Source: a virus. From it: a stretch of 64,000 nt of DNA. Made by a program: the position numbers and the translations under genes. The stretch is from positions 1 through 64,000 of IMG/VR virus record IMGVR_UViG_3300028025_003013, one strand, 5' to 3'. This document shows, in pieces, positions 1 to 64,000 of the stretch; the first letter of the stretch is position 1, and every line of letters begins with the position of its first letter. The notes below the pieces were generated by a model. The model was given only the letters and a program-made list of their open reading frames with translations, made no database searches and was not told the origin of the DNA.

Positions 1-2
1 CG

Positions 3-245
3 CCAGAGCCAGAAACCTCAACAGAAGCAAGTCCCACAGAATCAAACCCCTTTGATGGAAAAGACCTCAACAGTGGAAGTGCCAGTGGAAACCTCGTTGC
101 CAGTGGAGACACCAAAGTCGAACCCGATCCGCAATCTGTGGAATTGGTTGAAACAATCTATCAAAAAATAAACACTACAAATGGTAGTGATCTAAAAGAA
201 ATCTTGGAAAGACCAACTTCTGGAAGACCCGATCGTTATAAATAA
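3..245 (+). CDS. C-terminal end of a hypothetical protein (truncated by window start)
   Basis: Open frame PEPETSTEAS...GRPDRYK* ending in TAA at 243-245. Confidence 0.6.
   Translation, partial: PEPETSTEASPTESNPFDGKDLNSGSASGNLVASGDTKVEPDPQSVELVETIYQKINTTNGSDLKEILERPTSGRPDRYK
237..244 (+). promoter_or_regulatory. T4-type late promoter TATAAATA upstream of the curli/cyclase operon
   Basis: Exact T4 gp55 consensus ~35 nt before the ATG at 279. Confidence 0.7.
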
Positions 246-278
246 AAGTATATTCCCACTTATAATTATAACAAAAAT

Positions 279-554
279 ATGGAATTCTTCAAACTTGTAG
301 CGGAAGTTGGCTTTCCCATTGCTGCAGCAATTGCAGCTGGATATTTCGTTTTTCTTACGCTAAAATTCATTCTAGCAGGTGTTACCAGTTCCGTAAAAGG
401 TATGGCTGGTATCATTGGTGCACTTGATAAACGTGTATCAGCTATGAACCATGACGTCATTAGAATTGACACCAAGGTAAGTCATGCCCTTGGAATCCCT
501 CCAGACTTAGACCGAATTGCTCGTGCTGAGCAGTCTGATGCAAGGAGAGACTAA
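279..554 (+). CDS. small membrane protein (YvrJ-like GFPI motif, TM helix + coiled coil)
   Basis: VAEVGFPIAAAIAAGYFVF; paralogous to 750..1040. Confidence 0.7.
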   Translation: MEFFKLVAEVGFPIAAAIAAGYFVFLTLKFILAGVTSSVKGMAGIIGALDKRVSAMNHDVIRIDTKVSHALGIPPDLDRIARAEQSDARRD

Positions 555-772
555 TGGAATTCGTAATCACAATTAATCTTTATTATATCGCCCTACTTGC
601 CTTAGGTTTTGGTCTTGGTTACCTTTGCTTAGCTGGTGTGGGACAACAACGTGAAACAAGGTTGGATCAAAAGAAGCATGATATCGAAGTGAAGAAAGAA
701 TGGTATCGAATGCTTGCAGAACAAAATAATAAAAAGAAAAGCAGCGGATATGGATATCGTAGGACTAATTAA
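554..772 (+). CDS. small single-TM membrane protein
   Basis: Hydrophobic N-terminus, basic C-terminus, TAATG-coupled to the previous ORF. Confidence 0.6.
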   Translation: MEFVITINLYYIALLALGFGLGYLCLAGVGQQRETRLDQKKHDIEVKKEWYRMLAEQNNKKKSSGYGYRRTN

Positions 773-1040
773 CAAATACGGATTCCCTATCGTCGCAGCA
801 GGTGGTATGGGGTACTTTGTCTACTATGTGTGGACATGGGTAACCACTGAAATTAAACCAGTAACGAGTGAAGCAAATAATGTGTTGATCGCACTAATCG
901 ATCGTGTCAGAATGTTGGATAATGACCTTATCCGATTGAATCAAAAAGTGAATGTTATCTTATCGTTGCGTCAACAAGAAGAAAAGCAAGATGAGAAAAA
1001 CAAAACTAGCAGTAGCGATAGCAGTACTAAGCCTGAGTAA
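750..1040 (+). CDS. small membrane protein (YvrJ-like), paralog of 279..554
   Basis: MDIVGLINKYGFPIVAAGGMGYFVYY...RVRMLDNDLIRL. Confidence 0.7.
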   Translation: MDIVGLINKYGFPIVAAGGMGYFVYYVWTWVTTEIKPVTSEANNVLIALIDRVRMLDNDLIRLNQKVNVILSLRQQEEKQDEKNKTSSSDSSTKPE

Positions 1041-1476
1041 TGCCTATGCGGCAGAATTACAACATACCTTTAGCAGCCCAGCTTTTTCAGGTATAGGCTA
1101 TTCATCACATGTTCTAACTATCAAACAGTTAGAAGACCAGCAAAAAGAAAAGAATCAGGCAAAGGCAGATGCTTTAAAAGCAAAGGCTGAGGCTGATGCA
1201 TTGAATACTCCATCAGCGAGATTCCTTGCAAATCTCGAATCCCGTGTTTATGCTCAACTAGCAAAACAACTCACAGACTCAATGTTTGGTGAGGGTGCAA
1301 CCTGCACCACTAGGGGTATCGTTTGTGGAACAATCCCAGATCTCGGTGGTAATACCATTACCTGGAAACTAGGCGATGGTGCTGATAGAGGTTATATCAT
1401 TATCACCATTACCAATAACGCAAACCCATCCCAGACAACAATTATGAAAGTGCCATCTGGTACTTTTGCATTCTAA
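991..1476 (+). CDS. csgF: curli assembly protein CsgF-like
   Basis: Signal peptide followed by AELQHTFSSPAFSG (CsgF N-terminal F.NP.FGG-like motif) and FLANLESRVYAQLAKQL; directly upstream of csgG. Confidence 0.85.
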   Translation: MRKTKLAVAIAVLSLSNAYAAELQHTFSSPAFSGIGYSSHVLTIKQLEDQQKEKNQAKADALKAKAEADALNTPSARFLANLESRVYAQLAKQLTDSMFGEGATCTTRGIVCGTIPDLGGNTITWKLGDGADRGYIIITITNNANPSQTTIMKVPSGTFAF

Positions 1477-1485
1477 GAGTAAGAC

Positions 1486-2679
1486 ATGACAAAGACAATT
1501 ATATCCTTAGCCATTGTTGCACTACTATCTGGATGTGCATCGAGTTCAGCACTGCGTGAAAAGATTACTGGCAATCAGTTCGATGATCCTACAGTAGAGA
1601 AAAGTAAGTTCCTACAAAAGGCACAGAACAAGATGCTTCCACCAGCTGGTGGTCCGATTCCTGTGGCAGTCTACAGTTTCCAAGATAAGACTGGTCAACG
1701 TAAGTCAATTCCAAACATTGCATCTCTTTCGTCAGCAGTGACACAGGGTGCAGAAAACTATTTGATCAAAGCACTACAAGACGTAGGTGATGGTCGTTGG
1801 TTCACAGTTCTTGAACGTGTAGGTCTAGAGAACCTCATTAAAGAACGCCAGATGATTCGTCAGATGCGTGAGCAATATCAGGGTCGTGAAGCAAAGCCAC
1901 TACCACCTATGGTCTTTGCAGGTATTATCATCGAAGGTGGTATCGTTGGTTATGATAGCAACACAATTACTGGTGGATCAGGCATGCGTCTGTTCGGTAT
2001 TGGTGCTTCCACTCAGTATCAGTCTGACACTGTTACTGTAACGCTACGAACAGTTTCTGTTAGTACAGGCGAAATTCTCACAACTGTTACAGTTACTAAG
2101 ACTGTTTTAAGTTACATGGATAAATTAACACTACTCAGATTCGTTGGAGATGGCACAGCAATCGGTGCTAACGCTACAGCGTTAGAAGGCGAGATTGGCG
2201 GAAGCGTCAATGAAAGTATTAACAAAGCGATTGACGTAGCTGTTCAGGCAGCTGTTGTTAATACAATTCAAGAAGGCAGTCGCAAGGGTGTATGGTCATA
2301 CAAGCAAGAGATTGCTGTTGTTCCAGAACCAGTGAAACTGATTGAAGTGAAAGAACCACCAAAGGAAGTGCCAAAGGAAATTGTAGAACCACCTAAAGAA
2401 GAACCTAAAGTAGAAATTAAACCTGCTGCTGTAGTTCCTCCTCCACCACCAGAAGTTCCAAAAACTGTTGTTGGTAAAAAGATGACTTTAATCGAGTCAA
2501 CATATGTTCGCAAGAACCCAACTTTAGATACAACAGGTTACAAAACTTTGGTATGGTTATTTAATAAGAATGAAGAAGTGGTAATAATTTCCCAGACTGA
2601 CAGTGACTGGGTAGAAGTAAAGAATACTATGGGTAGAAAAGGTTTTATTAAACTAGAAAAACTCAAGGAGATGAATTAA
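1486..2679 (+). CDS. csgG: curli secretion channel CsgG with Pro/Glu/Lys linker and C-terminal SH3b-like domain
   Basis: Lipobox LLSGC; VAVYSFQDKTGQRK, AVTQGA, WFTVLERVGLENLIKERQMIR, EGGIVGYDSN. Confidence 0.93.
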   Translation: MTKTIISLAIVALLSGCASSSALREKITGNQFDDPTVEKSKFLQKAQNKMLPPAGGPIPVAVYSFQDKTGQRKSIPNIASLSSAVTQGAENYLIKALQDVGDGRWFTVLERVGLENLIKERQMIRQMREQYQGREAKPLPPMVFAGIIIEGGIVGYDSNTITGGSGMRLFGIGASTQYQSDTVTVTLRTVSVSTGEILTTVTVTKTVLSYMDKLTLLRFVGDGTAIGANATALEGEIGGSVNESINKAIDVAVQAAVVNTIQEGSRKGVWSYKQEIAVVPEPVKLIEVKEPPKEVPKEIVEPPKEEPKVEIKPAAVVPPPPPEVPKTVVGKKMTLIESTYVRKNPTLDTTGYKTLVWLFNKNEEVVIISQTDSDWVEVKNTMGRKGFIKLEKLKEMN

Positions 2680-2682
2680 GCA

Positions 2683-3498
2683 ATGCTTGGTTCAAAACAA
2701 AATATGGCAATAAGCAAAAAATTATACACAGTACTGATGTTGGCAATGTTGCCGATATCAGGAATGGCTACAGCGAATCCATCTGTGGCTGGCAACTTAG
2801 TTTATATCGAACAGGTTGGTAACACTAACACAATCACAATCGAACAGGTCGGTGGTGGCAACAGTGTTGGTGGCGTTGCAGGTACAACTACTGTTGCAGC
2901 AACTGGAGTTACAACCCTAACACCTACAGCAGCAAGTGCAACAAACTATGGAACAATTACTGGAAACAGTAACCTCGTTGGTTTAACGCAAACTGGTGAT
3001 AGCAATACTGCTCAATACAATATTCGTGGTGGCAACAATACATACAACAGTACTGTTACTGGTAATGCTAACCAAACTAATATGATCATCGGTACTCAGG
3101 GTGCTGCAAACAATACGCAAAACGTAATCACTGAAACGATTGTTGGCGATACAAACACTATCATTCAGCAGATCACTGGAACACAAATTGCATCATTAAC
3201 TTTTATTACTGGTAATGACAACCAAGTTACCAATAGTTTATTGAGCAGTCGTGGTTCGGTATCGAATACAATCAGTGGTAACTTCAACATTACCAATTCT
3301 CAGCAGATTGATGGCGCTGGTGTTAATGGTCATCAATTGGTAATGAATACACTTGGCGATTACAATAGCATCACAACACAACAGCAGGGTATGAATGACA
3401 CAACAGTTAACATCTCAACAGTAGGAAGTAACAATACTATCACAGTTAGAACTAGCAGCACTGCTATTACTAGCCCAGTATCAGCAGTACCACGTTGA
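2683..3498 (+). CDS. secreted curlin-repeat protein (CsgA/CsgB-like)
   Basis: Signal peptide; N/Q/G/T-rich repeats such as IEQVGNTNTITIEQVGGGN, LTQTGDSNTA, QQQGMNDT. Confidence 0.8.
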   Translation: MLGSKQNMAISKKLYTVLMLAMLPISGMATANPSVAGNLVYIEQVGNTNTITIEQVGGGNSVGGVAGTTTVAATGVTTLTPTAASATNYGTITGNSNLVGLTQTGDSNTAQYNIRGGNNTYNSTVTGNANQTNMIIGTQGAANNTQNVITETIVGDTNTIIQQITGTQIASLTFITGNDNQVTNSLLSSRGSVSNTISGNFNITNSQQIDGAGVNGHQLVMNTLGDYNSITTQQQGMNDTTVNISTVGSNNTITVRTSSTAITSPVSAVPR

Positions 3499-3504
3499 TT
3501 TGTT

Positions 3505-4596
3505 ATGAAATATGTATTTGTTATACTGTGCCTATTTACAGTAAATAGTTGGGCAGCAATAGGCACAGTTACTGAAAACAAAGGCGATGGCTGTCAAATC
3601 GTCCGAGGCAAAGGTAAATTATCTGGAGCCAAGGGTGCTGGTGTCGAATCTATGGACACCATCATTAATACATCATGCGACAGTAAGATAACATTCAAAG
3701 ACGACACAAAGGTCAATATCACAGCAAACAGTAAGCTGTTTATTGATGACTTTGTGTTCGATCCAAAGGCGAGTGACTCAGGTAAGTTAGCTCTTAAAGT
3801 AGCCATGGGTTCTGTCAGATACGCATCTGGTCAGATTGCTAAAAACAATGCACAACAGGTAGACATTAAAACTCCAACAGCAACTATCGCTGTCCGTGGA
3901 ACGGACTTCAATATGGTTGTTGATGAAACAGGAGAGAGCCTTGTCATCCTGTTACCATCCTGCAAAGACGACAAGGATGTTAAGAAGTTTGAGTTAGAAG
4001 AAAACAAATGCCGTGTTGGTAAGATTGAAGTTACTACATTGGCTGGTTCAGTAGTGCTTGAAGAAGCATTCGCTGGCACATATGTATTCAGCGCAAACAC
4101 TGCACCGACTGCTCCAAGAATTATCAATACAGTTGAAGCAAACATTGGTAACCATTTGTTGTTGGCCAATCCAAAAGAAATCAAACAGGCTATTCGTGAA
4201 GCCAATGGCAAGGACAGAGAAGAAAAGCAACGTGAACAGCAAGATCTTGATATGGCACGTGAGCAAAATAATAGAAATGGTAGTTCACACCAAGACGCAT
4301 TCCTGATGAAGTTTGGTCCAGGTAAAGGTGATGGTCTTTGCAATTCTATTACTAGCGTTTGTGTTTACTGGGAACGAGAAGATCAACCAGATCGTCCCAG
4401 CAAAGGTAGGGGTGTTGCGTATCGTGGGTCAGATCTAGATCACTACGCTGAAGTTAAGACACAGGGCTATACTTCGAATACCTTTGTTAACATTACACAA
4501 AACTGGATGGCTGCTACAGAGTTGATTGGTGACGGATCTCCTGGTGGTAATACTGTTACCATTATACAGAACATGGGTATAAGAAGAAGTCGATGA
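3505..4596 (+). CDS. secreted FecR-domain protein
   Basis: ITFKDDTKVNITANSKLFIDDF...GSVRYASG...IKTPTATIAVRGTDF. Confidence 0.88.
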   Translation: MKYVFVILCLFTVNSWAAIGTVTENKGDGCQIVRGKGKLSGAKGAGVESMDTIINTSCDSKITFKDDTKVNITANSKLFIDDFVFDPKASDSGKLALKVAMGSVRYASGQIAKNNAQQVDIKTPTATIAVRGTDFNMVVDETGESLVILLPSCKDDKDVKKFELEENKCRVGKIEVTTLAGSVVLEEAFAGTYVFSANTAPTAPRIINTVEANIGNHLLLANPKEIKQAIREANGKDREEKQREQQDLDMAREQNNRNGSSHQDAFLMKFGPGKGDGLCNSITSVCVYWEREDQPDRPSKGRGVAYRGSDLDHYAEVKTQGYTSNTFVNITQNWMAATELIGDGSPGGNTVTIIQNMGIRRSR

Positions 4597-6227
4597 AAAA
4601 ACTCTTACTATCTCTTTTGTTAGTTTGTTCAAATTCCTTTGCTGCCATTACTGACGGCAAGTTCGGTATCAACCAAATATTTGACGTGCAGTACTGGTGG
4701 AATGGCAACACTCTAAATGCCAGTAGCTTCATCGCACCTTACAATAAAAACTTTCAAACAGTTACAGTTACCGCAGGGCAATACTTCCAGTTCTTTCCTA
4801 GCACAACCAATCCAGGTAAGTATGGATTGAAGTTAATGAACAGCAATGGTACACAGCATAGTATTGTGCATGACCATGGTGATATTACTGCACTGGGTAA
4901 TGGTGCTATCTTTTACATCGGCTCTGGTTTCTTTGGTAACGTGATTACAACAGCACAGGGTTACAGCTATGGTGCAAGTGCTCAGTTCACTAACATGGAC
5001 ACTAGCGTAAGTAGCACAGACTTAAACAATTATACATTTGCAAGTTCAACTCCGCTAACTGCTGGTCAAACAGCAGCGCCAGCTGGTCCTCCACCTCCTG
5101 CGCCAACAGCGATCTATATGAACAATGCTACTGTTAAGATTATAAGAGCAATACCTACTACTAACAACAGTCCAGGTAACGAAGGTCCAAACAACGCATT
5201 CGATAATAACGCATCAACAAAGTATCTAAATTTCGATAAGAAGAATGCTGGTGTTACTATTCAACTAAACGCTGGTAGAGCAGTCACTGGCTTCACTGTT
5301 ACGACTGCTAACGACTTTAGTGGTCGCGATCCTACAAGTTACAAACTGTATGGTAGTAATGATGGATCTACATGGACGTTAATTAAACAAGATGCCATCA
5401 GTTTAAGTGAAGCACGTTTTTCAACTAGCGCAGTAATTGATGTTGCAAACACCACTGCTTATGCATATTACTTTATGTTGTTCCCAACTACCAAAGCAGG
5501 TGAAGGTTGTGGACTTAACTGCGATAGTATGCAGATTGGCGAACTAACTTATTACTATGATGCAAATAACACGACAACATCTACAGCAACAAGTTCTACC
5601 ATTGTTGACCCTGTGACTGCAGCTTCTGTTCCACAACTTTGCTGTGGTGGTTCTGCTGCATCGTTTAGTTCAGATGCAACCAATACTGTAAAGGTTATGA
5701 CTTTCCAAAACAGGACTACATACGACAGTCAGGTATACATTGACCAGATTGGTAACTCAAACACCATCGAAGTTACTCAGAGTGGCACTAGAAACAATTA
5801 TACTAAGTATGAAGGTAACGGATCATTTAATGATATCGTTGTCACTCAATCATCGACCACTTCATCAGCAACAAACTATACAGACTTAGTAGTTAATGGA
5901 AACAGCAACAGCGTTACTATTACGCAGCAAAGCACTGGTGGAGCAAAGGGTGCATTCGTGAATATATCTGATAATAACAATACACTATTGTTGCAACAGA
6001 AAGATTCTGGCAATCACTATGCTGAAGTAAGTTTGTCTGGTGGGAATAAGAACGTGGATATTCTTCAACAGGGTTCTGCAGGACACATGGCTAGAATTGG
6101 ATTGACTGGTTTGCCGACAGATCTGAGTTTGACGCAGTCTGGTTCAACACAGAACTTTTATTCAATAAACTTCAACTGCGCCACTGCTGGTGGTTGCGCT
6201 AAGATTACAGTGACACAAGGTCAATGA
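4593..6227 (+). CDS. secreted protein with discoidin/F5-8 type C-like domain and C-terminal curlin repeats
   Basis: NAFDNNASTKYLNF...TANDFSGRDPTSYKLYGSNDGSTWT; C-terminal YIDQIGNSNTIEVTQSG-type repeats. Confidence 0.8.
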   Translation: MKKLLLSLLLVCSNSFAAITDGKFGINQIFDVQYWWNGNTLNASSFIAPYNKNFQTVTVTAGQYFQFFPSTTNPGKYGLKLMNSNGTQHSIVHDHGDITALGNGAIFYIGSGFFGNVITTAQGYSYGASAQFTNMDTSVSSTDLNNYTFASSTPLTAGQTAAPAGPPPPAPTAIYMNNATVKIIRAIPTTNNSPGNEGPNNAFDNNASTKYLNFDKKNAGVTIQLNAGRAVTGFTVTTANDFSGRDPTSYKLYGSNDGSTWTLIKQDAISLSEARFSTSAVIDVANTTAYAYYFMLFPTTKAGEGCGLNCDSMQIGELTYYYDANNTTTSTATSSTIVDPVTAASVPQLCCGGSAASFSSDATNTVKVMTFQNRTTYDSQVYIDQIGNSNTIEVTQSGTRNNYTKYEGNGSFNDIVVTQSSTTSSATNYTDLVVNGNSNSVTITQQSTGGAKGAFVNISDNNNTLLLQQKDSGNHYAEVSLSGGNKNVDILQQGSAGHMARIGLTGLPTDLSLTQSGSTQNFYSINFNCATAGGCAKITVTQGQ

Positions 6228-6871
6228 AACATCTTGCATTGTTTATGCGCCATCCAGAGTGTTCAAAGGATTGTGCATACGCAATGGTTCATGCGTTGTC
6301 ATCCGATTACCAGATAAGAATATTCGATGAGAAGGAATTAGACGATGATACTTTCTTTGAGCATCTTGATGTTATTGCTTTTCCTGGTGGGATTGGGGAT
6401 AGCGACTCGTATCCTAATTTCTTCACTAGAAGGAGAGCGAACCGAATCGCCGAGTTCATATCAGGTGGTGGTCATTACCTTGGTATCTGCATGGGTGCTT
6501 ATTGGGCTGGAGAGCGTTATTTCGATATACTTGATGGTGTCAACCCTGTTCAATATATAAAACAGCCAAACGCAGACATTAGAAGAAGCTACGCAACAGT
6601 AGCTTCAGTCACATGGAACGACCAACAAGAGCATATGTATTTCTATGATGGTTGTGCTCTTGTTGGAGATGACTCCAAATTCAAAACGATTGCTCGTTAT
6701 TCCAACGGAGATCCCATGGCAATCATACAGGGAAGAATAGGATTGATAGGTTGCCATCCAGAAGCACCTCAATACTGGTTCGAAACCCCATGGCACTACA
6801 TCAATAAATACTATACCAAGGGTAAACATAACACCCTACTTCTAAATTTCGTGAATGAGTTAACACAATGA
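6224..6871 (+). CDS. class I glutamine amidotransferase-like (BPL_N-type) protein
   Basis: FPGG, GGHYLGICMGAY (nucleophile Cys), GCHPE (His-Glu). Confidence 0.82.
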   Translation: MKHLALFMRHPECSKDCAYAMVHALSSDYQIRIFDEKELDDDTFFEHLDVIAFPGGIGDSDSYPNFFTRRRANRIAEFISGGGHYLGICMGAYWAGERYFDILDGVNPVQYIKQPNADIRRSYATVASVTWNDQQEHMYFYDGCALVGDDSKFKTIARYSNGDPMAIIQGRIGLIGCHPEAPQYWFETPWHYINKYYTKGKHNTLLLNFVNELTQ

Positions 6872-8937
6872 AAAAATTATTATCTCCATGGATGGCGCTG
6901 GTTACACTGGTGCTAATGATTGTGATTCGTTTGGCAGACCCAGCATTTGTTGAGTCTGTGCGACTTCGTTATTTCGATCAACTAATAACAAGCAAAGGTA
7001 CAACTACATCGCAATCGGTGCATGTTGTGAATATCGACGATGAGTTTATTCGCCAAAAAGGACAGTTCCCGTTCCCTCGTGGACAATACGCCACCATTAT
7101 TGCTGATCTGTATCGGCATGGTGCTGGGTTGGTTGTGTTTAACATTTACATGCCTGACTCTGATAGGTTTAATCAAGATGATCAGTTAGCACAAGCCCTC
7201 AAAAAGTATCCTGTAGTTCTACCTCATACAGCTACCAATGAGCCATTAGAAAATAAGTATCGTCCATTCCGACCAGGAGTTTCTGTCATCGGTGGTGATA
7301 CATCAAGCACAGGAATACTTTATGATAGCATACAACCAAATGTCAAAATACTTAACGATAACGCTGCTGGCGTTGGTGTCGTTAACACTTTCCCAGAAGT
7401 CGATGGCGTCGTGCGCAGAGTGCCCATGGTCATTAACTCAGGTGGTGAACTCTACCCAAGCATCTCCCTCGAAACCCTCCGAGTCGCAAGCAACGATCCC
7501 TCTTTCCAGATTAAAGTTGACGACGGAAATATCCAAGCTGTCCGAATTCCGAAGTTTGGAAAAATTCCAACAGACGAATACGGTAGAATCTGGGTGGATT
7601 GGTCATCCAGACCGACCGAACATTCCATGGCTAATCTGCCAAAGGACTTCAAAGGTGGAATCGTTATCGTCGGACTCACCGCAAGAGGGTTCAACAATCC
7701 AGTCGCAACTAGTCGAGGAGAAATCTATCCGCACTACTTGCAAGCCTCTGTACTAGACACAATAGCAGAGGGCAGTAACATCAGCAGACCAGAGTGGTCT
7801 ACGCTTGCTGAGTTATGTTTTATGATTGTAGCAGTTGCTCTTTCAATCTTACTCACAAGGTTCACTCATGGATACATCTTCGCAATCCTACTTGGATTCA
7901 CTGCCTACTATGGTGGCATGGAATTATTTTTACGATCTGGGTATCTACTTGATGCTGTCTTCCCGATTCTCGCCATTGGAGTCTGCTCCTTCCATGGATA
8001 CATTGTTAAATTTCTGGTTGAACTACGAGCCAAGTTACAGATCAAAAAACAATTCGGTGGATACGTCTCACCAGTAATTGTTAACCAGCTGGCAGAAGAT
8101 CCTGAAGGTGCTGCTGAACGATTGAAAGGTGAGAAGCGAGATCTGTCTATCGTCATGACAGACTTACGTGGCTTTACTACATTGGGTGAATCGTTCGGTG
8201 CTGATGTGCAAGGTTTGACTGCAGTTATGAATCGCTACATGGATGCGTTGTCAAAGCCAGTGCTAAAGAATGGTGGTTGCATTATTAAGTTCATTGGCGA
8301 TGCATCACTGCATGTGCACAATGCACCAGTTGACGATAAGGATCATGCTGTCACTGCCGTTAAGACTGCGCTTGAGATGATTCAGGCTATTGAAGAATTC
8401 AACAAAGAACTTCAGGCAGAAGGTCGTCCACCAGTTGGTATGGGTGCTGGTGTTAACACTGGTCCAACTTTGATCGGTAACATTGGTGCCAACGAAAGAT
8501 ACGGATACGATGTTCTTGGCGATTCAGTTTCCACTGCTGCACGTCTTGAAGGTCAAACAAAAGGTTACGGTGTTCTGTTGATCATTGGTCCAGAAACAAA
8601 CAAACTGATCCAAGATGAGTATGCAACTCTTGAACTTGATTGCATTGCTGTTAAAGGTAAGACTGTTGGTCTGAACATCTACGCTGTCGTTGGTCGCCAT
8701 GAAGAACTAGTGAAGACAACAGCCTATGTTCCAGAGACGCATGCGCATGAGAAGATGTTGGAACTATACCGCATCAAGAAGTTTGACATGGCGATCAAAA
8801 TGTGCAATGAACTCAAAGGTGCATTCAAAGGGTACATGGATCACTACTATGAAATTTGGATTGAACGCTGTGAGGAAATGAAAACCAAAGACTTACCTCC
8901 CGACTGGGATGGCGTTTACAGGGCTACCAGCAAGTAA
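6868..8937 (+). CDS. CHASE2-domain membrane class III adenylate/guanylate cyclase
   Basis: VVNIDD/FPFPRG and DGVVRRVP (CHASE2), three TM helices, MTDLRGFT, IKFIGDA, YDVLGDSVSTAARLEG. Confidence 0.93.
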   Translation: MKKLLSPWMALVTLVLMIVIRLADPAFVESVRLRYFDQLITSKGTTTSQSVHVVNIDDEFIRQKGQFPFPRGQYATIIADLYRHGAGLVVFNIYMPDSDRFNQDDQLAQALKKYPVVLPHTATNEPLENKYRPFRPGVSVIGGDTSSTGILYDSIQPNVKILNDNAAGVGVVNTFPEVDGVVRRVPMVINSGGELYPSISLETLRVASNDPSFQIKVDDGNIQAVRIPKFGKIPTDEYGRIWVDWSSRPTEHSMANLPKDFKGGIVIVGLTARGFNNPVATSRGEIYPHYLQASVLDTIAEGSNISRPEWSTLAELCFMIVAVALSILLTRFTHGYIFAILLGFTAYYGGMELFLRSGYLLDAVFPILAIGVCSFHGYIVKFLVELRAKLQIKKQFGGYVSPVIVNQLAEDPEGAAERLKGEKRDLSIVMTDLRGFTTLGESFGADVQGLTAVMNRYMDALSKPVLKNGGCIIKFIGDASLHVHNAPVDDKDHAVTAVKTALEMIQAIEEFNKELQAEGRPPVGMGAGVNTGPTLIGNIGANERYGYDVLGDSVSTAARLEGQTKGYGVLLIIGPETNKLIQDEYATLELDCIAVKGKTVGLNIYAVVGRHEELVKTTAYVPETHAHEKMLELYRIKKFDMAIKMCNELKGAFKGYMDHYYEIWIERCEEMKTKDLPPDWDGVYRATSK

Positions 8938-9062
8938 AATCCCTTTAAAATCAACAACTTACGAATGACCCTACTTTTTGTAGGGTTTTTCACATTTCGC
9001 TTGACGGAAATTGGAAATTAGGGCATAATTACTTTATAGTGATTAGAAAAGGAAACGAAATG
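8936..9062 (+). repeat. repeated early regulatory cassette: IHF-like site, terminator hairpin, TTGACG-17-CATAAT promoter, conserved leader/RBS
   Basis: AATCAACAACTTA 8949-8961; ACCCTAC..GTAGGGT hairpin; -35 at 9001; related copies at 17921, 26141, 38304/38522. Confidence 0.85.
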
Positions 9063-9317
9063 AAACAGTTAAATGCCTTCATAGCCAAGAAGAACCAGTG
9101 GAATGCTATCTTCAAAGGTACGCAGTACGAGATTCAAACTGCCGCAGGTCGCCAGCGTTTGGCTGACTGCATCGATGCTGATCTCAGCCCAGAGAATTTA
9201 ACCTGCGATGGTGAGTTACCACGCAATGTCGTTCAGGCGAAGTATAATGAATTGACCACTGTTGCACGTCAACTTAAACAGTTGGATCCCTCAGTTAAAT
9301 TTTACGAATTTGAATAA
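9060..9317 (+). CDS. early hypothetical protein
   Basis: ATG after cassette RBS; LSPENLTCDGE motif. Confidence 0.75.
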   Translation: MKQLNAFIAKKNQWNAIFKGTQYEIQTAAGRQRLADCIDADLSPENLTCDGELPRNVVQAKYNELTTVARQLKQLDPSVKFYEFE

Positions 9318-9326
9318 GGACTAAAG

Positions 9327-9482
9327 ATGAGCAAAGAATTTGCGGACATTCGTGTGGGTAGTTTGTTTCATGTGAATGGAAACGACTATCAAAAGAAGTC
9401 ATCACGCACAGCCATGTTGCTGTCGTATGGTAAAACCTTTTATTTCCGTAAGAACGAAGTTGTTCACCCCATTGCTTATTAA
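9327..9482 (+). CDS. small hypothetical protein (missed by ORF track)
   Basis: AAGGA RBS, MSKEFADIRVGSLF...PIAY*. Confidence 0.6.
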   Translation: MSKEFADIRVGSLFHVNGNDYQKKSSRTAMLLSYGKTFYFRKNEVVHPIAY

Positions 9483-9491
9483 GGATTGATT

Positions 9492-9704
9492 ATGAAATTG
9501 CGTGTTATTATTAATGGTGTTTCTTTTTATACTACATCCACTGCTATCAAGCAACGTCGTGTAGGTGACTTCTGTTTACAGAACGATGCCCTTGCGTATG
9601 CCTTGGTTTGCATGGGTAATGACTTGGGAATCGGTAAGACTGTTCGCTACTACGATCACAAGATGGTGCAACATACGTTTGATATTCAATTGACAAAGGT
9701 TTAA
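9492..9704 (+). CDS. hypothetical protein
   Basis: ORF with AAGGA RBS in early operon. Confidence 0.6.
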   Translation: MKLRVIINGVSFYTTSTAIKQRRVGDFCLQNDALAYALVCMGNDLGIGKTVRYYDHKMVQHTFDIQLTKV

Positions 9705-9706
9705 TC

Positions 9707-9889
9707 ATGAGTAAAATGGCTGAGTTAGATATGGAAATTCGCGAAGCATTGGACAACCACACTGGTCCAAAATCATACCTGTCATGCGTTGACATTGCGA
9801 AGATGCTCGGTGTTCCCGTTGAGATGGTTCATCAGATCGTTGAAGAACGATGGGACGAAACACTTAAATCAAATGGGGTGACAGCATGA
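9707..9889 (+). CDS. small hypothetical protein, possible HTH
   Basis: SCVDIAKMLGVPVEMV. Confidence 0.6.
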   Translation: MSKMAELDMEIREALDNHTGPKSYLSCVDIAKMLGVPVEMVHQIVEERWDETLKSNGVTA

Positions 9890-10068
9890 TAGTGGTCCAG
9901 GAAACTACTAAGTGGGATTCTTCCAGTGCAGCAAACCATATATACGTACTCAGTGATGACAAGCGATCTATGATTGCCTATATCAAAGCTGGTACAAAAG
10001 AGGTAAAGAAATTTAGTAAACCACTTCCATTCTACGTGAAGGGAAGAACATTTAGGAAGATCAAATGA
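9886..10068 (+). CDS. hypothetical protein
   Basis: ATGA overlaps on both sides. Confidence 0.65.
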   Translation: MIVVQETTKWDSSSAANHIYVLSDDKRSMIAYIKAGTKEVKKFSKPLPFYVKGRTFRKIK

Positions 10069-11390
10069 ATATAAATGCATTCTTTAACGATCTGGCATCG
10101 AACAATTCTCGTATCTATAAGACCGAGCAATTACGTAAGCATGCTGGTGACGAGACACTGCGTGAGGTAGTGCGTCTGGCACTTGATCCATTTACGCAAT
10201 TCTATCAGCGGAAGATCCCTGAATATGAATTCGTTGGGGCTGACTCTGAACACCAAACATCTTTAGAGATGGCGATCGCAAACCTTTACTACTTGTCCAG
10301 TCGTGAAGTTACTGGCAATGCAGCGATTGCACATCTACGTGCTATCCTTTCTGGTCTTGAGCCAGATGACGCAAAGGTGATTGAACGAATCATCGACAAG
10401 AGTTTGGACTGTGGTGTTCAGGTATCCACTGCCAATGATGTTTGGCCAGGATTGATTAAAGAATATCCCTGCATGCTTTGTTCTCCCTTTGAACAGAAGT
10501 TGGTTGACAAAATCAAATTCCCTGCGTATGCGCAGATGAAGATGGATGGTATGCGCTTCAACGCTATCGTGCGGGAAGGTAAGGTAGAATTCCGTAGTCG
10601 TAATGGCAAACAGATTCTTCTGCTTGGTCATCTCGAGAAAGAGTTTGCCGCACTGGCTGGTGATGTTGATTGCGTGTTTGATGGTGAGTTAATGGTAATG
10701 TTCAAAGAAGATTATCAATTCGCAGATCGTCAGACTGGCAATGGTATTTTGAACAAGGCAAACAAGGGTACGATATCTGAAGCAGAAGCATCGTTGGTTC
10801 ATGCATCAGTATGGGATGTTATTCCATACCTGTACTTTACCGATGGTAACTGCCCTGTTCCATATTCCAAACGATTCAGTTCGCTGACTGATTTGGTTAA
10901 TAGTCAAACGACCACTATCGTCACTGGCAAAAGAATTCACTTGGTTGCCACCGAGATCGTTGAGACATACGAGAAGGCACAGGAGATCTTTAATGAGTAT
11001 CTCTCGCTGGGCTACGAAGGTATCATCCTCAAAGATGGTTCTGGCGAATGGGAAGACAAACGTGCAAAGCATCAGATCAAATTCAAAGGTGAGTTAGAAT
11101 GCGATCTGAAGATTGTTGCTGTTGAAGAAGGTACTGGCAAGTATGCTGGTCTGCTTGGTGCCATCGTTTGCGAGTCTGCCGATGGTGTTGTGAAGGTAAA
11201 CGTGGGAAGTGGATTCAACGACGCACATCGTAAGAATCTCAAAGAGAAAGACCTTGTGGGTAAGATTGTTGCTGTGAAGTATAATGCTCGCATTAAGAAT
11301 AAGCAGGGCGAAGAAAGTTTGTTTCTTCCAATCTTCGTTGAAGTGCGTGATGACAAAGATGAAGCTGATTCATCAAAGGATATAAAATGA
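10065..11390 (+). CDS. 30: ATP-dependent DNA ligase (T4 gp30-like)
   Basis: KMDGMR adenylation motif, FDGEL, EGIILK, VGSGF, SLFLPIF. Confidence 0.95.
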   Translation: MNINAFFNDLASNNSRIYKTEQLRKHAGDETLREVVRLALDPFTQFYQRKIPEYEFVGADSEHQTSLEMAIANLYYLSSREVTGNAAIAHLRAILSGLEPDDAKVIERIIDKSLDCGVQVSTANDVWPGLIKEYPCMLCSPFEQKLVDKIKFPAYAQMKMDGMRFNAIVREGKVEFRSRNGKQILLLGHLEKEFAALAGDVDCVFDGELMVMFKEDYQFADRQTGNGILNKANKGTISEAEASLVHASVWDVIPYLYFTDGNCPVPYSKRFSSLTDLVNSQTTTIVTGKRIHLVATEIVETYEKAQEIFNEYLSLGYEGIILKDGSGEWEDKRAKHQIKFKGELECDLKIVAVEEGTGKYAGLLGAIVCESADGVVKVNVGSGFNDAHRKNLKEKDLVGKIVAVKYNARIKNKQGEESLFLPIFVEVRDDKDEADSSKDIK

Positions 11391-11602
11391 ACGAACAAAT
11401 TGAAATACTTTTTAAACAGGCTGGTGGATATTTCGAAATGGATGTGGAGGGAAACCTATTCACATACACACAGGACTTTGATCCTGAGTATTTTGCTCTA
11501 CTGATTATTAAAGAATCCGCTAGTGTTGCAGACAAGCATGTACGCCATGGCGATATTGATGTTGCTAGAATTATCAAACGACATTTTGGAGTTGAAGAAT
11601 GA
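11387..11602 (+). CDS. small hypothetical protein
   Basis: Coupled ORF; FALLIIKES motif shared with next ORF. Confidence 0.65.
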   Translation: MNEQIEILFKQAGGYFEMDVEGNLFTYTQDFDPEYFALLIIKESASVADKHVRHGDIDVARIIKRHFGVEE

Positions 11603-11802
11603 GTGAACGAATTAGAGAACTATCCAAAGAGGCATATGAAGCCACGATTAGAAATACTCCGAGTATGCTAGTCACCAGAGAGGATTTTGAGCATAACTTT
11701 GCCATGGCAATTATCAATGAGTGTCTTTCTATCTGCGAAGAACTCGGAGCAGACTTTGATTGTCACTATGCAGCAGATGCAATCTCGAGGAAATTCACAT
11801 GA
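11599..11802 (+). CDS. small hypothetical protein
   Basis: MSERIREL...FAMAIINEC. Confidence 0.65.
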   Translation: MSERIRELSKEAYEATIRNTPSMLVTREDFEHNFAMAIINECLSICEELGADFDCHYAADAISRKFT

Positions 11803-12140
11803 GTCTAGATGTTGACCTAATGGTTACGCAACCATGCTCTGTTTACAGTTCTAACATTACCCATAATCTCGGTAAGATGGCTGGCGAGGTTAAACTGAGT
11901 AATGGTAAAACTTTATACGATGTGCTTTGGCGTCCCGAGGAACATGGGTTCTACTATGCCAAAGAGATCTCAGAGTTGCTTGACGAAGGTTGGAACATAC
12001 TGCTGGCAGATCCAACGCATTTTATGCAATGGGATCCATCGAATCATTGGGGTAGCTACGAAGGGCTATGCAACTTTGTTTACAATTATCGTAATGCATG
12101 CTGGGACAATCCAGATGCAGAGATAAGTGCCTCGAGGTAG
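11799..12140 (+). CDS. hypothetical protein
   Basis: NITHNLGKMA...PSNHWGSYEG; ATGA-coupled. Confidence 0.7.
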   Translation: MSLDVDLMVTQPCSVYSSNITHNLGKMAGEVKLSNGKTLYDVLWRPEEHGFYYAKEISELLDEGWNILLADPTHFMQWDPSNHWGSYEGLCNFVYNYRNACWDNPDAEISASR

Positions 12141-12187
12141 TTTGGAACTGACTTTACGGAAATTCTTTTTTGGAGTATAATTGAGGT

Positions 12188-12331
12188 ATGAAGATAAAAC
12201 TTAAAACCAAGAAACCACGCAACCCAGTTGCGAAGGACTTGCGCACTCCAAAATATCGGATGCGAGTTGTCCTCTCCAAGAAAAAAGAAATCCCTGTGTT
12301 TGACTTTAAGAAAGAGATTGATTATGCATGA
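12188..12331 (+). CDS. small basic protein, weakly ArfA-like, leaderless
   Basis: MKIKLKTKKPRNPVAKDLRTPKYRMRVV; ATG 6 nt after TATAAT 12176-12181. Confidence 0.6.
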   Translation: MKIKLKTKKPRNPVAKDLRTPKYRMRVVLSKKKEIPVFDFKKEIDYA

Positions 12332-12475
12332 CATTGATGAAATTCGTTTAGCACGTGCGTTGGGTAGAGTCATCGAAGAAGAAATCCGTAAAGGCAACAA
12401 GTTGCCAGATGAAGTCTTGCGAGCGTATGAGGAATTGTATAGACATTGGCAGTATCAAATGGATCGAGAATTGTC

Positions 12476-13009
12476 ATGAGAAAAGAACTAGACGAAGCAC
12501 TCGTTGCAAAGTATCCGTTGATCTTTAGAGATCGCAATGGAGACATGCGCACAACTTTAATGTGCTGGGGTTTTGAATGTGGCGATGGTTGGTATAACAT
12601 CATCGATGTTCTTTGTGGAAAACTTTCCAGCGAATACATTTCTGCGAAGAGTCGCTATGACTTTATCAAAGATAGGGTTGGTGAGAAAGTGTATGGTGGC
12701 TCTGGTGATGTTATCACACAGGGTGAGATTGATCAACGCAAACTGGTCATGGAAGAAGAAGCAAGCAAGGTTCCAGTTGCTGTTCAGATTAAAGAGAAGT
12801 TCGGTGGACTACGATTCTATGTTCAGGCTGCAACCGATAAACATTATCAGTATATTAGTTTTGCCGAGAGTATGAGTTATCGTACCTGTGAACAATGTGG
12901 TGCTCCAGGCAAACGCTACACTGATGGTTGGCATAAAGTGCTTTGCGATATCCATGCAGCTATGGATGGTCGTGAAGAACAATACGAATCTGATGAGGGG
13001 GATGAATAA
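12476..13009 (+). CDS. hypothetical phage protein with C-terminal Zn-finger
   Basis: FECGDGW, QIKEKFGGLRFY, CEQCG...LCDIH. Confidence 0.75.
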   Translation: MRKELDEALVAKYPLIFRDRNGDMRTTLMCWGFECGDGWYNIIDVLCGKLSSEYISAKSRYDFIKDRVGEKVYGGSGDVITQGEIDQRKLVMEEEASKVPVAVQIKEKFGGLRFYVQAATDKHYQYISFAESMSYRTCEQCGAPGKRYTDGWHKVLCDIHAAMDGREEQYESDEGDE

Positions 13010-13368
13010 TGTTTTACGGTAAAGAATCAATCACAGAAACACTGGCGTTGATCCGCAGTAAGACTGACGGAGTTATTCATATTCCAATGTCAGAATACAA
13101 GTTGAGTGAACGATGGACTGATGAGTTCCGTATTCGTGATGGCCATATCAAACTCGAAGATGGCACATGGGTTACGGAAGTTGATGTTGGAGATTATCTA
13201 AACAAACTGGAAACCGATATCTTGGATTTGTATACCAGCTATCAAACTGGTCTAAATGAGATTCGTTTGCTGAAACAACAAAGGTACGAGATGGAATATG
13301 GTTTGCGTGTTGCAGAGAAGGCATTGAAGAAATCTCTTGCAATGACGAAAGAACTTATCCAAGATTGA
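13009..13368 (+). CDS. hypothetical coiled-coil protein
   Basis: Coupled ORF with RBS. Confidence 0.65.
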   Translation: MFYGKESITETLALIRSKTDGVIHIPMSEYKLSERWTDEFRIRDGHIKLEDGTWVTEVDVGDYLNKLETDILDLYTSYQTGLNEIRLLKQQRYEMEYGLRVAEKALKKSLAMTKELIQD

Positions 13369-13500
13369 CTTTAAATCAATCTAATGGTATACTTGTGATT
13401 GATCTAACTAACTTAAGAGATAACGATGACTCAGATTGCAGCTTTGCTAAGACCTCGTATGATATCCAGCGAAGTTACTACAACTAAGAAAGAAGTACGT

Positions 13501-13863
13501 ATGGTAAAAATTGCTATAAACAGATGCTTTGGTGGCTTTGGTTTATCCGACCCAGCATTTGAAAGATTGCTTGCTCGCAAGGGTATTGCATTCGAGAAAG
13601 TTAAAGGTGAATCCGCATTCTTGGGTGACAGCTACTACAAAGCTGGTCATGTAGGCGATGATGATCATTACCTGAGTGAACACACATTCTGCGAGGATCG
13701 TACAGATCCTGATTTGATTGCAGTCATCGAAGAGATGGGTAAAGAAGCAGAAGGTTGGGCAGCAGACATTGCAATCGTTGAAGTACCTGCTGGCGTTAAA
13801 TGGCACATCCATGAGTATGATGGATTAGAGCATGTGGCTGAAGACCACAGAACATGGAGTTAA
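13501..13863 (+). CDS. hypothetical phage protein
   Basis: INRCFGGFGLS...RTDPDLIAVIEE...EYDGLE. Confidence 0.75.
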   Translation: MVKIAINRCFGGFGLSDPAFERLLARKGIAFEKVKGESAFLGDSYYKAGHVGDDDHYLSEHTFCEDRTDPDLIAVIEEMGKEAEGWAADIAIVEVPAGVKWHIHEYDGLEHVAEDHRTWS

Positions 13864-13864
13864 T

Positions 13865-14089
13865 ATGAAGACACTTGAAATTGGGTTCAGTGAAGATTAT
13901 GAGGTACGTTTCAGCTGTGAAGAAATTCCACAGCCACCAGGAATGTATCACCTGCAGATTGTTTCAACATCTATTTGGAAAGAGCAAAAGATTGATAACA
14001 AGAAAGACTTCTTCCTAGAGAAGAAACAACTTATGATGATTTGTGATTATTTTAATGGAGTGAAAAATGAACTTAACGAGCAACAATAA
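13865..14089 (+). CDS. hypothetical protein
   Basis: GGAG RBS, ORF. Confidence 0.55.
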   Translation: MKTLEIGFSEDYEVRFSCEEIPQPPGMYHLQIVSTSIWKEQKIDNKKDFFLEKKQLMMICDYFNGVKNELNEQQ

Positions 14090-14396
14090 TATGGATTTTA
14101 TTGCCTTAGCGAAAGCGTCTGGCACAAACTTGGAAGAACTGATTACATCAGATGAGTTTGTAGATTGGTTTAAAGAGTATCTCTCTGAGAAAGAAATCAA
14201 TGTAACCTTTACCAAGAAAGATGGAACAAGTCGCAACATGCATTGCACTCGTGACTTCAGTAAGATCCCTGCGGATATGATTCCCACTGGTACTGGTGTC
14301 AAGACAACTGGCGATGCTGTTCAGGTATTCGATTTGACTATCAACGAATGGCGTTCTTTTAAAACTTCAACCCTAACACATATTGAGTGGCTATGA
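14067..14396 (+). CDS. WYL_2/Sm-like SH3 beta-barrel protein
   Basis: VTFTKKDGTSRNMHCT...VFDLTINEWRSF. Confidence 0.75.
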   Translation: MNLTSNNNMDFIALAKASGTNLEELITSDEFVDWFKEYLSEKEINVTFTKKDGTSRNMHCTRDFSKIPADMIPTGTGVKTTGDAVQVFDLTINEWRSFKTSTLTHIEWL

Positions 14397-14659
14397 CACA
14401 ATCTATTTCATCTCCTGTTGATCGTGACAAGATCAAAAAAATGCTGGCAGAAATTTCTGGTAGCATGACACGTATCGAAGCCGAGCGTGATTACATTAAA
14501 GAATCCGTGAAGGAAATGTCAGCTGAGTTTCAGCTGTCCAAGAAAACATTGAACAAGATGGCTCGTGTATATCACAGACAGAACTTCAATGAAGAAGTTG
14601 CCTCGCATGAAGAATTCGAGGATCTCTATGAAACAATCGTACAAGGAAACAAAGAATGA
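14393..14659 (+). CDS. dsDNA-binding protein, T4 DsbA-like
   Basis: EISGSMTRIEAERDYIKE...LNKMARVYHRQNF. Confidence 0.7.
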   Translation: MTQSISSPVDRDKIKKMLAEISGSMTRIEAERDYIKESVKEMSAEFQLSKKTLNKMARVYHRQNFNEEVASHEEFEDLYETIVQGNKE

Positions 14660-14850
14660 AAACATTCGCAATCATCGGTGTAGTAGCATTGGTTATTTTC
14701 TTTCTAATCTTTGGACCACTGCTAACAATATGGGCACTGAACACTTTGTTCCCAGCACTTGCAATCGCTTACACATGGCAAACATGGGCTGCAATCGTCC
14801 TTCTTGGAATGTGGTTTCGTGGACTCGTGGACTTTAGGAAGTCTAAGTAA
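14656..14850 (+). CDS. small membrane protein
   Basis: Hydrophobic throughout, PLLTIWALNTLFP. Confidence 0.7.
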   Translation: MKTFAIIGVVALVIFFLIFGPLLTIWALNTLFPALAIAYTWQTWAAIVLLGMWFRGLVDFRKSK

Positions 14851-14926
14851 CCCTACAGGGTTGAGGGTTATCACTTGACTTTAATTAGGTTCTCATGTAT
14901 AATTATATTATAAACTGGAGCGATAC

Positions 14927-16033
14927 ATGTCGAATACTATAAAACGTAAACAATTAGCCGAACGATTGTTGGGTGCAAATGAGCCAAAGTTAACTGAGGG
15001 CGATCGTTACACATCGTCTCTCATTATCGCATTGAATCATTACAACTCAGAAAACGATGACAAGGACAAACAAAAGTGGTTTGTTTCTTATGTAGCGCAG
15101 ACTGACAAGAAATTGGCAGTGGCGTTATTGAAGTTGGATCCTCATCTGTTTAGACATGCTGGTATCATCGCACGTTTGGTCATGCGTGAACAACCAGTTG
15201 CCGAAAAGGAATTGTCATTCCTACAAGAACGAACAGCTGTGCTTACTGAATTGACACAGAAGCCAGAGCCAGTTAAGGTTGTTGTTAAAGACGACAAGCC
15301 AGTGGCACCAGTGATCTCATTGCAAGATCGTATTGAAGCAAAAGCACGTGAGTTGGCTGGTGACTTTGATGGTGCAATTGATGACTTTGTTCTTGATGAC
15401 AAGTCATTCGATGCCAAAGATCTCATGAAGCGATTGAATGCTTCAGGACCAGTGGCTAAGATTATAGGTTCATTCTACGTCAATACAGTTGAAGAACTAA
15501 ACGAAGCCATCGAAGGCAAAGATCCTCAGTTGGTTGAAGGTTATTCAAACTTCAAGAAAGCCAAGCTGAAGAAACTTGCAGCATTGTATCAGTCAATCAT
15601 TGATGCAGCAGGTGCGCAGGTTCAGGTAGCCAAAGCGACTCGCAAGCCACGTCAACGCAAAGAGAAGCCAGCTGGCGTTATCGTTGCCAAGATGAAGTAC
15701 AAGAAGGAAGATACCGAATACGCTATCAAGTCTGTGCCAGCTTCTGGTATCGTCAATGCTCAGGAACTGTGGGTGTTCAATTCCAAGTATCGCAAACTGC
15801 AGGTATATCGTGCAATTGATCCAAAGGGTTTGTCTGTTAAAGGTACAAGCATCGTTGGTTACGATCCCGATAACTCTGGCTCCAAGACAATGCGTAAACC
15901 AGAGCAGGTAAGCGTATATGCAACGCTGACCAAGCGACCACTGAATCAGGCATTCAAAGGGTTGACCACGCAAGAGCAAAAGGTCAATGGTCGTATCAAT
16001 GAAGAATGTATTCTATTGAAAGTGTTCCAATGA
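14927..16033 (+). CDS. T4-like phage hypothetical protein
   Basis: 368 aa ORF behind TTGACT-17-TATAAT promoter with GGAG RBS. Confidence 0.8.
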   Translation: MSNTIKRKQLAERLLGANEPKLTEGDRYTSSLIIALNHYNSENDDKDKQKWFVSYVAQTDKKLAVALLKLDPHLFRHAGIIARLVMREQPVAEKELSFLQERTAVLTELTQKPEPVKVVVKDDKPVAPVISLQDRIEAKARELAGDFDGAIDDFVLDDKSFDAKDLMKRLNASGPVAKIIGSFYVNTVEELNEAIEGKDPQLVEGYSNFKKAKLKKLAALYQSIIDAAGAQVQVAKATRKPRQRKEKPAGVIVAKMKYKKEDTEYAIKSVPASGIVNAQELWVFNSKYRKLQVYRAIDPKGLSVKGTSIVGYDPDNSGSKTMRKPEQVSVYATLTKRPLNQAFKGLTTQEQKVNGRINEECILLKVFQ

Positions 16034-16372
16034 AAACAGTACAGCAACTAGAAACTGAAGCCATCCTAGCATTGGGTGAGTCTCATAACCATCAGCGTGA
16101 AGTAATCTACCGCATGGGAGAAAAACTATCAGAACTGGAACAACAACTTGCCATGGCCAATGACAGGGTTCGTCAACTAGAATCTCAACTGTATGGTGGC
16201 AAATAATGAGAATGATTTGTGACGACCACAACACATCATACTACTGGGTGGATGAAGAAACAGGCAAGCACCTAAGCCCACACTTTGATTATGAAGCGGA
16301 TGCTGTGCAGTGGAAGCACAATATTGAAAATAAGATTTATGAACAACTCGAACAGAGATTGAGAGAAACAAA

Positions 16373-17266
16373 ATGATCCTAGTTGATTACAGCCAAGTAG
16401 CACTGGCAAACTTCCTGTCCTTTAAGGCAGAACTAACACGTGGCTCTGAGGCTGAGATCATTAATCTCATTCGTCATTCTACCCTGTCTACACTCAAGTA
16501 CTACAAGAAAAAGTATGGCAATGAGTATGGTGAGATGGTTATCTGTTGCGATGGTCGTAAGTACTGGCGCAGAGAATTCTTTGAACACTACAAAGCTGGT
16601 CGCAAGAAAGCACGTGATGCATCAGACCTTAACTGGACTTTGATCTTTGATACCCTGTCTCAGTTACGTAACGACCTCGTTGAGAATTTCCCTTACAGGG
16701 TTCTTCATCTCGATCGTGCAGAAGCCGATGACATTATCGCTGTGCTTGCAAAGTGGACACAAGAGAATGGTATGGTTCAGCAGGGACTGGTTGAAGAGCC
16801 ACAAAAGGTTCTTGTCTTGTCTTCCGATGGTGACTTCATCCAACTTCAGCAGTACGATAACGTAACGCAGTGGTCACCGATGCAGAAGAAGTATATCAAA
16901 GCCAATATGAAAGAACTTCATGAGAAGAAGATTACTCATATCGTTAAGGCAGGTGATGATGGCATTCCAAACATCCTTTCAGCCGATGATGTGTTCGTTA
17001 AGGGCGAGCGTCAAAAGCCAGTGAGTGCCAAGCGACTGCAAGAGTTTATTGAGAATGGTTTTATCGCATGTAAGAATGATGACGAACGTCGCAACTGGCA
17101 TCGTAACAGTACGCTGGTAGACTTCAACTTTATCCCAGAGGACATTCAGAACTCCATCGTAGATGCTTATATAAATAGTAAACCTGTCAAAGATAAGATG
17201 AAGATTATGACTTATCTTGCCAACCATCGATGCAAACTTTTATTAGAAGAACTTGAGGACTTTTAA
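16373..17266 (+). CDS. rnh: RNase H / 5'-3' exonuclease (T4 rnh)
   Basis: MILVDYSQ, YWRREFFEHYKAGR, EADDII, SSDGDFIQL, DGIPNI. Confidence 0.93.
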   Translation: MILVDYSQVALANFLSFKAELTRGSEAEIINLIRHSTLSTLKYYKKKYGNEYGEMVICCDGRKYWRREFFEHYKAGRKKARDASDLNWTLIFDTLSQLRNDLVENFPYRVLHLDRAEADDIIAVLAKWTQENGMVQQGLVEEPQKVLVLSSDGDFIQLQQYDNVTQWSPMQKKYIKANMKELHEKKITHIVKAGDDGIPNILSADDVFVKGERQKPVSAKRLQEFIENGFIACKNDDERRNWHRNSTLVDFNFIPEDIQNSIVDAYINSKPVKDKMKIMTYLANHRCKLLLEELEDF

Positions 17267-17267
17267 C

Positions 17268-17690
17268 ATGGCTAGATTTATTCCTGAGATGCTTACGGAG
17301 ATCAATGATGATCCCAAGACACTTGAGAAGTGGAAAGACAATGCAGCACTGAAGATATTGTTCAAGCATGCATTTGAGAAAGAACATAAGTTTGTGCTAC
17401 CAGAAGGCGACCCACCATATACGGAAGATGCCGCACCGATTGGTATGTCACCAACAAACTTTACGCAAGAGATGCGTAGGATGTATGTGTTCTGTCGTGC
17501 AGATCTTCAACCGATCAAACGTGAAGCATTGTTCATTGGATTGCTGGAAAGCATTCATCCAAGTGAAGCAAAGATTTTGTTGGCAGTAAAGGATCAGAAA
17601 CTAAATAAGATGTATCCAAAAATTACCGCAAAGCTGGTTGCTGAAGCTGGTATGATTACCTTACCTGTCAAAGAAAAGAAAAATGTCTAA
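17268..17690 (+). CDS. T4-like hypothetical protein
   Basis: LPEGDPPY...KREALFIGLLESIHPSEA. Confidence 0.75.
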   Translation: MARFIPEMLTEINDDPKTLEKWKDNAALKILFKHAFEKEHKFVLPEGDPPYTEDAAPIGMSPTNFTQEMRRMYVFCRADLQPIKREALFIGLLESIHPSEAKILLAVKDQKLNKMYPKITAKLVAEAGMITLPVKEKKNV

Positions 17691-17925
17691 CACAATCATC
17701 CAAATTACCAATTCTGAGGGAAAGATCATTTCAGCCGAGTTGCGTAGTGCTGTACCCGAATCGCTACTTGTCTGCATTTACCGTGACTTTCATACCGCAA
17801 GGCTGGTTTCCGTAGCCATGGAGTGGCAAAAAGCCACGTCATCATGGCGATCTTCTGACGGATTCACCTGTGAATATGAGGTAGCTTCCCTTCCCAGAGA
17901 GGAAGTTTCGGTTCGGATCCCGTAA
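17683..17925 (+). CDS. hypothetical protein
   Basis: Coupled ORF. Confidence 0.5.
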   Translation: MSNTIIQITNSEGKIISAELRSAVPESLLVCIYRDFHTARLVSVAMEWQKATSSWRSSDGFTCEYEVASLPREEVSVRIP

Positions 17926-18056
17926 GTTGTTGATCTAAAAGGGATTTTCCCCACTAAAATAACCCTACCGAGTGTAGGGTTTTTCACATTTCGCTTGACG
18001 GAAATTCACTTTTCAGGCATAATTACTTTATAGTAATTAGAAAAGGAAATGAAATG
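17921..18056 (+). repeat. early regulatory cassette copy (IHF-like site inverted)
   Basis: TAAGTTGTTGATC 17923-17935; AACCCTACCGAGTGTAGGGTT hairpin; TTGACG 17995-18000; CATAATTACTTTATAGT leader. Confidence 0.85.
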
Positions 18057-18257
18057 AAACGTAAATTTGTGACTCGTGATATCCGTACTATCGTAAACGA
18101 ATTCACCAAGCGCACCTATGAGCAGTCTGGCACATACGCTTATCCTGCTGGATACTTGGAAAGCATGATTGTTAGTTTGATCGCTGACGCACCTCGCCAC
18201 AAGCAGGTTGAATGCTTGGCTTCTTTGCAATGTGCTAACTACTCTTTAGGAAAATAA
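18054..18257 (+). CDS. early hypothetical protein
   Basis: First ORF after cassette. Confidence 0.65.
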   Translation: MKRKFVTRDIRTIVNEFTKRTYEQSGTYAYPAGYLESMIVSLIADAPRHKQVECLASLQCANYSLGK

Positions 18258-18420
18258 TCATGCGTGGAACACTTCGTACTTTGTTAGGTTTCTTTATCGT
18301 GTTTGGTGCAGTTGGTGGTATCGATAATGCCACTGACTCAGAATTATTCTTGATTGCTGGCATTACTGCCATTGGTATGTTGTTAATGTTGTCTGGCGTC
18401 AAAGCCATGAAGGAGATCTC

Positions 18421-18612
18421 ATGAACGTATACGAAGGTGTTGACATGGCAGAAGTCAATCGTGACTTGGAAGACATCGCCAACAAAGAACGTGAGGCGAT
18501 GACCGAAGCTGAATTCGAAGCCATGATGGATGCGATGGAAGCTGACTATCTCGCAAAGCAGTACGAAGCCGAATCGTATGATTTAGATGCAACTTATTAT
18601 GGAGTGAAGTAA
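18421..18612 (+). CDS. small acidic protein
   Basis: AGGAG RBS. Confidence 0.6.
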   Translation: MNVYEGVDMAEVNRDLEDIANKEREAMTEAEFEAMMDAMEADYLAKQYEAESYDLDATYYGVK

Positions 18613-18756
18613 TGAACAAAGAATTAAAAGCACTGGTGATTAAAGCAGGTGCACCACCACCATTGCTTGACGAAATTTGGTTTAACATCTTCTGCCAGCA
18701 ATTTGCAGATGTGTTGTTGACTCAGGTTGAACAGGATGTTATGGAGAAAGAAATTA

Positions 18757-19059
18757 ATGAATAAATTTGCAGCAATGAAACAAAAGAATGCGATTGACAG
18801 TGAGATTCTGTTAATCACGCAGGAAGAATGTGCCGAAGTAAGCCAAGCGATTAGCAAGGTTTTTAGGTTTGGTATGGATGATGAATACAAAGGCATTACT
18901 AATCGTGAACATCTCGAAGAAGAGATCGGTGACCTGATGTGTATGATTGATCTGTTGATTGAGAATGGTATCGTTAGCGAGTCGGCAGTAATGACTGCAA
19001 AGAACGAAAAGATGAACAAGCTGATGACATGGTCTGGCATTTTTAAGGAGCAGGTATGA
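18757..19059 (+). CDS. MazG-like NTP pyrophosphohydrolase-fold protein
   Basis: QEECAEVSQAISKVFRFG...LEEEIGDL. Confidence 0.75.
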   Translation: MNKFAAMKQKNAIDSEILLITQEECAEVSQAISKVFRFGMDDEYKGITNREHLEEEIGDLMCMIDLLIENGIVSESAVMTAKNEKMNKLMTWSGIFKEQV

Positions 19060-19283
19060 TTACGATTAGTGGAATTACCAAGCGTCAAAAGCGCATGCTA
19101 AACATCATGTGGAATTTGGATACCGAGGAAGACTACTTTGAGTGGTATGAATCTTTGGATGCCGAGTTGCAAGCTGAAGCGGATCTGCTACAGCGTTTGG
19201 TGATCTTGGAATCGTATGAAGAAGATCTCGGTGACTGTGTTGATGCCAAGAAAGTTCTTGGAAAATTTGCCAAACTTGACTAA
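19056..19283 (+). CDS. hypothetical protein
   Basis: Coupled ORF with AGGAG RBS. Confidence 0.6.
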   Translation: MITISGITKRQKRMLNIMWNLDTEEDYFEWYESLDAELQAEADLLQRLVILESYEEDLGDCVDAKKVLGKFAKLD

Positions 19284-19327
19284 GTCTGGTATACTTGTCG
19301 GTGTCGGTTATGATAAAGGATTATATT

Positions 19328-19594
19328 ATGTATGATATTGAAGAAGAAAAGCCCAAGCATGCTACTGGCTTGATGGGTATTGACTACGAGACAGCAGATC
19401 GAATCACTCGGTTGACCTTAACTGAGTACCGAGATCGGTTGCAGCATGAATTGGACATGTGGAATGCAGATCCTCAGGATGAGACGAATCCCGATGGGTA
19501 CTGGATGCATCCCGAAGATGTAGTGCGTAACTGCAAGACAGTTAAACTTATTGATGTGCTTTTACAAGATTTTGGTGGAGAATTGTATGCCTAA
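19328..19594 (+). CDS. hypothetical protein
   Basis: AAGGA RBS; TTGCCA-17-TATACT promoter upstream. Confidence 0.6.
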   Translation: MYDIEEEKPKHATGLMGIDYETADRITRLTLTEYRDRLQHELDMWNADPQDETNPDGYWMHPEDVVRNCKTVKLIDVLLQDFGGELYA

Positions 19595-20084
19595 TTGGTG
19601 CTATAACAGCGTAGTTATTTCTCATGATGATGAGACACTTATTGATGCCTTGGAACAGGAATTGATGAAGGGTGATGATGCCAAGGTGTTTAATCATCTT
19701 GTGCCTCGTCCAGTCGAAGAGGAAGAAAACTGGTACGCATGGAACATCAACGCATGGGGTACAAAGTGGGATGTGACTCCGTATGATTGGGATCGTGATG
19801 GTAATTCTATCACTATGACTTTTGATTCTGCATGGTCGCCACCGATTAATCTGTATGAAACACTGACTGAAGAAGGTTGGTATGTTAATGCAAAGTATCA
19901 TGAGCCTGGATGTGTATTCATTGGAAAGTTTGAAGATGGCTTTGATGAATATTATGAGTACGACATTACAGACGAAGATGCAATCAATGAGTTGCCAGAA
20001 GAACTGATTGAGTTCGGTAACCTGTTGGAAGAGCATGAGAACTGGAAAGAAAATAATGAAGCTACAGACGAAACTGAAGATTGA
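19587..20084 (+). CDS. DUF1281/YubB ferredoxin-like protein
   Basis: MPNWCYN, WYAWNINAWGTKWD, FDSAWSPP. Confidence 0.8.
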   Translation: MPNWCYNSVVISHDDETLIDALEQELMKGDDAKVFNHLVPRPVEEEENWYAWNINAWGTKWDVTPYDWDRDGNSITMTFDSAWSPPINLYETLTEEGWYVNAKYHEPGCVFIGKFEDGFDEYYEYDITDEDAINELPEELIEFGNLLEEHENWKENNEATDETED

Positions 20085-20189
20085 GAATTTCTTTAATCAG
20101 ATTCAGCGTAACTTTACGTTGATGGAATGGTTCGTTATAATGCTGGTTGTTTACATGTTGGGTAATGTATTGTTTAACTGGATCTTTAG

Positions 20190-20669
20190 ATGAAACAAAA
20201 GTGGCTTGATGCGTTCATGGACACAGCCGAGCGATTTGCTCAGTTGTCGAGTTCGCGAAGATTGCATGTTGGTGCAGTTGTCGTAAAGGATAATCGCATC
20301 ATCTCGATCGGCTACAATGGTATGCCAGCTGGTTGGACTAATGACTGCGAGCATAAGATCTATTGTGATGATGGAGATTATTCTGAACAGCTTCTTCCTA
20401 AGGATTCGAATCAGTGGGTAAAGTATAAACTTGTCACAAAGGATGAAGTTATCCATGCTGAGGCGAATGCCATAGCCAAGTTAGCCAGAGATGGCGAAAG
20501 CGGAAGTGGCAGTGCTATGTTTTGTACTCATGCGCCATGTGTGCAGTGTGCCAAACTAATCTATGGGGCTGGTATCACCAAGATGTTCTATAGAGACAGC
20601 TATCGGGATGCTGATGGGATAAACTTCCTTACAGCTACAGGTGTTGAGGTAATACCCTACAAAAAGTAA
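20190..20669 (+). CDS. cd: dCMP deaminase
   Basis: SIGYNG, HAEANAI, PCVQC. Confidence 0.92.
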   Translation: MKQKWLDAFMDTAERFAQLSSSRRLHVGAVVVKDNRIISIGYNGMPAGWTNDCEHKIYCDDGDYSEQLLPKDSNQWVKYKLVTKDEVIHAEANAIAKLARDGESGSGSAMFCTHAPCVQCAKLIYGAGITKMFYRDSYRDADGINFLTATGVEVIPYKK

Positions 20670-20743
20670 GGTTTTAATAAAATACTTGACGGAAATTCAA
20701 AACTGAGGTAGAATTGGTTATAAATACTTAAATGGAGTTCAAA

Positions 20744-21052
20744 ATGAAAAAGATCGTAAAATTTGCAGTTGCTTCTCTTGTGGTTTCTTTTGGCTTTGCA
20801 TCGACAGCGCATGCATGGGGCGAAAGAGAACAAGGTGCTCTTGCTGGTGTAGCTGGTCTTTGGATATTTCAACAATTGTCCAAGCCACAAGTTGTAGTTC
20901 AGCAACCACCAGTTGTGTATGCTCCTCCGCAAGTTGTGTATACTCAACCACCAGTTGTAGTATATAACCCTGTGAGACAATGGTGTGAGACCAGAGTTAT
21001 TATCGACCAAAATGGTTTTCATCGCACTGCTCAGGTTTGTTGGTATCAGTAA
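20744..21052 (+). CDS. secreted Pro/Val-rich small protein
   Basis: Signal peptide (AHA), PPVVY repeats; both early (TTGACG) and late (TATAAATA 20719-20726) promoter motifs upstream. Confidence 0.7.
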   Translation: MKKIVKFAVASLVVSFGFASTAHAWGEREQGALAGVAGLWIFQQLSKPQVVVQQPPVVYAPPQVVYTQPPVVVYNPVRQWCETRVIIDQNGFHRTAQVCWYQ

Positions 21053-21062
21053 GTTGTAAGTG

Positions 21063-21091
21063 TTGACTTTAAAAGAAAAGAAACGTATAAT
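21063..21091 (+). promoter_or_regulatory. sigma70-type promoter of tRNA array leader
   Basis: TTGACT-17 nt-TATAAT. Confidence 0.85.
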
Positions 21092-21097
21092 TCAATT

Positions 21098-21220
21098 ATG
21101 TTAAAAATAGTTTGTTCCTCGTTGGCTAAACATCTACCACTCAATAGTGGCTGGACAAACACACGCCCACAGTCAACAGACGTATTTGCGATTGAGTATA
21201 GTGAGGGTTTTGGAAACTAG
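21098..21220 (+). CDS. putative attenuator leader peptide (40 aa, all 20 amino acids)
   Basis: MLKIVCSSLAKHLPLNSGWTNTRPQSTDVFAIEYSEGFGN*; ATG 6 nt after -10; 3' end overlaps antiterminator arm. Confidence 0.7.
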   Translation: MLKIVCSSLAKHLPLNSGWTNTRPQSTDVFAIEYSEGFGN

Positions 21221-21283
21221 ATTAGACAACAAGTCTACTTCCCAAAACCCTCTGAGATGAAAGTCCAGAGGGTTTTTTGTTTT
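21203..21283 (+). terminator. mutually exclusive antiterminator / intrinsic terminator (attenuator)
   Basis: GAGGGTTTTGG 21203-13 pairs with CCAAAACCCTC 21242-52; alternatively AAAACCCTCTG 21244-54 pairs with CAGAGGGTTTT 21266-76, running into a U-tract. Confidence 0.8.
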
Positions 21284-21328
21284 AGGGCATCGTCCCAAAT
21301 TAGATCTTTAACAATTTGAAGTTTCTGT

Positions 21329-21402
21329 TCCCTGATAGTGTAGCGGTAACACAGCTGACTTTGACTCAGCTATCGCAGGTTCGAATCCTGCTCGGGGTGC
21401 CA
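21329..21402 (+). tRNA. tRNA-Gln(TTG)
   Basis: Cloverleaf, GCTGA-CT-TTG-AC-TCAGC, CCA. Confidence 0.9.
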
Positions 21403-21440
21403 TAATAAAGCATATTGCAAAGTATGCTTTGATATGATAT

Positions 21441-21514
21441 GGGGGTAAAACTTTAAAGTGAAGTAACTGGCTTTTAACCAGTAAAACTAGGAGCGTTACC
21501 TAGTACCCCTACCA
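21441..21514 (+). tRNA. tRNA-Lys(TTT), atypical D/T loops
   Basis: ACTGG-CT-TTT-AA-CCAGT; T-loop AGCGTTA; CCA. Confidence 0.82.
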
Positions 21515-21522
21515 GATACAAT

Positions 21523-21598
21523 GGTGTCCATAGTGTAAAGGTTAGCACCCAACTCTGTGAAAGTTGTAGAAAGGGATCGTTCCCCTTTGGATACCCCA
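21523..21598 (+). tRNA. tRNA-His(GTG)
   Basis: G-1/C73, CAACT-CT-GTG-AA-AGTTG; T-loop ATCGTTC. Confidence 0.85.
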
Positions 21599-21600
21599 GT

Positions 21601-21675
21601 GGTGATATAGCACAGCGGTAGTGCACTTCCTTCATACGGAATAGGTCGTTTGTTCGAATCAAACTATCACCACCA
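21601..21675 (+). tRNA. tRNA-Met/Ile2(CAT)
   Basis: Cloverleaf, CAT anticodon, CCA. Confidence 0.85.
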
Positions 21676-21686
21676 AAGATTAATAT

Positions 21687-21773
21687 GGGTGTTGCCCACT
21701 ACGGCAGTCTGTAAAACTGTTCCTGAAGGTAGTGAAGTCAAGGCACGTGGAGCGTTACCATCAACACCCACCA
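21687..21773 (+). tRNA. tRNA-Tyr(GTA)-like, D-armless, 8/4 fold
   Basis: 8-bp acceptor GGGTGTTG/CAACACCC, GCAGT-CT-GTA-AA-ACTGT, long variable region, ACCA. Confidence 0.7.
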
Positions 21774-21779
21774 TATTAT

Positions 21780-21856
21780 GCCCCGATGACGGAATTGGTA
21801 TACGTGTTGGTCTTAGAAACCAAATTTTGGGAGTTCGAGTCTCCCTTGGGGCACCA
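21780..21856 (+). tRNA. tRNA-Leu(TAG), short variable arm
   Basis: TTGGT-CT-TAG-AA-ACCAA, CCA. Confidence 0.88.
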
Positions 21857-21864
21857 AGTATTTT

Positions 21865-21939
21865 GCATCGTTAACTCAGCGGTAGAGTGTCTCCCTTACA
21901 AGGAGAAGGTCGGCAGTTCGATCCTGTCACGATGTACCA
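21865..21939 (+). tRNA. tRNA-Val(TAC)
   Basis: Canonical cloverleaf, CCA. Confidence 0.92.
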
Positions 21940-21946
21940 GTTTTAT

Positions 21947-22022
21947 GCCAAGATAGCTCATCAGGTAGAGCACCAGTTTGAAGCATTGGGTGTGGTCGGT
22001 TCGAGTCCGACTCTTGGTACCA
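21947..22022 (+). tRNA. tRNA-Phe(GAA)
   Basis: CCAGT-TT-GAA-GC-ATTGG, CCA. Confidence 0.88.
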
Positions 22023-22026
22023 GTTT

Positions 22027-22101
22027 TGCCTTATAGCTCAGAGGAAGAGCAATCGCTTGATAAGCGATAGGTCGACATTTCGAAATTGTCTAAGGCAACC
22101 A
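22027..22101 (+). tRNA. tRNA-Ile(GAT)
   Basis: ATCGC-TT-GAT-AA-GCGAT, CCA. Confidence 0.85.
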
Positions 22102-22102
22102 T

Positions 22103-22179
22103 ATCCCAATGGCGCAATTGGTAGACGCACCTCTCTCAAAAGGAGTCTGTTGAAGGTTCGAGTCCTTCTTGGGATACCA
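22103..22179 (+). tRNA. tRNA-Leu(CAA), short variable arm
   Basis: CT-CAA-AA loop, ATCCCAA/TTGGGAT acceptor, CCA. Confidence 0.83.
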
Positions 22180-22185
22180 GATTAT

Positions 22186-22261
22186 GCCCCATTAGTAAAA
22201 TGGATGATTACGCTGTGCTACGAACGCAGAGGTGGAGGTTCAATTCCTTCATGGGGTACCA
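22186..22261 (+). tRNA. tRNA-Arg(ACG)
   Basis: CTGTG-CT-ACG-AA-CGCAG, CCA. Confidence 0.88.
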
Positions 22262-22269
22262 AAGTTTAT

Positions 22270-22361
22270 GGAAGATAATGCAGCGGGGTTGGTCCTGCGA
22301 CCAGCCTTGAAAACTGGGTTCTCAGAAATGGGATGGGGTTCGACTCCTCTGTCTTCCGCCA
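22270..22361 (+). tRNA. tRNA-Ser(TGA), 8/4 fold with enlarged D arm
   Basis: GGAAGATA/TGTCTTCC acceptor, TGA anticodon, G73, CCA. Confidence 0.82.
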
Positions 22362-22377
22362 ATATAAGGAGCATGAT

Positions 22378-22572
22378 ATGCAAATAACGAGAGCAGAACA
22401 GGCAAACATTAAACAGCATAACTTGGAGCAACGTCGTCTTCAAGACAAGAGAGATGAAGACTATCGCAAGGTAGTTGAGAAAAGATCGTATGAACGAATC
22501 ATAGAAGATCGAGTTGATCGCAATCGTCGCCTGGATTTAGACAAAGGTAGGAATATAGATATTGAATGTTAG
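22378..22572 (+). CDS. small charged protein within tRNA array
   Basis: AAGGAG RBS; ends KGRNIDIEC. Confidence 0.65.
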   Translation: MQITRAEQANIKQHNLEQRRLQDKRDEDYRKVVEKRSYERIIEDRVDRNRRLDLDKGRNIDIEC

Positions 22573-22656
22573 AGAGTGGGCAGGATGGTAATGCAGCAGT
22601 TTGCTAAACTGTAGATCCGAAAGGGTCAAAGGGTTCGACTCCCTTACTCTCTGCCA
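22571..22656 (+). tRNA. tRNA-Ser(GCT)
   Basis: GCAGT-TT-GCT-AA-ACTGT, long V arm, CCA. Confidence 0.9.
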
Positions 22657-22658
22657 AT

Positions 22659-22733
22659 ACGGCATTCGTTCAACGGATAGGACATGAGTCTTCTAAACTC
22701 AGAATGGTGGTTCGATTCCTCCATGCCGTGCCA
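22659..22733 (+). tRNA. tRNA-Arg(TCT)
   Basis: TGAGT-CT-TCT-AA-ACTCA, CCA. Confidence 0.9.
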
Positions 22734-22739
22734 GTGTTC

Positions 22740-22814
22740 GGGCTGATAGCTTAATGGTAAAGCGTTCGACTCATAATCGATTGAGTCTGAGTTCAATTCT
22801 CAGTCAGCCCACCA
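22740..22814 (+). tRNA. tRNA-Ile2/Met(CAT)
   Basis: Cloverleaf, CT-CAT-AA loop, CCA. Confidence 0.88.
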
Positions 22815-22856
22815 GTGTAATGTTAAATAGAGGTAATGCAGTAAGAAAGGTCTAAT

Positions 22857-23414
22857 ATGAATATCCTAGCACTTGATGCAAGTGGTCTACCTAGAAAGTG
22901 GATCAACTTTGAAGATGCAATTACGTACCATGCCAAAGGGCAGGTTGTATGGTCTCTTGGAGATCCTGTTGCAAAGTTTCGTGGTGGTTTGCAAAATGAT
23001 GGCACATTGTCTTACATCGAGTCGCCATCTATCATTGCGATCAAAGGTAAAGGATATTCACTTGACAAAGTCGGGAGAGTAATCCTGACAAACAAAACTT
23101 TGTTTGGTCGTGACAGACATCTGTGTGCTTATTGTGGTGATGTATTTTTACCAAGCAAGTTATCACGTGACCATGTTGTGCCTGTATCAAAGGGTGGTGA
23201 AGATAGTTGGACAAACGTAGTAACATCATGCGTCAAGTGCAATACGCACAAGGGTGCTAAGACACTTGAACAAAGTGGCTTGCAGTTGCTGTATGTTCCA
23301 TACGAACCAAACCACTACGAGAATATGATTTTACAAAACAGAAACATTCTTGCTGATCAAATGGAGTACTTGTTATCAGGTGTTCCAAAGAACAGTAGAG
23401 TGCATCTGCTATAG
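22857..23414 (+). CDS. HNH endonuclease
   Basis: RDRHLCAYCG, DHVVPVSKGG, WTNVVTSCVKCN. Confidence 0.9.
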   Translation: MNILALDASGLPRKWINFEDAITYHAKGQVVWSLGDPVAKFRGGLQNDGTLSYIESPSIIAIKGKGYSLDKVGRVILTNKTLFGRDRHLCAYCGDVFLPSKLSRDHVVPVSKGGEDSWTNVVTSCVKCNTHKGAKTLEQSGLQLLYVPYEPNHYENMILQNRNILADQMEYLLSGVPKNSRVHLL

Positions 23415-23490
23415 TGCGATACCCGAGCGGTCTAAGGGCACAGCCTGCAAAACTGATGATTCGTGGGTTCGAATCCCACTCGCACTTCCA
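23413..23490 (+). tRNA. tRNA-Cys(GCA)
   Basis: CT-GCA-AA loop, U73, CCA. Confidence 0.88.
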
Positions 23491-23549
23491 AGATAGTTGT
23501 TGACCTTAATTCAGGTTTAGTGTATAATTGATTTTTAGATGGAGAAAAA

Positions 23550-23687
23550 ATGTTTAAAGATGATGTGGCACTGGGCGAATTTTTGGAATTTTTGGGTGAC
23601 CTGTCCCTCGAGGGGGAGTCTTTTGAAATATGTCTGGCTGCACTGAAACTGCAGTCCGCACTGAAAGAAATTTATCCGCAGTATTGA
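23550..23687 (+). CDS. small hypothetical protein
   Basis: Own promoter (TTGACC...TATAAT) and GGAG RBS; MFKDDVALGEFLEFL. Confidence 0.55.
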   Translation: MFKDDVALGEFLEFLGDLSLEGESFEICLAALKLQSALKEIYPQY

Positions 23688-23731
23688 AAATACTGCTTGA
23701 CTTAAATTAGCATTTGATGTATAATTAGAGT

Positions 23732-23817
23732 TCTGAAGTCCTCTATTAGTCTTTACGTAAAGTCGGAAGCATGAGGCTTGGGGTGTGGCTCATCGTGAGA
23801 TGCCCAGTCACCCCACC
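23732..23817 (+). ncRNA. candidate structured small RNA behind TTGACT-17-TATAAT promoter
   Basis: No ORF; stems AAGTCCTC/GAGGCTT and GGGGTG/CACCCC, CATC-GTGA-GATG hairpin. Confidence 0.45.
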
Positions 23818-23820
23818 TTT

Positions 23821-23895
23821 GCACGATTCGTCTATCGGTTAGGACACCAGCCTTTCACGTTGGTAAGATGGGTTCGATTCCCATATCGTGTACCA
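23821..23895 (+). tRNA. tRNA-Glu(TTC)
   Basis: CCAGC-CT-TTC-AC-GTTGG, CCA. Confidence 0.9.
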
Positions 23896-24116
23896 TATTA
23901 AATTGTATTGGGTTGCCAATGCCAGTAGGTAATTTAGTTCGCCCCCAACTGACGGAGTTGGACTGCTAAGTTACACGAAACCTTGAGATCATATCAGGAG
24001 GACGCTGGACAAAATTGGAACGTAATGTGGTTAACAGACAAGTCCATGGACGTCATGGTAGGGCAGGTTCAAAACTGTTATTTCTGTTAAACATCCCAGT
24101 ATAATTTAATATGGTA
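23891..24116 (+). ncRNA. unassigned multibranch structured RNA closed by a 22-bp stem
   Basis: 23891-23912 pairs with 24095-24116 (two G-U pairs); nested hairpins. Confidence 0.65.
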
Positions 24117-24124
24117 AAGTTTAT

Positions 24125-24200
24125 TCCCTAGTAGCACAGCGGTAGTTGCACTTGACTGTTAATCAAGGTGTCCGTGGTTCGATCCCACGCTGGGGAGCCA
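24125..24200 (+). tRNA. tRNA-Asn(GTT)
   Basis: CTTGA-CT-GTT-AA-TCAAG, CCA. Confidence 0.92.
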
Positions 24201-24204
24201 ATAT

Positions 24205-24281
24205 CGCGATGTATGGAAGTGGTCATCCGCCCAGTCTCATAAGCTGTGGAATCGCTGGTTCGAATCCAGCCATCGCAACCA
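24205..24281 (+). tRNA. initiator tRNA-fMet(CAT)
   Basis: C1:A72 mismatch, CAT anticodon, CCA. Confidence 0.85.
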
Positions 24282-24283
24282 AA

Positions 24284-24508
24284 CGTGCCGAGTGTCTTTG
24301 GCTAATGTGATCCGCATGACGAGAAACAGTGTGACAACTGTAGGATGGTTCTTCTTCTGTAATGGAAGTCATGGGTAACCATGGGTCGACCTAACCAGCG
24401 TTGGCAACACGAAAGTCTTGTGCATGGCGAGTGGGTGGAAGGTACGTGTGATGGGTGCGATAGCGTCGTATCTTGATGTGCTATAATTACCACGATGTGC
24501 AGGAAGCA
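24284..24508 (+). ncRNA. candidate structured RNA between tRNA-fMet and tRNA-Thr
   Basis: GC-rich, no credible ORF; hairpins ACAGT/ACTGT, CATGG-GTAA-CCATG, TGGTT/AACCA. Confidence 0.5.
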
Positions 24509-24510
24509 AT

Positions 24511-24584
24511 GCCCTTGTAGTATATTGGTATTACAGTTGCCTTGTAAGCATCAAAAGAAGGTTCGATTCCTTACTGGGGCACCA
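24511..24584 (+). tRNA. tRNA-Thr(TGT)
   Basis: CT-TGT-AA loop, CCA. Confidence 0.83.
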
Positions 24585-24592
24585 AGTTTTTA

Positions 24593-24667
24593 GGTCTCAA
24601 AGTGTTCATGGACGCACATATGCCTGTCACGCATAAAGAAGGGGATCGTTACCCCTTGAGACCGCCA
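24593..24667 (+). tRNA. tRNA-Asp(GTC)
   Basis: TATGC-CT-GTC-AC-GCATA; T-loop ATCGTTA; CCA. Confidence 0.85.
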
Positions 24668-24812
24668 TTGTTAAGTGTTATCAAGGTATCGTGTATGGAC
24701 CCATACACTACTCGACAGTAAGGGTGCGACTGACACTGTCTGATATAACTGTTATTCGCTCGCCAGTGCTAGCTACATTTTTGGCAAATCGGCAGATAAC
24801 ACTTAACAATGG
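24665..24812 (+). ncRNA. unassigned structured RNA closed by a perfect 18-bp stem
   Basis: CCATTGTTAAGTGTTATC 24665-82 pairs with GATAACACTTAACAATGG 24795-812; three inner hairpins. Confidence 0.65.
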
Positions 24813-24816
24813 TTTT

Positions 24817-24891
24817 GGGGGATTAGTGATAATGGGAGCACATGTGCTTTGCAAGCATGAAGTGGGAGTTCGATCCTCCCATCCTCCACCA
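24817..24891 (+). tRNA. tRNA-Ala(TGC)
   Basis: G3:U70, TGC anticodon, CCA. Confidence 0.9.
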
Positions 24892-24899
24892 AAATATAT

Positions 24900-24976
<77 letters not shown>

Positions 24977-24990
24977 ACATCGAAGGTAAT

Positions 24991-25443
24991 ATGTTACATC
25001 TTATTGAAACTCTAACCGATAAGTTTTTTGAATTGCTTGCAGATGATCCTGTGAGACCAACCATACCACATGTGGACAGAGTTGGTGAGAACAAGGACAT
25101 CTTTGTATTTCGTGATGAGAACGATACAGTGAAAGCTATTACCTGCGTCAGCTATCAGGCAACCATACCTACCAAGGAATCAGAGTTGTTTGAGCAATGC
25201 GACAATCCTACAATTGCGATCTTTTACACCATCTGGAGTTATGCTCCTGGTGCTGGCAGAAAACTAATCTTTGATGCAGTGCGACATATCAAAGAAAACG
25301 ATACATGCATAGAACGATTCATTACACTTTCTCCAAAGACTGAGATGGCTAGAAAATTCCATCTAGGAAACAAAGCCATCATCCTAAGAGAAAATGAAGA
25401 GACTGTCAACTACGAATATATACAGGAGAAAACCAATGGCTAA
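24991..25443 (+). CDS. hypothetical protein, possible GNAT-like fold
   Basis: AIFYTIWSYAPGAGRKLI...TLSPKTEMARKFH. Confidence 0.7.
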   Translation: MLHLIETLTDKFFELLADDPVRPTIPHVDRVGENKDIFVFRDENDTVKAITCVSYQATIPTKESELFEQCDNPTIAIFYTIWSYAPGAGRKLIFDAVRHIKENDTCIERFITLSPKTEMARKFHLGNKAIILRENEETVNYEYIQEKTNG

Positions 25444-25562
25444 TGTTAAGCAGGGTAATCTTACAAAGAGTCCTCAGTGGTGGAAACACCTCAAGGACTT
25501 TAAGCGTTTCTTCTGGAAAGCAGAACGCAAAGCACAAAACAATGACATCAAAGGGAGACTGC

Positions 25563-25754
25563 ATGAGTGATACACCATCTACATTTAAGCAACAGTGGGA
25601 AGCCAAGAAGTTACTTAAACGTGCAAAGAAGAAAGCCAAGCACCAGCTACAAAAAGAAGGTTTCTCTAAGAACGAAGCCACCAAGCAGGTTAACTCAGCA
25701 TTGAATCGTATTGTGGCTAATCCGATTCGCAAAGCAAGTGGTCGAGGTGGATAA
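25563..25754 (+). CDS. small basic protein
   Basis: GGGAG RBS, MSDTPSTFKQQW. Confidence 0.55.
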   Translation: MSDTPSTFKQQWEAKKLLKRAKKKAKHQLQKEGFSKNEATKQVNSALNRIVANPIRKASGRGG

Positions 25755-26053
25755 TGAGTTATAGTCGCTGGGGTGGTTCTGTATGGTATAGTTTTTACAA
25801 CTGCAGTTCAGGTGACACCAGAGACACTCAGGTGCTATCTCTGTGGTACAGCATGGATCATATCATCGACTGGTTGTATGCAGATCTAGAAGATGTTACA
25901 GCTGAAGATATTGTAGAAATGTATAAATGTACGCATGCAGAAGCTACAGAAGCCATGGAGATCATAGGCTGGTTCATGGATGATGTAATGGAAGATTATC
26001 CTGATGCACTGCAAATTCTTGATAAAATAGACAAAATCGGTGAGCCCAGATGA
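25754..26053 (+). CDS. hypothetical protein
   Basis: MSYSRW start, coupled ORF. Confidence 0.6.
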   Translation: MSYSRWGGSVWYSFYNCSSGDTRDTQVLSLWYSMDHIIDWLYADLEDVTAEDIVEMYKCTHAEATEAMEIIGWFMDDVMEDYPDALQILDKIDKIGEPR

Positions 26054-26120
26054 TGGAATTGGTATACATATCAGACTTAAAATCTGAGTTCTGAGGGTTC
26101 GAGTCCCTCTCTGGGCACCA
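26044..26120 (+). tRNA. tRNA-Leu(TAA), short variable arm
   Basis: TCAGA-CT-TAA-AA-TCTGA, CCA. Confidence 0.9.
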
Positions 26121-26140
26121 AACCCTCCCCATACAGGTAG

Positions 26141-26235
26141 AAAAATCCCTTTAAAATCAACAACTTACGTAATCCCCTCAGTTTCTGGGGGTTTTGCAGA
26201 AACTTGTTGACGGAAATTGGGTTCTCATGCATAAT
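26141..26235 (+). repeat. early regulatory cassette copy
   Basis: AAAATCCCTTTAAAATCAACAACTTACG identical to the copy at ~8937-8963; hairpin; TTGACG 26207-12 ... CATAAT. Confidence 0.8.
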
Positions 26236-26270
26236 TATGTTATTGAGTTAGAAAACTGTTTGGAGATTAA

Positions 26271-27215
26271 ATGATGAATGCCGTGAAAACTACTGTGAAT
26301 TTCGATCGTGTTACTGGTAAAAACATTGTGATGGTCGGTGATGCTGGTCCTTTTAAGACTGCAAAAACTGGCGTTGAATTAGAACGTGCTGTTGAATTCT
26401 TTTTTAAGAAAGCCACTGGCGTGAAAAAAGATTACGATCAAATTATGGGTGGTGTGTCTGTGTCCTCTGAGCCAAAAGAAGAAAAGTATGACATCAATAC
26501 ACGATTCGGTTTCGTCGAGAAACTCGTGTCGATGGTTGCGTCTGGTGTCCAGCCCTCTGCTGTGATTACTGGTTCTGGTGGTCTCGGTAAGACATACACT
26601 GTTACAAAAACATTGCAGTCTTCTGGCTACAAAGATATCTCTGACTTGGCTGAGTTCCAAGTCGGTTCTGTGATTAACACTCGCAAGTGCTTTACCTTTG
26701 TTAAAGGTTATTCTACTCCAAAGGGTTTGTATCGCACTCTGTTCGAAAACAACAAGTCCATCATCGTGTTTGATGATTGCGATGCAGTGTTGAAAGATCC
26801 AGTTGCTTTGAACCTGTTGAAAGGTGCTTTGGATTCTTACGGCAAACGTATCATCAGCTGGAATGCTGACATGCGTGACGATGACCTGCCACGTAGCTTC
26901 AACTTCGAAGGTCGTGTGATTTTCATTAGCAACATGAGCCAAGACAAAATTGATCAGGCTATCCGTAGTCGTTCAATGATGATTGATCTGAGCATGACTC
27001 TTGACCAGAAGATTGATCGTATGGAGCACATTGCTTTGTCTGATGAGTTTATGCCTGAGTACACAAAGACTCAGAAGCAAGATGCTCTGGGTTTGATCCG
27101 TGACATCAAAGATGAAGCCAAGGAAATTTCCCTGCGCACTTTGATCTCGGTTACCAAGATCCGTGCCAGCAACGATGACTGGAAAGATCTTGCTACTTAC
27201 ATGTTGACTGCTTAA
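26271..27215 (+). CDS. AAA+/P-loop ATPase
   Basis: GSGGLGKT Walker A, VFDDCD Walker B, AIRSRS arginine finger. Confidence 0.88.
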   Translation: MMNAVKTTVNFDRVTGKNIVMVGDAGPFKTAKTGVELERAVEFFFKKATGVKKDYDQIMGGVSVSSEPKEEKYDINTRFGFVEKLVSMVASGVQPSAVITGSGGLGKTYTVTKTLQSSGYKDISDLAEFQVGSVINTRKCFTFVKGYSTPKGLYRTLFENNKSIIVFDDCDAVLKDPVALNLLKGALDSYGKRIISWNADMRDDDLPRSFNFEGRVIFISNMSQDKIDQAIRSRSMMIDLSMTLDQKIDRMEHIALSDEFMPEYTKTQKQDALGLIRDIKDEAKEISLRTLISVTKIRASNDDWKDLATYMLTA

Positions 27216-27225
27216 GGAGAAAGGT

Positions 27226-27459
27226 ATGAGTATAATGGCTGAGATGGTTATGGAAATACAATCTGATATCGCTGATGGTATCCTGTCCTTTGGTGCAATT
27301 GCTGAACGATATAACATTAATCGTGCGGATGTGGAATTGATTGCCGATGAGATGATGGAACAGCAATACGATGAGTCAATGGATGGTGACTTTGATTCTG
27401 CCATGGCCAGTGCTGGTTATGGAACTGACGAAGATTATGGTTATTATGGAGATGAATGA
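27226..27459 (+). CDS. small acidic protein
   Basis: DGDFDSAMASAGYGTDEDYG. Confidence 0.65.
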   Translation: MSIMAEMVMEIQSDIADGILSFGAIAERYNINRADVELIADEMMEQQYDESMDGDFDSAMASAGYGTDEDYGYYGDE

Positions 27460-27700
27460 TATGTACGTATCTTATACTGAAGCCCGAGTGGCTACCCTAC
27501 AATATAATCAAGAGCATGGTTCGTTCTTTGATCGTGGATCCGCTGACTCATACTATGGTCGTGAACCGATTCCCCATCGTGGTGGTGTAGGTGGTGCTTC
27601 TGGTCCAAGAATTGAATCCAACCATCCTGAAGATGTTCAGGCTTACATGGCTGGTTATGAGTTCAACGAAATGTATGGCGACAAGAAAGACTGGGGTTAA
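27452..27700 (+). CDS. hypothetical protein
   Basis: HGSFFDRGSADSYYGR...AYMAGY. Confidence 0.7.
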   Translation: MNDMYVSYTEARVATLQYNQEHGSFFDRGSADSYYGREPIPHRGGVGGASGPRIESNHPEDVQAYMAGYEFNEMYGDKKDWG

Positions 27701-27701
27701 A

Positions 27702-27902
27702 ATGATATTAGAAATGGCCAATGGCTCTAAAAGAAAGTTTGATGTCAACAACAAGAAAGATGTTGAGTTGTATAGAACTTTTTTAATGACTCGTCGTTGG
27801 GGTGGCACTGGTTGTCCTTTTGTTTTAGAATTCCCGCATCTGACGATCCCAGATATGATCAAAGATAAGATGATGCATAAGTATATGAAGATAGAAATTT
27901 AA
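27702..27902 (+). CDS. hypothetical protein
   Basis: WGGTGCPFVLEFPHLTIP. Confidence 0.6.
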   Translation: MILEMANGSKRKFDVNNKKDVELYRTFLMTRRWGGTGCPFVLEFPHLTIPDMIKDKMMHKYMKIEI

Positions 27903-27976
27903 GTCTCGCTGGTGTAATGGCAGCACGATGGTCTCCAAAACCATTAGTCGGAGTTCGAGTCTCTGGCGGGATGCCA
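27903..27976 (+). tRNA. tRNA-Trp(CCA)
   Basis: ATGGT-CT-CCA-AA-ACCAT, CCA. Confidence 0.9.
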
Positions 27977-27982
27977 AATAAT

Positions 27983-28057
27983 GCAGGTATAATTCAGTGG
28001 TAGAATGTCTCGTTGCCAACGAGAATGTCGTCGGTTCGAACCCGACTACCTGCTCCA
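27983..28057 (+). tRNA. tRNA-Gly(GCC)
   Basis: Canonical, U73, CCA. Confidence 0.92.
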
Positions 28058-28064
28058 CGTTTTC

Positions 28065-28138
28065 GCAGGGTTCGTATAGTGGTAATACCTTAGCCTTCCA
28101 AGCTAATGCTGAGAGTTCGATTCTCTTACCCTGCTCCA
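28065..28138 (+). tRNA. tRNA-Gly(TCC)
   Basis: Canonical, U73, CCA. Confidence 0.92.
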
Positions 28139-28142
28139 ATTT

Positions 28143-28218
28143 GCTGATATGGCTCAGTCGGTAGAGCACATCCTTGGTAAGGATGAGGTCACCAGTTCGA
28201 TTCTGGTTATCAGCACCA
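28143..28218 (+). tRNA. tRNA-Thr(GGT)
   Basis: Canonical, CCA. Confidence 0.93.
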
Positions 28219-28269
28219 TAGTTTGGAAACAGACTTGACGGAAACTTCAAATTGGAGTATAATTATATT

Positions 28270-28557
28270 ATGAATGATCTCTTTAAACCTACCTTTGACT
28301 GGATTCGTGATGACTTTGTTAGTAATCGCACTCGTTTTCTTGTGGAGTTGCTTGCTTGGGCTATCAGCATTGGCTGTAGTATCACGATGGCACTCACTGT
28401 CCCCACTCCCCCTCTTCTTGCTTTGTACCCTGTTTGGATCGCTGGTTGCGCCATGTATGCTTGGGCTGCTTATACTCGGCAATCGTTTGGGATGTTGGCT
28501 AACTACATCCTGCTTACCCTTATCGACACAGTGGGTTTGATAAGGATGCTAACATGA
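28270..28557 (+). CDS. small 3-TM membrane protein, leaderless
   Basis: ATG 6 nt after TATAAT 28258-63. Confidence 0.7.
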   Translation: MNDLFKPTFDWIRDDFVSNRTRFLVELLAWAISIGCSITMALTVPTPPLLALYPVWIAGCAMYAWAAYTRQSFGMLANYILLTLIDTVGLIRMLT

Positions 28558-28726
28558 AGTGGTTACGCTATTCAGGTATAACTTTGGGGATGACTCTCAA
28601 TCCCTTTCACTGGACGTTTGTTGCTCGTTGGATTAAGCCAACTGATATGGATCCCTGTCAATATGGGTTCTATGTTTCGCTGGGATTTATTTGGTTGCGT
28701 ATATGGATTGATAATGGAGACTGGTA

Positions 28727-28930
28727 ATGAAAATCGAAGATGCAGATTTTGTTTTGACAAGAAGCCAAATTTTAAAGCTGGCAGAATTGGCCAATCATTT
28801 TAAAGACACAAAGTTTTTTAATCTGTACGAAACCAATGACAATGGTATCGGACCATCAACGCATGTTCGGTTCGATCTGTTTGAAGAGGATGATACGAAA
28901 CTTAACATAACTGATGTGAGTACATGGTAA
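28727..28930 (+). CDS. hypothetical protein
   Basis: GGAG RBS; GIGP...ITDVSTW. Confidence 0.6.
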   Translation: MKIEDADFVLTRSQILKLAELANHFKDTKFFNLYETNDNGIGPSTHVRFDLFEEDDTKLNITDVSTW

Positions 28931-29142
28931 TGGACGACAACAAACTTGAGAAAATCGCTTATGAGATTGATGACTTTCTTGCAGAGTTGATTACGAAGTA
29001 TGAATTGGATGCGCTTGTTGCATCATCTATCATACTGGCTCGTTTGACTCGCATGAATGTTGAGGTAGATGGCGGAGAAGAATTTAAAAACCTAATGCGT
29101 AGCGCAATGGGTAAGACACTTGAACGAAATAATATACACTAG
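28930..29142 (+). CDS. hypothetical protein
   Basis: TAATG-coupled ORF. Confidence 0.6.
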   Translation: MDDNKLEKIAYEIDDFLAELITKYELDALVASSIILARLTRMNVEVDGGEEFKNLMRSAMGKTLERNNIH

Positions 29143-29150
29143 GAAAAACT

Positions 29151-30023
29151 ATGAAAATCGCAATTTGCTCGGATGTCCACCTTGAATTTGGACAATTGAA
29201 TTTGGAGAATACTGACAATGCTGAAGTTCTTGTTCTATCTGGTGATATCTGTACTGCTGTTGATCTTCGTGTTACCGATAGCATTCTTTCTTCTGCCAAA
29301 ACTGATCGCTATCTTGATTTCTTTACTGCTTGTAGTCGTAACTTTCCTCATGTGGTGTATGTCATGGGCAATCATGAGCATTATCATGGCGACTATGCTA
29401 CTTCTGCTGGTTTTCTAAAAGATGCCATGAAGCAATGTGGTGATAACATTCACTTCCTCGACAAAGAAGTTTGGGAACTGAACGACCATGTGTTTATCGG
29501 TGGCACTCTTTGGACTGACATGAATGGCGAAGATGAGATGACGATGAATCATGTGTCTCGTCGTATGAACGATTTTCAGATCTGTGAGAACAGTGCGGAG
29601 ATGGTTAACTACAGAACATTTGATACTGAAGATGACCACAAGAAAGTACGATTCAAAACTCGTCCAGCAACTTTGTCTCCAAGGCATGTAGTGGAAGACC
29701 ACAAAGCCATGCTAAAGGTAATTGAAGATACTTACGACAACACTCCTCCATGGAAGACTATTGTTGTTTGTACGCATCATGCACCAAGCAAAGGTTCTGA
29801 GCATCCACGTTACAAGACGGATCAATTGATGAATGGTGCTTACAATTCTCAGTTGGATGGCTTTATCATGGATCGTCCAGGTATCAAACTGTGGACTCAT
29901 GGTCACACTCATGAAGACTTTGACTACATGATTAAAGGTTGCCGTGTTGTTTGCAACCCTCGTGGTTACATTAACTACGAAGATCGTGCAGATCGTTTCG
30001 AACTTAAATTTGTTGAGGTATAA
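29151..30023 (+). CDS. calcineurin-like metallophosphoesterase
   Basis: SDVHLE, LSGDI, MGNHE, THHAP, HGHTH. Confidence 0.92.
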   Translation: MKIAICSDVHLEFGQLNLENTDNAEVLVLSGDICTAVDLRVTDSILSSAKTDRYLDFFTACSRNFPHVVYVMGNHEHYHGDYATSAGFLKDAMKQCGDNIHFLDKEVWELNDHVFIGGTLWTDMNGEDEMTMNHVSRRMNDFQICENSAEMVNYRTFDTEDDHKKVRFKTRPATLSPRHVVEDHKAMLKVIEDTYDNTPPWKTIVVCTHHAPSKGSEHPRYKTDQLMNGAYNSQLDGFIMDRPGIKLWTHGHTHEDFDYMIKGCRVVCNPRGYINYEDRADRFELKFVEV

Positions 30024-30113
30024 TATGGGACTGTTGAAGTCTATTCGTGAATGGTTTGTCAATGCGTTTAAAACTAGATGCACTGGCGACTGCAACCAAG
30101 GAAGGAACTGCAC

Positions 30114-30449
30114 ATGTCGGATTACAGACCAGATAAGTGGGTAGTTGTTAAAATTACTAGCAAAGAATATCCAGCAATTCATAAGGTGTTTGCCTGTTGG
30201 TATGGTGGATGGGCTGGTTCTGATTCATGGAAGCTGAACAGTGGTATTACCAAAGCTACTCTCGAAGGCAATGTATATTCCTTTGAGGGTAGTTCTGGTT
30301 CTGTTTATGAATGTCACAAAGACTGCTACGGAACGAATGGGTATGGTAGTGGTGTTCTCAATAATATGATTGACAGAGTTGAGAAGATTGGTGGAACAGT
30401 AGAAGTCCTACCAGAAGAAACGAATTGGTTGGAGATAAATTATGAGTAA
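30114..30449 (+). CDS. hypothetical phage protein
   Basis: YRPDKWVVV...GSDSWKLNSGI. Confidence 0.75.
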   Translation: MSDYRPDKWVVVKITSKEYPAIHKVFACWYGGWAGSDSWKLNSGITKATLEGNVYSFEGSSGSVYECHKDCYGTNGYGSGVLNNMIDRVEKIGGTVEVLPEETNWLEINYE

Positions 30450-31062
30450 ACCCTGCAATGAACATCCTGATGCACCCCATGGGTTCATGCGAGACGCATC
30501 TCATGACGCAGGGGAATACGTTTGTGAATGTCATTTTTGGAACCCAGAGGAAGACTATCATAGCGACAAAGGTTATGAAGTTGGAACATTGGAAGATTGT
30601 GAAGCATTTGACCGAAAACGAAATATGAAGTATACTATAACTGTAGAGGAAGATCCTGTAACTGGTGAACTTGTTTTACCTTTTACGGATGAAATCATAG
30701 AGCAAGTGGGCTGGAAGATCGGTGATACGATCGACTGGAAAGATAATCATAATGGGAGTTTTACCTTGAGCAAAGTTGATAAAGTTTGGGTAATGGTTGA
30801 TACGATCTTTACCTATCGCATGCGTTACTGCGTGCAAGCACCTGCCAGCAATCCAGAGTATGCTTTGGATGACGTAACGATGGAAACTGCAAAAGAGTTT
30901 TCGCAGTTGCCTATTGGGGAACACATTGTTTCTCATCGAGTTGTTTCTGAAGCAGAAGCAATCGCCATGTGTGATGTTGACAATGACTACTGCAAAGAAT
31001 GGACTTCTGAAAAGAAGGTTGAAGTGTTTTTTACTAAAGAAGGTGAAAAGGTACAACTATGA
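30442..31062 (+). CDS. composite hypothetical protein with AbrB-like segment
   Basis: VEEDPVTGELVLPF...GWKIGDTIDW. Confidence 0.65.
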   Translation: MSKPCNEHPDAPHGFMRDASHDAGEYVCECHFWNPEEDYHSDKGYEVGTLEDCEAFDRKRNMKYTITVEEDPVTGELVLPFTDEIIEQVGWKIGDTIDWKDNHNGSFTLSKVDKVWVMVDTIFTYRMRYCVQAPASNPEYALDDVTMETAKEFSQLPIGEHIVSHRVVSEAEAIAMCDVDNDYCKEWTSEKKVEVFFTKEGEKVQL

Positions 31063-31361
31063 AATATACGCTGACATGTGAACAAGGTTCTTTTAAGAAC
31101 ACAGTGCAGTTTGAAGAAGACTTCCTGCCGTCTGTTCTAGAGAATATGCAACTGTTTTTAAAGGGTTGTGGCTTTCACTTTGATGGTACGTTGGATATCA
31201 TTAACGAAGAAACTGAAGAACTGTATAGCGACACCCATGACTTTCGTGGTATGGACTGGGAACAAACTGTTAAGGTTACTAACCTTAACCAGACAGATAT
31301 GTTTGACTCCATGGATCTTCAGCATGCACCCAATTACTACGATACAGAGAGAAACAAATAA
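31059..31361 (+). CDS. hypothetical protein
   Basis: FLKGCGFHF motif. Confidence 0.65.
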   Translation: MKYTLTCEQGSFKNTVQFEEDFLPSVLENMQLFLKGCGFHFDGTLDIINEETEELYSDTHDFRGMDWEQTVKVTNLNQTDMFDSMDLQHAPNYYDTERNK

Positions 31362-31714
31362 TGGGAATGCCACTTGATGTTCTTTTGTTTCAGCAGGCAT
31401 GTGACCAGAAATCTTCTGAGGCTAACGCTGATCTATACAAACTGTTGATCTCAGAAGAGGTCAAAGAGTTTTGGGATGCTGATGCTGAAGAAGATGACGT
31501 AGAAAGATTGGATGCCTGCATGGATATGATCTGGGTTATACTTGGATACTGTCACATGAAAGGTTACAATGTTGCTGGCGCATGGGACGAAGTTGTTCGT
31601 ACCAATATGGCAAAGGTTGATCCAGTAACAGGCAAAGTCCGTCGTCGTGAAGACGGAAAGATTCTTAAACCAGAAGGGTGGAAGCCACCCGATATGAGTA
31701 AATTTATAAAATGA
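31361..31714 (+). CDS. MazG/PRA-PH-like NTP pyrophosphohydrolase
   Basis: LISEEVKE, DACMD, EVVRTNMAK, RREDGKILKP. Confidence 0.85.
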   Translation: MGMPLDVLLFQQACDQKSSEANADLYKLLISEEVKEFWDADAEEDDVERLDACMDMIWVILGYCHMKGYNVAGAWDEVVRTNMAKVDPVTGKVRRREDGKILKPEGWKPPDMSKFIK

Positions 31715-32211
31715 TTACGTTATACTTAGACATGGATGGTGTGCTTTGTGATTTTCATAAAGCATACATCGCACTACCTGGAGTTGTTCCAGGAGAATTC
31801 GATCGCAAGAAATTTCGATCAGCAGTTCTCGATTACAAAATCTTTGAAGATCTGGATATGATGCCAGACACTCAAGAACTGTTGAACCATGTTTCTAAGT
31901 TAAATGTTAAAATTGAGATCCTGACTTCCATGGGTACGCATGACCCATTTCAGGGTAACGAAGCCAAGCATCAGAAACAACACTGGTTGAACAAGCATAA
32001 CATTCCTTACAGGGCTAACTTTGTTCGCAGTAAGCCAGAAAAGGCTGAGTATGCTACACCAACATCTATCTTGATTGACGACTCTATTGGTTGCGTCAAG
32101 CCATTTGAGTTTGCTGGTGGTCATGCGATCCTTCATACAAAGGCAAAGAAAACTATTGCAGAACTGGATAATCTCATCCTTCAAATCACTGCATTGAGCA
32201 CACTACGATGA
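31711..32211 (+). CDS. HAD-family 5'(3')-nucleotidase
   Basis: YLDMDGVLCDF, ILIDD. Confidence 0.85.
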   Translation: MITLYLDMDGVLCDFHKAYIALPGVVPGEFDRKKFRSAVLDYKIFEDLDMMPDTQELLNHVSKLNVKIEILTSMGTHDPFQGNEAKHQKQHWLNKHNIPYRANFVRSKPEKAEYATPTSILIDDSIGCVKPFEFAGGHAILHTKAKKTIAELDNLILQITALSTLR

Positions 32212-32744
32212 ACATCTTCTATCTTGATAATGATCCGAAAGTCTGTGCAGAAATGCATGTTGATAAACATTGCGTAAAGATGATACTTGAATATGCTCAA
32301 CTTCTTTCTACTGCTCATCGTATTCTTGATGGCACTGAATTTACTGGCGTCAGTAAAACTGGTCGGAAACAAACTCGATTCGTTCTTTCTGACAGCCGTG
32401 AATCTGTTCTGTATAGTGCTACTCATGTCAACCATCCTTCAGCTGTTTGGGTAAGAAAGTCCTACGAAAACTATGAGTGGTTGTATCAACTGTTCGTTTC
32501 GTTGCTGAACGAATATACCTATCGCTACGGCAAAGTTCATGCGACACAAAGGTTAGTGGATGACCTGTATACACCACCAAGCAATATCCCGAAGGGTATC
32601 GGATTCACCGAACCAACCCCAGCCATGCCAGACACCTACAAAGTCTCTGGCGATTCCATTTCGTCATATAAAAACTACTACCTCGGTGACAAACAGAGGA
32701 TGTTCTCATGGAAAAATCGTCCAACACCAAACTGGATTCGCTAA
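32208..32744 (+). CDS. pyrimidine-dimer DNA glycosylase/endonuclease V-like protein
   Basis: MNIFYLD, DKHCVKMILEYAQLLSTAH, HVNHPSAVW, EYTYRYGKVH. Confidence 0.82.
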   Translation: MNIFYLDNDPKVCAEMHVDKHCVKMILEYAQLLSTAHRILDGTEFTGVSKTGRKQTRFVLSDSRESVLYSATHVNHPSAVWVRKSYENYEWLYQLFVSLLNEYTYRYGKVHATQRLVDDLYTPPSNIPKGIGFTEPTPAMPDTYKVSGDSISSYKNYYLGDKQRMFSWKNRPTPNWIR

Positions 32745-32773
32745 ATACTATTATCCCATTACTGGAACATTGA

Positions 32774-33016
32774 ATGCCTACATATAGTTTTAGAAATAAA
32801 AACACTGGTGAGATACATGATGAAGTTATGCGCATCGCTGCTAGAGAGCAGTATCTACTAGATAATCCCCAACTCGAATCAATCATAACAAGTGCACCTG
32901 CATTTGCTGGGGATCATATCACAATCAAAACCGACTCAGGATTTAAGGAGGTGCTACAGAAGATACATGAACGAACCCCAGGAAGTCAGCTAAACAAATC
33001 TTCATCTCAACTCTAA
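32774..33016 (+). CDS. FmdB-like small protein
   Basis: MPTYSF...DSGFKEVLQKI. Confidence 0.7.
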   Translation: MPTYSFRNKNTGEIHDEVMRIAAREQYLLDNPQLESIITSAPAFAGDHITIKTDSGFKEVLQKIHERTPGSQLNKSSSQL

Positions 33017-33026
33017 GGAAGTCTAA

Positions 33027-33794
33027 ATGGCTCGTACCGCAGCAGCAAAAAGAATAGATAATGTACAAAGTGAGCCAGTTAAATTAAAGACAGTGAATAA
33101 TCAATTACGCATACGAATTGATGACCTAAAAACTTTTCAACCCTTAACAGACAATCAAAAGTTATTCTTTGAAGCGTATAAACGTGGTGACTATTTCATG
33201 GCACTGCATGGTGTCGCTGGAACAGGTAAAACCTTTTGTGCGTTATACAAAGCGATTGAAGAGGTACTGGATAAAGCAAATCCTTTCAACAAGATTATTG
33301 TAGTTCGTTCCGCAGTTCAGTCTCGTGAGATTGGACACTTACCAGGAGATGTGGATGAGAAGATGGAAATCTATCAACAGCCATATCGTCAGATTTGCCA
33401 TACACTGTTCGATCGCAAAGACGCATGGGACAGATTAGAAGAACAACATCATATCGAATTCATCTCTACCTCATTCATTCGTGGTATGTCCTTTGATGAT
33501 GCAATCATTATTGTTGACGAGATGCAGAATATGACGTATGAGGAAATTGATACAGTCATGACACGTGTTGGTTATCGCTCCAAGATTATCTGGTGCGGAG
33601 ACTATCGTCAGACTGATCTAAATAGACGTAAGAACGATGTTACAGGAATTCTTAAATTCTTTGACATCGCCCAGCACATGAGTGCTTTCACAAGAATTGA
33701 ATTTACCGTAGATGACATTGTACGTTCGTCTTTGGTTAAAGATTATATTTTGGCCAAACTCCGTTACGAAGATTACGAGGATAAAAAGAAATGA
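33027..33794 (+). CDS. phoH: PhoH-family ATPase
   Basis: GVAGTGKT, GHLPGD, FIRGMSF, IVDEMQN, GDYRQTD, DIVRS. Confidence 0.93.
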   Translation: MARTAAAKRIDNVQSEPVKLKTVNNQLRIRIDDLKTFQPLTDNQKLFFEAYKRGDYFMALHGVAGTGKTFCALYKAIEEVLDKANPFNKIIVVRSAVQSREIGHLPGDVDEKMEIYQQPYRQICHTLFDRKDAWDRLEEQHHIEFISTSFIRGMSFDDAIIIVDEMQNMTYEEIDTVMTRVGYRSKIIWCGDYRQTDLNRRKNDVTGILKFFDIAQHMSAFTRIEFTVDDIVRSSLVKDYILAKLRYEDYEDKKK

Positions 33795-34405
33795 TTACTG
33801 TAGAACAATTTACCGAAATGTTCCCAAAGAACAAAAACCCACAGGCATGGACAGCAGCACTAAATGAAGTGTTGCCTACCTACAAGATTGATACACCAGA
33901 ACGCATTGCATCGTTCCTTGCTCAGTGTGGTCATGAGTCTGCTGGATTCACTGTGCTTCAAGAAAACCTAAACTACTCTGCTGATGGTCTAAACAAGATC
34001 TTCAAGAAATATTTTCCTACACTTGATTCCGCACAACCATACGCACGCAAGCCAGAGATGATTGCTAATCGTGTTTATGGTGGTCGCATGGGCAATGGCG
34101 ACGAATCGTCTGGTGAAGGATATAAGTTCCGTGGACGTGGTCCGATCCAGTTGACTGGTAAAGACAACTACGCTGCATGCTCTGACTTTTTGTTCCAAGA
34201 CGACACATTGATTCAGAATCCAGATATGCTTCTTGATCCAGAGTACGCATTGCACTCAGCATGCTGGTTCTGGTGGAAGAATGATCTAAACAACTACGCA
34301 GACTCTGCTGATCTAGTTACCATGACCAAGCGTATCAATGGTGGCACTATCGGTCTCGAAGATCGTATTAAACATTACAATCATGCGATGGAAATCTTTG
34401 CGTAA
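33791..34405 (+). CDS. glycoside hydrolase family 19 endolysin
   Basis: FLAQCGHESAGF, ENLNYS, FRGRGPIQLTGKDNY, TKRINGG. Confidence 0.92.
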   Translation: MITVEQFTEMFPKNKNPQAWTAALNEVLPTYKIDTPERIASFLAQCGHESAGFTVLQENLNYSADGLNKIFKKYFPTLDSAQPYARKPEMIANRVYGGRMGNGDESSGEGYKFRGRGPIQLTGKDNYAACSDFLFQDDTLIQNPDMLLDPEYALHSACWFWWKNDLNNYADSADLVTMTKRINGGTIGLEDRIKHYNHAMEIFA

Positions 34406-35058
34406 TGTTCAACCGCATATATCATGATATTCCAAAATTGGAACGTGCCACCGCACCTGATGGCAGTCGAGTTTATAAGACGCCATCGGGTCGAGCCTAT
34501 CCTAGCGTCACAACAGTTACGGGACAGTACAACAAAGCAGCAATCATCGAATGGAGAAACCGAGTCGGAGAAGCAGAAGCCAACCGAATCAGTTCAACAG
34601 CTGCAAAGCGTGGAACCAGAGTCCATACCCTGTGCGAATCCTATCTCAACAATGAGTCTGTTGAACCAAATATGTTTGATGCAGAGACTTTCAAAGCAAT
34701 CAAACCATACCTAGATAACATACAAGACATTCACTGTCTTGAAACTGCGTTATACTCAGACCACTTAGAAGTTGCAGGAACAGTTGATTGCATCGCTAAA
34801 TATAATGGTAAGATGTCTGTCATTGACTTTAAAACTTCCAAGAGAAGAAAGAGTCGTGATGATATTCACAATTACTTTATGCAATGCTCTGCCTATGCAG
34901 TCGCCTTTGAAGAACGCACTGGTGTTCCTGTAGGTAAGATTGTTATCATAATGGCAGTTGATGATGACGACACGATAATCTTTGAAGAGAATCGTGATGA
35001 GTGGATCAATGGGTTCATTGGACTCAGAGCGGATTACAAATCTTGGAAAGGTATTTAA
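34405..35058 (+). CDS. PD-(D/E)XK exonuclease
   Basis: YPSVTTV, RGTRVH, AGTVDCI, IDFKTS, QCSAY. Confidence 0.9.
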   Translation: MFNRIYHDIPKLERATAPDGSRVYKTPSGRAYPSVTTVTGQYNKAAIIEWRNRVGEAEANRISSTAAKRGTRVHTLCESYLNNESVEPNMFDAETFKAIKPYLDNIQDIHCLETALYSDHLEVAGTVDCIAKYNGKMSVIDFKTSKRRKSRDDIHNYFMQCSAYAVAFEERTGVPVGKIVIIMAVDDDDTIIFEENRDEWINGFIGLRADYKSWKGI

Positions 35059-35192
35059 TGAACGACAAGATGAAGATATGCATAGTGTGTGTAGAGTACA
35101 ATGCAGAAAAGAAAGTCTGTAACAAATGTGGATGCTACATGCCGTTAAAGAGTACGATTCCCTTTGCCAAGTGTCCACTGGGTAAATGGTAA
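35058..35192 (+). CDS. small Cys-rich protein
   Basis: CIVC...CNKCGCYMPLK...CPLGKW. Confidence 0.7.
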   Translation: MNDKMKICIVCVEYNAEKKVCNKCGCYMPLKSTIPFAKCPLGKW

Positions 35193-35233
35193 TCATGGAA
35201 CGATTGACTTAAATTTAAAAATAGGGTAAACTT

Positions 35234-35437
35234 ATGTTATATCTTGATTACACCTTTGATCTAAATGATAACATGATCGGGTTCGACAAGGAATTAAAAC
35301 TCCATGGGCATGTTAATGGAAACAGTTGGGGCAATTTGCCTGAGAGTTGGAAAGAGGGAGATCTTTGGAAACTCATGCTCGATGCCAACGGAAAAGTTTG
35401 TATGATGAGGATTAAGGATAGTGCAAGTAACATTTAA
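35234..35437 (+). CDS. hypothetical protein
   Basis: ORF after TTGACT promoter-like motif. Confidence 0.55.
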   Translation: MLYLDYTFDLNDNMIGFDKELKLHGHVNGNSWGNLPESWKEGDLWKLMLDANGKVCMMRIKDSASNI

Positions 35438-35571
35438 ATTGGTTGAGTACAGAGATGCTGGTATGATGACATACACATACTTCTGGACATTGAACAGTAA
35501 ACATGTTGGACCATATTTTAATAGTGAGAGCGAAGCAAAAGATTGGCTGAACGAAAGATTGGCCATTTGAT

Positions 35572-35890
35572 ATTGCTGTATGAAGCAAAGAGAAAAGTGT
35601 CTTGGACGAGGGTTCGATTCCCTCCACCTCCACCAAAAGTATTCTAAACTGGACGCAGGATCTAAGAAGGTTAAAAGTGGGTTGATCACCACAAGTAAGC
35701 TGGAGATCGAGAATGCTTTTGATGGGGGTGACTAGGTTTCGACAGGGCAACAAGTAAATGCGTGGACAGCACGACACAGATAGTCGTAAAAAGTAAAACA
35801 ACGTAAACGCAAACGACGAACAGTTCGCATTAGCAGCCTAAACACTGCTTAGGGTTTCGGTAGCTTTCCTCGTAACAGAATAAGCTACCA
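35572..35890 (+). ncRNA. ssrA: permuted two-piece tmRNA
   Basis: T-arm + CACCTCCACCA (to 35635) precedes GGGGGTG...TTCGAC (from 35724); tag ANDEQFALAA* at 35809-35841. Confidence 0.92.
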
Positions 35891-36043
35891 CAAATTTGAG
35901 AGTTGGTAGGTCTCTTTAAAACCTATCGTTAGTTAGTCTTTGCTAATCAACAGCAACCGATACCTTAGTATCTTGTACTGTAATGATGGTGACGAAGCTG
36001 ATGAATTTGTTAGTTTAACTTTTTAATTTTCTAAGGAAATGAT

Positions 36044-36238
36044 ATGAAAACATTGATCGCTACAATTTTGTCCGCATTCGCTTTGACATCTTTCGCTGCA
36101 GAGCCAGCTAAAGCCACAGCACCTGCACCAGCCAAGGCAACAGCACCAGCTGTAGCTACACCTGCGCCAGCACCTGCTAAGGCAGAGGCTAAGAAAGAAG
36201 AGAAGAAGGTAGAAAAGAAAGCCGAAGCTAAGAAGTAA
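36044..36238 (+). CDS. secreted Ala/Pro/Lys-rich small protein
   Basis: MKTLIATILSAFALTSFA|AEPAKA. Confidence 0.75.
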   Translation: MKTLIATILSAFALTSFAAEPAKATAPAPAKATAPAVATPAPAPAKAEAKKEEKKVEKKAEAKK

Positions 36239-36293
36239 TTAGTTTTGCTGGGTGGGGATGAAAGTCTCCACCCATTTATTCTAAGGAAAACAA

Positions 36294-36509
36294 ATGAAAC
36301 ATTTAATCGCTACACTCTTAATGGCATTTACTGCTAGCACCTTTGCCGCAGAACCAGCCAAAGCCCCACAACAACCTGCTGGTGCCAAAGAGCGCAAGCA
36401 GGTTACCCCAGATTTTAGCAAAAAGAAAGAAAAGGCTCCAGCCAAGAAGCCAACTTCTAAGCCAGTTCCTGCGCCAAAGAAAAAGCCAGCCACTGAGCCA
36501 GCGAAGTAA
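36294..36509 (+). CDS. secreted Ala/Pro/Lys-rich small protein, paralog of the previous ORF
   Basis: MKHLIATLLMAFTASTFA|AEPAKA. Confidence 0.75.
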   Translation: MKHLIATLLMAFTASTFAAEPAKAPQQPAGAKERKQVTPDFSKKKEKAPAKKPTSKPVPAPKKKPATEPAK

Positions 36510-36586
36510 AAATGCCTAAATAATAGACAGTGGGTTGAAGGATCCCAATAAAACCTTCATTACACACAACACAAAAGGAGTATTTT

Positions 36587-36859
36587 ATGTCAAATATGAC
36601 ACCCTTCGAGATTCGCCTCGAACTTTTAAAAATGGCGAAAGACATGCTTTCCGAGGACTATCATGGAAAGCGTGAAGTAATTAGCAACGACTGGCATATG
36701 AAAGTCGAATCTGCTAAACTAAATGGTGGCGTGATTCCTGATCATCCAGGATTCCCAGTCTACCCTGCTGAAACCGATATCATTGCGAAAGCACAGATAC
36801 TCAATGGTTTCGTCAGCAATATCCCACTAGAAATTAAGACTAGCAAAAAGTCCACCTGA
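36587..36859 (+). CDS. T4-like hypothetical protein
   Basis: MTPFEIRLELLKMA; AAGGAG RBS. Confidence 0.75.
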   Translation: MSNMTPFEIRLELLKMAKDMLSEDYHGKREVISNDWHMKVESAKLNGGVIPDHPGFPVYPAETDIIAKAQILNGFVSNIPLEIKTSKKST

Positions 36860-36909
36860 TAGGGATCGAGGGTGTGCATCCGCACACCTTCCTTAAACTA
36901 AGAAAGGAG

Positions 36910-37584
36910 ATGACTTTGCCTAAAGCAAAATTCCAAATCATCGCAACATTTATAGTAGTCCTACTGACTGCTATAGCAGTAACAATAGATCAGAGATCAC
37001 TACTCCCGATCAAAGCAACATTCAAACAGCTAACACCTACAGCGCAAAAAGAAGTATTGTGTTTGGCTGATAACATCCTGTTCGAAGCAGGACATGAACC
37101 AAAAGATGGTCAAATGGCAGTTGCCGTTGTCACACTCAATCGCCTCAAGTCAGGCAACTTTGCAGATTCAATCTGTGGTGTGGTAAAACAAAAGACTGGC
37201 AACGTCTGTCAGTTCTCATGGTGGTGCGAAGACAAACCGAGAATGACTTCCATTACAAGAAACTTGACTAGTGCTCAACAGTCGGTGTATAATTCTATAT
37301 TAGACATGGCAGTGTACGCATACCTTAACTCTGAAATATTAAGAGACAATACAAAGGGTGCTACCTACTACCATGCTGATTACGTTAATCCTAACTGGAA
37401 ACGTCTAGAGAAAACAGTGCAAATTGGAAGACATATATTTTATAAGAATGGAGAAGTTGATGTCAAATATGATGAAAAAGCTAAACCTAGCACTGGAACA
37501 GGACGATTTAAGCCACTCGTATTTTCTACTAATGGAAGAGATTACAATGGCTACCTGCAAGCAAACTATCGAATGGATTTTTGA
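36910..37584 (+). CDS. SleB-like cell wall hydrolase (Hydrolase_2)
   Basis: CLADNILFEAGHEP, VAVVTLNR, CQFSWWC, GATYYHADYV, IGRHIFY. Confidence 0.9.
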   Translation: MTLPKAKFQIIATFIVVLLTAIAVTIDQRSLLPIKATFKQLTPTAQKEVLCLADNILFEAGHEPKDGQMAVAVVTLNRLKSGNFADSICGVVKQKTGNVCQFSWWCEDKPRMTSITRNLTSAQQSVYNSILDMAVYAYLNSEILRDNTKGATYYHADYVNPNWKRLEKTVQIGRHIFYKNGEVDVKYDEKAKPSTGTGRFKPLVFSTNGRDYNGYLQANYRMDF

Positions 37585-38026
37585 TTCGAACTTTGCTGAG
37601 GAACGACCAGAAGTTCTAAACTTGATTGTTTGTTCTCCTGGTGGTGATTTGAATGCTGCGTTTGCAGTAATTGATACAATGCGTGGTAGTAAGATTCCAG
37701 TCCATACGATCGGACTCGGACAGATTGCTTCCGCTGGATTGTTAATCTTTATTAGTGGTGTCAAAGGTAATCGTGTTCTTACACCGAACACTTCTATCTT
37801 GTCTCACCAATATACATGGGGTGCTTTTGGTAAAGAACATGAACTGTTTGCTACCGTAAAGGAGTTTGATCTTACAACCAAACGACTAATTGCACATTAC
37901 AAAAAATGTACTGGGATGAACGAAGCCCAGATCCGTGAAGTTCTTCTGCCACCGCATGATGTATGGCTTGATGCGCAGGAGTCTAAGAAACTTGGTCTTT
38001 GCGACTTAGTGAAAGATCTTAAATAG
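37460..38026 (+). CDS. clpP: ClpP-like serine protease
   Basis: SPGGD, IASAG (Ser), ILSHQ (His), HDVWL (Asp). Confidence 0.88.
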   Translation: MSNMMKKLNLALEQDDLSHSYFLLMEEITMATCKQTIEWIFDSNFAEERPEVLNLIVCSPGGDLNAAFAVIDTMRGSKIPVHTIGLGQIASAGLLIFISGVKGNRVLTPNTSILSHQYTWGAFGKEHELFATVKEFDLTTKRLIAHYKKCTGMNEAQIREVLLPPHDVWLDAQESKKLGLCDLVKDLK

Positions 38027-38035
38027 GAGAAAACT

Positions 38036-38281
38036 TTGAATCATGAAAAACTCACACTCATTATCTGCACAACGATTGTTGTACTCAGTGCTATCTTTGG
38101 TTGCACCTACTACTACACAAATCAATCTAAAATTATGGCAGACACGATTGCAGCTGCTTCAGCGAAAGGTGTTGACCCACTAGCAGTACGCTGTTCCTTT
38201 GCGTCAAACCAAGACACAATCTGCTTGGTCTATGCGTCAACCCTTCATTCTGGCTCGCCCAGCCCAGCCTATAAAAAGTAA
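38036..38281 (+). CDS. small membrane protein
   Basis: AGGAG RBS, TTG start, TM helix. Confidence 0.6.
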   Translation: MNHEKLTLIICTTIVVLSAIFGCTYYYTNQSKIMADTIAAASAKGVDPLAVRCSFASNQDTICLVYASTLHSGSPSPAYKK

Positions 38282-38303
38282 TACTTTTAGGTTACCACAG
38301 GAA

Positions 38304-38583
38304 ATAACCCTACCGAGTGTAGGGTTTTCCGCATTAGGGCTAGGATTCCCCTGAAAATAACCCCAAAAAGACCCTTTTAGGACTGCTTAGATCGCCCTAG
38401 GATCGCTTCAGAGGGTTTCGGGGGAAGGTTACCCACCCCTAAGTCCGAAAAGGGCTAAAAACACCCCAAAAAGCGTTGCGAAAAAGCAACGAAAATACCT
38501 TTCCAAACTTGCAGAAAACACTTGACGGAAATTCAGAATACAGGCATAATTACTTTATAGTGATTAGAAAAGGAAACGAAATG
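38304..38583 (+). repeat. early regulatory cassette copy with structured ~190-nt insert
   Basis: AACCCTACCGAGTGTAGGGTT hairpin; TTGACG at 38522; leader identical to the 9022-9062 copy. Confidence 0.8.
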
Positions 38584-38823
38584 ACTGAATTTGAAAAAAA
38601 CTGCTACGGTATGACCGAAGCCCAAATCCGTGAAGAATACATGAACGGCATTACTGCCAAGTTTTCTGGTCTGGAAATGGTTGCGATGAGTGTGTTGTCT
38701 GATGCGCAAGAATTGATGACCTTTGGTCATGACCAAGCAACCGATCAGGCTCGCAAAAACATCAACATCGCAAAGTTCATTCTGTCAGAAATGATGGAAG
38801 CCAAAATGTCTGCAACAGTTTAA
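38581..38823 (+). CDS. early hypothetical protein
   Basis: First ORF after cassette. Confidence 0.7.
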   Translation: MTEFEKNCYGMTEAQIREEYMNGITAKFSGLEMVAMSVLSDAQELMTFGHDQATDQARKNINIAKFILSEMMEAKMSATV

Positions 38824-38832
38824 GGGGAAATT

Positions 38833-39036
38833 ATGAGTCAGGTATTGTACAAATCAAAAGCCGAAATGCGTGTCGAGGGTGAGAAGGCTCTCAAGAAATT
38901 CTTGAAGTCTGGTGGTGTCGTTGAGATTGTCAAAGCCAAACGTGCACCCAAGCAAAAAATGCGTGCCAAGAACAGCAAGGGTTTTCTTGGTAGCACTGCT
39001 CCCTCTGGCGTAACCTCTTCTAACTTTTGGAGATAA
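38833..39036 (+). CDS. small basic protein
   Basis: FLKSGGVVE motif, RBS. Confidence 0.6.
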   Translation: MSQVLYKSKAEMRVEGEKALKKFLKSGGVVEIVKAKRAPKQKMRAKNSKGFLGSTAPSGVTSSNFWR

Positions 39037-39037
39037 T

Positions 39038-39406
39038 ATGAAGATCGTAATCACAACTCAGTTTCGCGAAAACTATGGTGCTCATGATTGGGATGGCACA
39101 GGTGAGTGCCCTCAGTACTGGAAGTTTAAGGGTGGTTCTGAGTACATCATCGACAACATCCAAGAGCATGTCAAGATGAATGACTTCTTTGGCAAGAAGT
39201 GCGAGATGATCGTTGACGGAATCCGTGCCAAGATTGAGCACAAGAGTGACTACGCAGAAGAGTACATTCTTGGCTGGACGATCGAAGAGGACAGCTACAT
39301 GTCTGAGTTCGAAAGATCGCAGTTGGAGTATGATGGTGTTATCACATACAAAGAGCCACGTTTAGATATCGATGGCAACCTTGTGAAAATCTTGCAAGCT
39401 GCTTGA
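39038..39406 (+). CDS. hypothetical phage protein
   Basis: TQFRENYGAHDWDGTGECPQYWKFKGG. Confidence 0.75.
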   Translation: MKIVITTQFRENYGAHDWDGTGECPQYWKFKGGSEYIIDNIQEHVKMNDFFGKKCEMIVDGIRAKIEHKSDYAEEYILGWTIEEDSYMSEFERSQLEYDGVITYKEPRLDIDGNLVKILQAA

Positions 39407-39437
39407 CTTTAAATCATTAATAGGGTATAATTACATT

Positions 39438-39590
39438 ATGGAAATTACAATCAGAAAAGTCGCCAATGGTTACATTGTGCGCACAGAGGGTGAAGACCCT
39501 GTCGAGGGTTTCGTGACGAAGGAATTTATCTTCACGAGAAAATCGCAGGTCATTAAATTCTTTAGAGAAACTTTCTCAGCGGGAGAGTAA
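39438..39590 (+). CDS. small leaderless protein (missed by ORF track)
   Basis: MEITIRKVANGYIV; ATG 6 nt after TATAAT 39426-31. Confidence 0.65.
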   Translation: MEITIRKVANGYIVRTEGEDPVEGFVTKEFIFTRKSQVIKFFRETFSAGE

Positions 39591-39592
39591 AC

Positions 39593-39928
39593 ATGGGTAT
39601 GATATTTGTTCGTGACAAATCTTCCAAGAAGCGTAAGCCCACAAAGGCTCAACGTGAATTGAAAGAGCAGTGGGAAGCCATGCTGAAGAAGTACGAAACA
39701 AAACCTGTATCGGGTAGAGCAGTTGCATTGCCAAAACCCAAGGCATACGTGCGGGAAACTGCATATCATCCTAGTTTGAATAGTGGTCATCATGACACCA
39801 GTGCCAAACCTGCAAAGGTTTACACAGGAACTAAGATGCTTGGTATTGGTACAATGCACAAGTCAAACTCGGTGCCAATCTTCAGTAATGAGGAAGCAGT
39901 AGAAATCGCAACGATGCGGAGGGGTTAA
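39593..39928 (+). CDS. T4-like hypothetical protein
   Basis: YTGTKMLGIGTMHKSNSVPI. Confidence 0.75.
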   Translation: MGMIFVRDKSSKKRKPTKAQRELKEQWEAMLKKYETKPVSGRAVALPKPKAYVRETAYHPSLNSGHHDTSAKPAKVYTGTKMLGIGTMHKSNSVPIFSNEEAVEIATMRRG

Positions 39929-40052
39929 TGTTCTTTAACCTTATGGCTGCAGCACTTTTAGTTCTTGCTGTGTTGTTGTTGATTCTTGGTAATGTTAGCT
40001 GGGGTTTGTGTTGCCTAGCTGGATTCTTTTTGATTAAAATTTGGAGTTGATT

Positions 40053-40334
40053 ATGGAACTTTCTATTACAGAAATGCGTGACAAAGTATCACTGTGCGTT
40101 GTTGATCAAGACATGGACGCACTGGCAAAGATACATAACTTTCTTTTGACCCAGTCCAAGATCATGGACAAGTGGTTCGACAAGTATCTCGACATGTTCG
40201 AGAAGAAAATGAAACCTGATGAACCGAATACCAACATTTGGAAAATGTATCACAACAAGTCCAATGAGTATTCAGAACTTCAATCACTAATTAGGACTAC
40301 AGATGCTTACCTCAGAAAATACAAATCAGTTTAG
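40053..40334 (+). CDS. hypothetical protein
   Basis: GGAG RBS. Confidence 0.6.
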   Translation: MELSITEMRDKVSLCVVDQDMDALAKIHNFLLTQSKIMDKWFDKYLDMFEKKMKPDEPNTNIWKMYHNKSNEYSELQSLIRTTDAYLRKYKSV

Positions 40335-40542
40335 TACTGCCTCATCGTTCTCTCTGTTCATTGAGAAACGAGCCAGAGAAAAACGCATGCCGTATATGGA
40401 TGCTGTGCTTGAGTATTGCGCAGAGAACTTTATTGATCCGCAGGACATCGCTTCACTGATTAACAAATCCCTCAAGGATAAGATTCAGTTGGAGATGATT
40501 AACGCAAACATGCTACCTAAACAGGCACAGCTGGATGTTTAA
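40303..40542 (+). CDS. 33: late promoter co-activator gp33
   Basis: FSLFIEK...YMDAVLEYC...INKSLKDKI; synteny with 59 and 32. Confidence 0.85.
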   Translation: MLTSENTNQFSTASSFSLFIEKRAREKRMPYMDAVLEYCAENFIDPQDIASLINKSLKDKIQLEMINANMLPKQAQLDV

Positions 40543-40726
40543 ATACACTTGGTTAGCCGTACCAGTTTTAATCTTTTTTATTATGATGGGTGCGATTGTT
40601 TTTATGGGAGAGCAGGCAGACAAGAACACCATCAGGTATGATTGTCGTCAGTTGATTGGTGGTTGGCATCCCGATGTTCCACCTGAGGTAATTGAAGAAT
40701 GTAGGAAACGAAGTGGACGGATTTAA
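40535..40726 (+). CDS. small membrane protein
   Basis: TM helix followed by YDCRQL...EECRK. Confidence 0.6.
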   Translation: MFKYTWLAVPVLIFFIMMGAIVFMGEQADKNTIRYDCRQLIGGWHPDVPPEVIEECRKRSGRI

Positions 40727-41318
40727 TGTATACAAATACTACATGGCTGTTAAGTTGCACTTTACCACTGATGGCTATGACGTATTTGAAACTAATGGAC
40801 ATGTGAAAGGATCACGAGATGTATTTTCTAGCCGTAATGATAGGTTCATTTTTGAGAAACTTGGAAGAAAGTTTGATAAACCTTTTGATGTCATACAGTA
40901 TTTTGTTGCGAACTTTGCTTATGGTAACGATGCCGTGGTATACTGCGATGCTGAGTCAGATGCTAATCTCGTAACATGGCAACGAAGAAAACAATCCCTA
41001 ACACAAACATTTAAAAACGACATTGACGCATTATTGCTACATGTTGAAAAGAACAAACACACACATGACAGAGTCTTCAAATTCGTACAGGGTGACCACC
41101 CAGAACTACTCAAGTTGTTTCTTGGAAGTCACATCAGTATTGAAACTATGGTTATCCTCGATTCATTCGAGAACTATCTTTCTGATTGGAAGTCAAATAC
41201 AAACTTGCTTTGGGAAGAAGAATATCGTAGAATCATTAAGTGTAAGAGATTCATTAAGTTTGACTCTTCCAAGCTAATGACAACCTATCAGGAACTAAGT
41301 GAGGGATTTACATTCTGA
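40692..41318 (+). CDS. 59: helicase loader gp59
   Basis: YKYYMAVKLHFT..YD, RNDRFIFEKL, ISIETMVILD. Confidence 0.88.
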   Translation: MKNVGNEVDGFNVYKYYMAVKLHFTTDGYDVFETNGHVKGSRDVFSSRNDRFIFEKLGRKFDKPFDVIQYFVANFAYGNDAVVYCDAESDANLVTWQRRKQSLTQTFKNDIDALLLHVEKNKHTHDRVFKFVQGDHPELLKLFLGSHISIETMVILDSFENYLSDWKSNTNLLWEEEYRRIIKCKRFIKFDSSKLMTTYQELSEGFTF

Positions 41319-41322
41319 TATC

Positions 41323-41523
41323 ATGGGCAATAGTAAACGTAATTTCAGTCATGAGTACGATGACGAAGAGCGCAATAACAAGCGCAAGAAGCACCCGAAA
41401 CATTCACCAAATGTCAAGGGACAAGGTATGAGAACGCTAAATAGTTATGTTGAGGAAGAAGACTTCGATCTAGAAGACGACGACCAAGACGAAACAAAGA
41501 TACGTTTTTATACAACACATTAA
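41323..41523 (+). CDS. small charged protein
   Basis: ORF between 59 and 32. Confidence 0.5.
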   Translation: MGNSKRNFSHEYDDEERNNKRKKHPKHSPNVKGQGMRTLNSYVEEEDFDLEDDDQDETKIRFYTTH

Positions 41524-41550
41524 TATACTTTTTATACAAGGAAACATACG

Positions 41551-42468
41551 ATGGACATTCAAGCACTCCGCAACATGCGTAAAACAGACTTCAGCAAAAT
41601 CTCTGCTGAGTTTGACAAGATTGCCAACCCAGAGGCTGGTGGCAAAAAATCTTATCAAGACGATCGCTTCTGGAAACTAGAAGCCGACAAAGCAGGCAAC
41701 GCAACTGCTGTAATCCGATTCCTACCACGTGTTGAAGGCGATGAACTCCCATGGGTTCGTATCTTCAATCATGCTTTCCAGGGTCCAACTGGCAAGTGGT
41801 ATATCGAAAACTCTCTCACCACACTCAACGAAAAAGATCCTGTTGGAGAACTCAACTCCAAACTGTGGAACTCTGGCTCTGAGGAAAACAAGAAAGTCGC
41901 ACAAAAGCAAAAGCGTAAGTTATCTTACATTGCCAACGTGTTGATCATCTCTGATCCTAAGCATCCTGAGAACGAAGGACAGGTTCGTTTGTATAAGTTT
42001 GGTAAAAAGATCTTTGACAAGATCATGGAAAAGGCTAATCCTACCTTTGAGGATGAAAAGCCAGTTATCGTATTTGATCTTTGGGAAGGTGCAGACTTTA
42101 AACTGCGTCAACGTAAAGTCGATGGTTACGCTAACTATGACCAGTCTACCTTTATGGAACCATCCGCATTGTTCGGTGGCGATGAAGACAAACTGTTGAA
42201 GGTTGTTAACTCACAGGTTAAACTGGTTGAGTTTACTGATCGTAAGAACTTCAAGACCTTTGAAGAACTCGCTCGCAAGTTGAACGATGTTCTTGATGGT
42301 GGTTCTACTCCTGTTGCTTCTGCTGCTAATATGGCTGAAGATGAGAACTACACACCACCAGTGCGTACACCTGCGCCAGCTGCAAAGCCAGTAAGTGTAG
42401 CAAAGGTTAGTGCTGGAGATGATGAAGACGTAATGTCTTATTTCCAGAAGATTGCTGACGAAGCATAA
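41551..42468 (+). CDS. 32: ssDNA-binding protein gp32
   Basis: DDRFWK, AVIRFLP, WYIENSLTT, YKFGKKIFDKI, acidic tail. Confidence 0.95.
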   Translation: MDIQALRNMRKTDFSKISAEFDKIANPEAGGKKSYQDDRFWKLEADKAGNATAVIRFLPRVEGDELPWVRIFNHAFQGPTGKWYIENSLTTLNEKDPVGELNSKLWNSGSEENKKVAQKQKRKLSYIANVLIISDPKHPENEGQVRLYKFGKKIFDKIMEKANPTFEDEKPVIVFDLWEGADFKLRQRKVDGYANYDQSTFMEPSALFGGDEDKLLKVVNSQVKLVEFTDRKNFKTFEELARKLNDVLDGGSTPVASAANMAEDENYTPPVRTPAPAAKPVSVAKVSAGDDEDVMSYFQKIADEA

Positions 42469-42485
42469 TCGCTTCTAGCATTGAG

Positions 42486-42510
42486 AAAGCCACCTTCGGG
42501 TGGCTTTTTT
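42486..42510. terminator. intrinsic (probably bidirectional) terminator
   Basis: AAAGCCACC-TTCG-GGTGGCTTTTTT between convergent genes. Confidence 0.9.
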
Positions 42511-42511
42511 G

Positions 42512-44518
42512 TTATGTACCGTATCGTTTCTGCATTTGATTCTGAACACCTTGATTTGGATTACGCACTGGTGGCTTAATCGCATAGGTGCTAGAACTAT
42601 TGTTGTTAACGCTACTCATTGGAGCAATAACTGTGCTTGACGAAGAAGCTGGAGCATTCTTTGCCATCTCGCTTTCAGCAGACTGTGCAGCAACCTGATT
42701 GCCTGTCTGTGGTTGCGATGGTGTGAGTTTTGCTGATGTGCCTTCAGCGATCTGTTTTAATTTATCTGCACCACCGAATGCTTCGATGTCTCGCTTGCTG
42801 CCATTATCAAGAATGTTCTTAGCTTCTTCTGCAGTTATCTTAGCCTTAGACATATCCGGATTAGCAACTGCCTTTGGTGCATCAGAACTTGGTTTAGCTG
42901 CAGCGCCAGCTTCTCCACCACCTGCTGGCGCAGGAGCAGAACTTTCTTTCTTGAATGGGTAGAATGGTCCGATTGAAACTTTCTTACCAATAACTGGAAT
43001 TGTGAATCCAACTTCTGGTATACCGAATCCTTCTAAGAAACCAAACACCTGATCTTTAATGTTCTTAAAGAAGTCTACAAGTGGTGTAAAGAATGTCTTT
43101 ATCGGTTCAACAATATACTCATTAAGCATATCGCCAACAGCTGACACCGCACTCATGATCGGTTCAGCAATATACTTGTCGAATGCTTTACCCAAGAATC
43201 CAAAGAAATCTTTCAATGGTTGAATAATGTAGTCGTCAATAAAGCCACTGAACCAGTCTACGATAGAACGAATTGTCTTGGCATCAATTAGACCGAATGT
43301 CAAGAATGAAAGAATGCCACCAAAACCAGCGATCAATGCTTCAGCAATTGATCCAGTTTCCATGAATGCTTTAAAGCCATCGATGATACCATTGACCAGA
43401 GAGCCAATAATCATTGCAGGCAATAAGAACTTTGTGAATGCTTTGAGCAGGTTCTTGGGATTAAACAGGAACTTGGCTGCATTAAGAATACTACTTCCAA
43501 GCATGCTCATGATGCCGTCTAAGAATCCGCCACCACTTTCTGCTTTTGGTTTCTGAGCATCGTTTGGTTTTGCGCCACCACCAGTATTCTCTGCGATTGT
43601 TTTAAGCAAGTCAGTTTGCTCTTGTTCCTTCTTCTGGCTTTCCATATCAGCTTCTGACATGTCAGCTGGTCCGAGACTCGAGGATTGTGTTTCTGGGAAT
43701 TTAATTATCTTAGCCGTTGTGCTTTCTGGGGCAGCTTCTTCTTTGGCTTTTTTAACTCTTGTAAAGGTTCTTACACGACCTTCATCCGATGGGTCAAGTG
43801 AACCTTTTGTAGATGTAGTACGTACATCTGCTTCCTTGACCATTTTGTTTCTGGCTTCTTTACCCATCTCATGGTAACGTCCAGTGTCGGCATTAAACTT
43901 AACTCTGCCTTCATTTACCTTACGAATTACCGACTGCTCTTCCAGCGACTTCTGTAGCTTCTCAACAACAATAGGTGAATTGTCTGCAATGATTTCAAGC
44001 AATTCAATTTGCTCTCTCATCAAATCAGCATTCTCATTCTTTGCTGGCTGTGCGTCATTTGGTTTGACATCAACAGGTTGGGCAACAGGTTCTTCCTGTG
44101 GTTTAAACTTATTCTCTCTGTTCTCGAGATACTTGTCAGCTACACGACCTGGACCAGTTTCATTATGACCACGTTTAAGAATACTTGTCTTGTCCAAGAA
44201 TCCACGCACAGTGAACAGATCTTTCATCCACTCTTTGCCAGCACCAACCAATCCTGGTGGTCCGCTTTTTGTCTGCGCCATACCCTTGGCTGGGGCTACA
44301 TTAACCTGTATGGTGTTTAATGTTTTAGATAATTCACCTTTGTCACCGAGACTATCAACCATAGTCTTATTCAGTTGTTCTAACTGAGCAAGTTGCTTCT
44401 TGGCGAAGTCTACGTAAAGTACATTGTTTTCTTTGGTTAGTGTTTCCAGTTTAGACGTTGATGTTCCTCCCAGACCTTCTGAGGTTTGCATCTTTTGTTT
44501 GTCTAATACTTGTTTCAT
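42512..44518 (-). CDS. tape-measure/baseplate hub protein (gp29-like)
   Basis: Long helical ORF with amphipathic F/I/G repeats, downstream of 26/51; start overlaps gp51 stop (ATGA). Confidence 0.65.
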   Translation of the reverse strand: MKQVLDKQKMQTSEGLGGTSTSKLETLTKENNVLYVDFAKKQLAQLEQLNKTMVDSLGDKGELSKTLNTIQVNVAPAKGMAQTKSGPPGLVGAGKEWMKDLFTVRGFLDKTSILKRGHNETGPGRVADKYLENRENKFKPQEEPVAQPVDVKPNDAQPAKNENADLMREQIELLEIIADNSPIVVEKLQKSLEEQSVIRKVNEGRVKFNADTGRYHEMGKEARNKMVKEADVRTTSTKGSLDPSDEGRVRTFTRVKKAKEEAAPESTTAKIIKFPETQSSSLGPADMSEADMESQKKEQEQTDLLKTIAENTGGGAKPNDAQKPKAESGGGFLDGIMSMLGSSILNAAKFLFNPKNLLKAFTKFLLPAMIIGSLVNGIIDGFKAFMETGSIAEALIAGFGGILSFLTFGLIDAKTIRSIVDWFSGFIDDYIIQPLKDFFGFLGKAFDKYIAEPIMSAVSAVGDMLNEYIVEPIKTFFTPLVDFFKNIKDQVFGFLEGFGIPEVGFTIPVIGKKVSIGPFYPFKKESSAPAPAGGGEAGAAAKPSSDAPKAVANPDMSKAKITAEEAKNILDNGSKRDIEAFGGADKLKQIAEGTSAKLTPSQPQTGNQVAAQSAESEMAKNAPASSSSTVIAPMSSVNNNSSSTYAIKPPVRNPNQGVQNQMQKRYGT

Positions 44519-44694
44519 TTGCTTTGCATCCTTTGTTTTTCTTCTTCTAACCATTGAATCAACATAGTCACATATATCTCTCGTTCAAACGGGAACATTT
44601 CCTCTAACTCTTCCAAACTATACTTATGGTATTGCATAAGAGCAAAGTTTGTTTTGTAGTAGTTATAGAGAGACTCATGACAAAGGTTTATTAA
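44515..44694 (-). CDS. 51: baseplate hub assembly protein gp51 frame (no start codon before the conserved N-terminus; probably a frameshift product)
   Basis: LINLCHESLYNYYKTNFALMQYHKYSLEELEEMFPFEREIYVTMLIQWLEEE; first ATG at 44637. Confidence 0.8.
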   Translation of the reverse strand, partial: LINLCHESLYNYYKTNFALMQYHKYSLEELEEMFPFEREIYVTMLIQWLEEEKQRMQSK

Positions 44695-45410
44695 AAAAAA
44701 CTGTTAAGACCCTCGATCACCTTTTCATGGTGATGCTTACATACAGGGCAGTCGTACTGCACTTCCTTTGACAGCTTTGGCATTGTTTCGAAGAACTGTT
44801 GAATCTTCTTAAATTGATCTTGGGTTAAATTCTCCAAGAACTCTTGTAACTCTGTTTCGGTTTGATCTTTGGCATAGTGCAACTCGTCACCATCATAGAT
44901 CAAATCGATAGAACTGGTAATAACTTTAAAGACTGAATCGGCATCAGCCTGATCCATACCTTCTAGATCTTTGATCATACTCAGGGATGGGTATCTCATC
45001 ACAACACCTACATCATCGAACAACCCAATCTTCTTGGTGTGTCCTTCTGGAAAATTAACCTGCAACTTAGATAGATCAAAGGTCAACTTAACTCTTGCCT
45101 TTGTATCTTCGTCTGGGCATACGTCACAGGCAACTACGATCTCTACGATCTCGCCAACAGACTTAGATCTAAGCTGGGCAAAGATATACTCAATATCGAA
45201 CAGCGCCAGCTTTTCTACATCTAGTTCTGTTCTTACGCAGGACTTGATAATCTGCTTAAGCGTATCTAGCATTGCAACTGGATCTTCGCTTTGCTGGGCA
45301 ATGAGAAGTGCCTTTTCTTCTTTAACTAAAAAGGCACGAAACTTAATCTCTTGTTTCGTCGAAGGTACTGTTGCGGTATATACTGCTGCATTCTGAATAG
45401 GTAATGCCAT
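44691..45410 (-). CDS. 26: baseplate hub subunit gp26
   Basis: MALP...FRAFLVKEEKALL, LRSKSVGE, FFETMPKL, EGLNSFF. Confidence 0.9.
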   Translation of the reverse strand: MALPIQNAAVYTATVPSTKQEIKFRAFLVKEEKALLIAQQSEDPVAMLDTLKQIIKSCVRTELDVEKLALFDIEYIFAQLRSKSVGEIVEIVVACDVCPDEDTKARVKLTFDLSKLQVNFPEGHTKKIGLFDDVGVVMRYPSLSMIKDLEGMDQADADSVFKVITSSIDLIYDGDELHYAKDQTETELQEFLENLTQDQFKKIQQFFETMPKLSKEVQYDCPVCKHHHEKVIEGLNSFF

Positions 45411-45413
45411 ATG

Positions 45414-45836
45414 TCAAACTCCTTTGTTCATGTTATCAATCAATTTGCTCAATTCCGCAGTGCTACCCACGAATATCGCATTATTATTTGTTACTTGTTT
45501 CGCTGCCTCGGTCTTGCTTGGTGCGTCAAGTATTCGCTTCTTGCCATGCAGATCCATTAACTGATGGTTAATGTCCGCAAGCTGTTTCATCAAATTACCC
45601 ACTACCTCAAAGGCACGTGGATGCTCTGAAGATTTTGCAACCTCCAGCGCATGGTTCAATGCATCCTGTCCCTGCTGTAGCAGGTTGTGTAGATTACCTC
45701 TTGATTTGTCATAATCATAATCCACTCTATCATCGGGAGGGAGAATCACTTCTCCACTCTTTGTAATGATCTCACCTGTTACCTTTTCAGCAGGTTCAAG
45801 GTCAAAGATCTCACTCATATTATTATCAATTTTCAT
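45414..45836 (-). CDS. 16: terminase small subunit gp16
   Basis: DYDKSRGNL, VAKSSEHPRAFEV, NNAIFVGSTAEL. Confidence 0.85.
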   Translation of the reverse strand: MKIDNNMSEIFDLEPAEKVTGEIITKSGEVILPPDDRVDYDYDKSRGNLHNLLQQGQDALNHALEVAKSSEHPRAFEVVGNLMKQLADINHQLMDLHGKKRILDAPSKTEAAKQVTNNNAIFVGSTAELSKLIDNMNKGV

Positions 45837-45841
45837 AGTAA

Positions 45842-46258
45842 TTATAGACTTGGTCTTGGACGTGGTCTTGGTGTTTCGCTTGTTGGTGTAGGTTCTACGC
45901 TTGGTGTTGGCATTGGGTCTGGCATTGGTAAGCTAGATGATGTTCCCATTGCTGGTGGTGTATACGGTACTGGTGTTGTATTGCTTGCTGCGCCAGCTAC
46001 CTTTTCCTGAGTGCGACCCCATGCAGCGATACCCAACACAGCACCCATGGCTAAGTGAAACAATCCAGCACCCTGTAAGGTTAGCGGATTCCACTGAGTC
46101 ACTGGTTGCTTTAGTAATGTTTGTAGTAGTGCCCATGCGACAGGGAATATAACCATGTCACAGAAACAAACGACCATGTACATCCAACCCATGGCTGGAC
46201 GCCATTTCTTTTGCATCCAATCTTCTTCTTTCTTTTCTACTATAACTTCTTCTGCCAT
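45842..46258 (-). CDS. holin-like protein (GTA/3TM holin family)
   Basis: KKWRPAMGWMY, MGAVLGIAAWGRTQEK. Confidence 0.75.
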   Translation of the reverse strand: MAEEVIVEKKEEDWMQKKWRPAMGWMYMVVCFCDMVIFPVAWALLQTLLKQPVTQWNPLTLQGAGLFHLAMGAVLGIAAWGRTQEKVAGAASNTTPVPYTPPAMGTSSSLPMPDPMPTPSVEPTPTSETPRPRPRPSL

Positions 46259-46279
46259 TGTACTTCCTTATTATTGTTA

Positions 46280-47089
46280 TTAGAACTCGAAATCACCAAG
46301 AAAATCTTCTACCACACCTTCACTTAAACTTTGCGCATCTGCAAATACAGAATCACCAGCACCAGTAAATATGTTTTGGGCATCACCGAATATCTGATCT
46401 TGATAACCACCAAAGTCGTTGAAGTATTCGTTTGGTATCTCGAATGCAGAATTTATCTGTGACGACAAAGATCTGGTAGTGAAGCCATTCATGTTAGACA
46501 AGTCACTGCCCACAGTACTAAATCTATCGTTATCTCTAAGAACACTTCCCTGCGTTGCATCAGCTATAGCTGAGGATCTCCAATACTTGTAGTTCATGGA
46601 GATGTTTACCTTTAGCGTTTCCTTTGCAGCATAATCCATTGTTATAGCTTGCATCTGTTTTGGATAGCACTCATACAACTTAACACCGTAAACTGCTCTA
46701 CCATCGTTATTGAAAGTTAAGATATCAATGTTTGGTGCAATGTAATTGTCGTAGTAATTCCAGTGGCGTGTTTCTCTGTCGGAGATCGACTGAATCCAGT
46801 TATCAAAGAATTCCTTGACGATGTAGTTGGAGTCGCAGTAGAATGAAAAGTTTACATTGCCGTAAAGGTTCTCGTACGGCATCTCACGAACTTCACCATA
46901 TGTTCTTAGCTGAGCAGTGCTGATGTTCTGGTCTGGTAACTGAGTTTGATCGCAGAACAAACGCATTAGTCGTAGCGAATCGCTGGCGTTATTAAAAGCA
47001 ACACCCTTTGGCTGCGCAATAGTTACCATGAACTTGCTTGGGTTAGCTAAACCACGTGTCTTAACTTCTGTGATGAATTCTGATAGCAT
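46280..47089 (-). CDS. baseplate-tail tube initiator gp54-like
   Basis: Tail-tube fold motifs LPDQNI, FFDNWIQ, LYECYP. Confidence 0.75.
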   Translation of the reverse strand: MLSEFITEVKTRGLANPSKFMVTIAQPKGVAFNNASDSLRLMRLFCDQTQLPDQNISTAQLRTYGEVREMPYENLYGNVNFSFYCDSNYIVKEFFDNWIQSISDRETRHWNYYDNYIAPNIDILTFNNDGRAVYGVKLYECYPKQMQAITMDYAAKETLKVNISMNYKYWRSSAIADATQGSVLRDNDRFSTVGSDLSNMNGFTTRSLSSQINSAFEIPNEYFNDFGGYQDQIFGDAQNIFTGAGDSVFADAQSLSEGVVEDFLGDFEF

Positions 47090-47670
47090 TAAATTTTTCC
47101 TAGTGAGTCTTGCCAGACTTGGATCTTGGTGGCACCGACAAATCTCTCAACTGGAAGAAGCATGGCCATGGACCAGTCTTTTGAATTGATTTTCACAAAA
47201 GGCGATCGAACATGAGCCGTTAAGTATTCTTTTACGCATGGCTTTGCTAGATTAAACCTAGCAACTCCGTTGATTGTCGCCCATGACATACGTAACTTGG
47301 TGTTACCATCCATCTTGTCGTTATTACGAAACTGCTGTAGTCTGTCCAACAGCTTAATACGAATCGGATACGCCAGATAGTGCATATTCAATCCACGAAA
47401 ACCATTCGGTGTTTTAGCAAAGGGAAACACCAGCGGAAACCTATCATAGTAAGGTAGCGTATCTTTATGTTTCGGGTCATACATATACAGGTAGCAGTTA
47501 CCTGGAATGATCTGAGACCTATTTTGAGATGGGCTATTCTTCACCAACTTATTTGGTGTTGAAACTTGTTTGGACAAAAGCAAGACCTGTTGATCGAACC
47601 ATGTTTTGGAACGATACTTTATGGTTGGATCGTAAACTGCTTTGTCAAAGATTTTTTGGTATGTATCCAT
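47089..47670 (-). CDS. 2: DNA end protector gp2
   Basis: YDPKHKDTLPYYDRFPLV, GLNMHYL. Confidence 0.9.
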   Translation of the reverse strand: MDTYQKIFDKAVYDPTIKYRSKTWFDQQVLLLSKQVSTPNKLVKNSPSQNRSQIIPGNCYLYMYDPKHKDTLPYYDRFPLVFPFAKTPNGFRGLNMHYLAYPIRIKLLDRLQQFRNNDKMDGNTKLRMSWATINGVARFNLAKPCVKEYLTAHVRSPFVKINSKDWSMAMLLPVERFVGATKIQVWQDSLGKI

Positions 47671-47679
47671 ATATTCTAT

Positions 47680-48117
47680 TTATTTGATTCCTAGATGATG
47701 TTCTGTAAGTATCTTGAATTCCCATCCACGATCTTTTGCATATTCAGTTGCAGCTTTCCACTTAGCCTCATTTTTACCCCATGTCATTACTTCAGTGATA
47801 TAACGCTGTGTAACTCTGCTGGGAGGGACAGGTGGACGAGTCTGAGAATCTGGCTTAATTTCAACTAGATATGTGGCTAAATTGCCGTCTTTATTACGCA
47901 CCTGTATCTGAAAGTCTACGAAATAGCGATGAATTCTATTGTCGGTAGGACAGACGTACGGAATTACAGTCTCCTCGGACTTCCACTTTACAACATTTTG
48001 GTTACGATCGCACCATGTGGCAAACTTTGTTTCCCATGAGGAACGCATAATGATGTTAGTTGGATCTCCAGAATACTTCTCTGGTTTCGTTGGAACGAAC
48101 TTTCTTTTATGATACAT
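47680..48117 (-). CDS. 4: head completion nuclease gp4
   Basis: PEKYSGDP, RSSWE, HRYFVDF, EIKP, NEAKWKAA. Confidence 0.92.
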   Translation of the reverse strand: MYHKRKFVPTKPEKYSGDPTNIIMRSSWETKFATWCDRNQNVVKWKSEETVIPYVCPTDNRIHRYFVDFQIQVRNKDGNLATYLVEIKPDSQTRPPVPPSRVTQRYITEVMTWGKNEAKWKAATEYAKDRGWEFKILTEHHLGIK

Positions 48118-48171
48118 GGCTTTTTTGGCTAATAAATAATAGACTACCCCTCCATTATTTAGAGAAAACCT

Positions 48172-49404
48172 ATGGCAACTGAATACGATCAACAAGGCAA
48201 TCCCATCGGCGATTATAGTGCCGTTGCTGGCGCAACAAGCGGATTTCTTGGATCTGCAGCACCTTCCTATGCTGATACACCAGAAGGTATTCGCCCACCA
48301 ATTTCCTCTACAAGAGCAAGTAACAAATACGCTGTTGGCATTAGATCTTTTCCCAAAGATGTCACCACAGCTCAAATGCAGAACTACATTAAGTTCTATA
48401 TCAACGTGCAATCTGATTCTAAGGTAGCCAGAGATAACTCTGAAGAGATGGCTGTTGTTCAACCAGATCGTTCTGCCATGAATAGTTTAGTGGGTAAGAC
48501 AACCAGTTCTACCGCATATGCAGCAGCAGCTGCAGCACAGGGTGCTGTTCTGGGATTCGTTGGTGGTATAGCTTCTGGTGCAGCTGGGGCTAAAGATGCT
48601 GTCGGTGCTATTGGTGGTGTCGCTGGTGGTGGTGCAAAAGGTGCACTGGGTGGCGCACTAGTGGGTGGTGGCGTTGCGGCAGTACAAACAACTGTGCTAG
48701 AATCAGCTGGAATTAAATTCGGTGCGCCAGCCAAACGTGTAAAAGAAGCTATAGTTCTCTATACTCCGCAACAACTTAGTGTTCGTTACGGTATGCAATG
48801 GTCCGAAGAAGATGTAGGTATTGCTGCTGCCTTAGCTACCAATCCAGAATTGGCAAACCAGTTGTCAGCTGCTGGTGAGTCTATGAAAGCTGGTAACGTA
48901 AAAGATGGTGCAGCACAGGGTGGTGCTGGTATTGCCAATGCAGCAAAGGGTGCTATTTCCTCAGAGATTTTAAAAGCCAATGCTGGTCTTTCAGCAATGT
49001 CTAGGTCTGCAGGCAATCCAAGAAAAGAACAAATCTTTAAAGGTGTGGACTATCGTAGGTTTACCTTTGACTATCAGTTTGCACCAAGAGATGCAGCTGA
49101 AGCACAGGCTGCATTAAACATTATCTGGTTGTTTAAGTATCACATGCACCCAGAGTTTAAAGATGCAAACAATTTCGTTTATGTTTATCCATCTGAATTT
49201 GACATTGAGTACTACATCGGTGAGAGGCAAAACACCAGTTTAAACAAGATATCATCATGCGTGCTTACAGAGATGAACGTAAACTACTCACCGAATGGTG
49301 TATTCACTACATTCCCAGATGGAACTCCGACTCAGATCAACGTAACTCTTAACTTCGTTGAACTAGAGACACTAACCAAAGAACGTATCGAGGCTGGTCT
49401 ATAA
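48172..49404 (+). CDS. 48: baseplate tail-tube cap gp48
   Basis: NPRKEQIFKGVDYRRFTF, YPSEFDI, VNYSPNG. Confidence 0.85.
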   Translation: MATEYDQQGNPIGDYSAVAGATSGFLGSAAPSYADTPEGIRPPISSTRASNKYAVGIRSFPKDVTTAQMQNYIKFYINVQSDSKVARDNSEEMAVVQPDRSAMNSLVGKTTSSTAYAAAAAAQGAVLGFVGGIASGAAGAKDAVGAIGGVAGGGAKGALGGALVGGGVAAVQTTVLESAGIKFGAPAKRVKEAIVLYTPQQLSVRYGMQWSEEDVGIAAALATNPELANQLSAAGESMKAGNVKDGAAQGGAGIANAAKGAISSEILKANAGLSAMSRSAGNPRKEQIFKGVDYRRFTFDYQFAPRDAAEAQAALNIIWLFKYHMHPEFKDANNFVYVYPSEFDIEYYIGERQNTSLNKISSCVLTEMNVNYSPNGVFTTFPDGTPTQINVTLNFVELETLTKERIEAGL

Positions 49405-49901
49405 TGTACTTCGACAATATGCAAGACATGTACTACGATTTCCAGAAAGCCAATGGAGAAATAGATTACGTAAAATTAAAAGACATAACGCAGAACGTGC
49501 GCTTTAAGATGGCAGTTCTAGAGAACATCAGTCTTTACGAATTCTATGATATGAACGACAATGATACTCCAGAGATCGTTTCGGAACATTTTTATAATTC
49601 TCCAAAGTATCACTGGGTAATTATGATTGCCAATCAAAAGTATGATTACGTTGAAGACTTCCCGATGGCAGTCGACAGGCTAGAAAAGAAAATCACAGAA
49701 AAGTATGGTGCTGGTAACGAGTATGATACTCACCACTATGAGTTCAATGGTTGGATAGTTGACAACATTAGTTATCCAACGGCATCTGCAGTTTCAAACT
49801 ATCAATATGAGTTTGACCAGAACGAAGCAAAACGTAGAATACGAATCATCAGTCCAGGATTGCTTGATCAGGTCTTAACCGAATTTAGAAATATAATGTA
49901 A
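49404..49901 (+). CDS. 53: baseplate wedge gp53
   Basis: MYF, DTPEIVS, HWVIMIAN, HHYE, NEAKRRI. Confidence 0.88.
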   Translation: MYFDNMQDMYYDFQKANGEIDYVKLKDITQNVRFKMAVLENISLYEFYDMNDNDTPEIVSEHFYNSPKYHWVIMIANQKYDYVEDFPMAVDRLEKKITEKYGAGNEYDTHHYEFNGWIVDNISYPTASAVSNYQYEFDQNEAKRRIRIISPGLLDQVLTEFRNIM

Positions 49902-51190
49902 TGGCGCAAAAAGATGGTCTAAGATTTGCTGGCGACGTAGACATTGAACGAGTTGAGATAGTTTCCTCAGCTGGTCGTGGTGTTGAAGTTACCAATATGA
50001 TTGCAGAGATTCAGATATTTGAGGATATCTTTTCTCCCTGCGTTACAGGCACAGTTACAATAACTGACAGTATCGATCTGGTAAACGTCTTTCCCTTTGT
50101 TGGTGAAGAAAAGATTATTCTTAAAATTCGAACACCAGCCATTCCTGATAAGATGAAGGAATCTAGAATTGATCAACAGTTCTTTATCTACAAGATGTCT
50201 GATCGCAAGGTGCTTGGTGATAAGAACGTATTCTACATCCTGCACTTTTGTTCCTACGAATTAGTTTCCGATGCCAACTTAAAACTGTCTCGAGCATTTG
50301 AAGGTAAGATCTCTGATCTGGCCAAGAAGATAATGAAGACTGAGATCGTTAAGTCCGATCTTCCAATGGACATTGAAGAAACCAAAAACTCCGTAAAGTA
50401 TATCTCCAACTATTGGTCTCCGTATAGGAACATGAACTTTCTGGCTGAGAGAGCAATCAGCAGTAGCAATGTTCCAAACTACGTGTTCTTTGAAAATCGC
50501 CATGGGTTAAACTTTGTTTCGCTGTCAGGTTTATTCAGTAAGAAAGACCGAGAGCAGTATACATATGACTCATTTGAACGTGTGCCGAGAGAACGTGGTT
50601 CCATTGTCAATCCAGAAGCAACATTCTCTCGATTCTTGGACTATACAATTGAAACTGGCTTTGATTACATCGAGCGTATCAACAGTGGTATGTTTGGTAG
50701 CAAGATGATTTCGCATGATATTCTGACCAAGAAGTACAGTACGCAGAACGTGAACATGTTCACTAACTTTGAACAAGAAAAACACCTTAACAAGTATCCA
50801 GTTTCTACACAGGATGTGTTGGCACGTTATAATTCAAACATCTTTAATTACCCTAAGTACAATAGCCATATGAATGGTTCTGGGGATGATGGTGCTCAGA
50901 ACTGGTTACAGCGCAGAGTATCACTAATGGCACAGGCGCATGCGTACAGAATGACAGCTGAAGTTCCAGGTAGAACAGATATTACTGTCGGTGAGATCGT
51001 TAAAGTTCAGATTTATAAGTCTTCGCAGACACTTAAAGAAGATGTTAACCAATCGTTGATTGATAATATGTTCTCTGGTAGATACATTATTAGCGCATTG
51101 AACCACCGCATTACTCGTGAGAAGCATGAGATCCATATGGAATTATTAAAAGATTCCTTGATCGTTGATCCTAAGACAGGAAAGAAATGA
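49901..51190 (+). CDS. baseplate hub/tail protein (gp27-like)
   Basis: IFEDIFSPCVTG, YVFFEN, FSGRYII; lies between 53 and 5. Confidence 0.7.
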   Translation: MAQKDGLRFAGDVDIERVEIVSSAGRGVEVTNMIAEIQIFEDIFSPCVTGTVTITDSIDLVNVFPFVGEEKIILKIRTPAIPDKMKESRIDQQFFIYKMSDRKVLGDKNVFYILHFCSYELVSDANLKLSRAFEGKISDLAKKIMKTEIVKSDLPMDIEETKNSVKYISNYWSPYRNMNFLAERAISSSNVPNYVFFENRHGLNFVSLSGLFSKKDREQYTYDSFERVPRERGSIVNPEATFSRFLDYTIETGFDYIERINSGMFGSKMISHDILTKKYSTQNVNMFTNFEQEKHLNKYPVSTQDVLARYNSNIFNYPKYNSHMNGSGDDGAQNWLQRRVSLMAQAHAYRMTAEVPGRTDITVGEIVKVQIYKSSQTLKEDVNQSLIDNMFSGRYIISALNHRITREKHEIHMELLKDSLIVDPKTGKK

Positions 51191-54039
51191 AATTATATAC
51201 TGGTGTAGTTGAAAATCGTAAAGACCCATTAAAGCTGGGTCGTTGTCAGGTTCGTATTGTCGGGTTACACACCGAGCAAAAAACAGTACTACCAACGGCA
51301 GATCTGCCATGGGCATTCCCGATGCAGCCAGTTACCTCTGCTGCGATGAATGGTATTGGCCATGCGCCAGTCGGTCCAGTTGAAGGCACATGGGTCATTA
51401 TCTTCTTTAGAGATGCTGACGAACAACAGCCGATTATGATGGGTACGATCGGTGGTATCCCTCAGGTCGATTCCAAGAAGATAGACGAGTTTACAGACTT
51501 TGTTGAATTGTTTCCAAGTTCAATTGCTCAGACAGGAACTAAGAGTGGTGACGTACCACAGAACGTAGCTACCGATGGTTCTGGTAATCCGATAGCAGTT
51601 GGTTCGGGTGGCTTTTTAACTACTGGCAATGCTGATACACCAGCACAGGCTGCAACTACAGCTAATCAGGCATCCACTGCAGCAAAAGTTGACGCACCAA
51701 TTCCTGGATCTCCACCATACGGTAAAAGAGAAGGTTCTTCGGTAAACATTCCGCAGACATCTTACAAAGGTATTCAAGCACTGGGTAATGCCATGACCTC
51801 GCTGGGTATTACAGCTAGGTATGCACGTGCAGCTATCCTTGGTATTGCCATGGGTGAATCAAAGTGTATACCACAGAACGAAGCATATACTTACAATGCA
51901 GCTAGGTTAAAGCAGGTTTACAGCTGGATTGATGAAGAGAATGCAGCAAAGTATGCTAACTGGAAAGGTTCTCGCGAAGACTTTTTCCGCTACATCTACG
52001 GACCAACAACTCGTTCTGGTAAATCACTGGGACATACTGCTGCTGATGATGGCGCAAAATACTGGGGTCGTGGTTACATTCAGTTAACTGGTAAGGGCAA
52101 CTATACCAAGTACGCAAAGCTGTCTGGCGTAGATATTATTGCTTCACCAGACCTAACCAACGACTACGAAAAAGGTGCGTTAGTTGCTGTTGCTTACTTT
52201 AAAGATCGTGTCAAGGTTGAACAAAATGATCCATCATACTTTGAAGCTGCATGTCGTGCGGTAGGTTATAACGTACCAGACATTAAAGCTGCAAAGAAAG
52301 CATACTACGAATACTTCCTTGGTGAAACTGCTGCAGATGATAAGTCCGCAGTTCCAGGAGAAACACCTGCCAACGTAGCAGTAAACGAACAGGGCATTCC
52401 ACTAGATCGTGTTCAAAATATGGACACAGGATTCTCTGATCCTGATATGAAGTATCCACTAAGATCTCATATCAACGAACCAGATACAAACCGACTGGCT
52501 CGAAGCAAAGTCCCTGGAACTGCAGTTGAAAAGAAAGATGCCACACGTTTAAATGGATTGCCAGTTGCCGATGGTACTACCTTTAGCCAACCAGCTGTTC
52601 CTTACAACGCCAAGTATCCATACAACCATGTGTTCGAATCTGAGTCTGGACATATTCAAGAATTTGACGATACACCAGATAATGAACGTGTTCACCTGTA
52701 TCATAAGACAGGGACATTCCTTGAGGTTGACGTAAACGGCACTCAGGTTAATCGTATCACTGGCGATGGCTATACAATCATCGACAAGAACGGCTATATC
52801 TATATCAAGGGCGCATGTACCATTACAGCAGAAGGTGCTACAAACATCTTTGTTAATGCTGATGCCAACATTAAGGTTGCAGGTCTAACTCAGATCGATC
52901 TACTCAACGATGCTGCAATTAACGTGGCTGGCAATCTAGACTTAAACGTGGCTGGTGCATTTCAAGTTAAGTGCGATACCTTTACACTTGAAACTACTGG
53001 TGACTCTGTAGATATAACTTCTGCCACTGGAATAAACATTCAGGGAGAAGAAGCGATTAATGTAAAATCCGCTGCAGAAGTTAATATTCAAGGTGAAGGT
53101 GATGTTAACGCAAAGTCTGCTGGCGCAGTTAATCTGCAAGCTGGTGCTGATGTTAGCCTTAAAGCTGGTGGTAATGTTGCTGCCGATGGTTCTATTATCG
53201 ATCTGGCCAATGGTTCTTCTTCGGATGCAGCAGATGCTGCTGATGCAGCCAAGACTGATCTCGGTGATCCGCCAGCTGTTGGTAGTCCAGAAAACAATGT
53301 GTTTCAAACACTGGAAGTTCCAACTCGTAATATGGAAGATGAAGCAGCATACGAAACTCCAGAAGACAATGCTTCACCAGAAGGACAAGCAGCAAACAAA
53401 CGTGAGGTGGTTGGTGAAAAGAGCACTCCAGAAAACACTACTGCTACTGAGTCTGCACCTGCGCCAGCAAACAATGTTAAACCTCAGGGAGCAAACTGCG
53501 ATCTGATCTACACAATGAATACTTTCCCGACATCGTTTAGATTGTCACCGAATGTTAATGTGGGAACTATGATTGCTGGTAGCCATATCCTACAGGGTCA
53601 ACAGGCTCTTGGCAAGATGATGAGTATACAAGAGATCGTTTGTAATATGAAAGGTCTTGCAGAAAACTGTATTGAACCGATCATGGCTCTTGCTGGTGGT
53701 AAGGGTGGTATTATTATTACGTCTGGCTTTAGGCAGAATGGTGTAGTGAGTAACTCATCTGCTACTTCTCAACATCCTGCGGGACAAGCATTCGACTTCC
53801 AATTGACTGGTAAGATTAATGACTATCAGGCTACCTATGACTTTGTTCAGAAAGTTGCCGCAAGTGTGCCATTTGATCAATTGATTCTGGAGTATAGAGA
53901 TCCAGGGGTGAATGGTAATAACAGAAAAGTTCGCATCTGCTGGGTTCACTGCTCATTCAAGTACACTGGAAACCGTAAGATGGCATTCACTATGTTGAAC
54001 GACAAGACCTATAAGAAAGATGGTTTCGCTTTAGTATGA
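51187..54039 (+). CDS. 5: baseplate hub/spike gp5 with GH19-like and peptidase M15-like domains
   Basis: GVVENRKDPLKLGRCQVR; YWGRGYIQLTGKGNY; YPYNHVFESESGH; ITSGFR..SQH..GQAFD..WVHCS. Confidence 0.92.
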   Translation: MKLYTGVVENRKDPLKLGRCQVRIVGLHTEQKTVLPTADLPWAFPMQPVTSAAMNGIGHAPVGPVEGTWVIIFFRDADEQQPIMMGTIGGIPQVDSKKIDEFTDFVELFPSSIAQTGTKSGDVPQNVATDGSGNPIAVGSGGFLTTGNADTPAQAATTANQASTAAKVDAPIPGSPPYGKREGSSVNIPQTSYKGIQALGNAMTSLGITARYARAAILGIAMGESKCIPQNEAYTYNAARLKQVYSWIDEENAAKYANWKGSREDFFRYIYGPTTRSGKSLGHTAADDGAKYWGRGYIQLTGKGNYTKYAKLSGVDIIASPDLTNDYEKGALVAVAYFKDRVKVEQNDPSYFEAACRAVGYNVPDIKAAKKAYYEYFLGETAADDKSAVPGETPANVAVNEQGIPLDRVQNMDTGFSDPDMKYPLRSHINEPDTNRLARSKVPGTAVEKKDATRLNGLPVADGTTFSQPAVPYNAKYPYNHVFESESGHIQEFDDTPDNERVHLYHKTGTFLEVDVNGTQVNRITGDGYTIIDKNGYIYIKGACTITAEGATNIFVNADANIKVAGLTQIDLLNDAAINVAGNLDLNVAGAFQVKCDTFTLETTGDSVDITSATGINIQGEEAINVKSAAEVNIQGEGDVNAKSAGAVNLQAGADVSLKAGGNVAADGSIIDLANGSSSDAADAADAAKTDLGDPPAVGSPENNVFQTLEVPTRNMEDEAAYETPEDNASPEGQAANKREVVGEKSTPENTTATESAPAPANNVKPQGANCDLIYTMNTFPTSFRLSPNVNVGTMIAGSHILQGQQALGKMMSIQEIVCNMKGLAENCIEPIMALAGGKGGIIITSGFRQNGVVSNSSATSQHPAGQAFDFQLTGKINDYQATYDFVQKVAASVPFDQLILEYRDPGVNGNNRKVRICWVHCSFKYTGNRKMAFTMLNDKTYKKDGFALV

Positions 54040-54088
54040 TCCCTAACACCGTAATTATGCACCAAGTCAAGTTTGGAGTCAAGTTTAG

Positions 54089-54670
54089 ATGACAGTTAAA
54101 GTTACTCAATTGAATCCAAGCGGATTTGGTGCAGTGGCTGGAGATCCACTTGCTGCAATTACCGAAGATGGGTCAACTGCATATTCCAACTTTATTCCAA
54201 CAGTATACGAAGGTGCGGTGTTTTCCATAGATTTACAATTTCAAGGTTCGTATGCCAGTGCAGCCGAGCCACCAGTAATTACTCTTGAAAATGCCACTGC
54301 TGTTTCGCTGACTACAAACCTTTCAGCAAATGGGTTAACTGCTACGAAACCTAATGCTTATACGTATAGGATTACTGGCTCATGGGCTAATGCTTTTACA
54401 AATAGTTACTATCAGTTTAAAATGAGAGACTATTCTTTAAAGGTTTTACCACCAACCACTACGGAAGACTGGATTGCTTTGATACGTTATCAGATGCCGT
54501 CTCCAACTTCAATACAAAAGGACATTGTGTTTAGTGTAACGATTCCACCAGATCCATTATTGGGTGGTCATCCAACTACAGAAAATGTCACCATAAGTCA
54601 GTGGGTATTCTGGAACTTTGCTTCAGCCAGAGCAGCAGTTATTAGCCTAGTGGCACAGGGAGAAATATAA
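54089..54670 (+). CDS. probable virion structural protein
   Basis: ORF between gp5 and PAAR. Confidence 0.65.
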   Translation: MTVKVTQLNPSGFGAVAGDPLAAITEDGSTAYSNFIPTVYEGAVFSIDLQFQGSYASAAEPPVITLENATAVSLTTNLSANGLTATKPNAYTYRITGSWANAFTNSYYQFKMRDYSLKVLPPTTTEDWIALIRYQMPSPTSIQKDIVFSVTIPPDPLLGGHPTTENVTISQWVFWNFASARAAVISLVAQGEI

Positions 54671-54984
54671 TGCCAGCAGTAGCAAGAGCAGGAGATACCG
54701 TACTTTCTATCGATGGAACAGGGTTCAAGTGTCGTCAACCCATGCAGACCTCTGTGGGTGCGGTTAATGGTAATAACGTATTTGCCAATGGTATCCTTAT
54801 CGTGGTTCATGGTAAACTGATAGCACCCCATCCTAAGTCTGGATGTCAACCAGATACTTCTACTTTATCCACGTCATCCAGTAAAGTTAAGATCGGTGGA
54901 CTGGGAGTTGGAAGAATCGGAGACGATTATGGTGGAATTAACACAATTACGCAAGGTTCTTCAAATGTGTTCGCAGGTGGATAA
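54670..54984 (+). CDS. PAAR spike tip protein (gp5.4-like)
   Basis: MPAVARAGD, GRIGD, GSSNVFAG. Confidence 0.88.
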   Translation: MPAVARAGDTVLSIDGTGFKCRQPMQTSVGAVNGNNVFANGILIVVHGKLIAPHPKSGCQPDTSTLSTSSSKVKIGGLGVGRIGDDYGGINTITQGSSNVFAGG

Positions 54985-54995
54985 TAAATAATCAA

Positions 54996-55397
54996 ATGGC
55001 TACAGCAACTAAAAAACAACGCACCTTTTCGGACTTGGATCTGAATTTTACCGCACATCCAGTTACGGGAGATGTAGCACGGCTATACGACGAGAATGCC
55101 ATCAAGCGTTCAGTGCGAAACCTGCTTCAAACAAACAACTTTGAACGACCATTTCATAGCGAAATAGGTTCTCAGATCCGTGCCTTACTATTTGAACCAG
55201 CATCCCCAGTTTTAAATACCATGCTAAAGCGAGTTATTGCTGACACCATTGCTACCTTTGAACCAAGAGTTGTGGTAAACAGTGTTACAGTTTCTTCAAA
55301 CGCAGACAATAACGCATTGAATGTTACCTTGGTATTCACCATAGTGAACACAGTTAACCCAGTAACAATGAATGTTGTTTTACAGAGAACACGATAA
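54996..55397 (+). CDS. 25: baseplate wedge gp25
   Basis: FSDLDL, AIKRSVRNL, ERPF, FEPRV. Confidence 0.92.
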   Translation: MATATKKQRTFSDLDLNFTAHPVTGDVARLYDENAIKRSVRNLLQTNNFERPFHSEIGSQIRALLFEPASPVLNTMLKRVIADTIATFEPRVVVNSVTVSSNADNNALNVTLVFTIVNTVNPVTMNVVLQRTR

Positions 55398-57223
55398 TGG
55401 ACAATAAAAGAATTAGAGTCACCGAACTGGATTTTGACCAGATCAAAGACAACTTCAAGAACTTCCTAAAAGGTCAAAGCGAGTTTCAGGACTATGACTT
55501 TGAAGGTTCTGGCGTTAATGTGTTGCTGGATATTCTGGCTTACAATACTCACTACAATGCGATGTATGCCAACCTTGCCATGAACGAGGCATTCTTGGAC
55601 TCAGCTTCCAAACGAAACAACGTAGTTTCCCATGCCAAGTCGTTGGGTTATATTCCAGTCCCAGCCAAGTGTGCTGAGGCAGTTGTTAACATTACCGTTT
55701 TCAATGCCACAAATTCTCCAGACACACTTACGCTTCCAGCGTTTACTCAATTCTCAACTTCCATTGATAAAGTAAACTACAACTTTTACAGCAGAAATGC
55801 TATAACAACAGCACCAGTTAATGGCATTTATACCTTTAGCAATGTAGTTATTACCGAAGGTACGCCACTGCGTTTTCAGTATATCGTCAATGAAGGTGTT
55901 TCGTTCCTAATTCCGAATCCTGGTGCAGATCTTTCTACGCTAAGTGTTCGTGTTCAAGACAGCACCAGCACTAGTGGTTACGTGGTTTATACACGTGGTG
56001 ATGACCTAACGCTGGTTAAGCCAGATGATACAGTTTTCTTTGTTAAGGAAATTGATAATGAGTTGTATGAAGTTTACTTTGGTGATGGCGTAACTGGTCG
56101 TCCAGTTATTTCTGGTAATGTGGTTACCTTGGATTACTTTGTTTCCAATAAGGAAGCTGCAAACAACGCCAAGGCATTTACCTGCAACACTAACATTGGT
56201 GGTGGCACTGTTGCGGTTACTACAGTTTCCATGGCGCAGGGTGGTTCTTCTATCGAAAGCATCGACAGCATTAAGTTCAATGCACCACGCAACTATGCAG
56301 CACAGAATCGTGCAGTTACCGCTGAAGACTATAAAGTTATTCTACCTTCCATCTATCCGAACATTGAATCGGTAAACGTATGGGGTGGCGAGGAAGCGGA
56401 TCCTCCACAGTACGGTAAGGTATTCATCTCTATTAAACCAAAGTCTGGCGAAACCCTTACTACTTCTACCAAAGAAATCATTAAGAAAAACATTCTCCGC
56501 AGCAAGAACATTGTTTCTATTACTCCAGAGATCGTTGACGCAGACTTTTTGTATGTGAACGTATACACCGCAGTATACTACAATCCTTTGCAAACTGAGA
56601 AAAACCCAGACACTATAAAAACGCTGGTAAACAATACGATCAATAAGTATGATAATGATGACCTTCGTAGGTTCGGTGGTATGTTTAGGTACTCGAAATT
56701 GTCTCGTTTAATCGATGCAACTGATGTTTCTATAACAAGTAACATCACAAATGTTACCTTTATGAAGATACTTACACCAGCCTTCAATACAAAGGCTAAA
56801 TATAACATAACTTTCAACAACCCAATACATTCCTCTCTAGCTGCAGATGAGTCTATAAAAAGCACTGCGTTTTACATCTCTTCCACAGAACAACCAGTTT
56901 ATATTGACGATGATGGTGTTGGAAATTTAAGAATGTTTTACTATACTGGAACGAACACAAAAGTGTTTATTAACAAAACTCTCGGTACAGTAAATTACTT
57001 AACTGGAAAAGTTGTGATCAACGATTTAGTTATTGCTTCTGCTCCAAATAATATCATCGAATTACACTGTACTCCAGATTCTAACGACGTAGTTTCTGTT
57101 AGAAATCAAATCGTAGCACTTAATCAGAACAGCACCAGAGTTAACGTAATCGTTGACACAGTTGCTTCTGGACAATTCGCTGGTGGAACGAACTTTATAT
57201 TCTCCTCAAATAACGCAAGATGA
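55397..57223 (+). CDS. 6: baseplate wedge gp6
   Basis: LDFDQIK, DYDFEGS, AYNTHY, QNRAVTAEDY, WGGEE. Confidence 0.93.
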   Translation: MDNKRIRVTELDFDQIKDNFKNFLKGQSEFQDYDFEGSGVNVLLDILAYNTHYNAMYANLAMNEAFLDSASKRNNVVSHAKSLGYIPVPAKCAEAVVNITVFNATNSPDTLTLPAFTQFSTSIDKVNYNFYSRNAITTAPVNGIYTFSNVVITEGTPLRFQYIVNEGVSFLIPNPGADLSTLSVRVQDSTSTSGYVVYTRGDDLTLVKPDDTVFFVKEIDNELYEVYFGDGVTGRPVISGNVVTLDYFVSNKEAANNAKAFTCNTNIGGGTVAVTTVSMAQGGSSIESIDSIKFNAPRNYAAQNRAVTAEDYKVILPSIYPNIESVNVWGGEEADPPQYGKVFISIKPKSGETLTTSTKEIIKKNILRSKNIVSITPEIVDADFLYVNVYTAVYYNPLQTEKNPDTIKTLVNNTINKYDNDDLRRFGGMFRYSKLSRLIDATDVSITSNITNVTFMKILTPAFNTKAKYNITFNNPIHSSLAADESIKSTAFYISSTEQPVYIDDDGVGNLRMFYYTGTNTKVFINKTLGTVNYLTGKVVINDLVIASAPNNIIELHCTPDSNDVVSVRNQIVALNQNSTRVNVIVDTVASGQFAGGTNFIFSSNNAR

Positions 57224-60200
57224 CAAGTTTAGTCAAAGCCAAAGTTTCCACTGTAGTATCCAAACAGGCTCCAGAGTTTGTTCGTGAGGAACATGCTAAG
57301 TTCATTCAATTCTTAGAAGCATACTATGAGTGGATGGAGCAACAGGGCAATGCTGGCTTTACGATGCGTAATATTGAAAGCGCACGAGACATTGATAAGA
57401 CTGTAGACGACTTTGTCCAGTACTTTCAAAAGGAGTTAATGGTTGCTATCCCTGAGTATGTTATCAGCGATAAGCGTATGCTGGCTCAGCGTATCCATGA
57501 CCTGTATCGTGCCAAGGGTACTAATCAGTCCTACGAATTACTATTCCGTATTCTATACGACGAACCAGCGGAGATCTACTATCCCAAGGTAGACTTACTA
57601 CGTTCTTCGGACGGCAAGTTTGACAGACGCACTGTTATTAAAGTTATCGAGAATGCTGGTGATGCGTTTAACTTAGTTGGACAAACAATCACTCAGGCTG
57701 CAGATTTAGGTAATGGTATTACTTTGGCATCGGCTAGAGTAGAATCAGTTATTAAGACTTCTGCTGGCACAAACATTATTGCAGAAATAAACATTAATCC
57801 CACAACACTTGTTGGAACATTTATTGCTGGTGCCACCATTACTGGTTTAGACAATCAAACCGATTCTCTAATCTCCATGACCTCACAAACCCTAATCTCC
57901 AATGTTAGATTGGACACAAAGGGTTCGTATTACAGCATTGGTCAAAAGTTTACCACTGCAGCTGGTTCTGGTTTAGACTTTCTTTGTGAAGTTGCCACTG
58001 TTCAAACAGGTAGTATTTCTGGCATCTTTGTTCAAAACCCTGGATCTAACTATCGCAAGGGTGACTTAATCAATTTCAATAATACAGATACTGGTGGTTA
58101 TGGTGCCAGTGCCGTTGTTGAAGAAGTAGATCAAACAGCGTTCCTATTGGAAACTACCACTGGTGCGTTGTTCTCCACAGGTGCACTAACCTTTGATATT
58201 GGTGACGCAACCAATACCTATGTTGGTCTTCCAACTTATAACAATCTGGCAGGAACACGTTTAACTGGTACAGGTACTGGTGCAGCGTTCAATGTAGGCT
58301 TCACTGAGGGTTCTCCAGACGTTTACACAATTGGTATCTATGCTGGTGGTAATAACTACACTGTTGGCGATACAATTAAAATTCTAGGAACATCAGTTGG
58401 TGGTGCCACAACTACCAATGATATTACTATTACTGTTGCCACACTAAGCGACATTCAGGCTACAGCTGGTGACTTTATTGTTGGTCAGACATGGATTGTT
58501 GCAGATTTAGGCAGTACTACTCAGTTGCAATGGAATCAGATCGCAGGAACAACTGGTCAGGTATATACTGTGGGATCTCGATTCACTGCTGCCATAGAAG
58601 GTTACGGCAGGGGTTCTGGTAAAGCAACACAAACTTCTATTGATACTGTTACCTTTACTGGCACAGCGCCAGCAGTTTCGGTAAGTCCAGATATTGATCG
58701 CAGCAGGGGTCGTATCTCTGATACAGCATTGACTTCTTCAACTGCATCATTTATGTTGTTGGAAGATGGTGGTAAAATTATTCCTGAAGATGCCACCATC
58801 GGTGGTATTAAGAGTGTTAGGGTTATTGATGGTGGTAAGTTTTATAACAAAACCCCAATCCCAACAGCTGCAAATTCTTCAGGCAGTAACGCAAAGTTAG
58901 TTGCTTACGGTGAAGACATCGGTAGGATCACAGGTATAAACATCACAAACCTTGGTGTTTACTATGAATCCAAACCATCTGTTGCTTCTCCAGTTAATGC
59001 TATCATCAACAATTTAAACAATACCAACTTTGTTCCTGGTGAGGCTATCTACAGCGAACCAGAAGTATTGTTATTGGAAACTGGTGGTGAGTTGCTTCTT
59101 GAGAATAGCTATAGCGATAGGCTACTCAATGAAGAACAAAGTGGTGGTTATGGTTTATTCGAATCCTTTAACACATCAAGAAACCTACTAACTATTAGCC
59201 CAGCTAATATTAAGAATCGTATAGTTTCTGAGAATGGATTAAACTACATTACCTTTGAAGATCAACGTAAGGTTGTAACTGAAGATTCTGGTGAGTTTAC
59301 TGGCAATCAGGTTATTCGTGGTCTAACCTCTGGCGCACGTGCTCGAATCATGAGCATTGGCCATGCGGAAGTTACGCCACAACGTGGTGCAGTGGGTAAG
59401 TATGTTGGTGTGTTTATTGGTGCTGATGGTAAAGTTTCTGAATCATCAAAGCGCATGCCAGACAATCTTTACCACCAAGAGTTTAGCTACGTTATTAAAG
59501 TTGGTCTGTCCATCGATAAATACCGTGATGCAGTAAAGCGTATTCTACACCCAGTGGGTCTTGCACTATTCGGACAGGTTGCTATTCAGTCCTTTGGCGA
59601 CGCAAAAATGCCAGGACTTACTTCCACTGATTTGTTCCGCACTCTTAGCCTTGGTATTAGACAGATTATTGATGCCAAGATGAAGTCGTTACACCACAAT
59701 GTAACTTTGGTATTCCCGTTGTTCGACAAAGCAAATATGCGCATGCATATTCTGGCGTCAGACTTCTTACCAGTACTTCACTTCCCACGTGCGGAACCAC
59801 TCAGCGTATATGTTCTGGATTTGAGATCCAAGTCTATAACCGACTGGCATACTCATATCTGGTTAGATCCTATGGATCTTCGTTCTCAAATTAGACAGAA
59901 CGTAGTTAGCATCGAATCTAAGGTTCTTAGAAGTGGTGTGCAATTGGTTGGTGGACCAAGACTTGGTAATCTAGAAAAATTCAAATTCTTCATACCACCA
60001 TATGAAGCTGGAACTAAAAATTCTTTAAATCTGAATCGTGAAGCATGGGATCAGGTATACCCTGCTCCGAATAATACCTATTGGAATACATACGGCACAA
60101 CTCAGATTAAAGACTTCGGCGATATCGTATTGGCAGATGTCATAAATAATCCAGAGAGAAAGGTCGATTTTATCATAATCGATGCTCATATCGACATAGT

Positions 60201-60354
60201 CTCGAACCCTCCTGGGGAAGTTACTTTCGATTATGGTTTATCTTATATTACAATGGATAATTTAGGGTTTACAATGGACTTAGATACAGAAAGATCTGAC
60301 TCCGATGACATCTTCATGGACGATATTCAAACAACAATGGACTCTACAAAATAA
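57220..60354 (+). CDS. 7: baseplate wedge initiator gp7-like
   Basis: FLEAYYEW, YRAKGT, QEFSYVI, HPVGL. Confidence 0.85.
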   Translation: MTSLVKAKVSTVVSKQAPEFVREEHAKFIQFLEAYYEWMEQQGNAGFTMRNIESARDIDKTVDDFVQYFQKELMVAIPEYVISDKRMLAQRIHDLYRAKGTNQSYELLFRILYDEPAEIYYPKVDLLRSSDGKFDRRTVIKVIENAGDAFNLVGQTITQAADLGNGITLASARVESVIKTSAGTNIIAEININPTTLVGTFIAGATITGLDNQTDSLISMTSQTLISNVRLDTKGSYYSIGQKFTTAAGSGLDFLCEVATVQTGSISGIFVQNPGSNYRKGDLINFNNTDTGGYGASAVVEEVDQTAFLLETTTGALFSTGALTFDIGDATNTYVGLPTYNNLAGTRLTGTGTGAAFNVGFTEGSPDVYTIGIYAGGNNYTVGDTIKILGTSVGGATTTNDITITVATLSDIQATAGDFIVGQTWIVADLGSTTQLQWNQIAGTTGQVYTVGSRFTAAIEGYGRGSGKATQTSIDTVTFTGTAPAVSVSPDIDRSRGRISDTALTSSTASFMLLEDGGKIIPEDATIGGIKSVRVIDGGKFYNKTPIPTAANSSGSNAKLVAYGEDIGRITGINITNLGVYYESKPSVASPVNAIINNLNNTNFVPGEAIYSEPEVLLLETGGELLLENSYSDRLLNEEQSGGYGLFESFNTSRNLLTISPANIKNRIVSENGLNYITFEDQRKVVTEDSGEFTGNQVIRGLTSGARARIMSIGHAEVTPQRGAVGKYVGVFIGADGKVSESSKRMPDNLYHQEFSYVIKVGLSIDKYRDAVKRILHPVGLALFGQVAIQSFGDAKMPGLTSTDLFRTLSLGIRQIIDAKMKSLHHNVTLVFPLFDKANMRMHILASDFLPVLHFPRAEPLSVYVLDLRSKSITDWHTHIWLDPMDLRSQIRQNVVSIESKVLRSGVQLVGGPRLGNLEKFKFFIPPYEAGTKNSLNLNREAWDQVYPAPNNTYWNTYGTTQIKDFGDIVLADVINNPERKVDFIIIDAHIDIVSNPPGEVTFDYGLSYITMDNLGFTMDLDTERSDSDDIFMDDIQTTMDSTK

Positions 60355-60369
60355 GAGTTAGGAGAAAAA

Positions 60370-61764
60370 ATGGCTGCTATTATTACAAACAAATTTCGCA
60401 TTCACAATGCAATGTCCTTTAAAGAAGGCTTTGGTGAAGCGTCGCCGACACAGATGTATCTGTTTATCGGTCGTTCACAACCATGGGCTTCGGACGCTGC
60501 GCCAGATACCCCAGTAGACACAGTTGAATCTGAATACTTTAACTACGATGATATGATTGCTATGAAACGCATTCAGGCATCAGACGTTTCCCATGCTATT
60601 CTGCGTCGTAACTGGACTTCTGGTAAGTACTATGACATCTATCGTCACAACTACAACAACAGTGCTAATCAGGGTGTTGACATCGATGCTGGTACTGGCA
60701 CAACTCGTCAAACATTATTTGATGCAAACTACTTTGTTGTTACTGAAGAATACAACGTATACAAGTGTTTAGATAACCGCAACGCTGCAAGCGTAGTTGC
60801 TCCTTCAACACAACAACCGACTGGCACTTCAACTTCCGCATTTACTACATCTGATGGTTACACATGGAAGTACATGTACTCTATCTCTCCTGCTGATACA
60901 TTGAAGTTTGTTTCTACAGACTTTATTCCAGTTAAGACTTTGACTGGTAACCCAGGATCTACAGATTCATACTACAGCCAGTGGCTTGTTCAGGCTGCAG
61001 CTACAAGCGGTTCTATCGACAACATCGTTATCACTAATAATGGTACTGGTTATACCAGTGCTCCAACTGTTGCTATTTCTGGTGATGGCACTGGTGCTAC
61101 GGCAACTGCCACTGTAACAGCTGGTGGAGTTACAGCGATAAATATTACCAACCCAGGAAGTGGTTACACTTATGTAACTATTTCTTTCTCTGGTGGTGCT
61201 GGCGCAAATGCATCAGCATCTGCTATCATCTCGCCAAAGGGTGGTCATGGTTCAGATCCTGTCAAGGAACTTGGTGGTTTCTATGTAATTATGAACGTAC
61301 GTCTTGAGTACGCTGATGGTGGTGGTGACTTCCCTGTTGATAATGATTATCGTCGTATCGGTATTATCAAAGATCCAATCTTGTTTGGAACAACCAACCT
61401 TGCAACAACTTCAACCCTAAGAGCAACAAAGACTTTGACTCTGCAGGCTGGCGTTTCTGGAACCTTTATCGTTGACGAAGTTATTACTCAGTCAACCACT
61501 GGTGCAACTGGTCGTATCGTTTCTTATGATCCTACTACACGTGTAGTAAACTACATCAAACAACAGGGTGTTCAAAACAACATCGACTTTACAACTGGTA
61601 ACAATATTACTGGTGCTGGCTCTGGTGCTGTTGGTAACGTATCTGCTTTGGGTAACCCAGAAGTTGCTATCGACTCTGGTGAGATCATTTACTTTGAGAA
61701 TCGTCGTCCAATTAATCGTGCTTCGGACCAGTTAGAAGACATTAAGATCGTTGTTGAGATGTAA
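60370..61764 (+). CDS. 8: baseplate wedge gp8
   Basis: MAAIITNKFR, VYKCLDN, DGYTWKYMY, GEIIYFENR. Confidence 0.9.
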   Translation: MAAIITNKFRIHNAMSFKEGFGEASPTQMYLFIGRSQPWASDAAPDTPVDTVESEYFNYDDMIAMKRIQASDVSHAILRRNWTSGKYYDIYRHNYNNSANQGVDIDAGTGTTRQTLFDANYFVVTEEYNVYKCLDNRNAASVVAPSTQQPTGTSTSAFTTSDGYTWKYMYSISPADTLKFVSTDFIPVKTLTGNPGSTDSYYSQWLVQAAATSGSIDNIVITNNGTGYTSAPTVAISGDGTGATATATVTAGGVTAINITNPGSGYTYVTISFSGGAGANASASAIISPKGGHGSDPVKELGGFYVIMNVRLEYADGGGDFPVDNDYRRIGIIKDPILFGTTNLATTSTLRATKTLTLQAGVSGTFIVDEVITQSTTGATGRIVSYDPTTRVVNYIKQQGVQNNIDFTTGNNITGAGSGAVGNVSALGNPEVAIDSGEIIYFENRRPINRASDQLEDIKIVVEM

Positions 61765-61806
61765 TAAATAGTAGTTGAATGCACCGAATAAACATAGGCT
61801 GAGAGA

Positions 61807-64000
61807 ATGACTATCAATTTTAACGTAGATCCGTACTTTGACGATTACAACGAAGATGACAAATATCTTCGTGTTCTGTTTCGTCCAGGATACCCAGTAC
61901 AAGCACGTGAGCTAACACAGGCGCAAACTATCCTGCAAAATCAGGTTACTCGCTTTGGTAACCATGTGTTCAAACAGGGTTCGATGGTAACTCCTGGTCA
62001 GGTGGCTTATGATGGTGAATTCAACTACATCAAACTACAAACGATCTACAACAACACTGAAGTTACATCTTATGTAGAAGAGTTTGTTGGACAAGAAATT
62101 GTTGGGTCAACCAGTGGCATTCGTGCACTAGTACTTTACGCCACTGAGTCTACCGAAACAGATCCTCCAACACTGTACGTTAAGTACATGAACTCTGGTA
62201 CTGATACAACTACCAAAGTTTTTGCCGACAATGAACAGATTATTTCTCAGGATAATACCAACCAGCGTTTTGCGTTCACTTATACGCAGGGTGCAACTGG
62301 TTTGGGTTCATCGGCTTCTATTCAGAAAGGTATCTATTTTGTAAATGGATTCTTTACTCAGGTAGATACTCAAACTGTTATTCTTGACAAGTATTCAAAC
62401 ACTCCAACTTATCGTATCGGTCTTGATGTTACTGAAGATGTAGTAACTCCTGAAGAAGATGCAAACCTATTTGATAACGCACAGGGTTCATCTAACTTTG
62501 CTGCTCCAGGTGCTCACCGCTACAAAATTACTCTAGTATTAGAAAAACGTCCAACTGACGATGATGGCGATAAAGACTTTATCGAGTTGTTACGTATTAA
62601 AGATGGCGAAACTCAGTTTCAGGTTAAGAATGCTGCATACGCAGACATTATGGATACCATGGCTCGTCGTACCTATGATGAGTCTGGTAACTACAGCGTA
62701 AGACCTTTTGGTATTGATGTTCGTGAACACCGTAACAACGATCGTGGTACATGGGATGCTGGTGTTTCTTATAACATCGGTGACATTGTTGCCAATGGTC
62801 TTGGCCAGTTCTATGTTGCAAGAACCTCTGGTATTTCTACAACCAATAAACCAGTTCACACACTTGGTGTTTCCTATGATGGAACATCCTTGTACTGGGA
62901 ATATACAACAGCACCACCATACAATCGTGGTGTTTACTCTGTTGCTGATGGTGGCGATGAAGCATATCTCGCCATGGGTATCGAAAAGGGTAAAGCATAC
63001 GTACAGGGTTACGAGATCGAAAAACTCGCAACCACTTACATTAAAGTTCCAAAGTCTAGAGCATTCAAGCAGATTCTAGATGGTAAGATTTCCACACCAG
63101 TTGGAAACTTCGTACAGGTAACTAACCTGTATGGTCCTCCAAACCTTCCTACATTCCCAGTGGTTTATCTACGTGATGCCAAGACAGTAACTCGTGGTTC
63201 TGCAGCTGGCAATCAGGTTGGTACTGCACGTATTCGTGGTATCGAATTAGAATCTGGTGCAAACGGATCGGTTACAGCATACTACAAAGTAATGTTGTAT
63301 GACATCGAGATGAACACAGGTGTAACTGATGTTGTTATCAACAGTGGTGGTACTGGTGCTTCTAGTCCAACAATTACCATTGATGATCCATTCATCAATG
63401 GCGTAAGTGGTAATGTCGTTGCTTCATGGACCAGCGGAATGTCTTCTGCCGTGGGCAATATTATTTCTTATGTTAACTCTGGTGTCAAGAACTTCTACAG
63501 AGTTACTGCATACAGTGCTGTTTTAAGTTCAAGCGCACCGACCCATACATTTGGTGTTACAGCTTATGGTGGCGCATCGCTTGAATACATCGGTACAACT
63601 GCCACAGCTACAGCTGTAGTTTCTAGTGGCGCAGTGGTTGCTGTTCAGGTAACACGTCCAGGTAATGGATACGTAACTCCACCGACCTTTACCTTCTCCA
63701 GTGGCTCTGCTTCAGTGTCATGCTCTGTTGGTAAGTTGGACTTTTCTCGTTTAGTTAAGCAACTTCACTATCCAACCGATGCAGCTGGCAATGCTTTCTC
63801 TGCAGATGCTTATCCAATATACAATGTTGGCGCAGGACAAATTACCTGCACTGGTGCTGGATCAAGTGCATTGGTTGTTGGTAATGGAACATACTTCTTA
63901 CGACAGACTAAAGTTGGCGATTTGATTCGTGCAACAACTACAGCTGGCGCAGTCTCAGAATTTAAAGTTGGTTACATTATTGATAACACAACACTATATG
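61807..64000 (+). CDS. large virion structural protein (DUF4815/VrlC-like), runs off window
   Basis: PYFDDY, VLFRPGYPVQARELTQ, APGAHR, ARRTYDESGNY. Confidence 0.85.
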   Translation, partial: MTINFNVDPYFDDYNEDDKYLRVLFRPGYPVQARELTQAQTILQNQVTRFGNHVFKQGSMVTPGQVAYDGEFNYIKLQTIYNNTEVTSYVEEFVGQEIVGSTSGIRALVLYATESTETDPPTLYVKYMNSGTDTTTKVFADNEQIISQDNTNQRFAFTYTQGATGLGSSASIQKGIYFVNGFFTQVDTQTVILDKYSNTPTYRIGLDVTEDVVTPEEDANLFDNAQGSSNFAAPGAHRYKITLVLEKRPTDDDGDKDFIELLRIKDGETQFQVKNAAYADIMDTMARRTYDESGNYSVRPFGIDVREHRNNDRGTWDAGVSYNIGDIVANGLGQFYVARTSGISTTNKPVHTLGVSYDGTSLYWEYTTAPPYNRGVYSVADGGDEAYLAMGIEKGKAYVQGYEIEKLATTYIKVPKSRAFKQILDGKISTPVGNFVQVTNLYGPPNLPTFPVVYLRDAKTVTRGSAAGNQVGTARIRGIELESGANGSVTAYYKVMLYDIEMNTGVTDVVINSGGTGASSPTITIDDPFINGVSGNVVASWTSGMSSAVGNIISYVNSGVKNFYRVTAYSAVLSSSAPTHTFGVTAYGGASLEYIGTTATATAVVSSGAVVAVQVTRPGNGYVTPPTFTFSSGSASVSCSVGKLDFSRLVKQLHYPTDAAGNAFSADAYPIYNVGAGQITCTGAGSSALVVGNGTYFLRQTKVGDLIRATTTAGAVSEFKVGYIIDNTTLY

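What the first reader, a model, noticed from the sequence alone, without database searches (positions are those of the whole stretch)
21063..21402. Pan-tRNA-sensing attenuator: a 20-amino-acid leader peptide gates the phage tRNA array
Seen: a TTGACT-17-TATAAT promoter, then an ATG at about +1 (21098, leaderless) opening a 40-codon ORF absent from the ORF track. The ORF contains all 20 amino acids by codon 34 and 32 distinct codons. Synonymous codons read by different tRNAs are sampled: Leu TTA/TTG/CTA/CTC, Ser TCC/TCG/TCA/AGT, Ile ATA/ATT, Val GTT/GTA, Ala GCT/GCG, Gly GGC/GGT/GGA. Its last codons (GAGGGTTTTGG, 21203-13) pair perfectly with 21242-52, which is also the 5' arm of an intrinsic terminator (21244-54/21266-76 plus U-tract). 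The first tRNA begins about 45 nt later. Established: trp/his-type attenuators use this geometry but sense one or a few amino acids through codon runs. Inference: a ribosome reaching the stop codon masks the antiterminator, so transcription terminates. Stalling at almost any codon (starvation, or tRNA cleavage by host anticodon nucleases such as PrrC or PARIS AriB) frees it and turns on the phage's replacement tRNAs. I know of no description of such a general tRNA-integrity sensor in phages.
Basis: partly seen in the sequence, partly recalled or inferred. Interest (0 to 1): 0.92.

Follow-up and report, generated by a model that had tools for sequence, protein, structure and literature searches.

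The report
All-amino-acid leader switch gating phage tRNAs
A tiny gene that spells almost every amino acid ends inside a stop/go RNA switch at the head of this phage's tRNA gene array, so the phage probably makes more of its own tRNAs whenever ribosomes decode too slowly.

Summary
A sigma-70-type promoter (21063-21091) is followed six bases later by a 40-codon ORF (21098-21220) with all 20 amino acids. Its last codons form the 5' arm of a hairpin (21203-21252, -23.2 kcal/mol). That hairpin excludes an intrinsic terminator (21244-21283, -18.9 kcal/mol) 45 nt before tRNA-Gln.

Sixty-two distinct relatives keep the ORF in frame, with 32-46 codons and 19-20 amino-acid types. Single Cys, His and Tyr residues move between positions but are retained. 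All three helices covary.

An RNA-only pattern scan of viral contigs gave 90 distinct ORFs. Of these, 78 have at least 19 types and 83 lie within 400 nt of a downstream tRNA. They fall into 23 peptide families, 12 of high diversity. At 103 sites of the same pattern in cellular genomes, none had a tRNA nearby.

In other phages, low-diversity leaders match the amino acids of small tRNA blocks. One example is a Ser/Asp-rich leader before one Asp and three Ser tRNAs.

Best reading: a trp-type, ribosome-mediated attenuator reporting tRNA supply.

Caveats: there is no transcript evidence, Glu and Tyr lie outside the footprint-defined sensing zone, and isoacceptor sampling is not above chance.

I found no published account. 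This scan has noted the same class on other DNA.

The parts
21063..21091 (+). Promoter P1: TTGACT, 17 nt, TATAAT. The -10 hexamer ends 6 nt before the ATG, so the mRNA is leaderless or nearly so.
   Evidence: In 48 of 62 distinct relatives the -10 ends 6-7 nt before the ATG, and in 7 it ends 10-11 nt before. Five have no adjacent promoter but an AAGG Shine-Dalgarno; 2 have neither.
21098..21220 (+). Leader ORF, 40 codons plus TAG, with all 20 amino acids. By footprint geometry, codons 2-31 are the likely sensing zone.
21133..21155 (+). Hairpin inside the ORF (codons 12-20, -8.1 kcal/mol). It may be an RNA polymerase pause hairpin that synchronises transcription and translation (inferred).
   Evidence: 86.7% of cells are paired in 62 sequences, and 4 of 9 pairs change on both sides.
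21203..21252 (+). Antiterminator hairpin. The 5' arm is the last 5 codons, the stop codon and a few bases beyond; the 3' arm overlaps the terminator's 5' arm. -23.2 kcal/mol.
   Evidence: 88.4% of cells are paired, and 5 of 18 pairs change on both sides; slid controls give 38-56%.
21244..21283 (+). Intrinsic terminator: an 11-bp main stem, then TTTTTTGTTTT. -18.9 kcal/mol.
   Evidence: 96.8% of cells are paired, and 4 of 14 pairs change on both sides; slid controls give 28-67%.
21285..21296 (+). Small hairpin GGG/CCC with a conserved CATCGT loop. Its position resembles that of boxB.
   Evidence: The stems differ among relatives (GGG/CCC, TAGC/GCTA, ACCCTAC/GTAGGGT) while the loop is kept. This was read by eye, not counted.
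21302..21314 (+). boxA-like element AGATCTTTAACAA, 15 nt before tRNA-Gln. It probably recruits rrn-type antitermination for the untranslated array (inferred).
   Evidence: The relatives' consensus is TGTTCTTTAAAAATT, 27-30 nt before the tRNA. The rrnB boxA string is held in PMC2176067.
21329..28218 (+). tRNA array: 25 genes by ARAGORN. Rfam adds a tRNA at 21441-21511 (43.4 bits; anticodon read by eye as UUU, Lys) and a sub-threshold tRNA-like stretch at 22270-22357 (34.9 bits; read by eye as Ser-UGA). With these two the array covers 19 amino acids; without them 18. No tRNA-Tyr was found in the 73.5-kb record.

Best explanation
This is a ribosome-mediated, trp-type transcription attenuator placed in front of tRNA genes.

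Proposed sequence of events:
1. Host RNA polymerase starts at P1, and a ribosome begins on the 5'-terminal AUG.
2. If decoding is fast, the ribosome reaches the last codons and the stop and covers 21203-21231. Segment 21242-21252 is then free to pair with 21266-21276, and transcription ends at the T-tract.
3. If the ribosome is absent or held up at any of codons 2-31, the stronger hairpin 21203-21252 forms first and takes the terminator's 5' arm. Polymerase then runs through the boxA-like element into the tRNA array.

The leader carries about one codon for nearly every amino acid, so a severe shortage of almost any usable tRNA raises transcription of the phage's near-complete tRNA set. This would be a negative-feedback gauge of tRNA supply.

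Shown here: the anatomy, the conservation, the covariation, the retained composition, and the match between leader and array in other phages. Inferred: translation, ribosome-polymerase coupling, the direction of the response, and what is sensed (tRNA amount versus charging).
For: 1. Translation. 62 distinct relatives keep one open frame of 32-46 codons from a conserved ATG. Conserved residues vary at third positions: for His, Leu, Pro and Gly columns, position-3 entropy is 1.2-1.35 against 0-0.2 at position 2. 48 of 62 have leaderless spacing, and 5 without an adjacent promoter carry AAGG 8-10 nt upstream.

2. Switch. The minimum-free-energy fold of the whole leader uses the antiterminator. 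Energies are -23.2 against -18.9 kcal/mol.

3. Composition within the family. 42 of 62 relatives have 20 types and 20 of 62 have 19, at a mean identity of 52% and a minimum of 11%.
- Cys sits at the commonest column in 33, only elsewhere in 26, and is absent in 3.
- His and Tyr are each present in 62 of 62, either at one column or elsewhere but never both, with at least 6 changes each on the tree.
- In the independent pairs on supported branches, about 10.5 of 11 go the opposite way and none the same way (the sign test run for 10 of 10 gives p = 0.002).

4. Composition beyond the family. A scan on RNA motifs alone gave 90 distinct rule-chosen ORFs. 78 have at least 19 types, and 83 have a tRNA within 400 nt downstream. 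They form 23 phmmer families, 12 with at least 19 types; P(at least 12 of 23) is 9e-9 even at p = 0.07.

5. Control. Of 103 sites of the same pattern in cellular genome contigs, 0 have a tRNA within 400 nt. Two have such an ORF, both on short MAG contigs. The own genome has one site.

6. Mirror.
- Low-diversity leaders precede small blocks of the same amino acids. The L211 Ser/Asp-rich leader precedes one Asp and three Ser tRNAs. L206 and L209 leaders (AVVAEALVLDAEW) precede Trp, Glu, Val, Ala, Asp, Leu and Met tRNAs. A leader containing QHPQHQPQ precedes a Pro/His/Gln block.
- Binomial enrichment is P = 6e-5 to 5e-3 in 6 of 8 cases.
- Arrays behind leaders with at least 19 types cover 14-20 amino acids (21 loci). 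Blocks behind low-diversity leaders cover 2-7.

7. Gate. In the window and 22 other distinct relatives (23 of 52), the 33-54 nt between terminator and tRNA hold no promoter.
Against: - There is no transcript, 5'-end or ribosome data. RNA contigs were uninformative.
- With a 13-nt 3' footprint, the window's sensing zone holds 18 types (Glu and Tyr outside). Across the family the zone holds 16-20 types (mode 17). Asp is outside in 55 of 58 and Glu in 44 of 58. Zone diversity in the main family alone is only P = 0.03-0.12 for typical members.
- 20 of 62 relatives lack one amino acid. Among the 38 first examined, 16 lack one: Val in 12, Asp in 2, Cys in 1, Gln in 1. Yet arrays of Val-less leaders carry tRNA-Val (L199, L200, L108).
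- The window's leader has a Tyr codon, but no tRNA-Tyr was found.
- Isoacceptor sampling is not above chance.
- One codon per amino acid should respond only to severe shortage (inference).
- 29 of 52 relatives have a second promoter after the terminator. The window's array has further promoter-like sites at 23500, 23697, 26207 and 28235. The gate may therefore control only part of the tRNA output.
- Some 20-type leaders precede arrays with fewer specificities within the DNA seen: L136 has 14, L190 has 15, L088 has 6.
- A conserved LP..GW..R core could reflect a function of the peptide itself, though part of it coincides with the in-ORF hairpin.
- The enrichment test failed for L208 (P = 0.43) and was weak for L210 (P = 0.018).
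Confidence: 0.7

Rival explanations
1. A self-contained small gene. P1, a 40-residue peptide (or a dual-function small RNA of about 190 nt) and its own terminator form one unit. The tRNAs are made from other promoters, and the 21203-21252 hairpin only stabilises or processes the short RNA.
For: - 29 of 52 distinct relatives have a consensus-like promoter right after the terminator.
- A conserved peptide core (L and P in 61 and 60 of 62, W in 61 of 62, R in 61 of 62) could mean the peptide has its own function.
- The peptide matches no PHROG family, so nothing excludes a new small protein.
Against: - In 23 of 52 relatives, including the window, there is no room for a promoter: 33-54 nt, filled by a hairpin and a boxA-like element.
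- The element sits at tRNA-array heads in 83 of 90 cases.
- Single Cys, His and Tyr residues change position while their presence is kept, which is odd for a folded or binding peptide.
- Unrelated peptide families share only the composition.
- Leaders of small blocks mirror the block's amino acids.
Confidence: 0.12
2. A sensor of translation in general. The switch reports whether ribosomes initiate and keep pace (for example host shut-off, ribosome-targeting defence or antibiotics). The rich composition is a by-product.
For: - The geometry responds to any loss of translation: with no ribosome the antiterminator forms.
- There is one codon per amino acid and no codon runs.
- Known ribosome-mediated attenuators sense stalled ribosomes. 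Only the search listing of PMC9226507 was seen.
- The Anabaena tRNA operon is induced by translation inhibitors (PMC8421152, abstract and passages).
Against: - A general sensor needs no particular composition. Yet 12 of 23 families keep at least 19 types.
- Residues relocate rather than vanish.
- Leaders of partial arrays are restricted to the arrays' amino acids.
Confidence: 0.13
3. A chance ORF beside an ordinary terminator.
For: Short ORFs are common. 5 of 215 in the window reach at least 19 types.
Against: - In-frame conservation in 62 distinct relatives.
- Covariation of the helices.
- The cellular control set.
Confidence: 0.02

Closest known systems
Leader-peptide transcription attenuators of amino-acid operons (trpL, hisL, leuL, pheL; the multivalent thr and ilvGMEDA leaders). 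Described from established knowledge; only the abstract of PMC3082878 on pheL was seen.
   Same: A short translated ORF, mutually exclusive antiterminator and terminator hairpins, and a stop codon placed so that a finishing ribosome masks the antiterminator's 5' arm. A hairpin early in the transcript could act as a pause signal. The regulatory codons match the product of the controlled genes.
   Different: - The controlled genes are tRNAs, not biosynthetic enzymes.
- There is no run of one codon; instead about one codon for nearly every amino acid.
- There are three pairing segments rather than four, so an untranslated RNA reads through.
- The start is leaderless.
- A boxA-like element follows the terminator.
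Attenuator of the pheST operon (pheM leader) and T-box leaders of aminoacyl-tRNA synthetase genes (recalled; T-box only from the listing of PMC9177973).
   Same: Attenuation that controls a component of the translation apparatus according to the state of a tRNA.
   Different: - pheM senses one amino acid.
- T-boxes bind uncharged tRNA directly and have no ORF. No Rfam T-box or other leader family matched here. The only hit in the leader is a sub-threshold 32-bit match to RF02744.
Ribosome-mediated attenuators that sense stalled ribosomes on short ORFs (for example vmlR of Bacillus subtilis; PMC9226507, listing and abstract start only).
   Same: A stall in an upstream ORF changes the terminator/antiterminator choice.
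   Different: Those respond to antibiotics through particular nascent peptides. Here the constraint is on amino-acid make-up, and the output is tRNA.
The trn operon of Anabaena sp. PCC 7120, a long tRNA array induced 100-1000-fold when translation is impaired (PMC8421152, abstract and passages). It is repressed by TrcR (PMC10272220, listing only).
   Same: An accessory, near-complete tRNA array switched on when translation is compromised.
   Different: It is cellular and plasmid-borne, and is reported as controlled by a repressor. The words attenuat-, leader and terminator occur 0 times in PMC8421152.
rrn-type boxA/boxB antitermination (recalled; the rrnB boxA string stands in PMC2176067).
   Same: A boxA-like string with an upstream hairpin stands before a long untranslated RNA operon.
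   Different: It lies downstream of an attenuator in a phage. Binding of NusB/NusE was not tested.

Membership tests
Leader-peptide (ribosome-mediated) transcription attenuator | A short ORF in the 5' leader that is translated | tested here: inconclusive
   Indirect support only. The ORF is conserved in frame in 62 of 62 distinct relatives with third-position variation. Start contexts are leaderless spacing or a Shine-Dalgarno. There are no ribosome or peptide data.
Leader-peptide (ribosome-mediated) transcription attenuator | An intrinsic terminator before the controlled genes and a mutually exclusive antiterminator | tested here: met
   The two hairpins share 21244-21252. Energies are -23.2 against -18.9 kcal/mol. 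Both covary.
Leader-peptide (ribosome-mediated) transcription attenuator | The ORF's end is placed so that a terminating ribosome masks the antiterminator's 5' arm while a ribosome stalled upstream leaves it free | tested here: met
   The stop at 21218-21220 lies inside the 5' arm (21203-21224). In the relatives the stop is mostly 13-22 nt after the GGGTT that begins two bases into the 5' arm. The masking itself is inferred from the usual footprint.
Leader-peptide (ribosome-mediated) transcription attenuator | Regulatory codons that correspond to what the controlled genes supply | tested here: met
   - Window: 38 of 39 codons after the start encode an amino acid with a tRNA in the array.
- Other phages: leaders of partial blocks are enriched for the blocks' amino acids in 6 of 8 tests at P < 0.005.
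- There are no tandem codon runs in the window.
Leader-peptide (ribosome-mediated) transcription attenuator | Read-through rises when the cognate charged tRNA is scarce | not testable with these tools
   This needs Term-seq, reporters or in-vitro coupled assays.
T-box riboswitch | Specifier loop and T-box antiterminator bulge that bind tRNA; no ORF needed | tested here: not met
   No T-box or other cis-regulatory family reached threshold in 20000-37000 at E up to 1.
rrn-type boxA antitermination site | A boxA string conserved upstream of an untranslated RNA operon | tested here: inconclusive
   AGATCTTTAACAA stands at 21302-21314. A like string stands 27-30 nt before the first tRNA in 33 of 52 intervals by a narrow regex, and by eye in nearly all. 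Factor binding was not tested.

The most novel reading that the evidence does not exclude
Phages carry a decoding-speed gauge for their tRNA genes. It is a test message written with the roster of amino acids whose tRNAs follow it, and in this lineage that roster is essentially all twenty.

A stall at almost any codon would open the gate to a replacement tRNA set. Causes could be host tRNA decay after shut-off, codon-usage mismatch, or cleavage of a tRNA by a host anticodon nuclease.

This would make the element both a homeostat and an alarm against tRNA-targeting defence. It would be one member of a widespread, undescribed class of tRNA-gene attenuators.
Probability: 0.5. Interest if true: 0.92.

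Novelty: new variant of a known kind. Interest (0 to 1): 0.85.

Why it matters
Why phages carry tRNA arrays, and how they are expressed, is an open question that has become more pressing with the discovery of tRNA-cleaving defences.

A leader whose make-up equals the roster of the tRNAs behind it would show three things:
- tRNA genes can be under trp-style attenuation;
- phages measure the host's decoding capacity codon by codon;
- tRNA output is demand-driven.

It also gives a simple sequence signature for finding such controls in metagenomes. The part is compact (about 220 nt), has a sigma-70-type promoter, and can be tested directly in laboratory strains.

Tried and rejected
- Peptide-alignment scan. 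The search for related loci with the peptide alignment failed because no stretch was conserved enough. I used a DNA pattern instead.
- GenBank phages. There is no relative of the leader region, only tRNA-Gln matches. tblastn of the peptide gave only an E = 0.6 match in a Bacillus phage structural gene. No cultured system was found.
- Families. No PHROG family matched the peptide or the upstream 106-residue protein. Rfam gave only a sub-threshold match (RF02744, 32 of 88 bits) over the hairpins.
- RNA evidence.
  - Four metatranscriptome runs are held only as contigs.
  - Contigs of X15 and X16 cover about 20686-21205 and 20784-21203 and end at the start of the antiterminator arm.
  - A divergent X18 contig spans 21244-21416.
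  - Contigs show neither starts, ends nor strand, no DNA run was laid beside them, and DNA can be present in RNA libraries. I draw nothing from this.
- Isoacceptor-level matching of leader codons to the array's anticodons is not above a synonymous shuffle in any of 9 cases (P = 0.06-1.0). Rejected as evidence.
- Strict mirror. Val-less leaders still have tRNA-Val behind them.
- First clustering at 40% identity with single linkage merged nearly everything. It was replaced by phmmer links.

Rows dropped or altered:
- Pattern sites with fewer than 150-160 nt upstream, and duplicate sequences, were skipped.
- 7 of 104 regions had no ATG ORF ending at the arm. Three of these families start with GTG and were therefore truncated or missed.
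- ORFs longer than 47 codons were cut to an internal Met. This mis-cut L189 and L133.
- Only the best 80 of at least 599 dCMP-deaminase loci, and 120 pattern hits per collection, were returned.
- Supplementary files of papers were not seen.

Full report
**What is there.** The window is the first 64 kb of a 73.5-kb IMG/VR virus record that CheckV rates 46% complete. At 21063-21091 stands TTGACT, 17 nt, TATAAT, which is 11 of 12 matches. The ATG at 21098 follows the -10 hexamer by six bases.

The ORF 21098-21220 encodes MLKIVCSSLAKHLPLNSGWTNTRPQSTDVFAIEYSEGFGN. It has 20 amino-acid types and 32 distinct codons. Its last five codons and stop lie in the 5' arm of a hairpin spanning 21203-21252. 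The 3' arm of that hairpin overlaps the 5' arm of a terminator (21244-21276, T-tract to 21283). tRNA-Gln starts at 21329.

**Energetics.**
- The full leader RNA folds with the 21203-21252 hairpin, not the terminator: -51.6 kcal/mol, z = -3.0.
- Alone, the antiterminator is -23.2, the terminator -18.9, and a hairpin inside the ORF (21133-21155) -8.1 kcal/mol.
- An untranslated transcript should therefore read through.
- A ribosome at the stop would cover about 21203-21231 and leave 21242-21252 free for the terminator. This step is inferred from the usual footprint.

**Relatives.**
- Loci around dCMP-deaminase homologues held the leader region in 41 of 84 loci by blastn at 70-82% identity.
- In the main family, 62 distinct sequences were aligned.

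What the 62 show:
- All keep the ATG and one open frame of 32-46 codons.
- Mean peptide identity is 52%, with a minimum of 11%.
- Conserved residues show synonymous third-position variation.
- 48 of 62 have the -10 hexamer 6-7 nt before the ATG and 7 have it 10-11 nt before. Five lack an adjacent promoter and instead have AAGG 8-10 nt upstream. Two have neither.

This is the pattern of a translated ORF.

**Structure.**

| Helix | Cells paired | Pairs changed on both sides | Slid controls |
|---|---|---|---|
| Terminator | 96.8% | 4 of 14 | 28-67% |
| Antiterminator | 88.4% | 5 of 18 | 38-56% |
| In-ORF hairpin | 86.7% | 4 of 9 | 38-56% |

The slid controls were computed for the antiterminator and the in-ORF hairpin together. 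The covariation scores exceeded all 500 shuffles, with the tool's own caveat that relatedness inflates this measure.

**Is the 20-of-20 make-up more than chance?**
- For one sequence, P = 0.002 for 20 types and 0.03 for at least 19. One of 215 small ORFs in the window has 20 types, and it is this one.
- In the family, 42 of 62 have 20 types and 20 of 62 have 19.
- The presence of rare residues is kept while their place changes.
  - Cys is at the commonest column in 33, only elsewhere in 26, and absent in 3.
  - His and Tyr are present in all 62, at one column or elsewhere but never both, with at least 6 changes each on the tree.
  - In the few independent pairs on supported branches the two traits go opposite ways (about 10.5 of 11) and never the same way (the sign test run for 10 of 10 gives p = 0.002).

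The pattern scan chose sites without regard to coding.
- Of 90 distinct rule-chosen ORFs, 78 have at least 19 types and 50 have 20.
- 83 have a tRNA within 400 nt downstream. Five loci end too early to tell, and 2 have none.
- They fall into 23 phmmer families, 12 of them with at least 19 types in 26-48 codons. P is 9e-9 even with p = 0.07 per family.
- As a control, the same pattern in cellular genome contigs gave 103 sites. None had a tRNA within 400 nt. Only 2 had such an ORF, both on short MAG contigs that may be phage fragments.

**The mirror.** Some pattern hits have leaders of low diversity (8-10 types in the first 16-24 codons). I fetched their surroundings.

| Locus | Leader | tRNAs behind it |
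|---|---|---|
| L211 | MTYKFLVNSDSSSSSDSDPRGGFPVR | Asp, Ser, Ser, Ser |
| L206, L209 | core AVVAEALVLDAEW | Trp, Glu, Val, Ala, Asp, Leu, Met |
| L205 | no Trp in the leader | no tRNA-Trp in the block |
| L098 | Leu/Ala/Val/Asp-rich leader (MKNLMDIMLISALVALLWADNDVDELCSVGFNKLRC) | only Asp, Val, Glu, Leu, Ala, Trp |
| L210 | 21-residue leader | Asp, Asn, Tyr, Glu, Pro, Ile, Trp; all seven occur in the leader |

- In the same 366-kb phage as L205, I looked upstream of a Pro/His/Gln block. There I found a short ORF containing QHPQHQPQ followed by the same kind of switch.
- Enrichment for the block's amino acids is P = 6e-5 to 5e-3 in 6 of 8 cases, 0.018 in one and 0.43 in one.
- Arrays behind leaders with at least 19 types cover 14-20 amino acids (21 loci with at least 4 kb seen). 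Blocks behind low-diversity leaders cover 2-7.

The window's leader is thus the full-roster end of a continuum.

**Limits.**
- With about 13 nt of mRNA protected 3' of the A site, only codons 2-31 can leave the antiterminator arm free. In the window these hold 18 types, with Glu and Tyr outside.
- In the main family the zone holds 16-20 types (mode 17). Asp lies outside in 55 of 58 and Glu in 44 of 58, so zone diversity there is only mildly unusual.
- Other families reach 18-20 types in 25-35 zone codons. Fisher's combined P over 12 families is 2e-10.
- Val is missing from many leaders although tRNA-Val is in their arrays.
- No tRNA-Tyr was found in the record.
- 29 of 52 relatives have a second promoter behind the terminator. 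The window and 22 others do not.
- The window's array has later promoter-like sites, so the gate may govern mainly the first block (21329-22814).
- No expression evidence could be obtained.

**After the terminator.** A small hairpin with a conserved CATCGT loop (21285-21296) and a boxA-like string (21302-21314) are conserved in the relatives. This fits a transcript meant to continue through a long untranslated array. The rrnB boxA string was checked in PMC2176067.

**Known and new.** Five full-text searches found no account of leader-peptide attenuation of tRNA genes. Their term sets were:
- leader peptide, attenuation, tRNA operon, all 20 amino acids;
- phage, tRNA genes, leader peptide, transcription attenuation;
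- tRNA array, attenuator, phage;
- phage-encoded tRNAs, leader peptide;
- viral tRNA, attenuation, stalling, antiterminator, tRNA cluster.

The nearest in print that I saw is the Anabaena trn operon, induced by translational stress (PMC8421152, abstract and passages). In that paper the words attenuat-, leader and terminator do not occur.

This scan's own notes hold the same class on other DNA. These include an 'all-amino-acid leader switch' on a relative of this window. The notes are unchecked AI notes, and I formed the reading before seeing them. They add no independent evidence.

**Verdict.** The feature is real and conserved. It is best read as a trp-type attenuator of a phage tRNA array with a full-roster leader. 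That makes it a new variant of a known mechanism. Function is untested.

Noticed in passing
window 21441-21511 and 22270-22357: Rfam finds a tRNA at 21441-21511 that ARAGORN misses (43.4 bits; anticodon loop reads UUU, Lys). It also finds a sub-threshold long-arm tRNA-like stretch at 22270-22357 (34.9 bits, below the family threshold of 47; loop reads UGA, Ser). No tRNA-Tyr is found anywhere in the 73.5-kb record.
   Followed up: partly
window 35534-35932: The phage carries a tmRNA gene of the permuted (two-piece), beta-proteobacterial type. Matches are RF04321 at 131.7 bits and RF01850 at 125.8 bits, and the tag peptide is ANDEQFALAA.
   Followed up: no
window 23500-23830: A second consensus promoter (23500-23528) and a Shine-Dalgarno precede a 45-codon ORF (23550-23687) rich in Glu, Leu, Asp, Phe and Ala. 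The ORF has an internal terminator-like hairpin at 23604-23626. A third promoter follows (23697-23725) just before tRNA-Glu. This may be another leader-type control inside the array.
   Followed up: no
window 21162-21169: CACGCCCA lies just 3' of the in-ORF hairpin. It is conserved at the nucleotide level, including third codon positions (entropy about 0 in three successive codons). It may be a polymerase pause site or another RNA contact.
   Followed up: no
L205 (G003:C1:88000-107000), about 420 nt before the Lys/Tyr tRNA block: A 45-codon ORF ending in YYDKMKKMKRKQ precedes a block of three Lys and three Tyr tRNAs. It is followed by a hairpin without a clear T-tract, so it may be a leader with a different kind of switch.
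   Followed up: partly
L171, L174, L100, L111, L141, L168 (pattern hits without a leader ORF): A different conserved, apparently non-coding element of about 150 nt ends in the same kind of terminator. It begins GTCCTGTCAATCCGATTGGATAG and is not next to tRNA genes.
   Followed up: no
L184, L104, L208 (tRNA arrays of relatives): ARAGORN calls a tRNA with anticodon CTA (amber-reading, labelled Pyl) inside several of these phage arrays.
   Followed up: no
window 20686-21205: RNA-library contigs of two coded runs (X15, X16) both end at 21203-21205, the first bases of the antiterminator arm. The cause is unknown: it could be an assembly break, strain variation or a structure-related stop.
   Followed up: no
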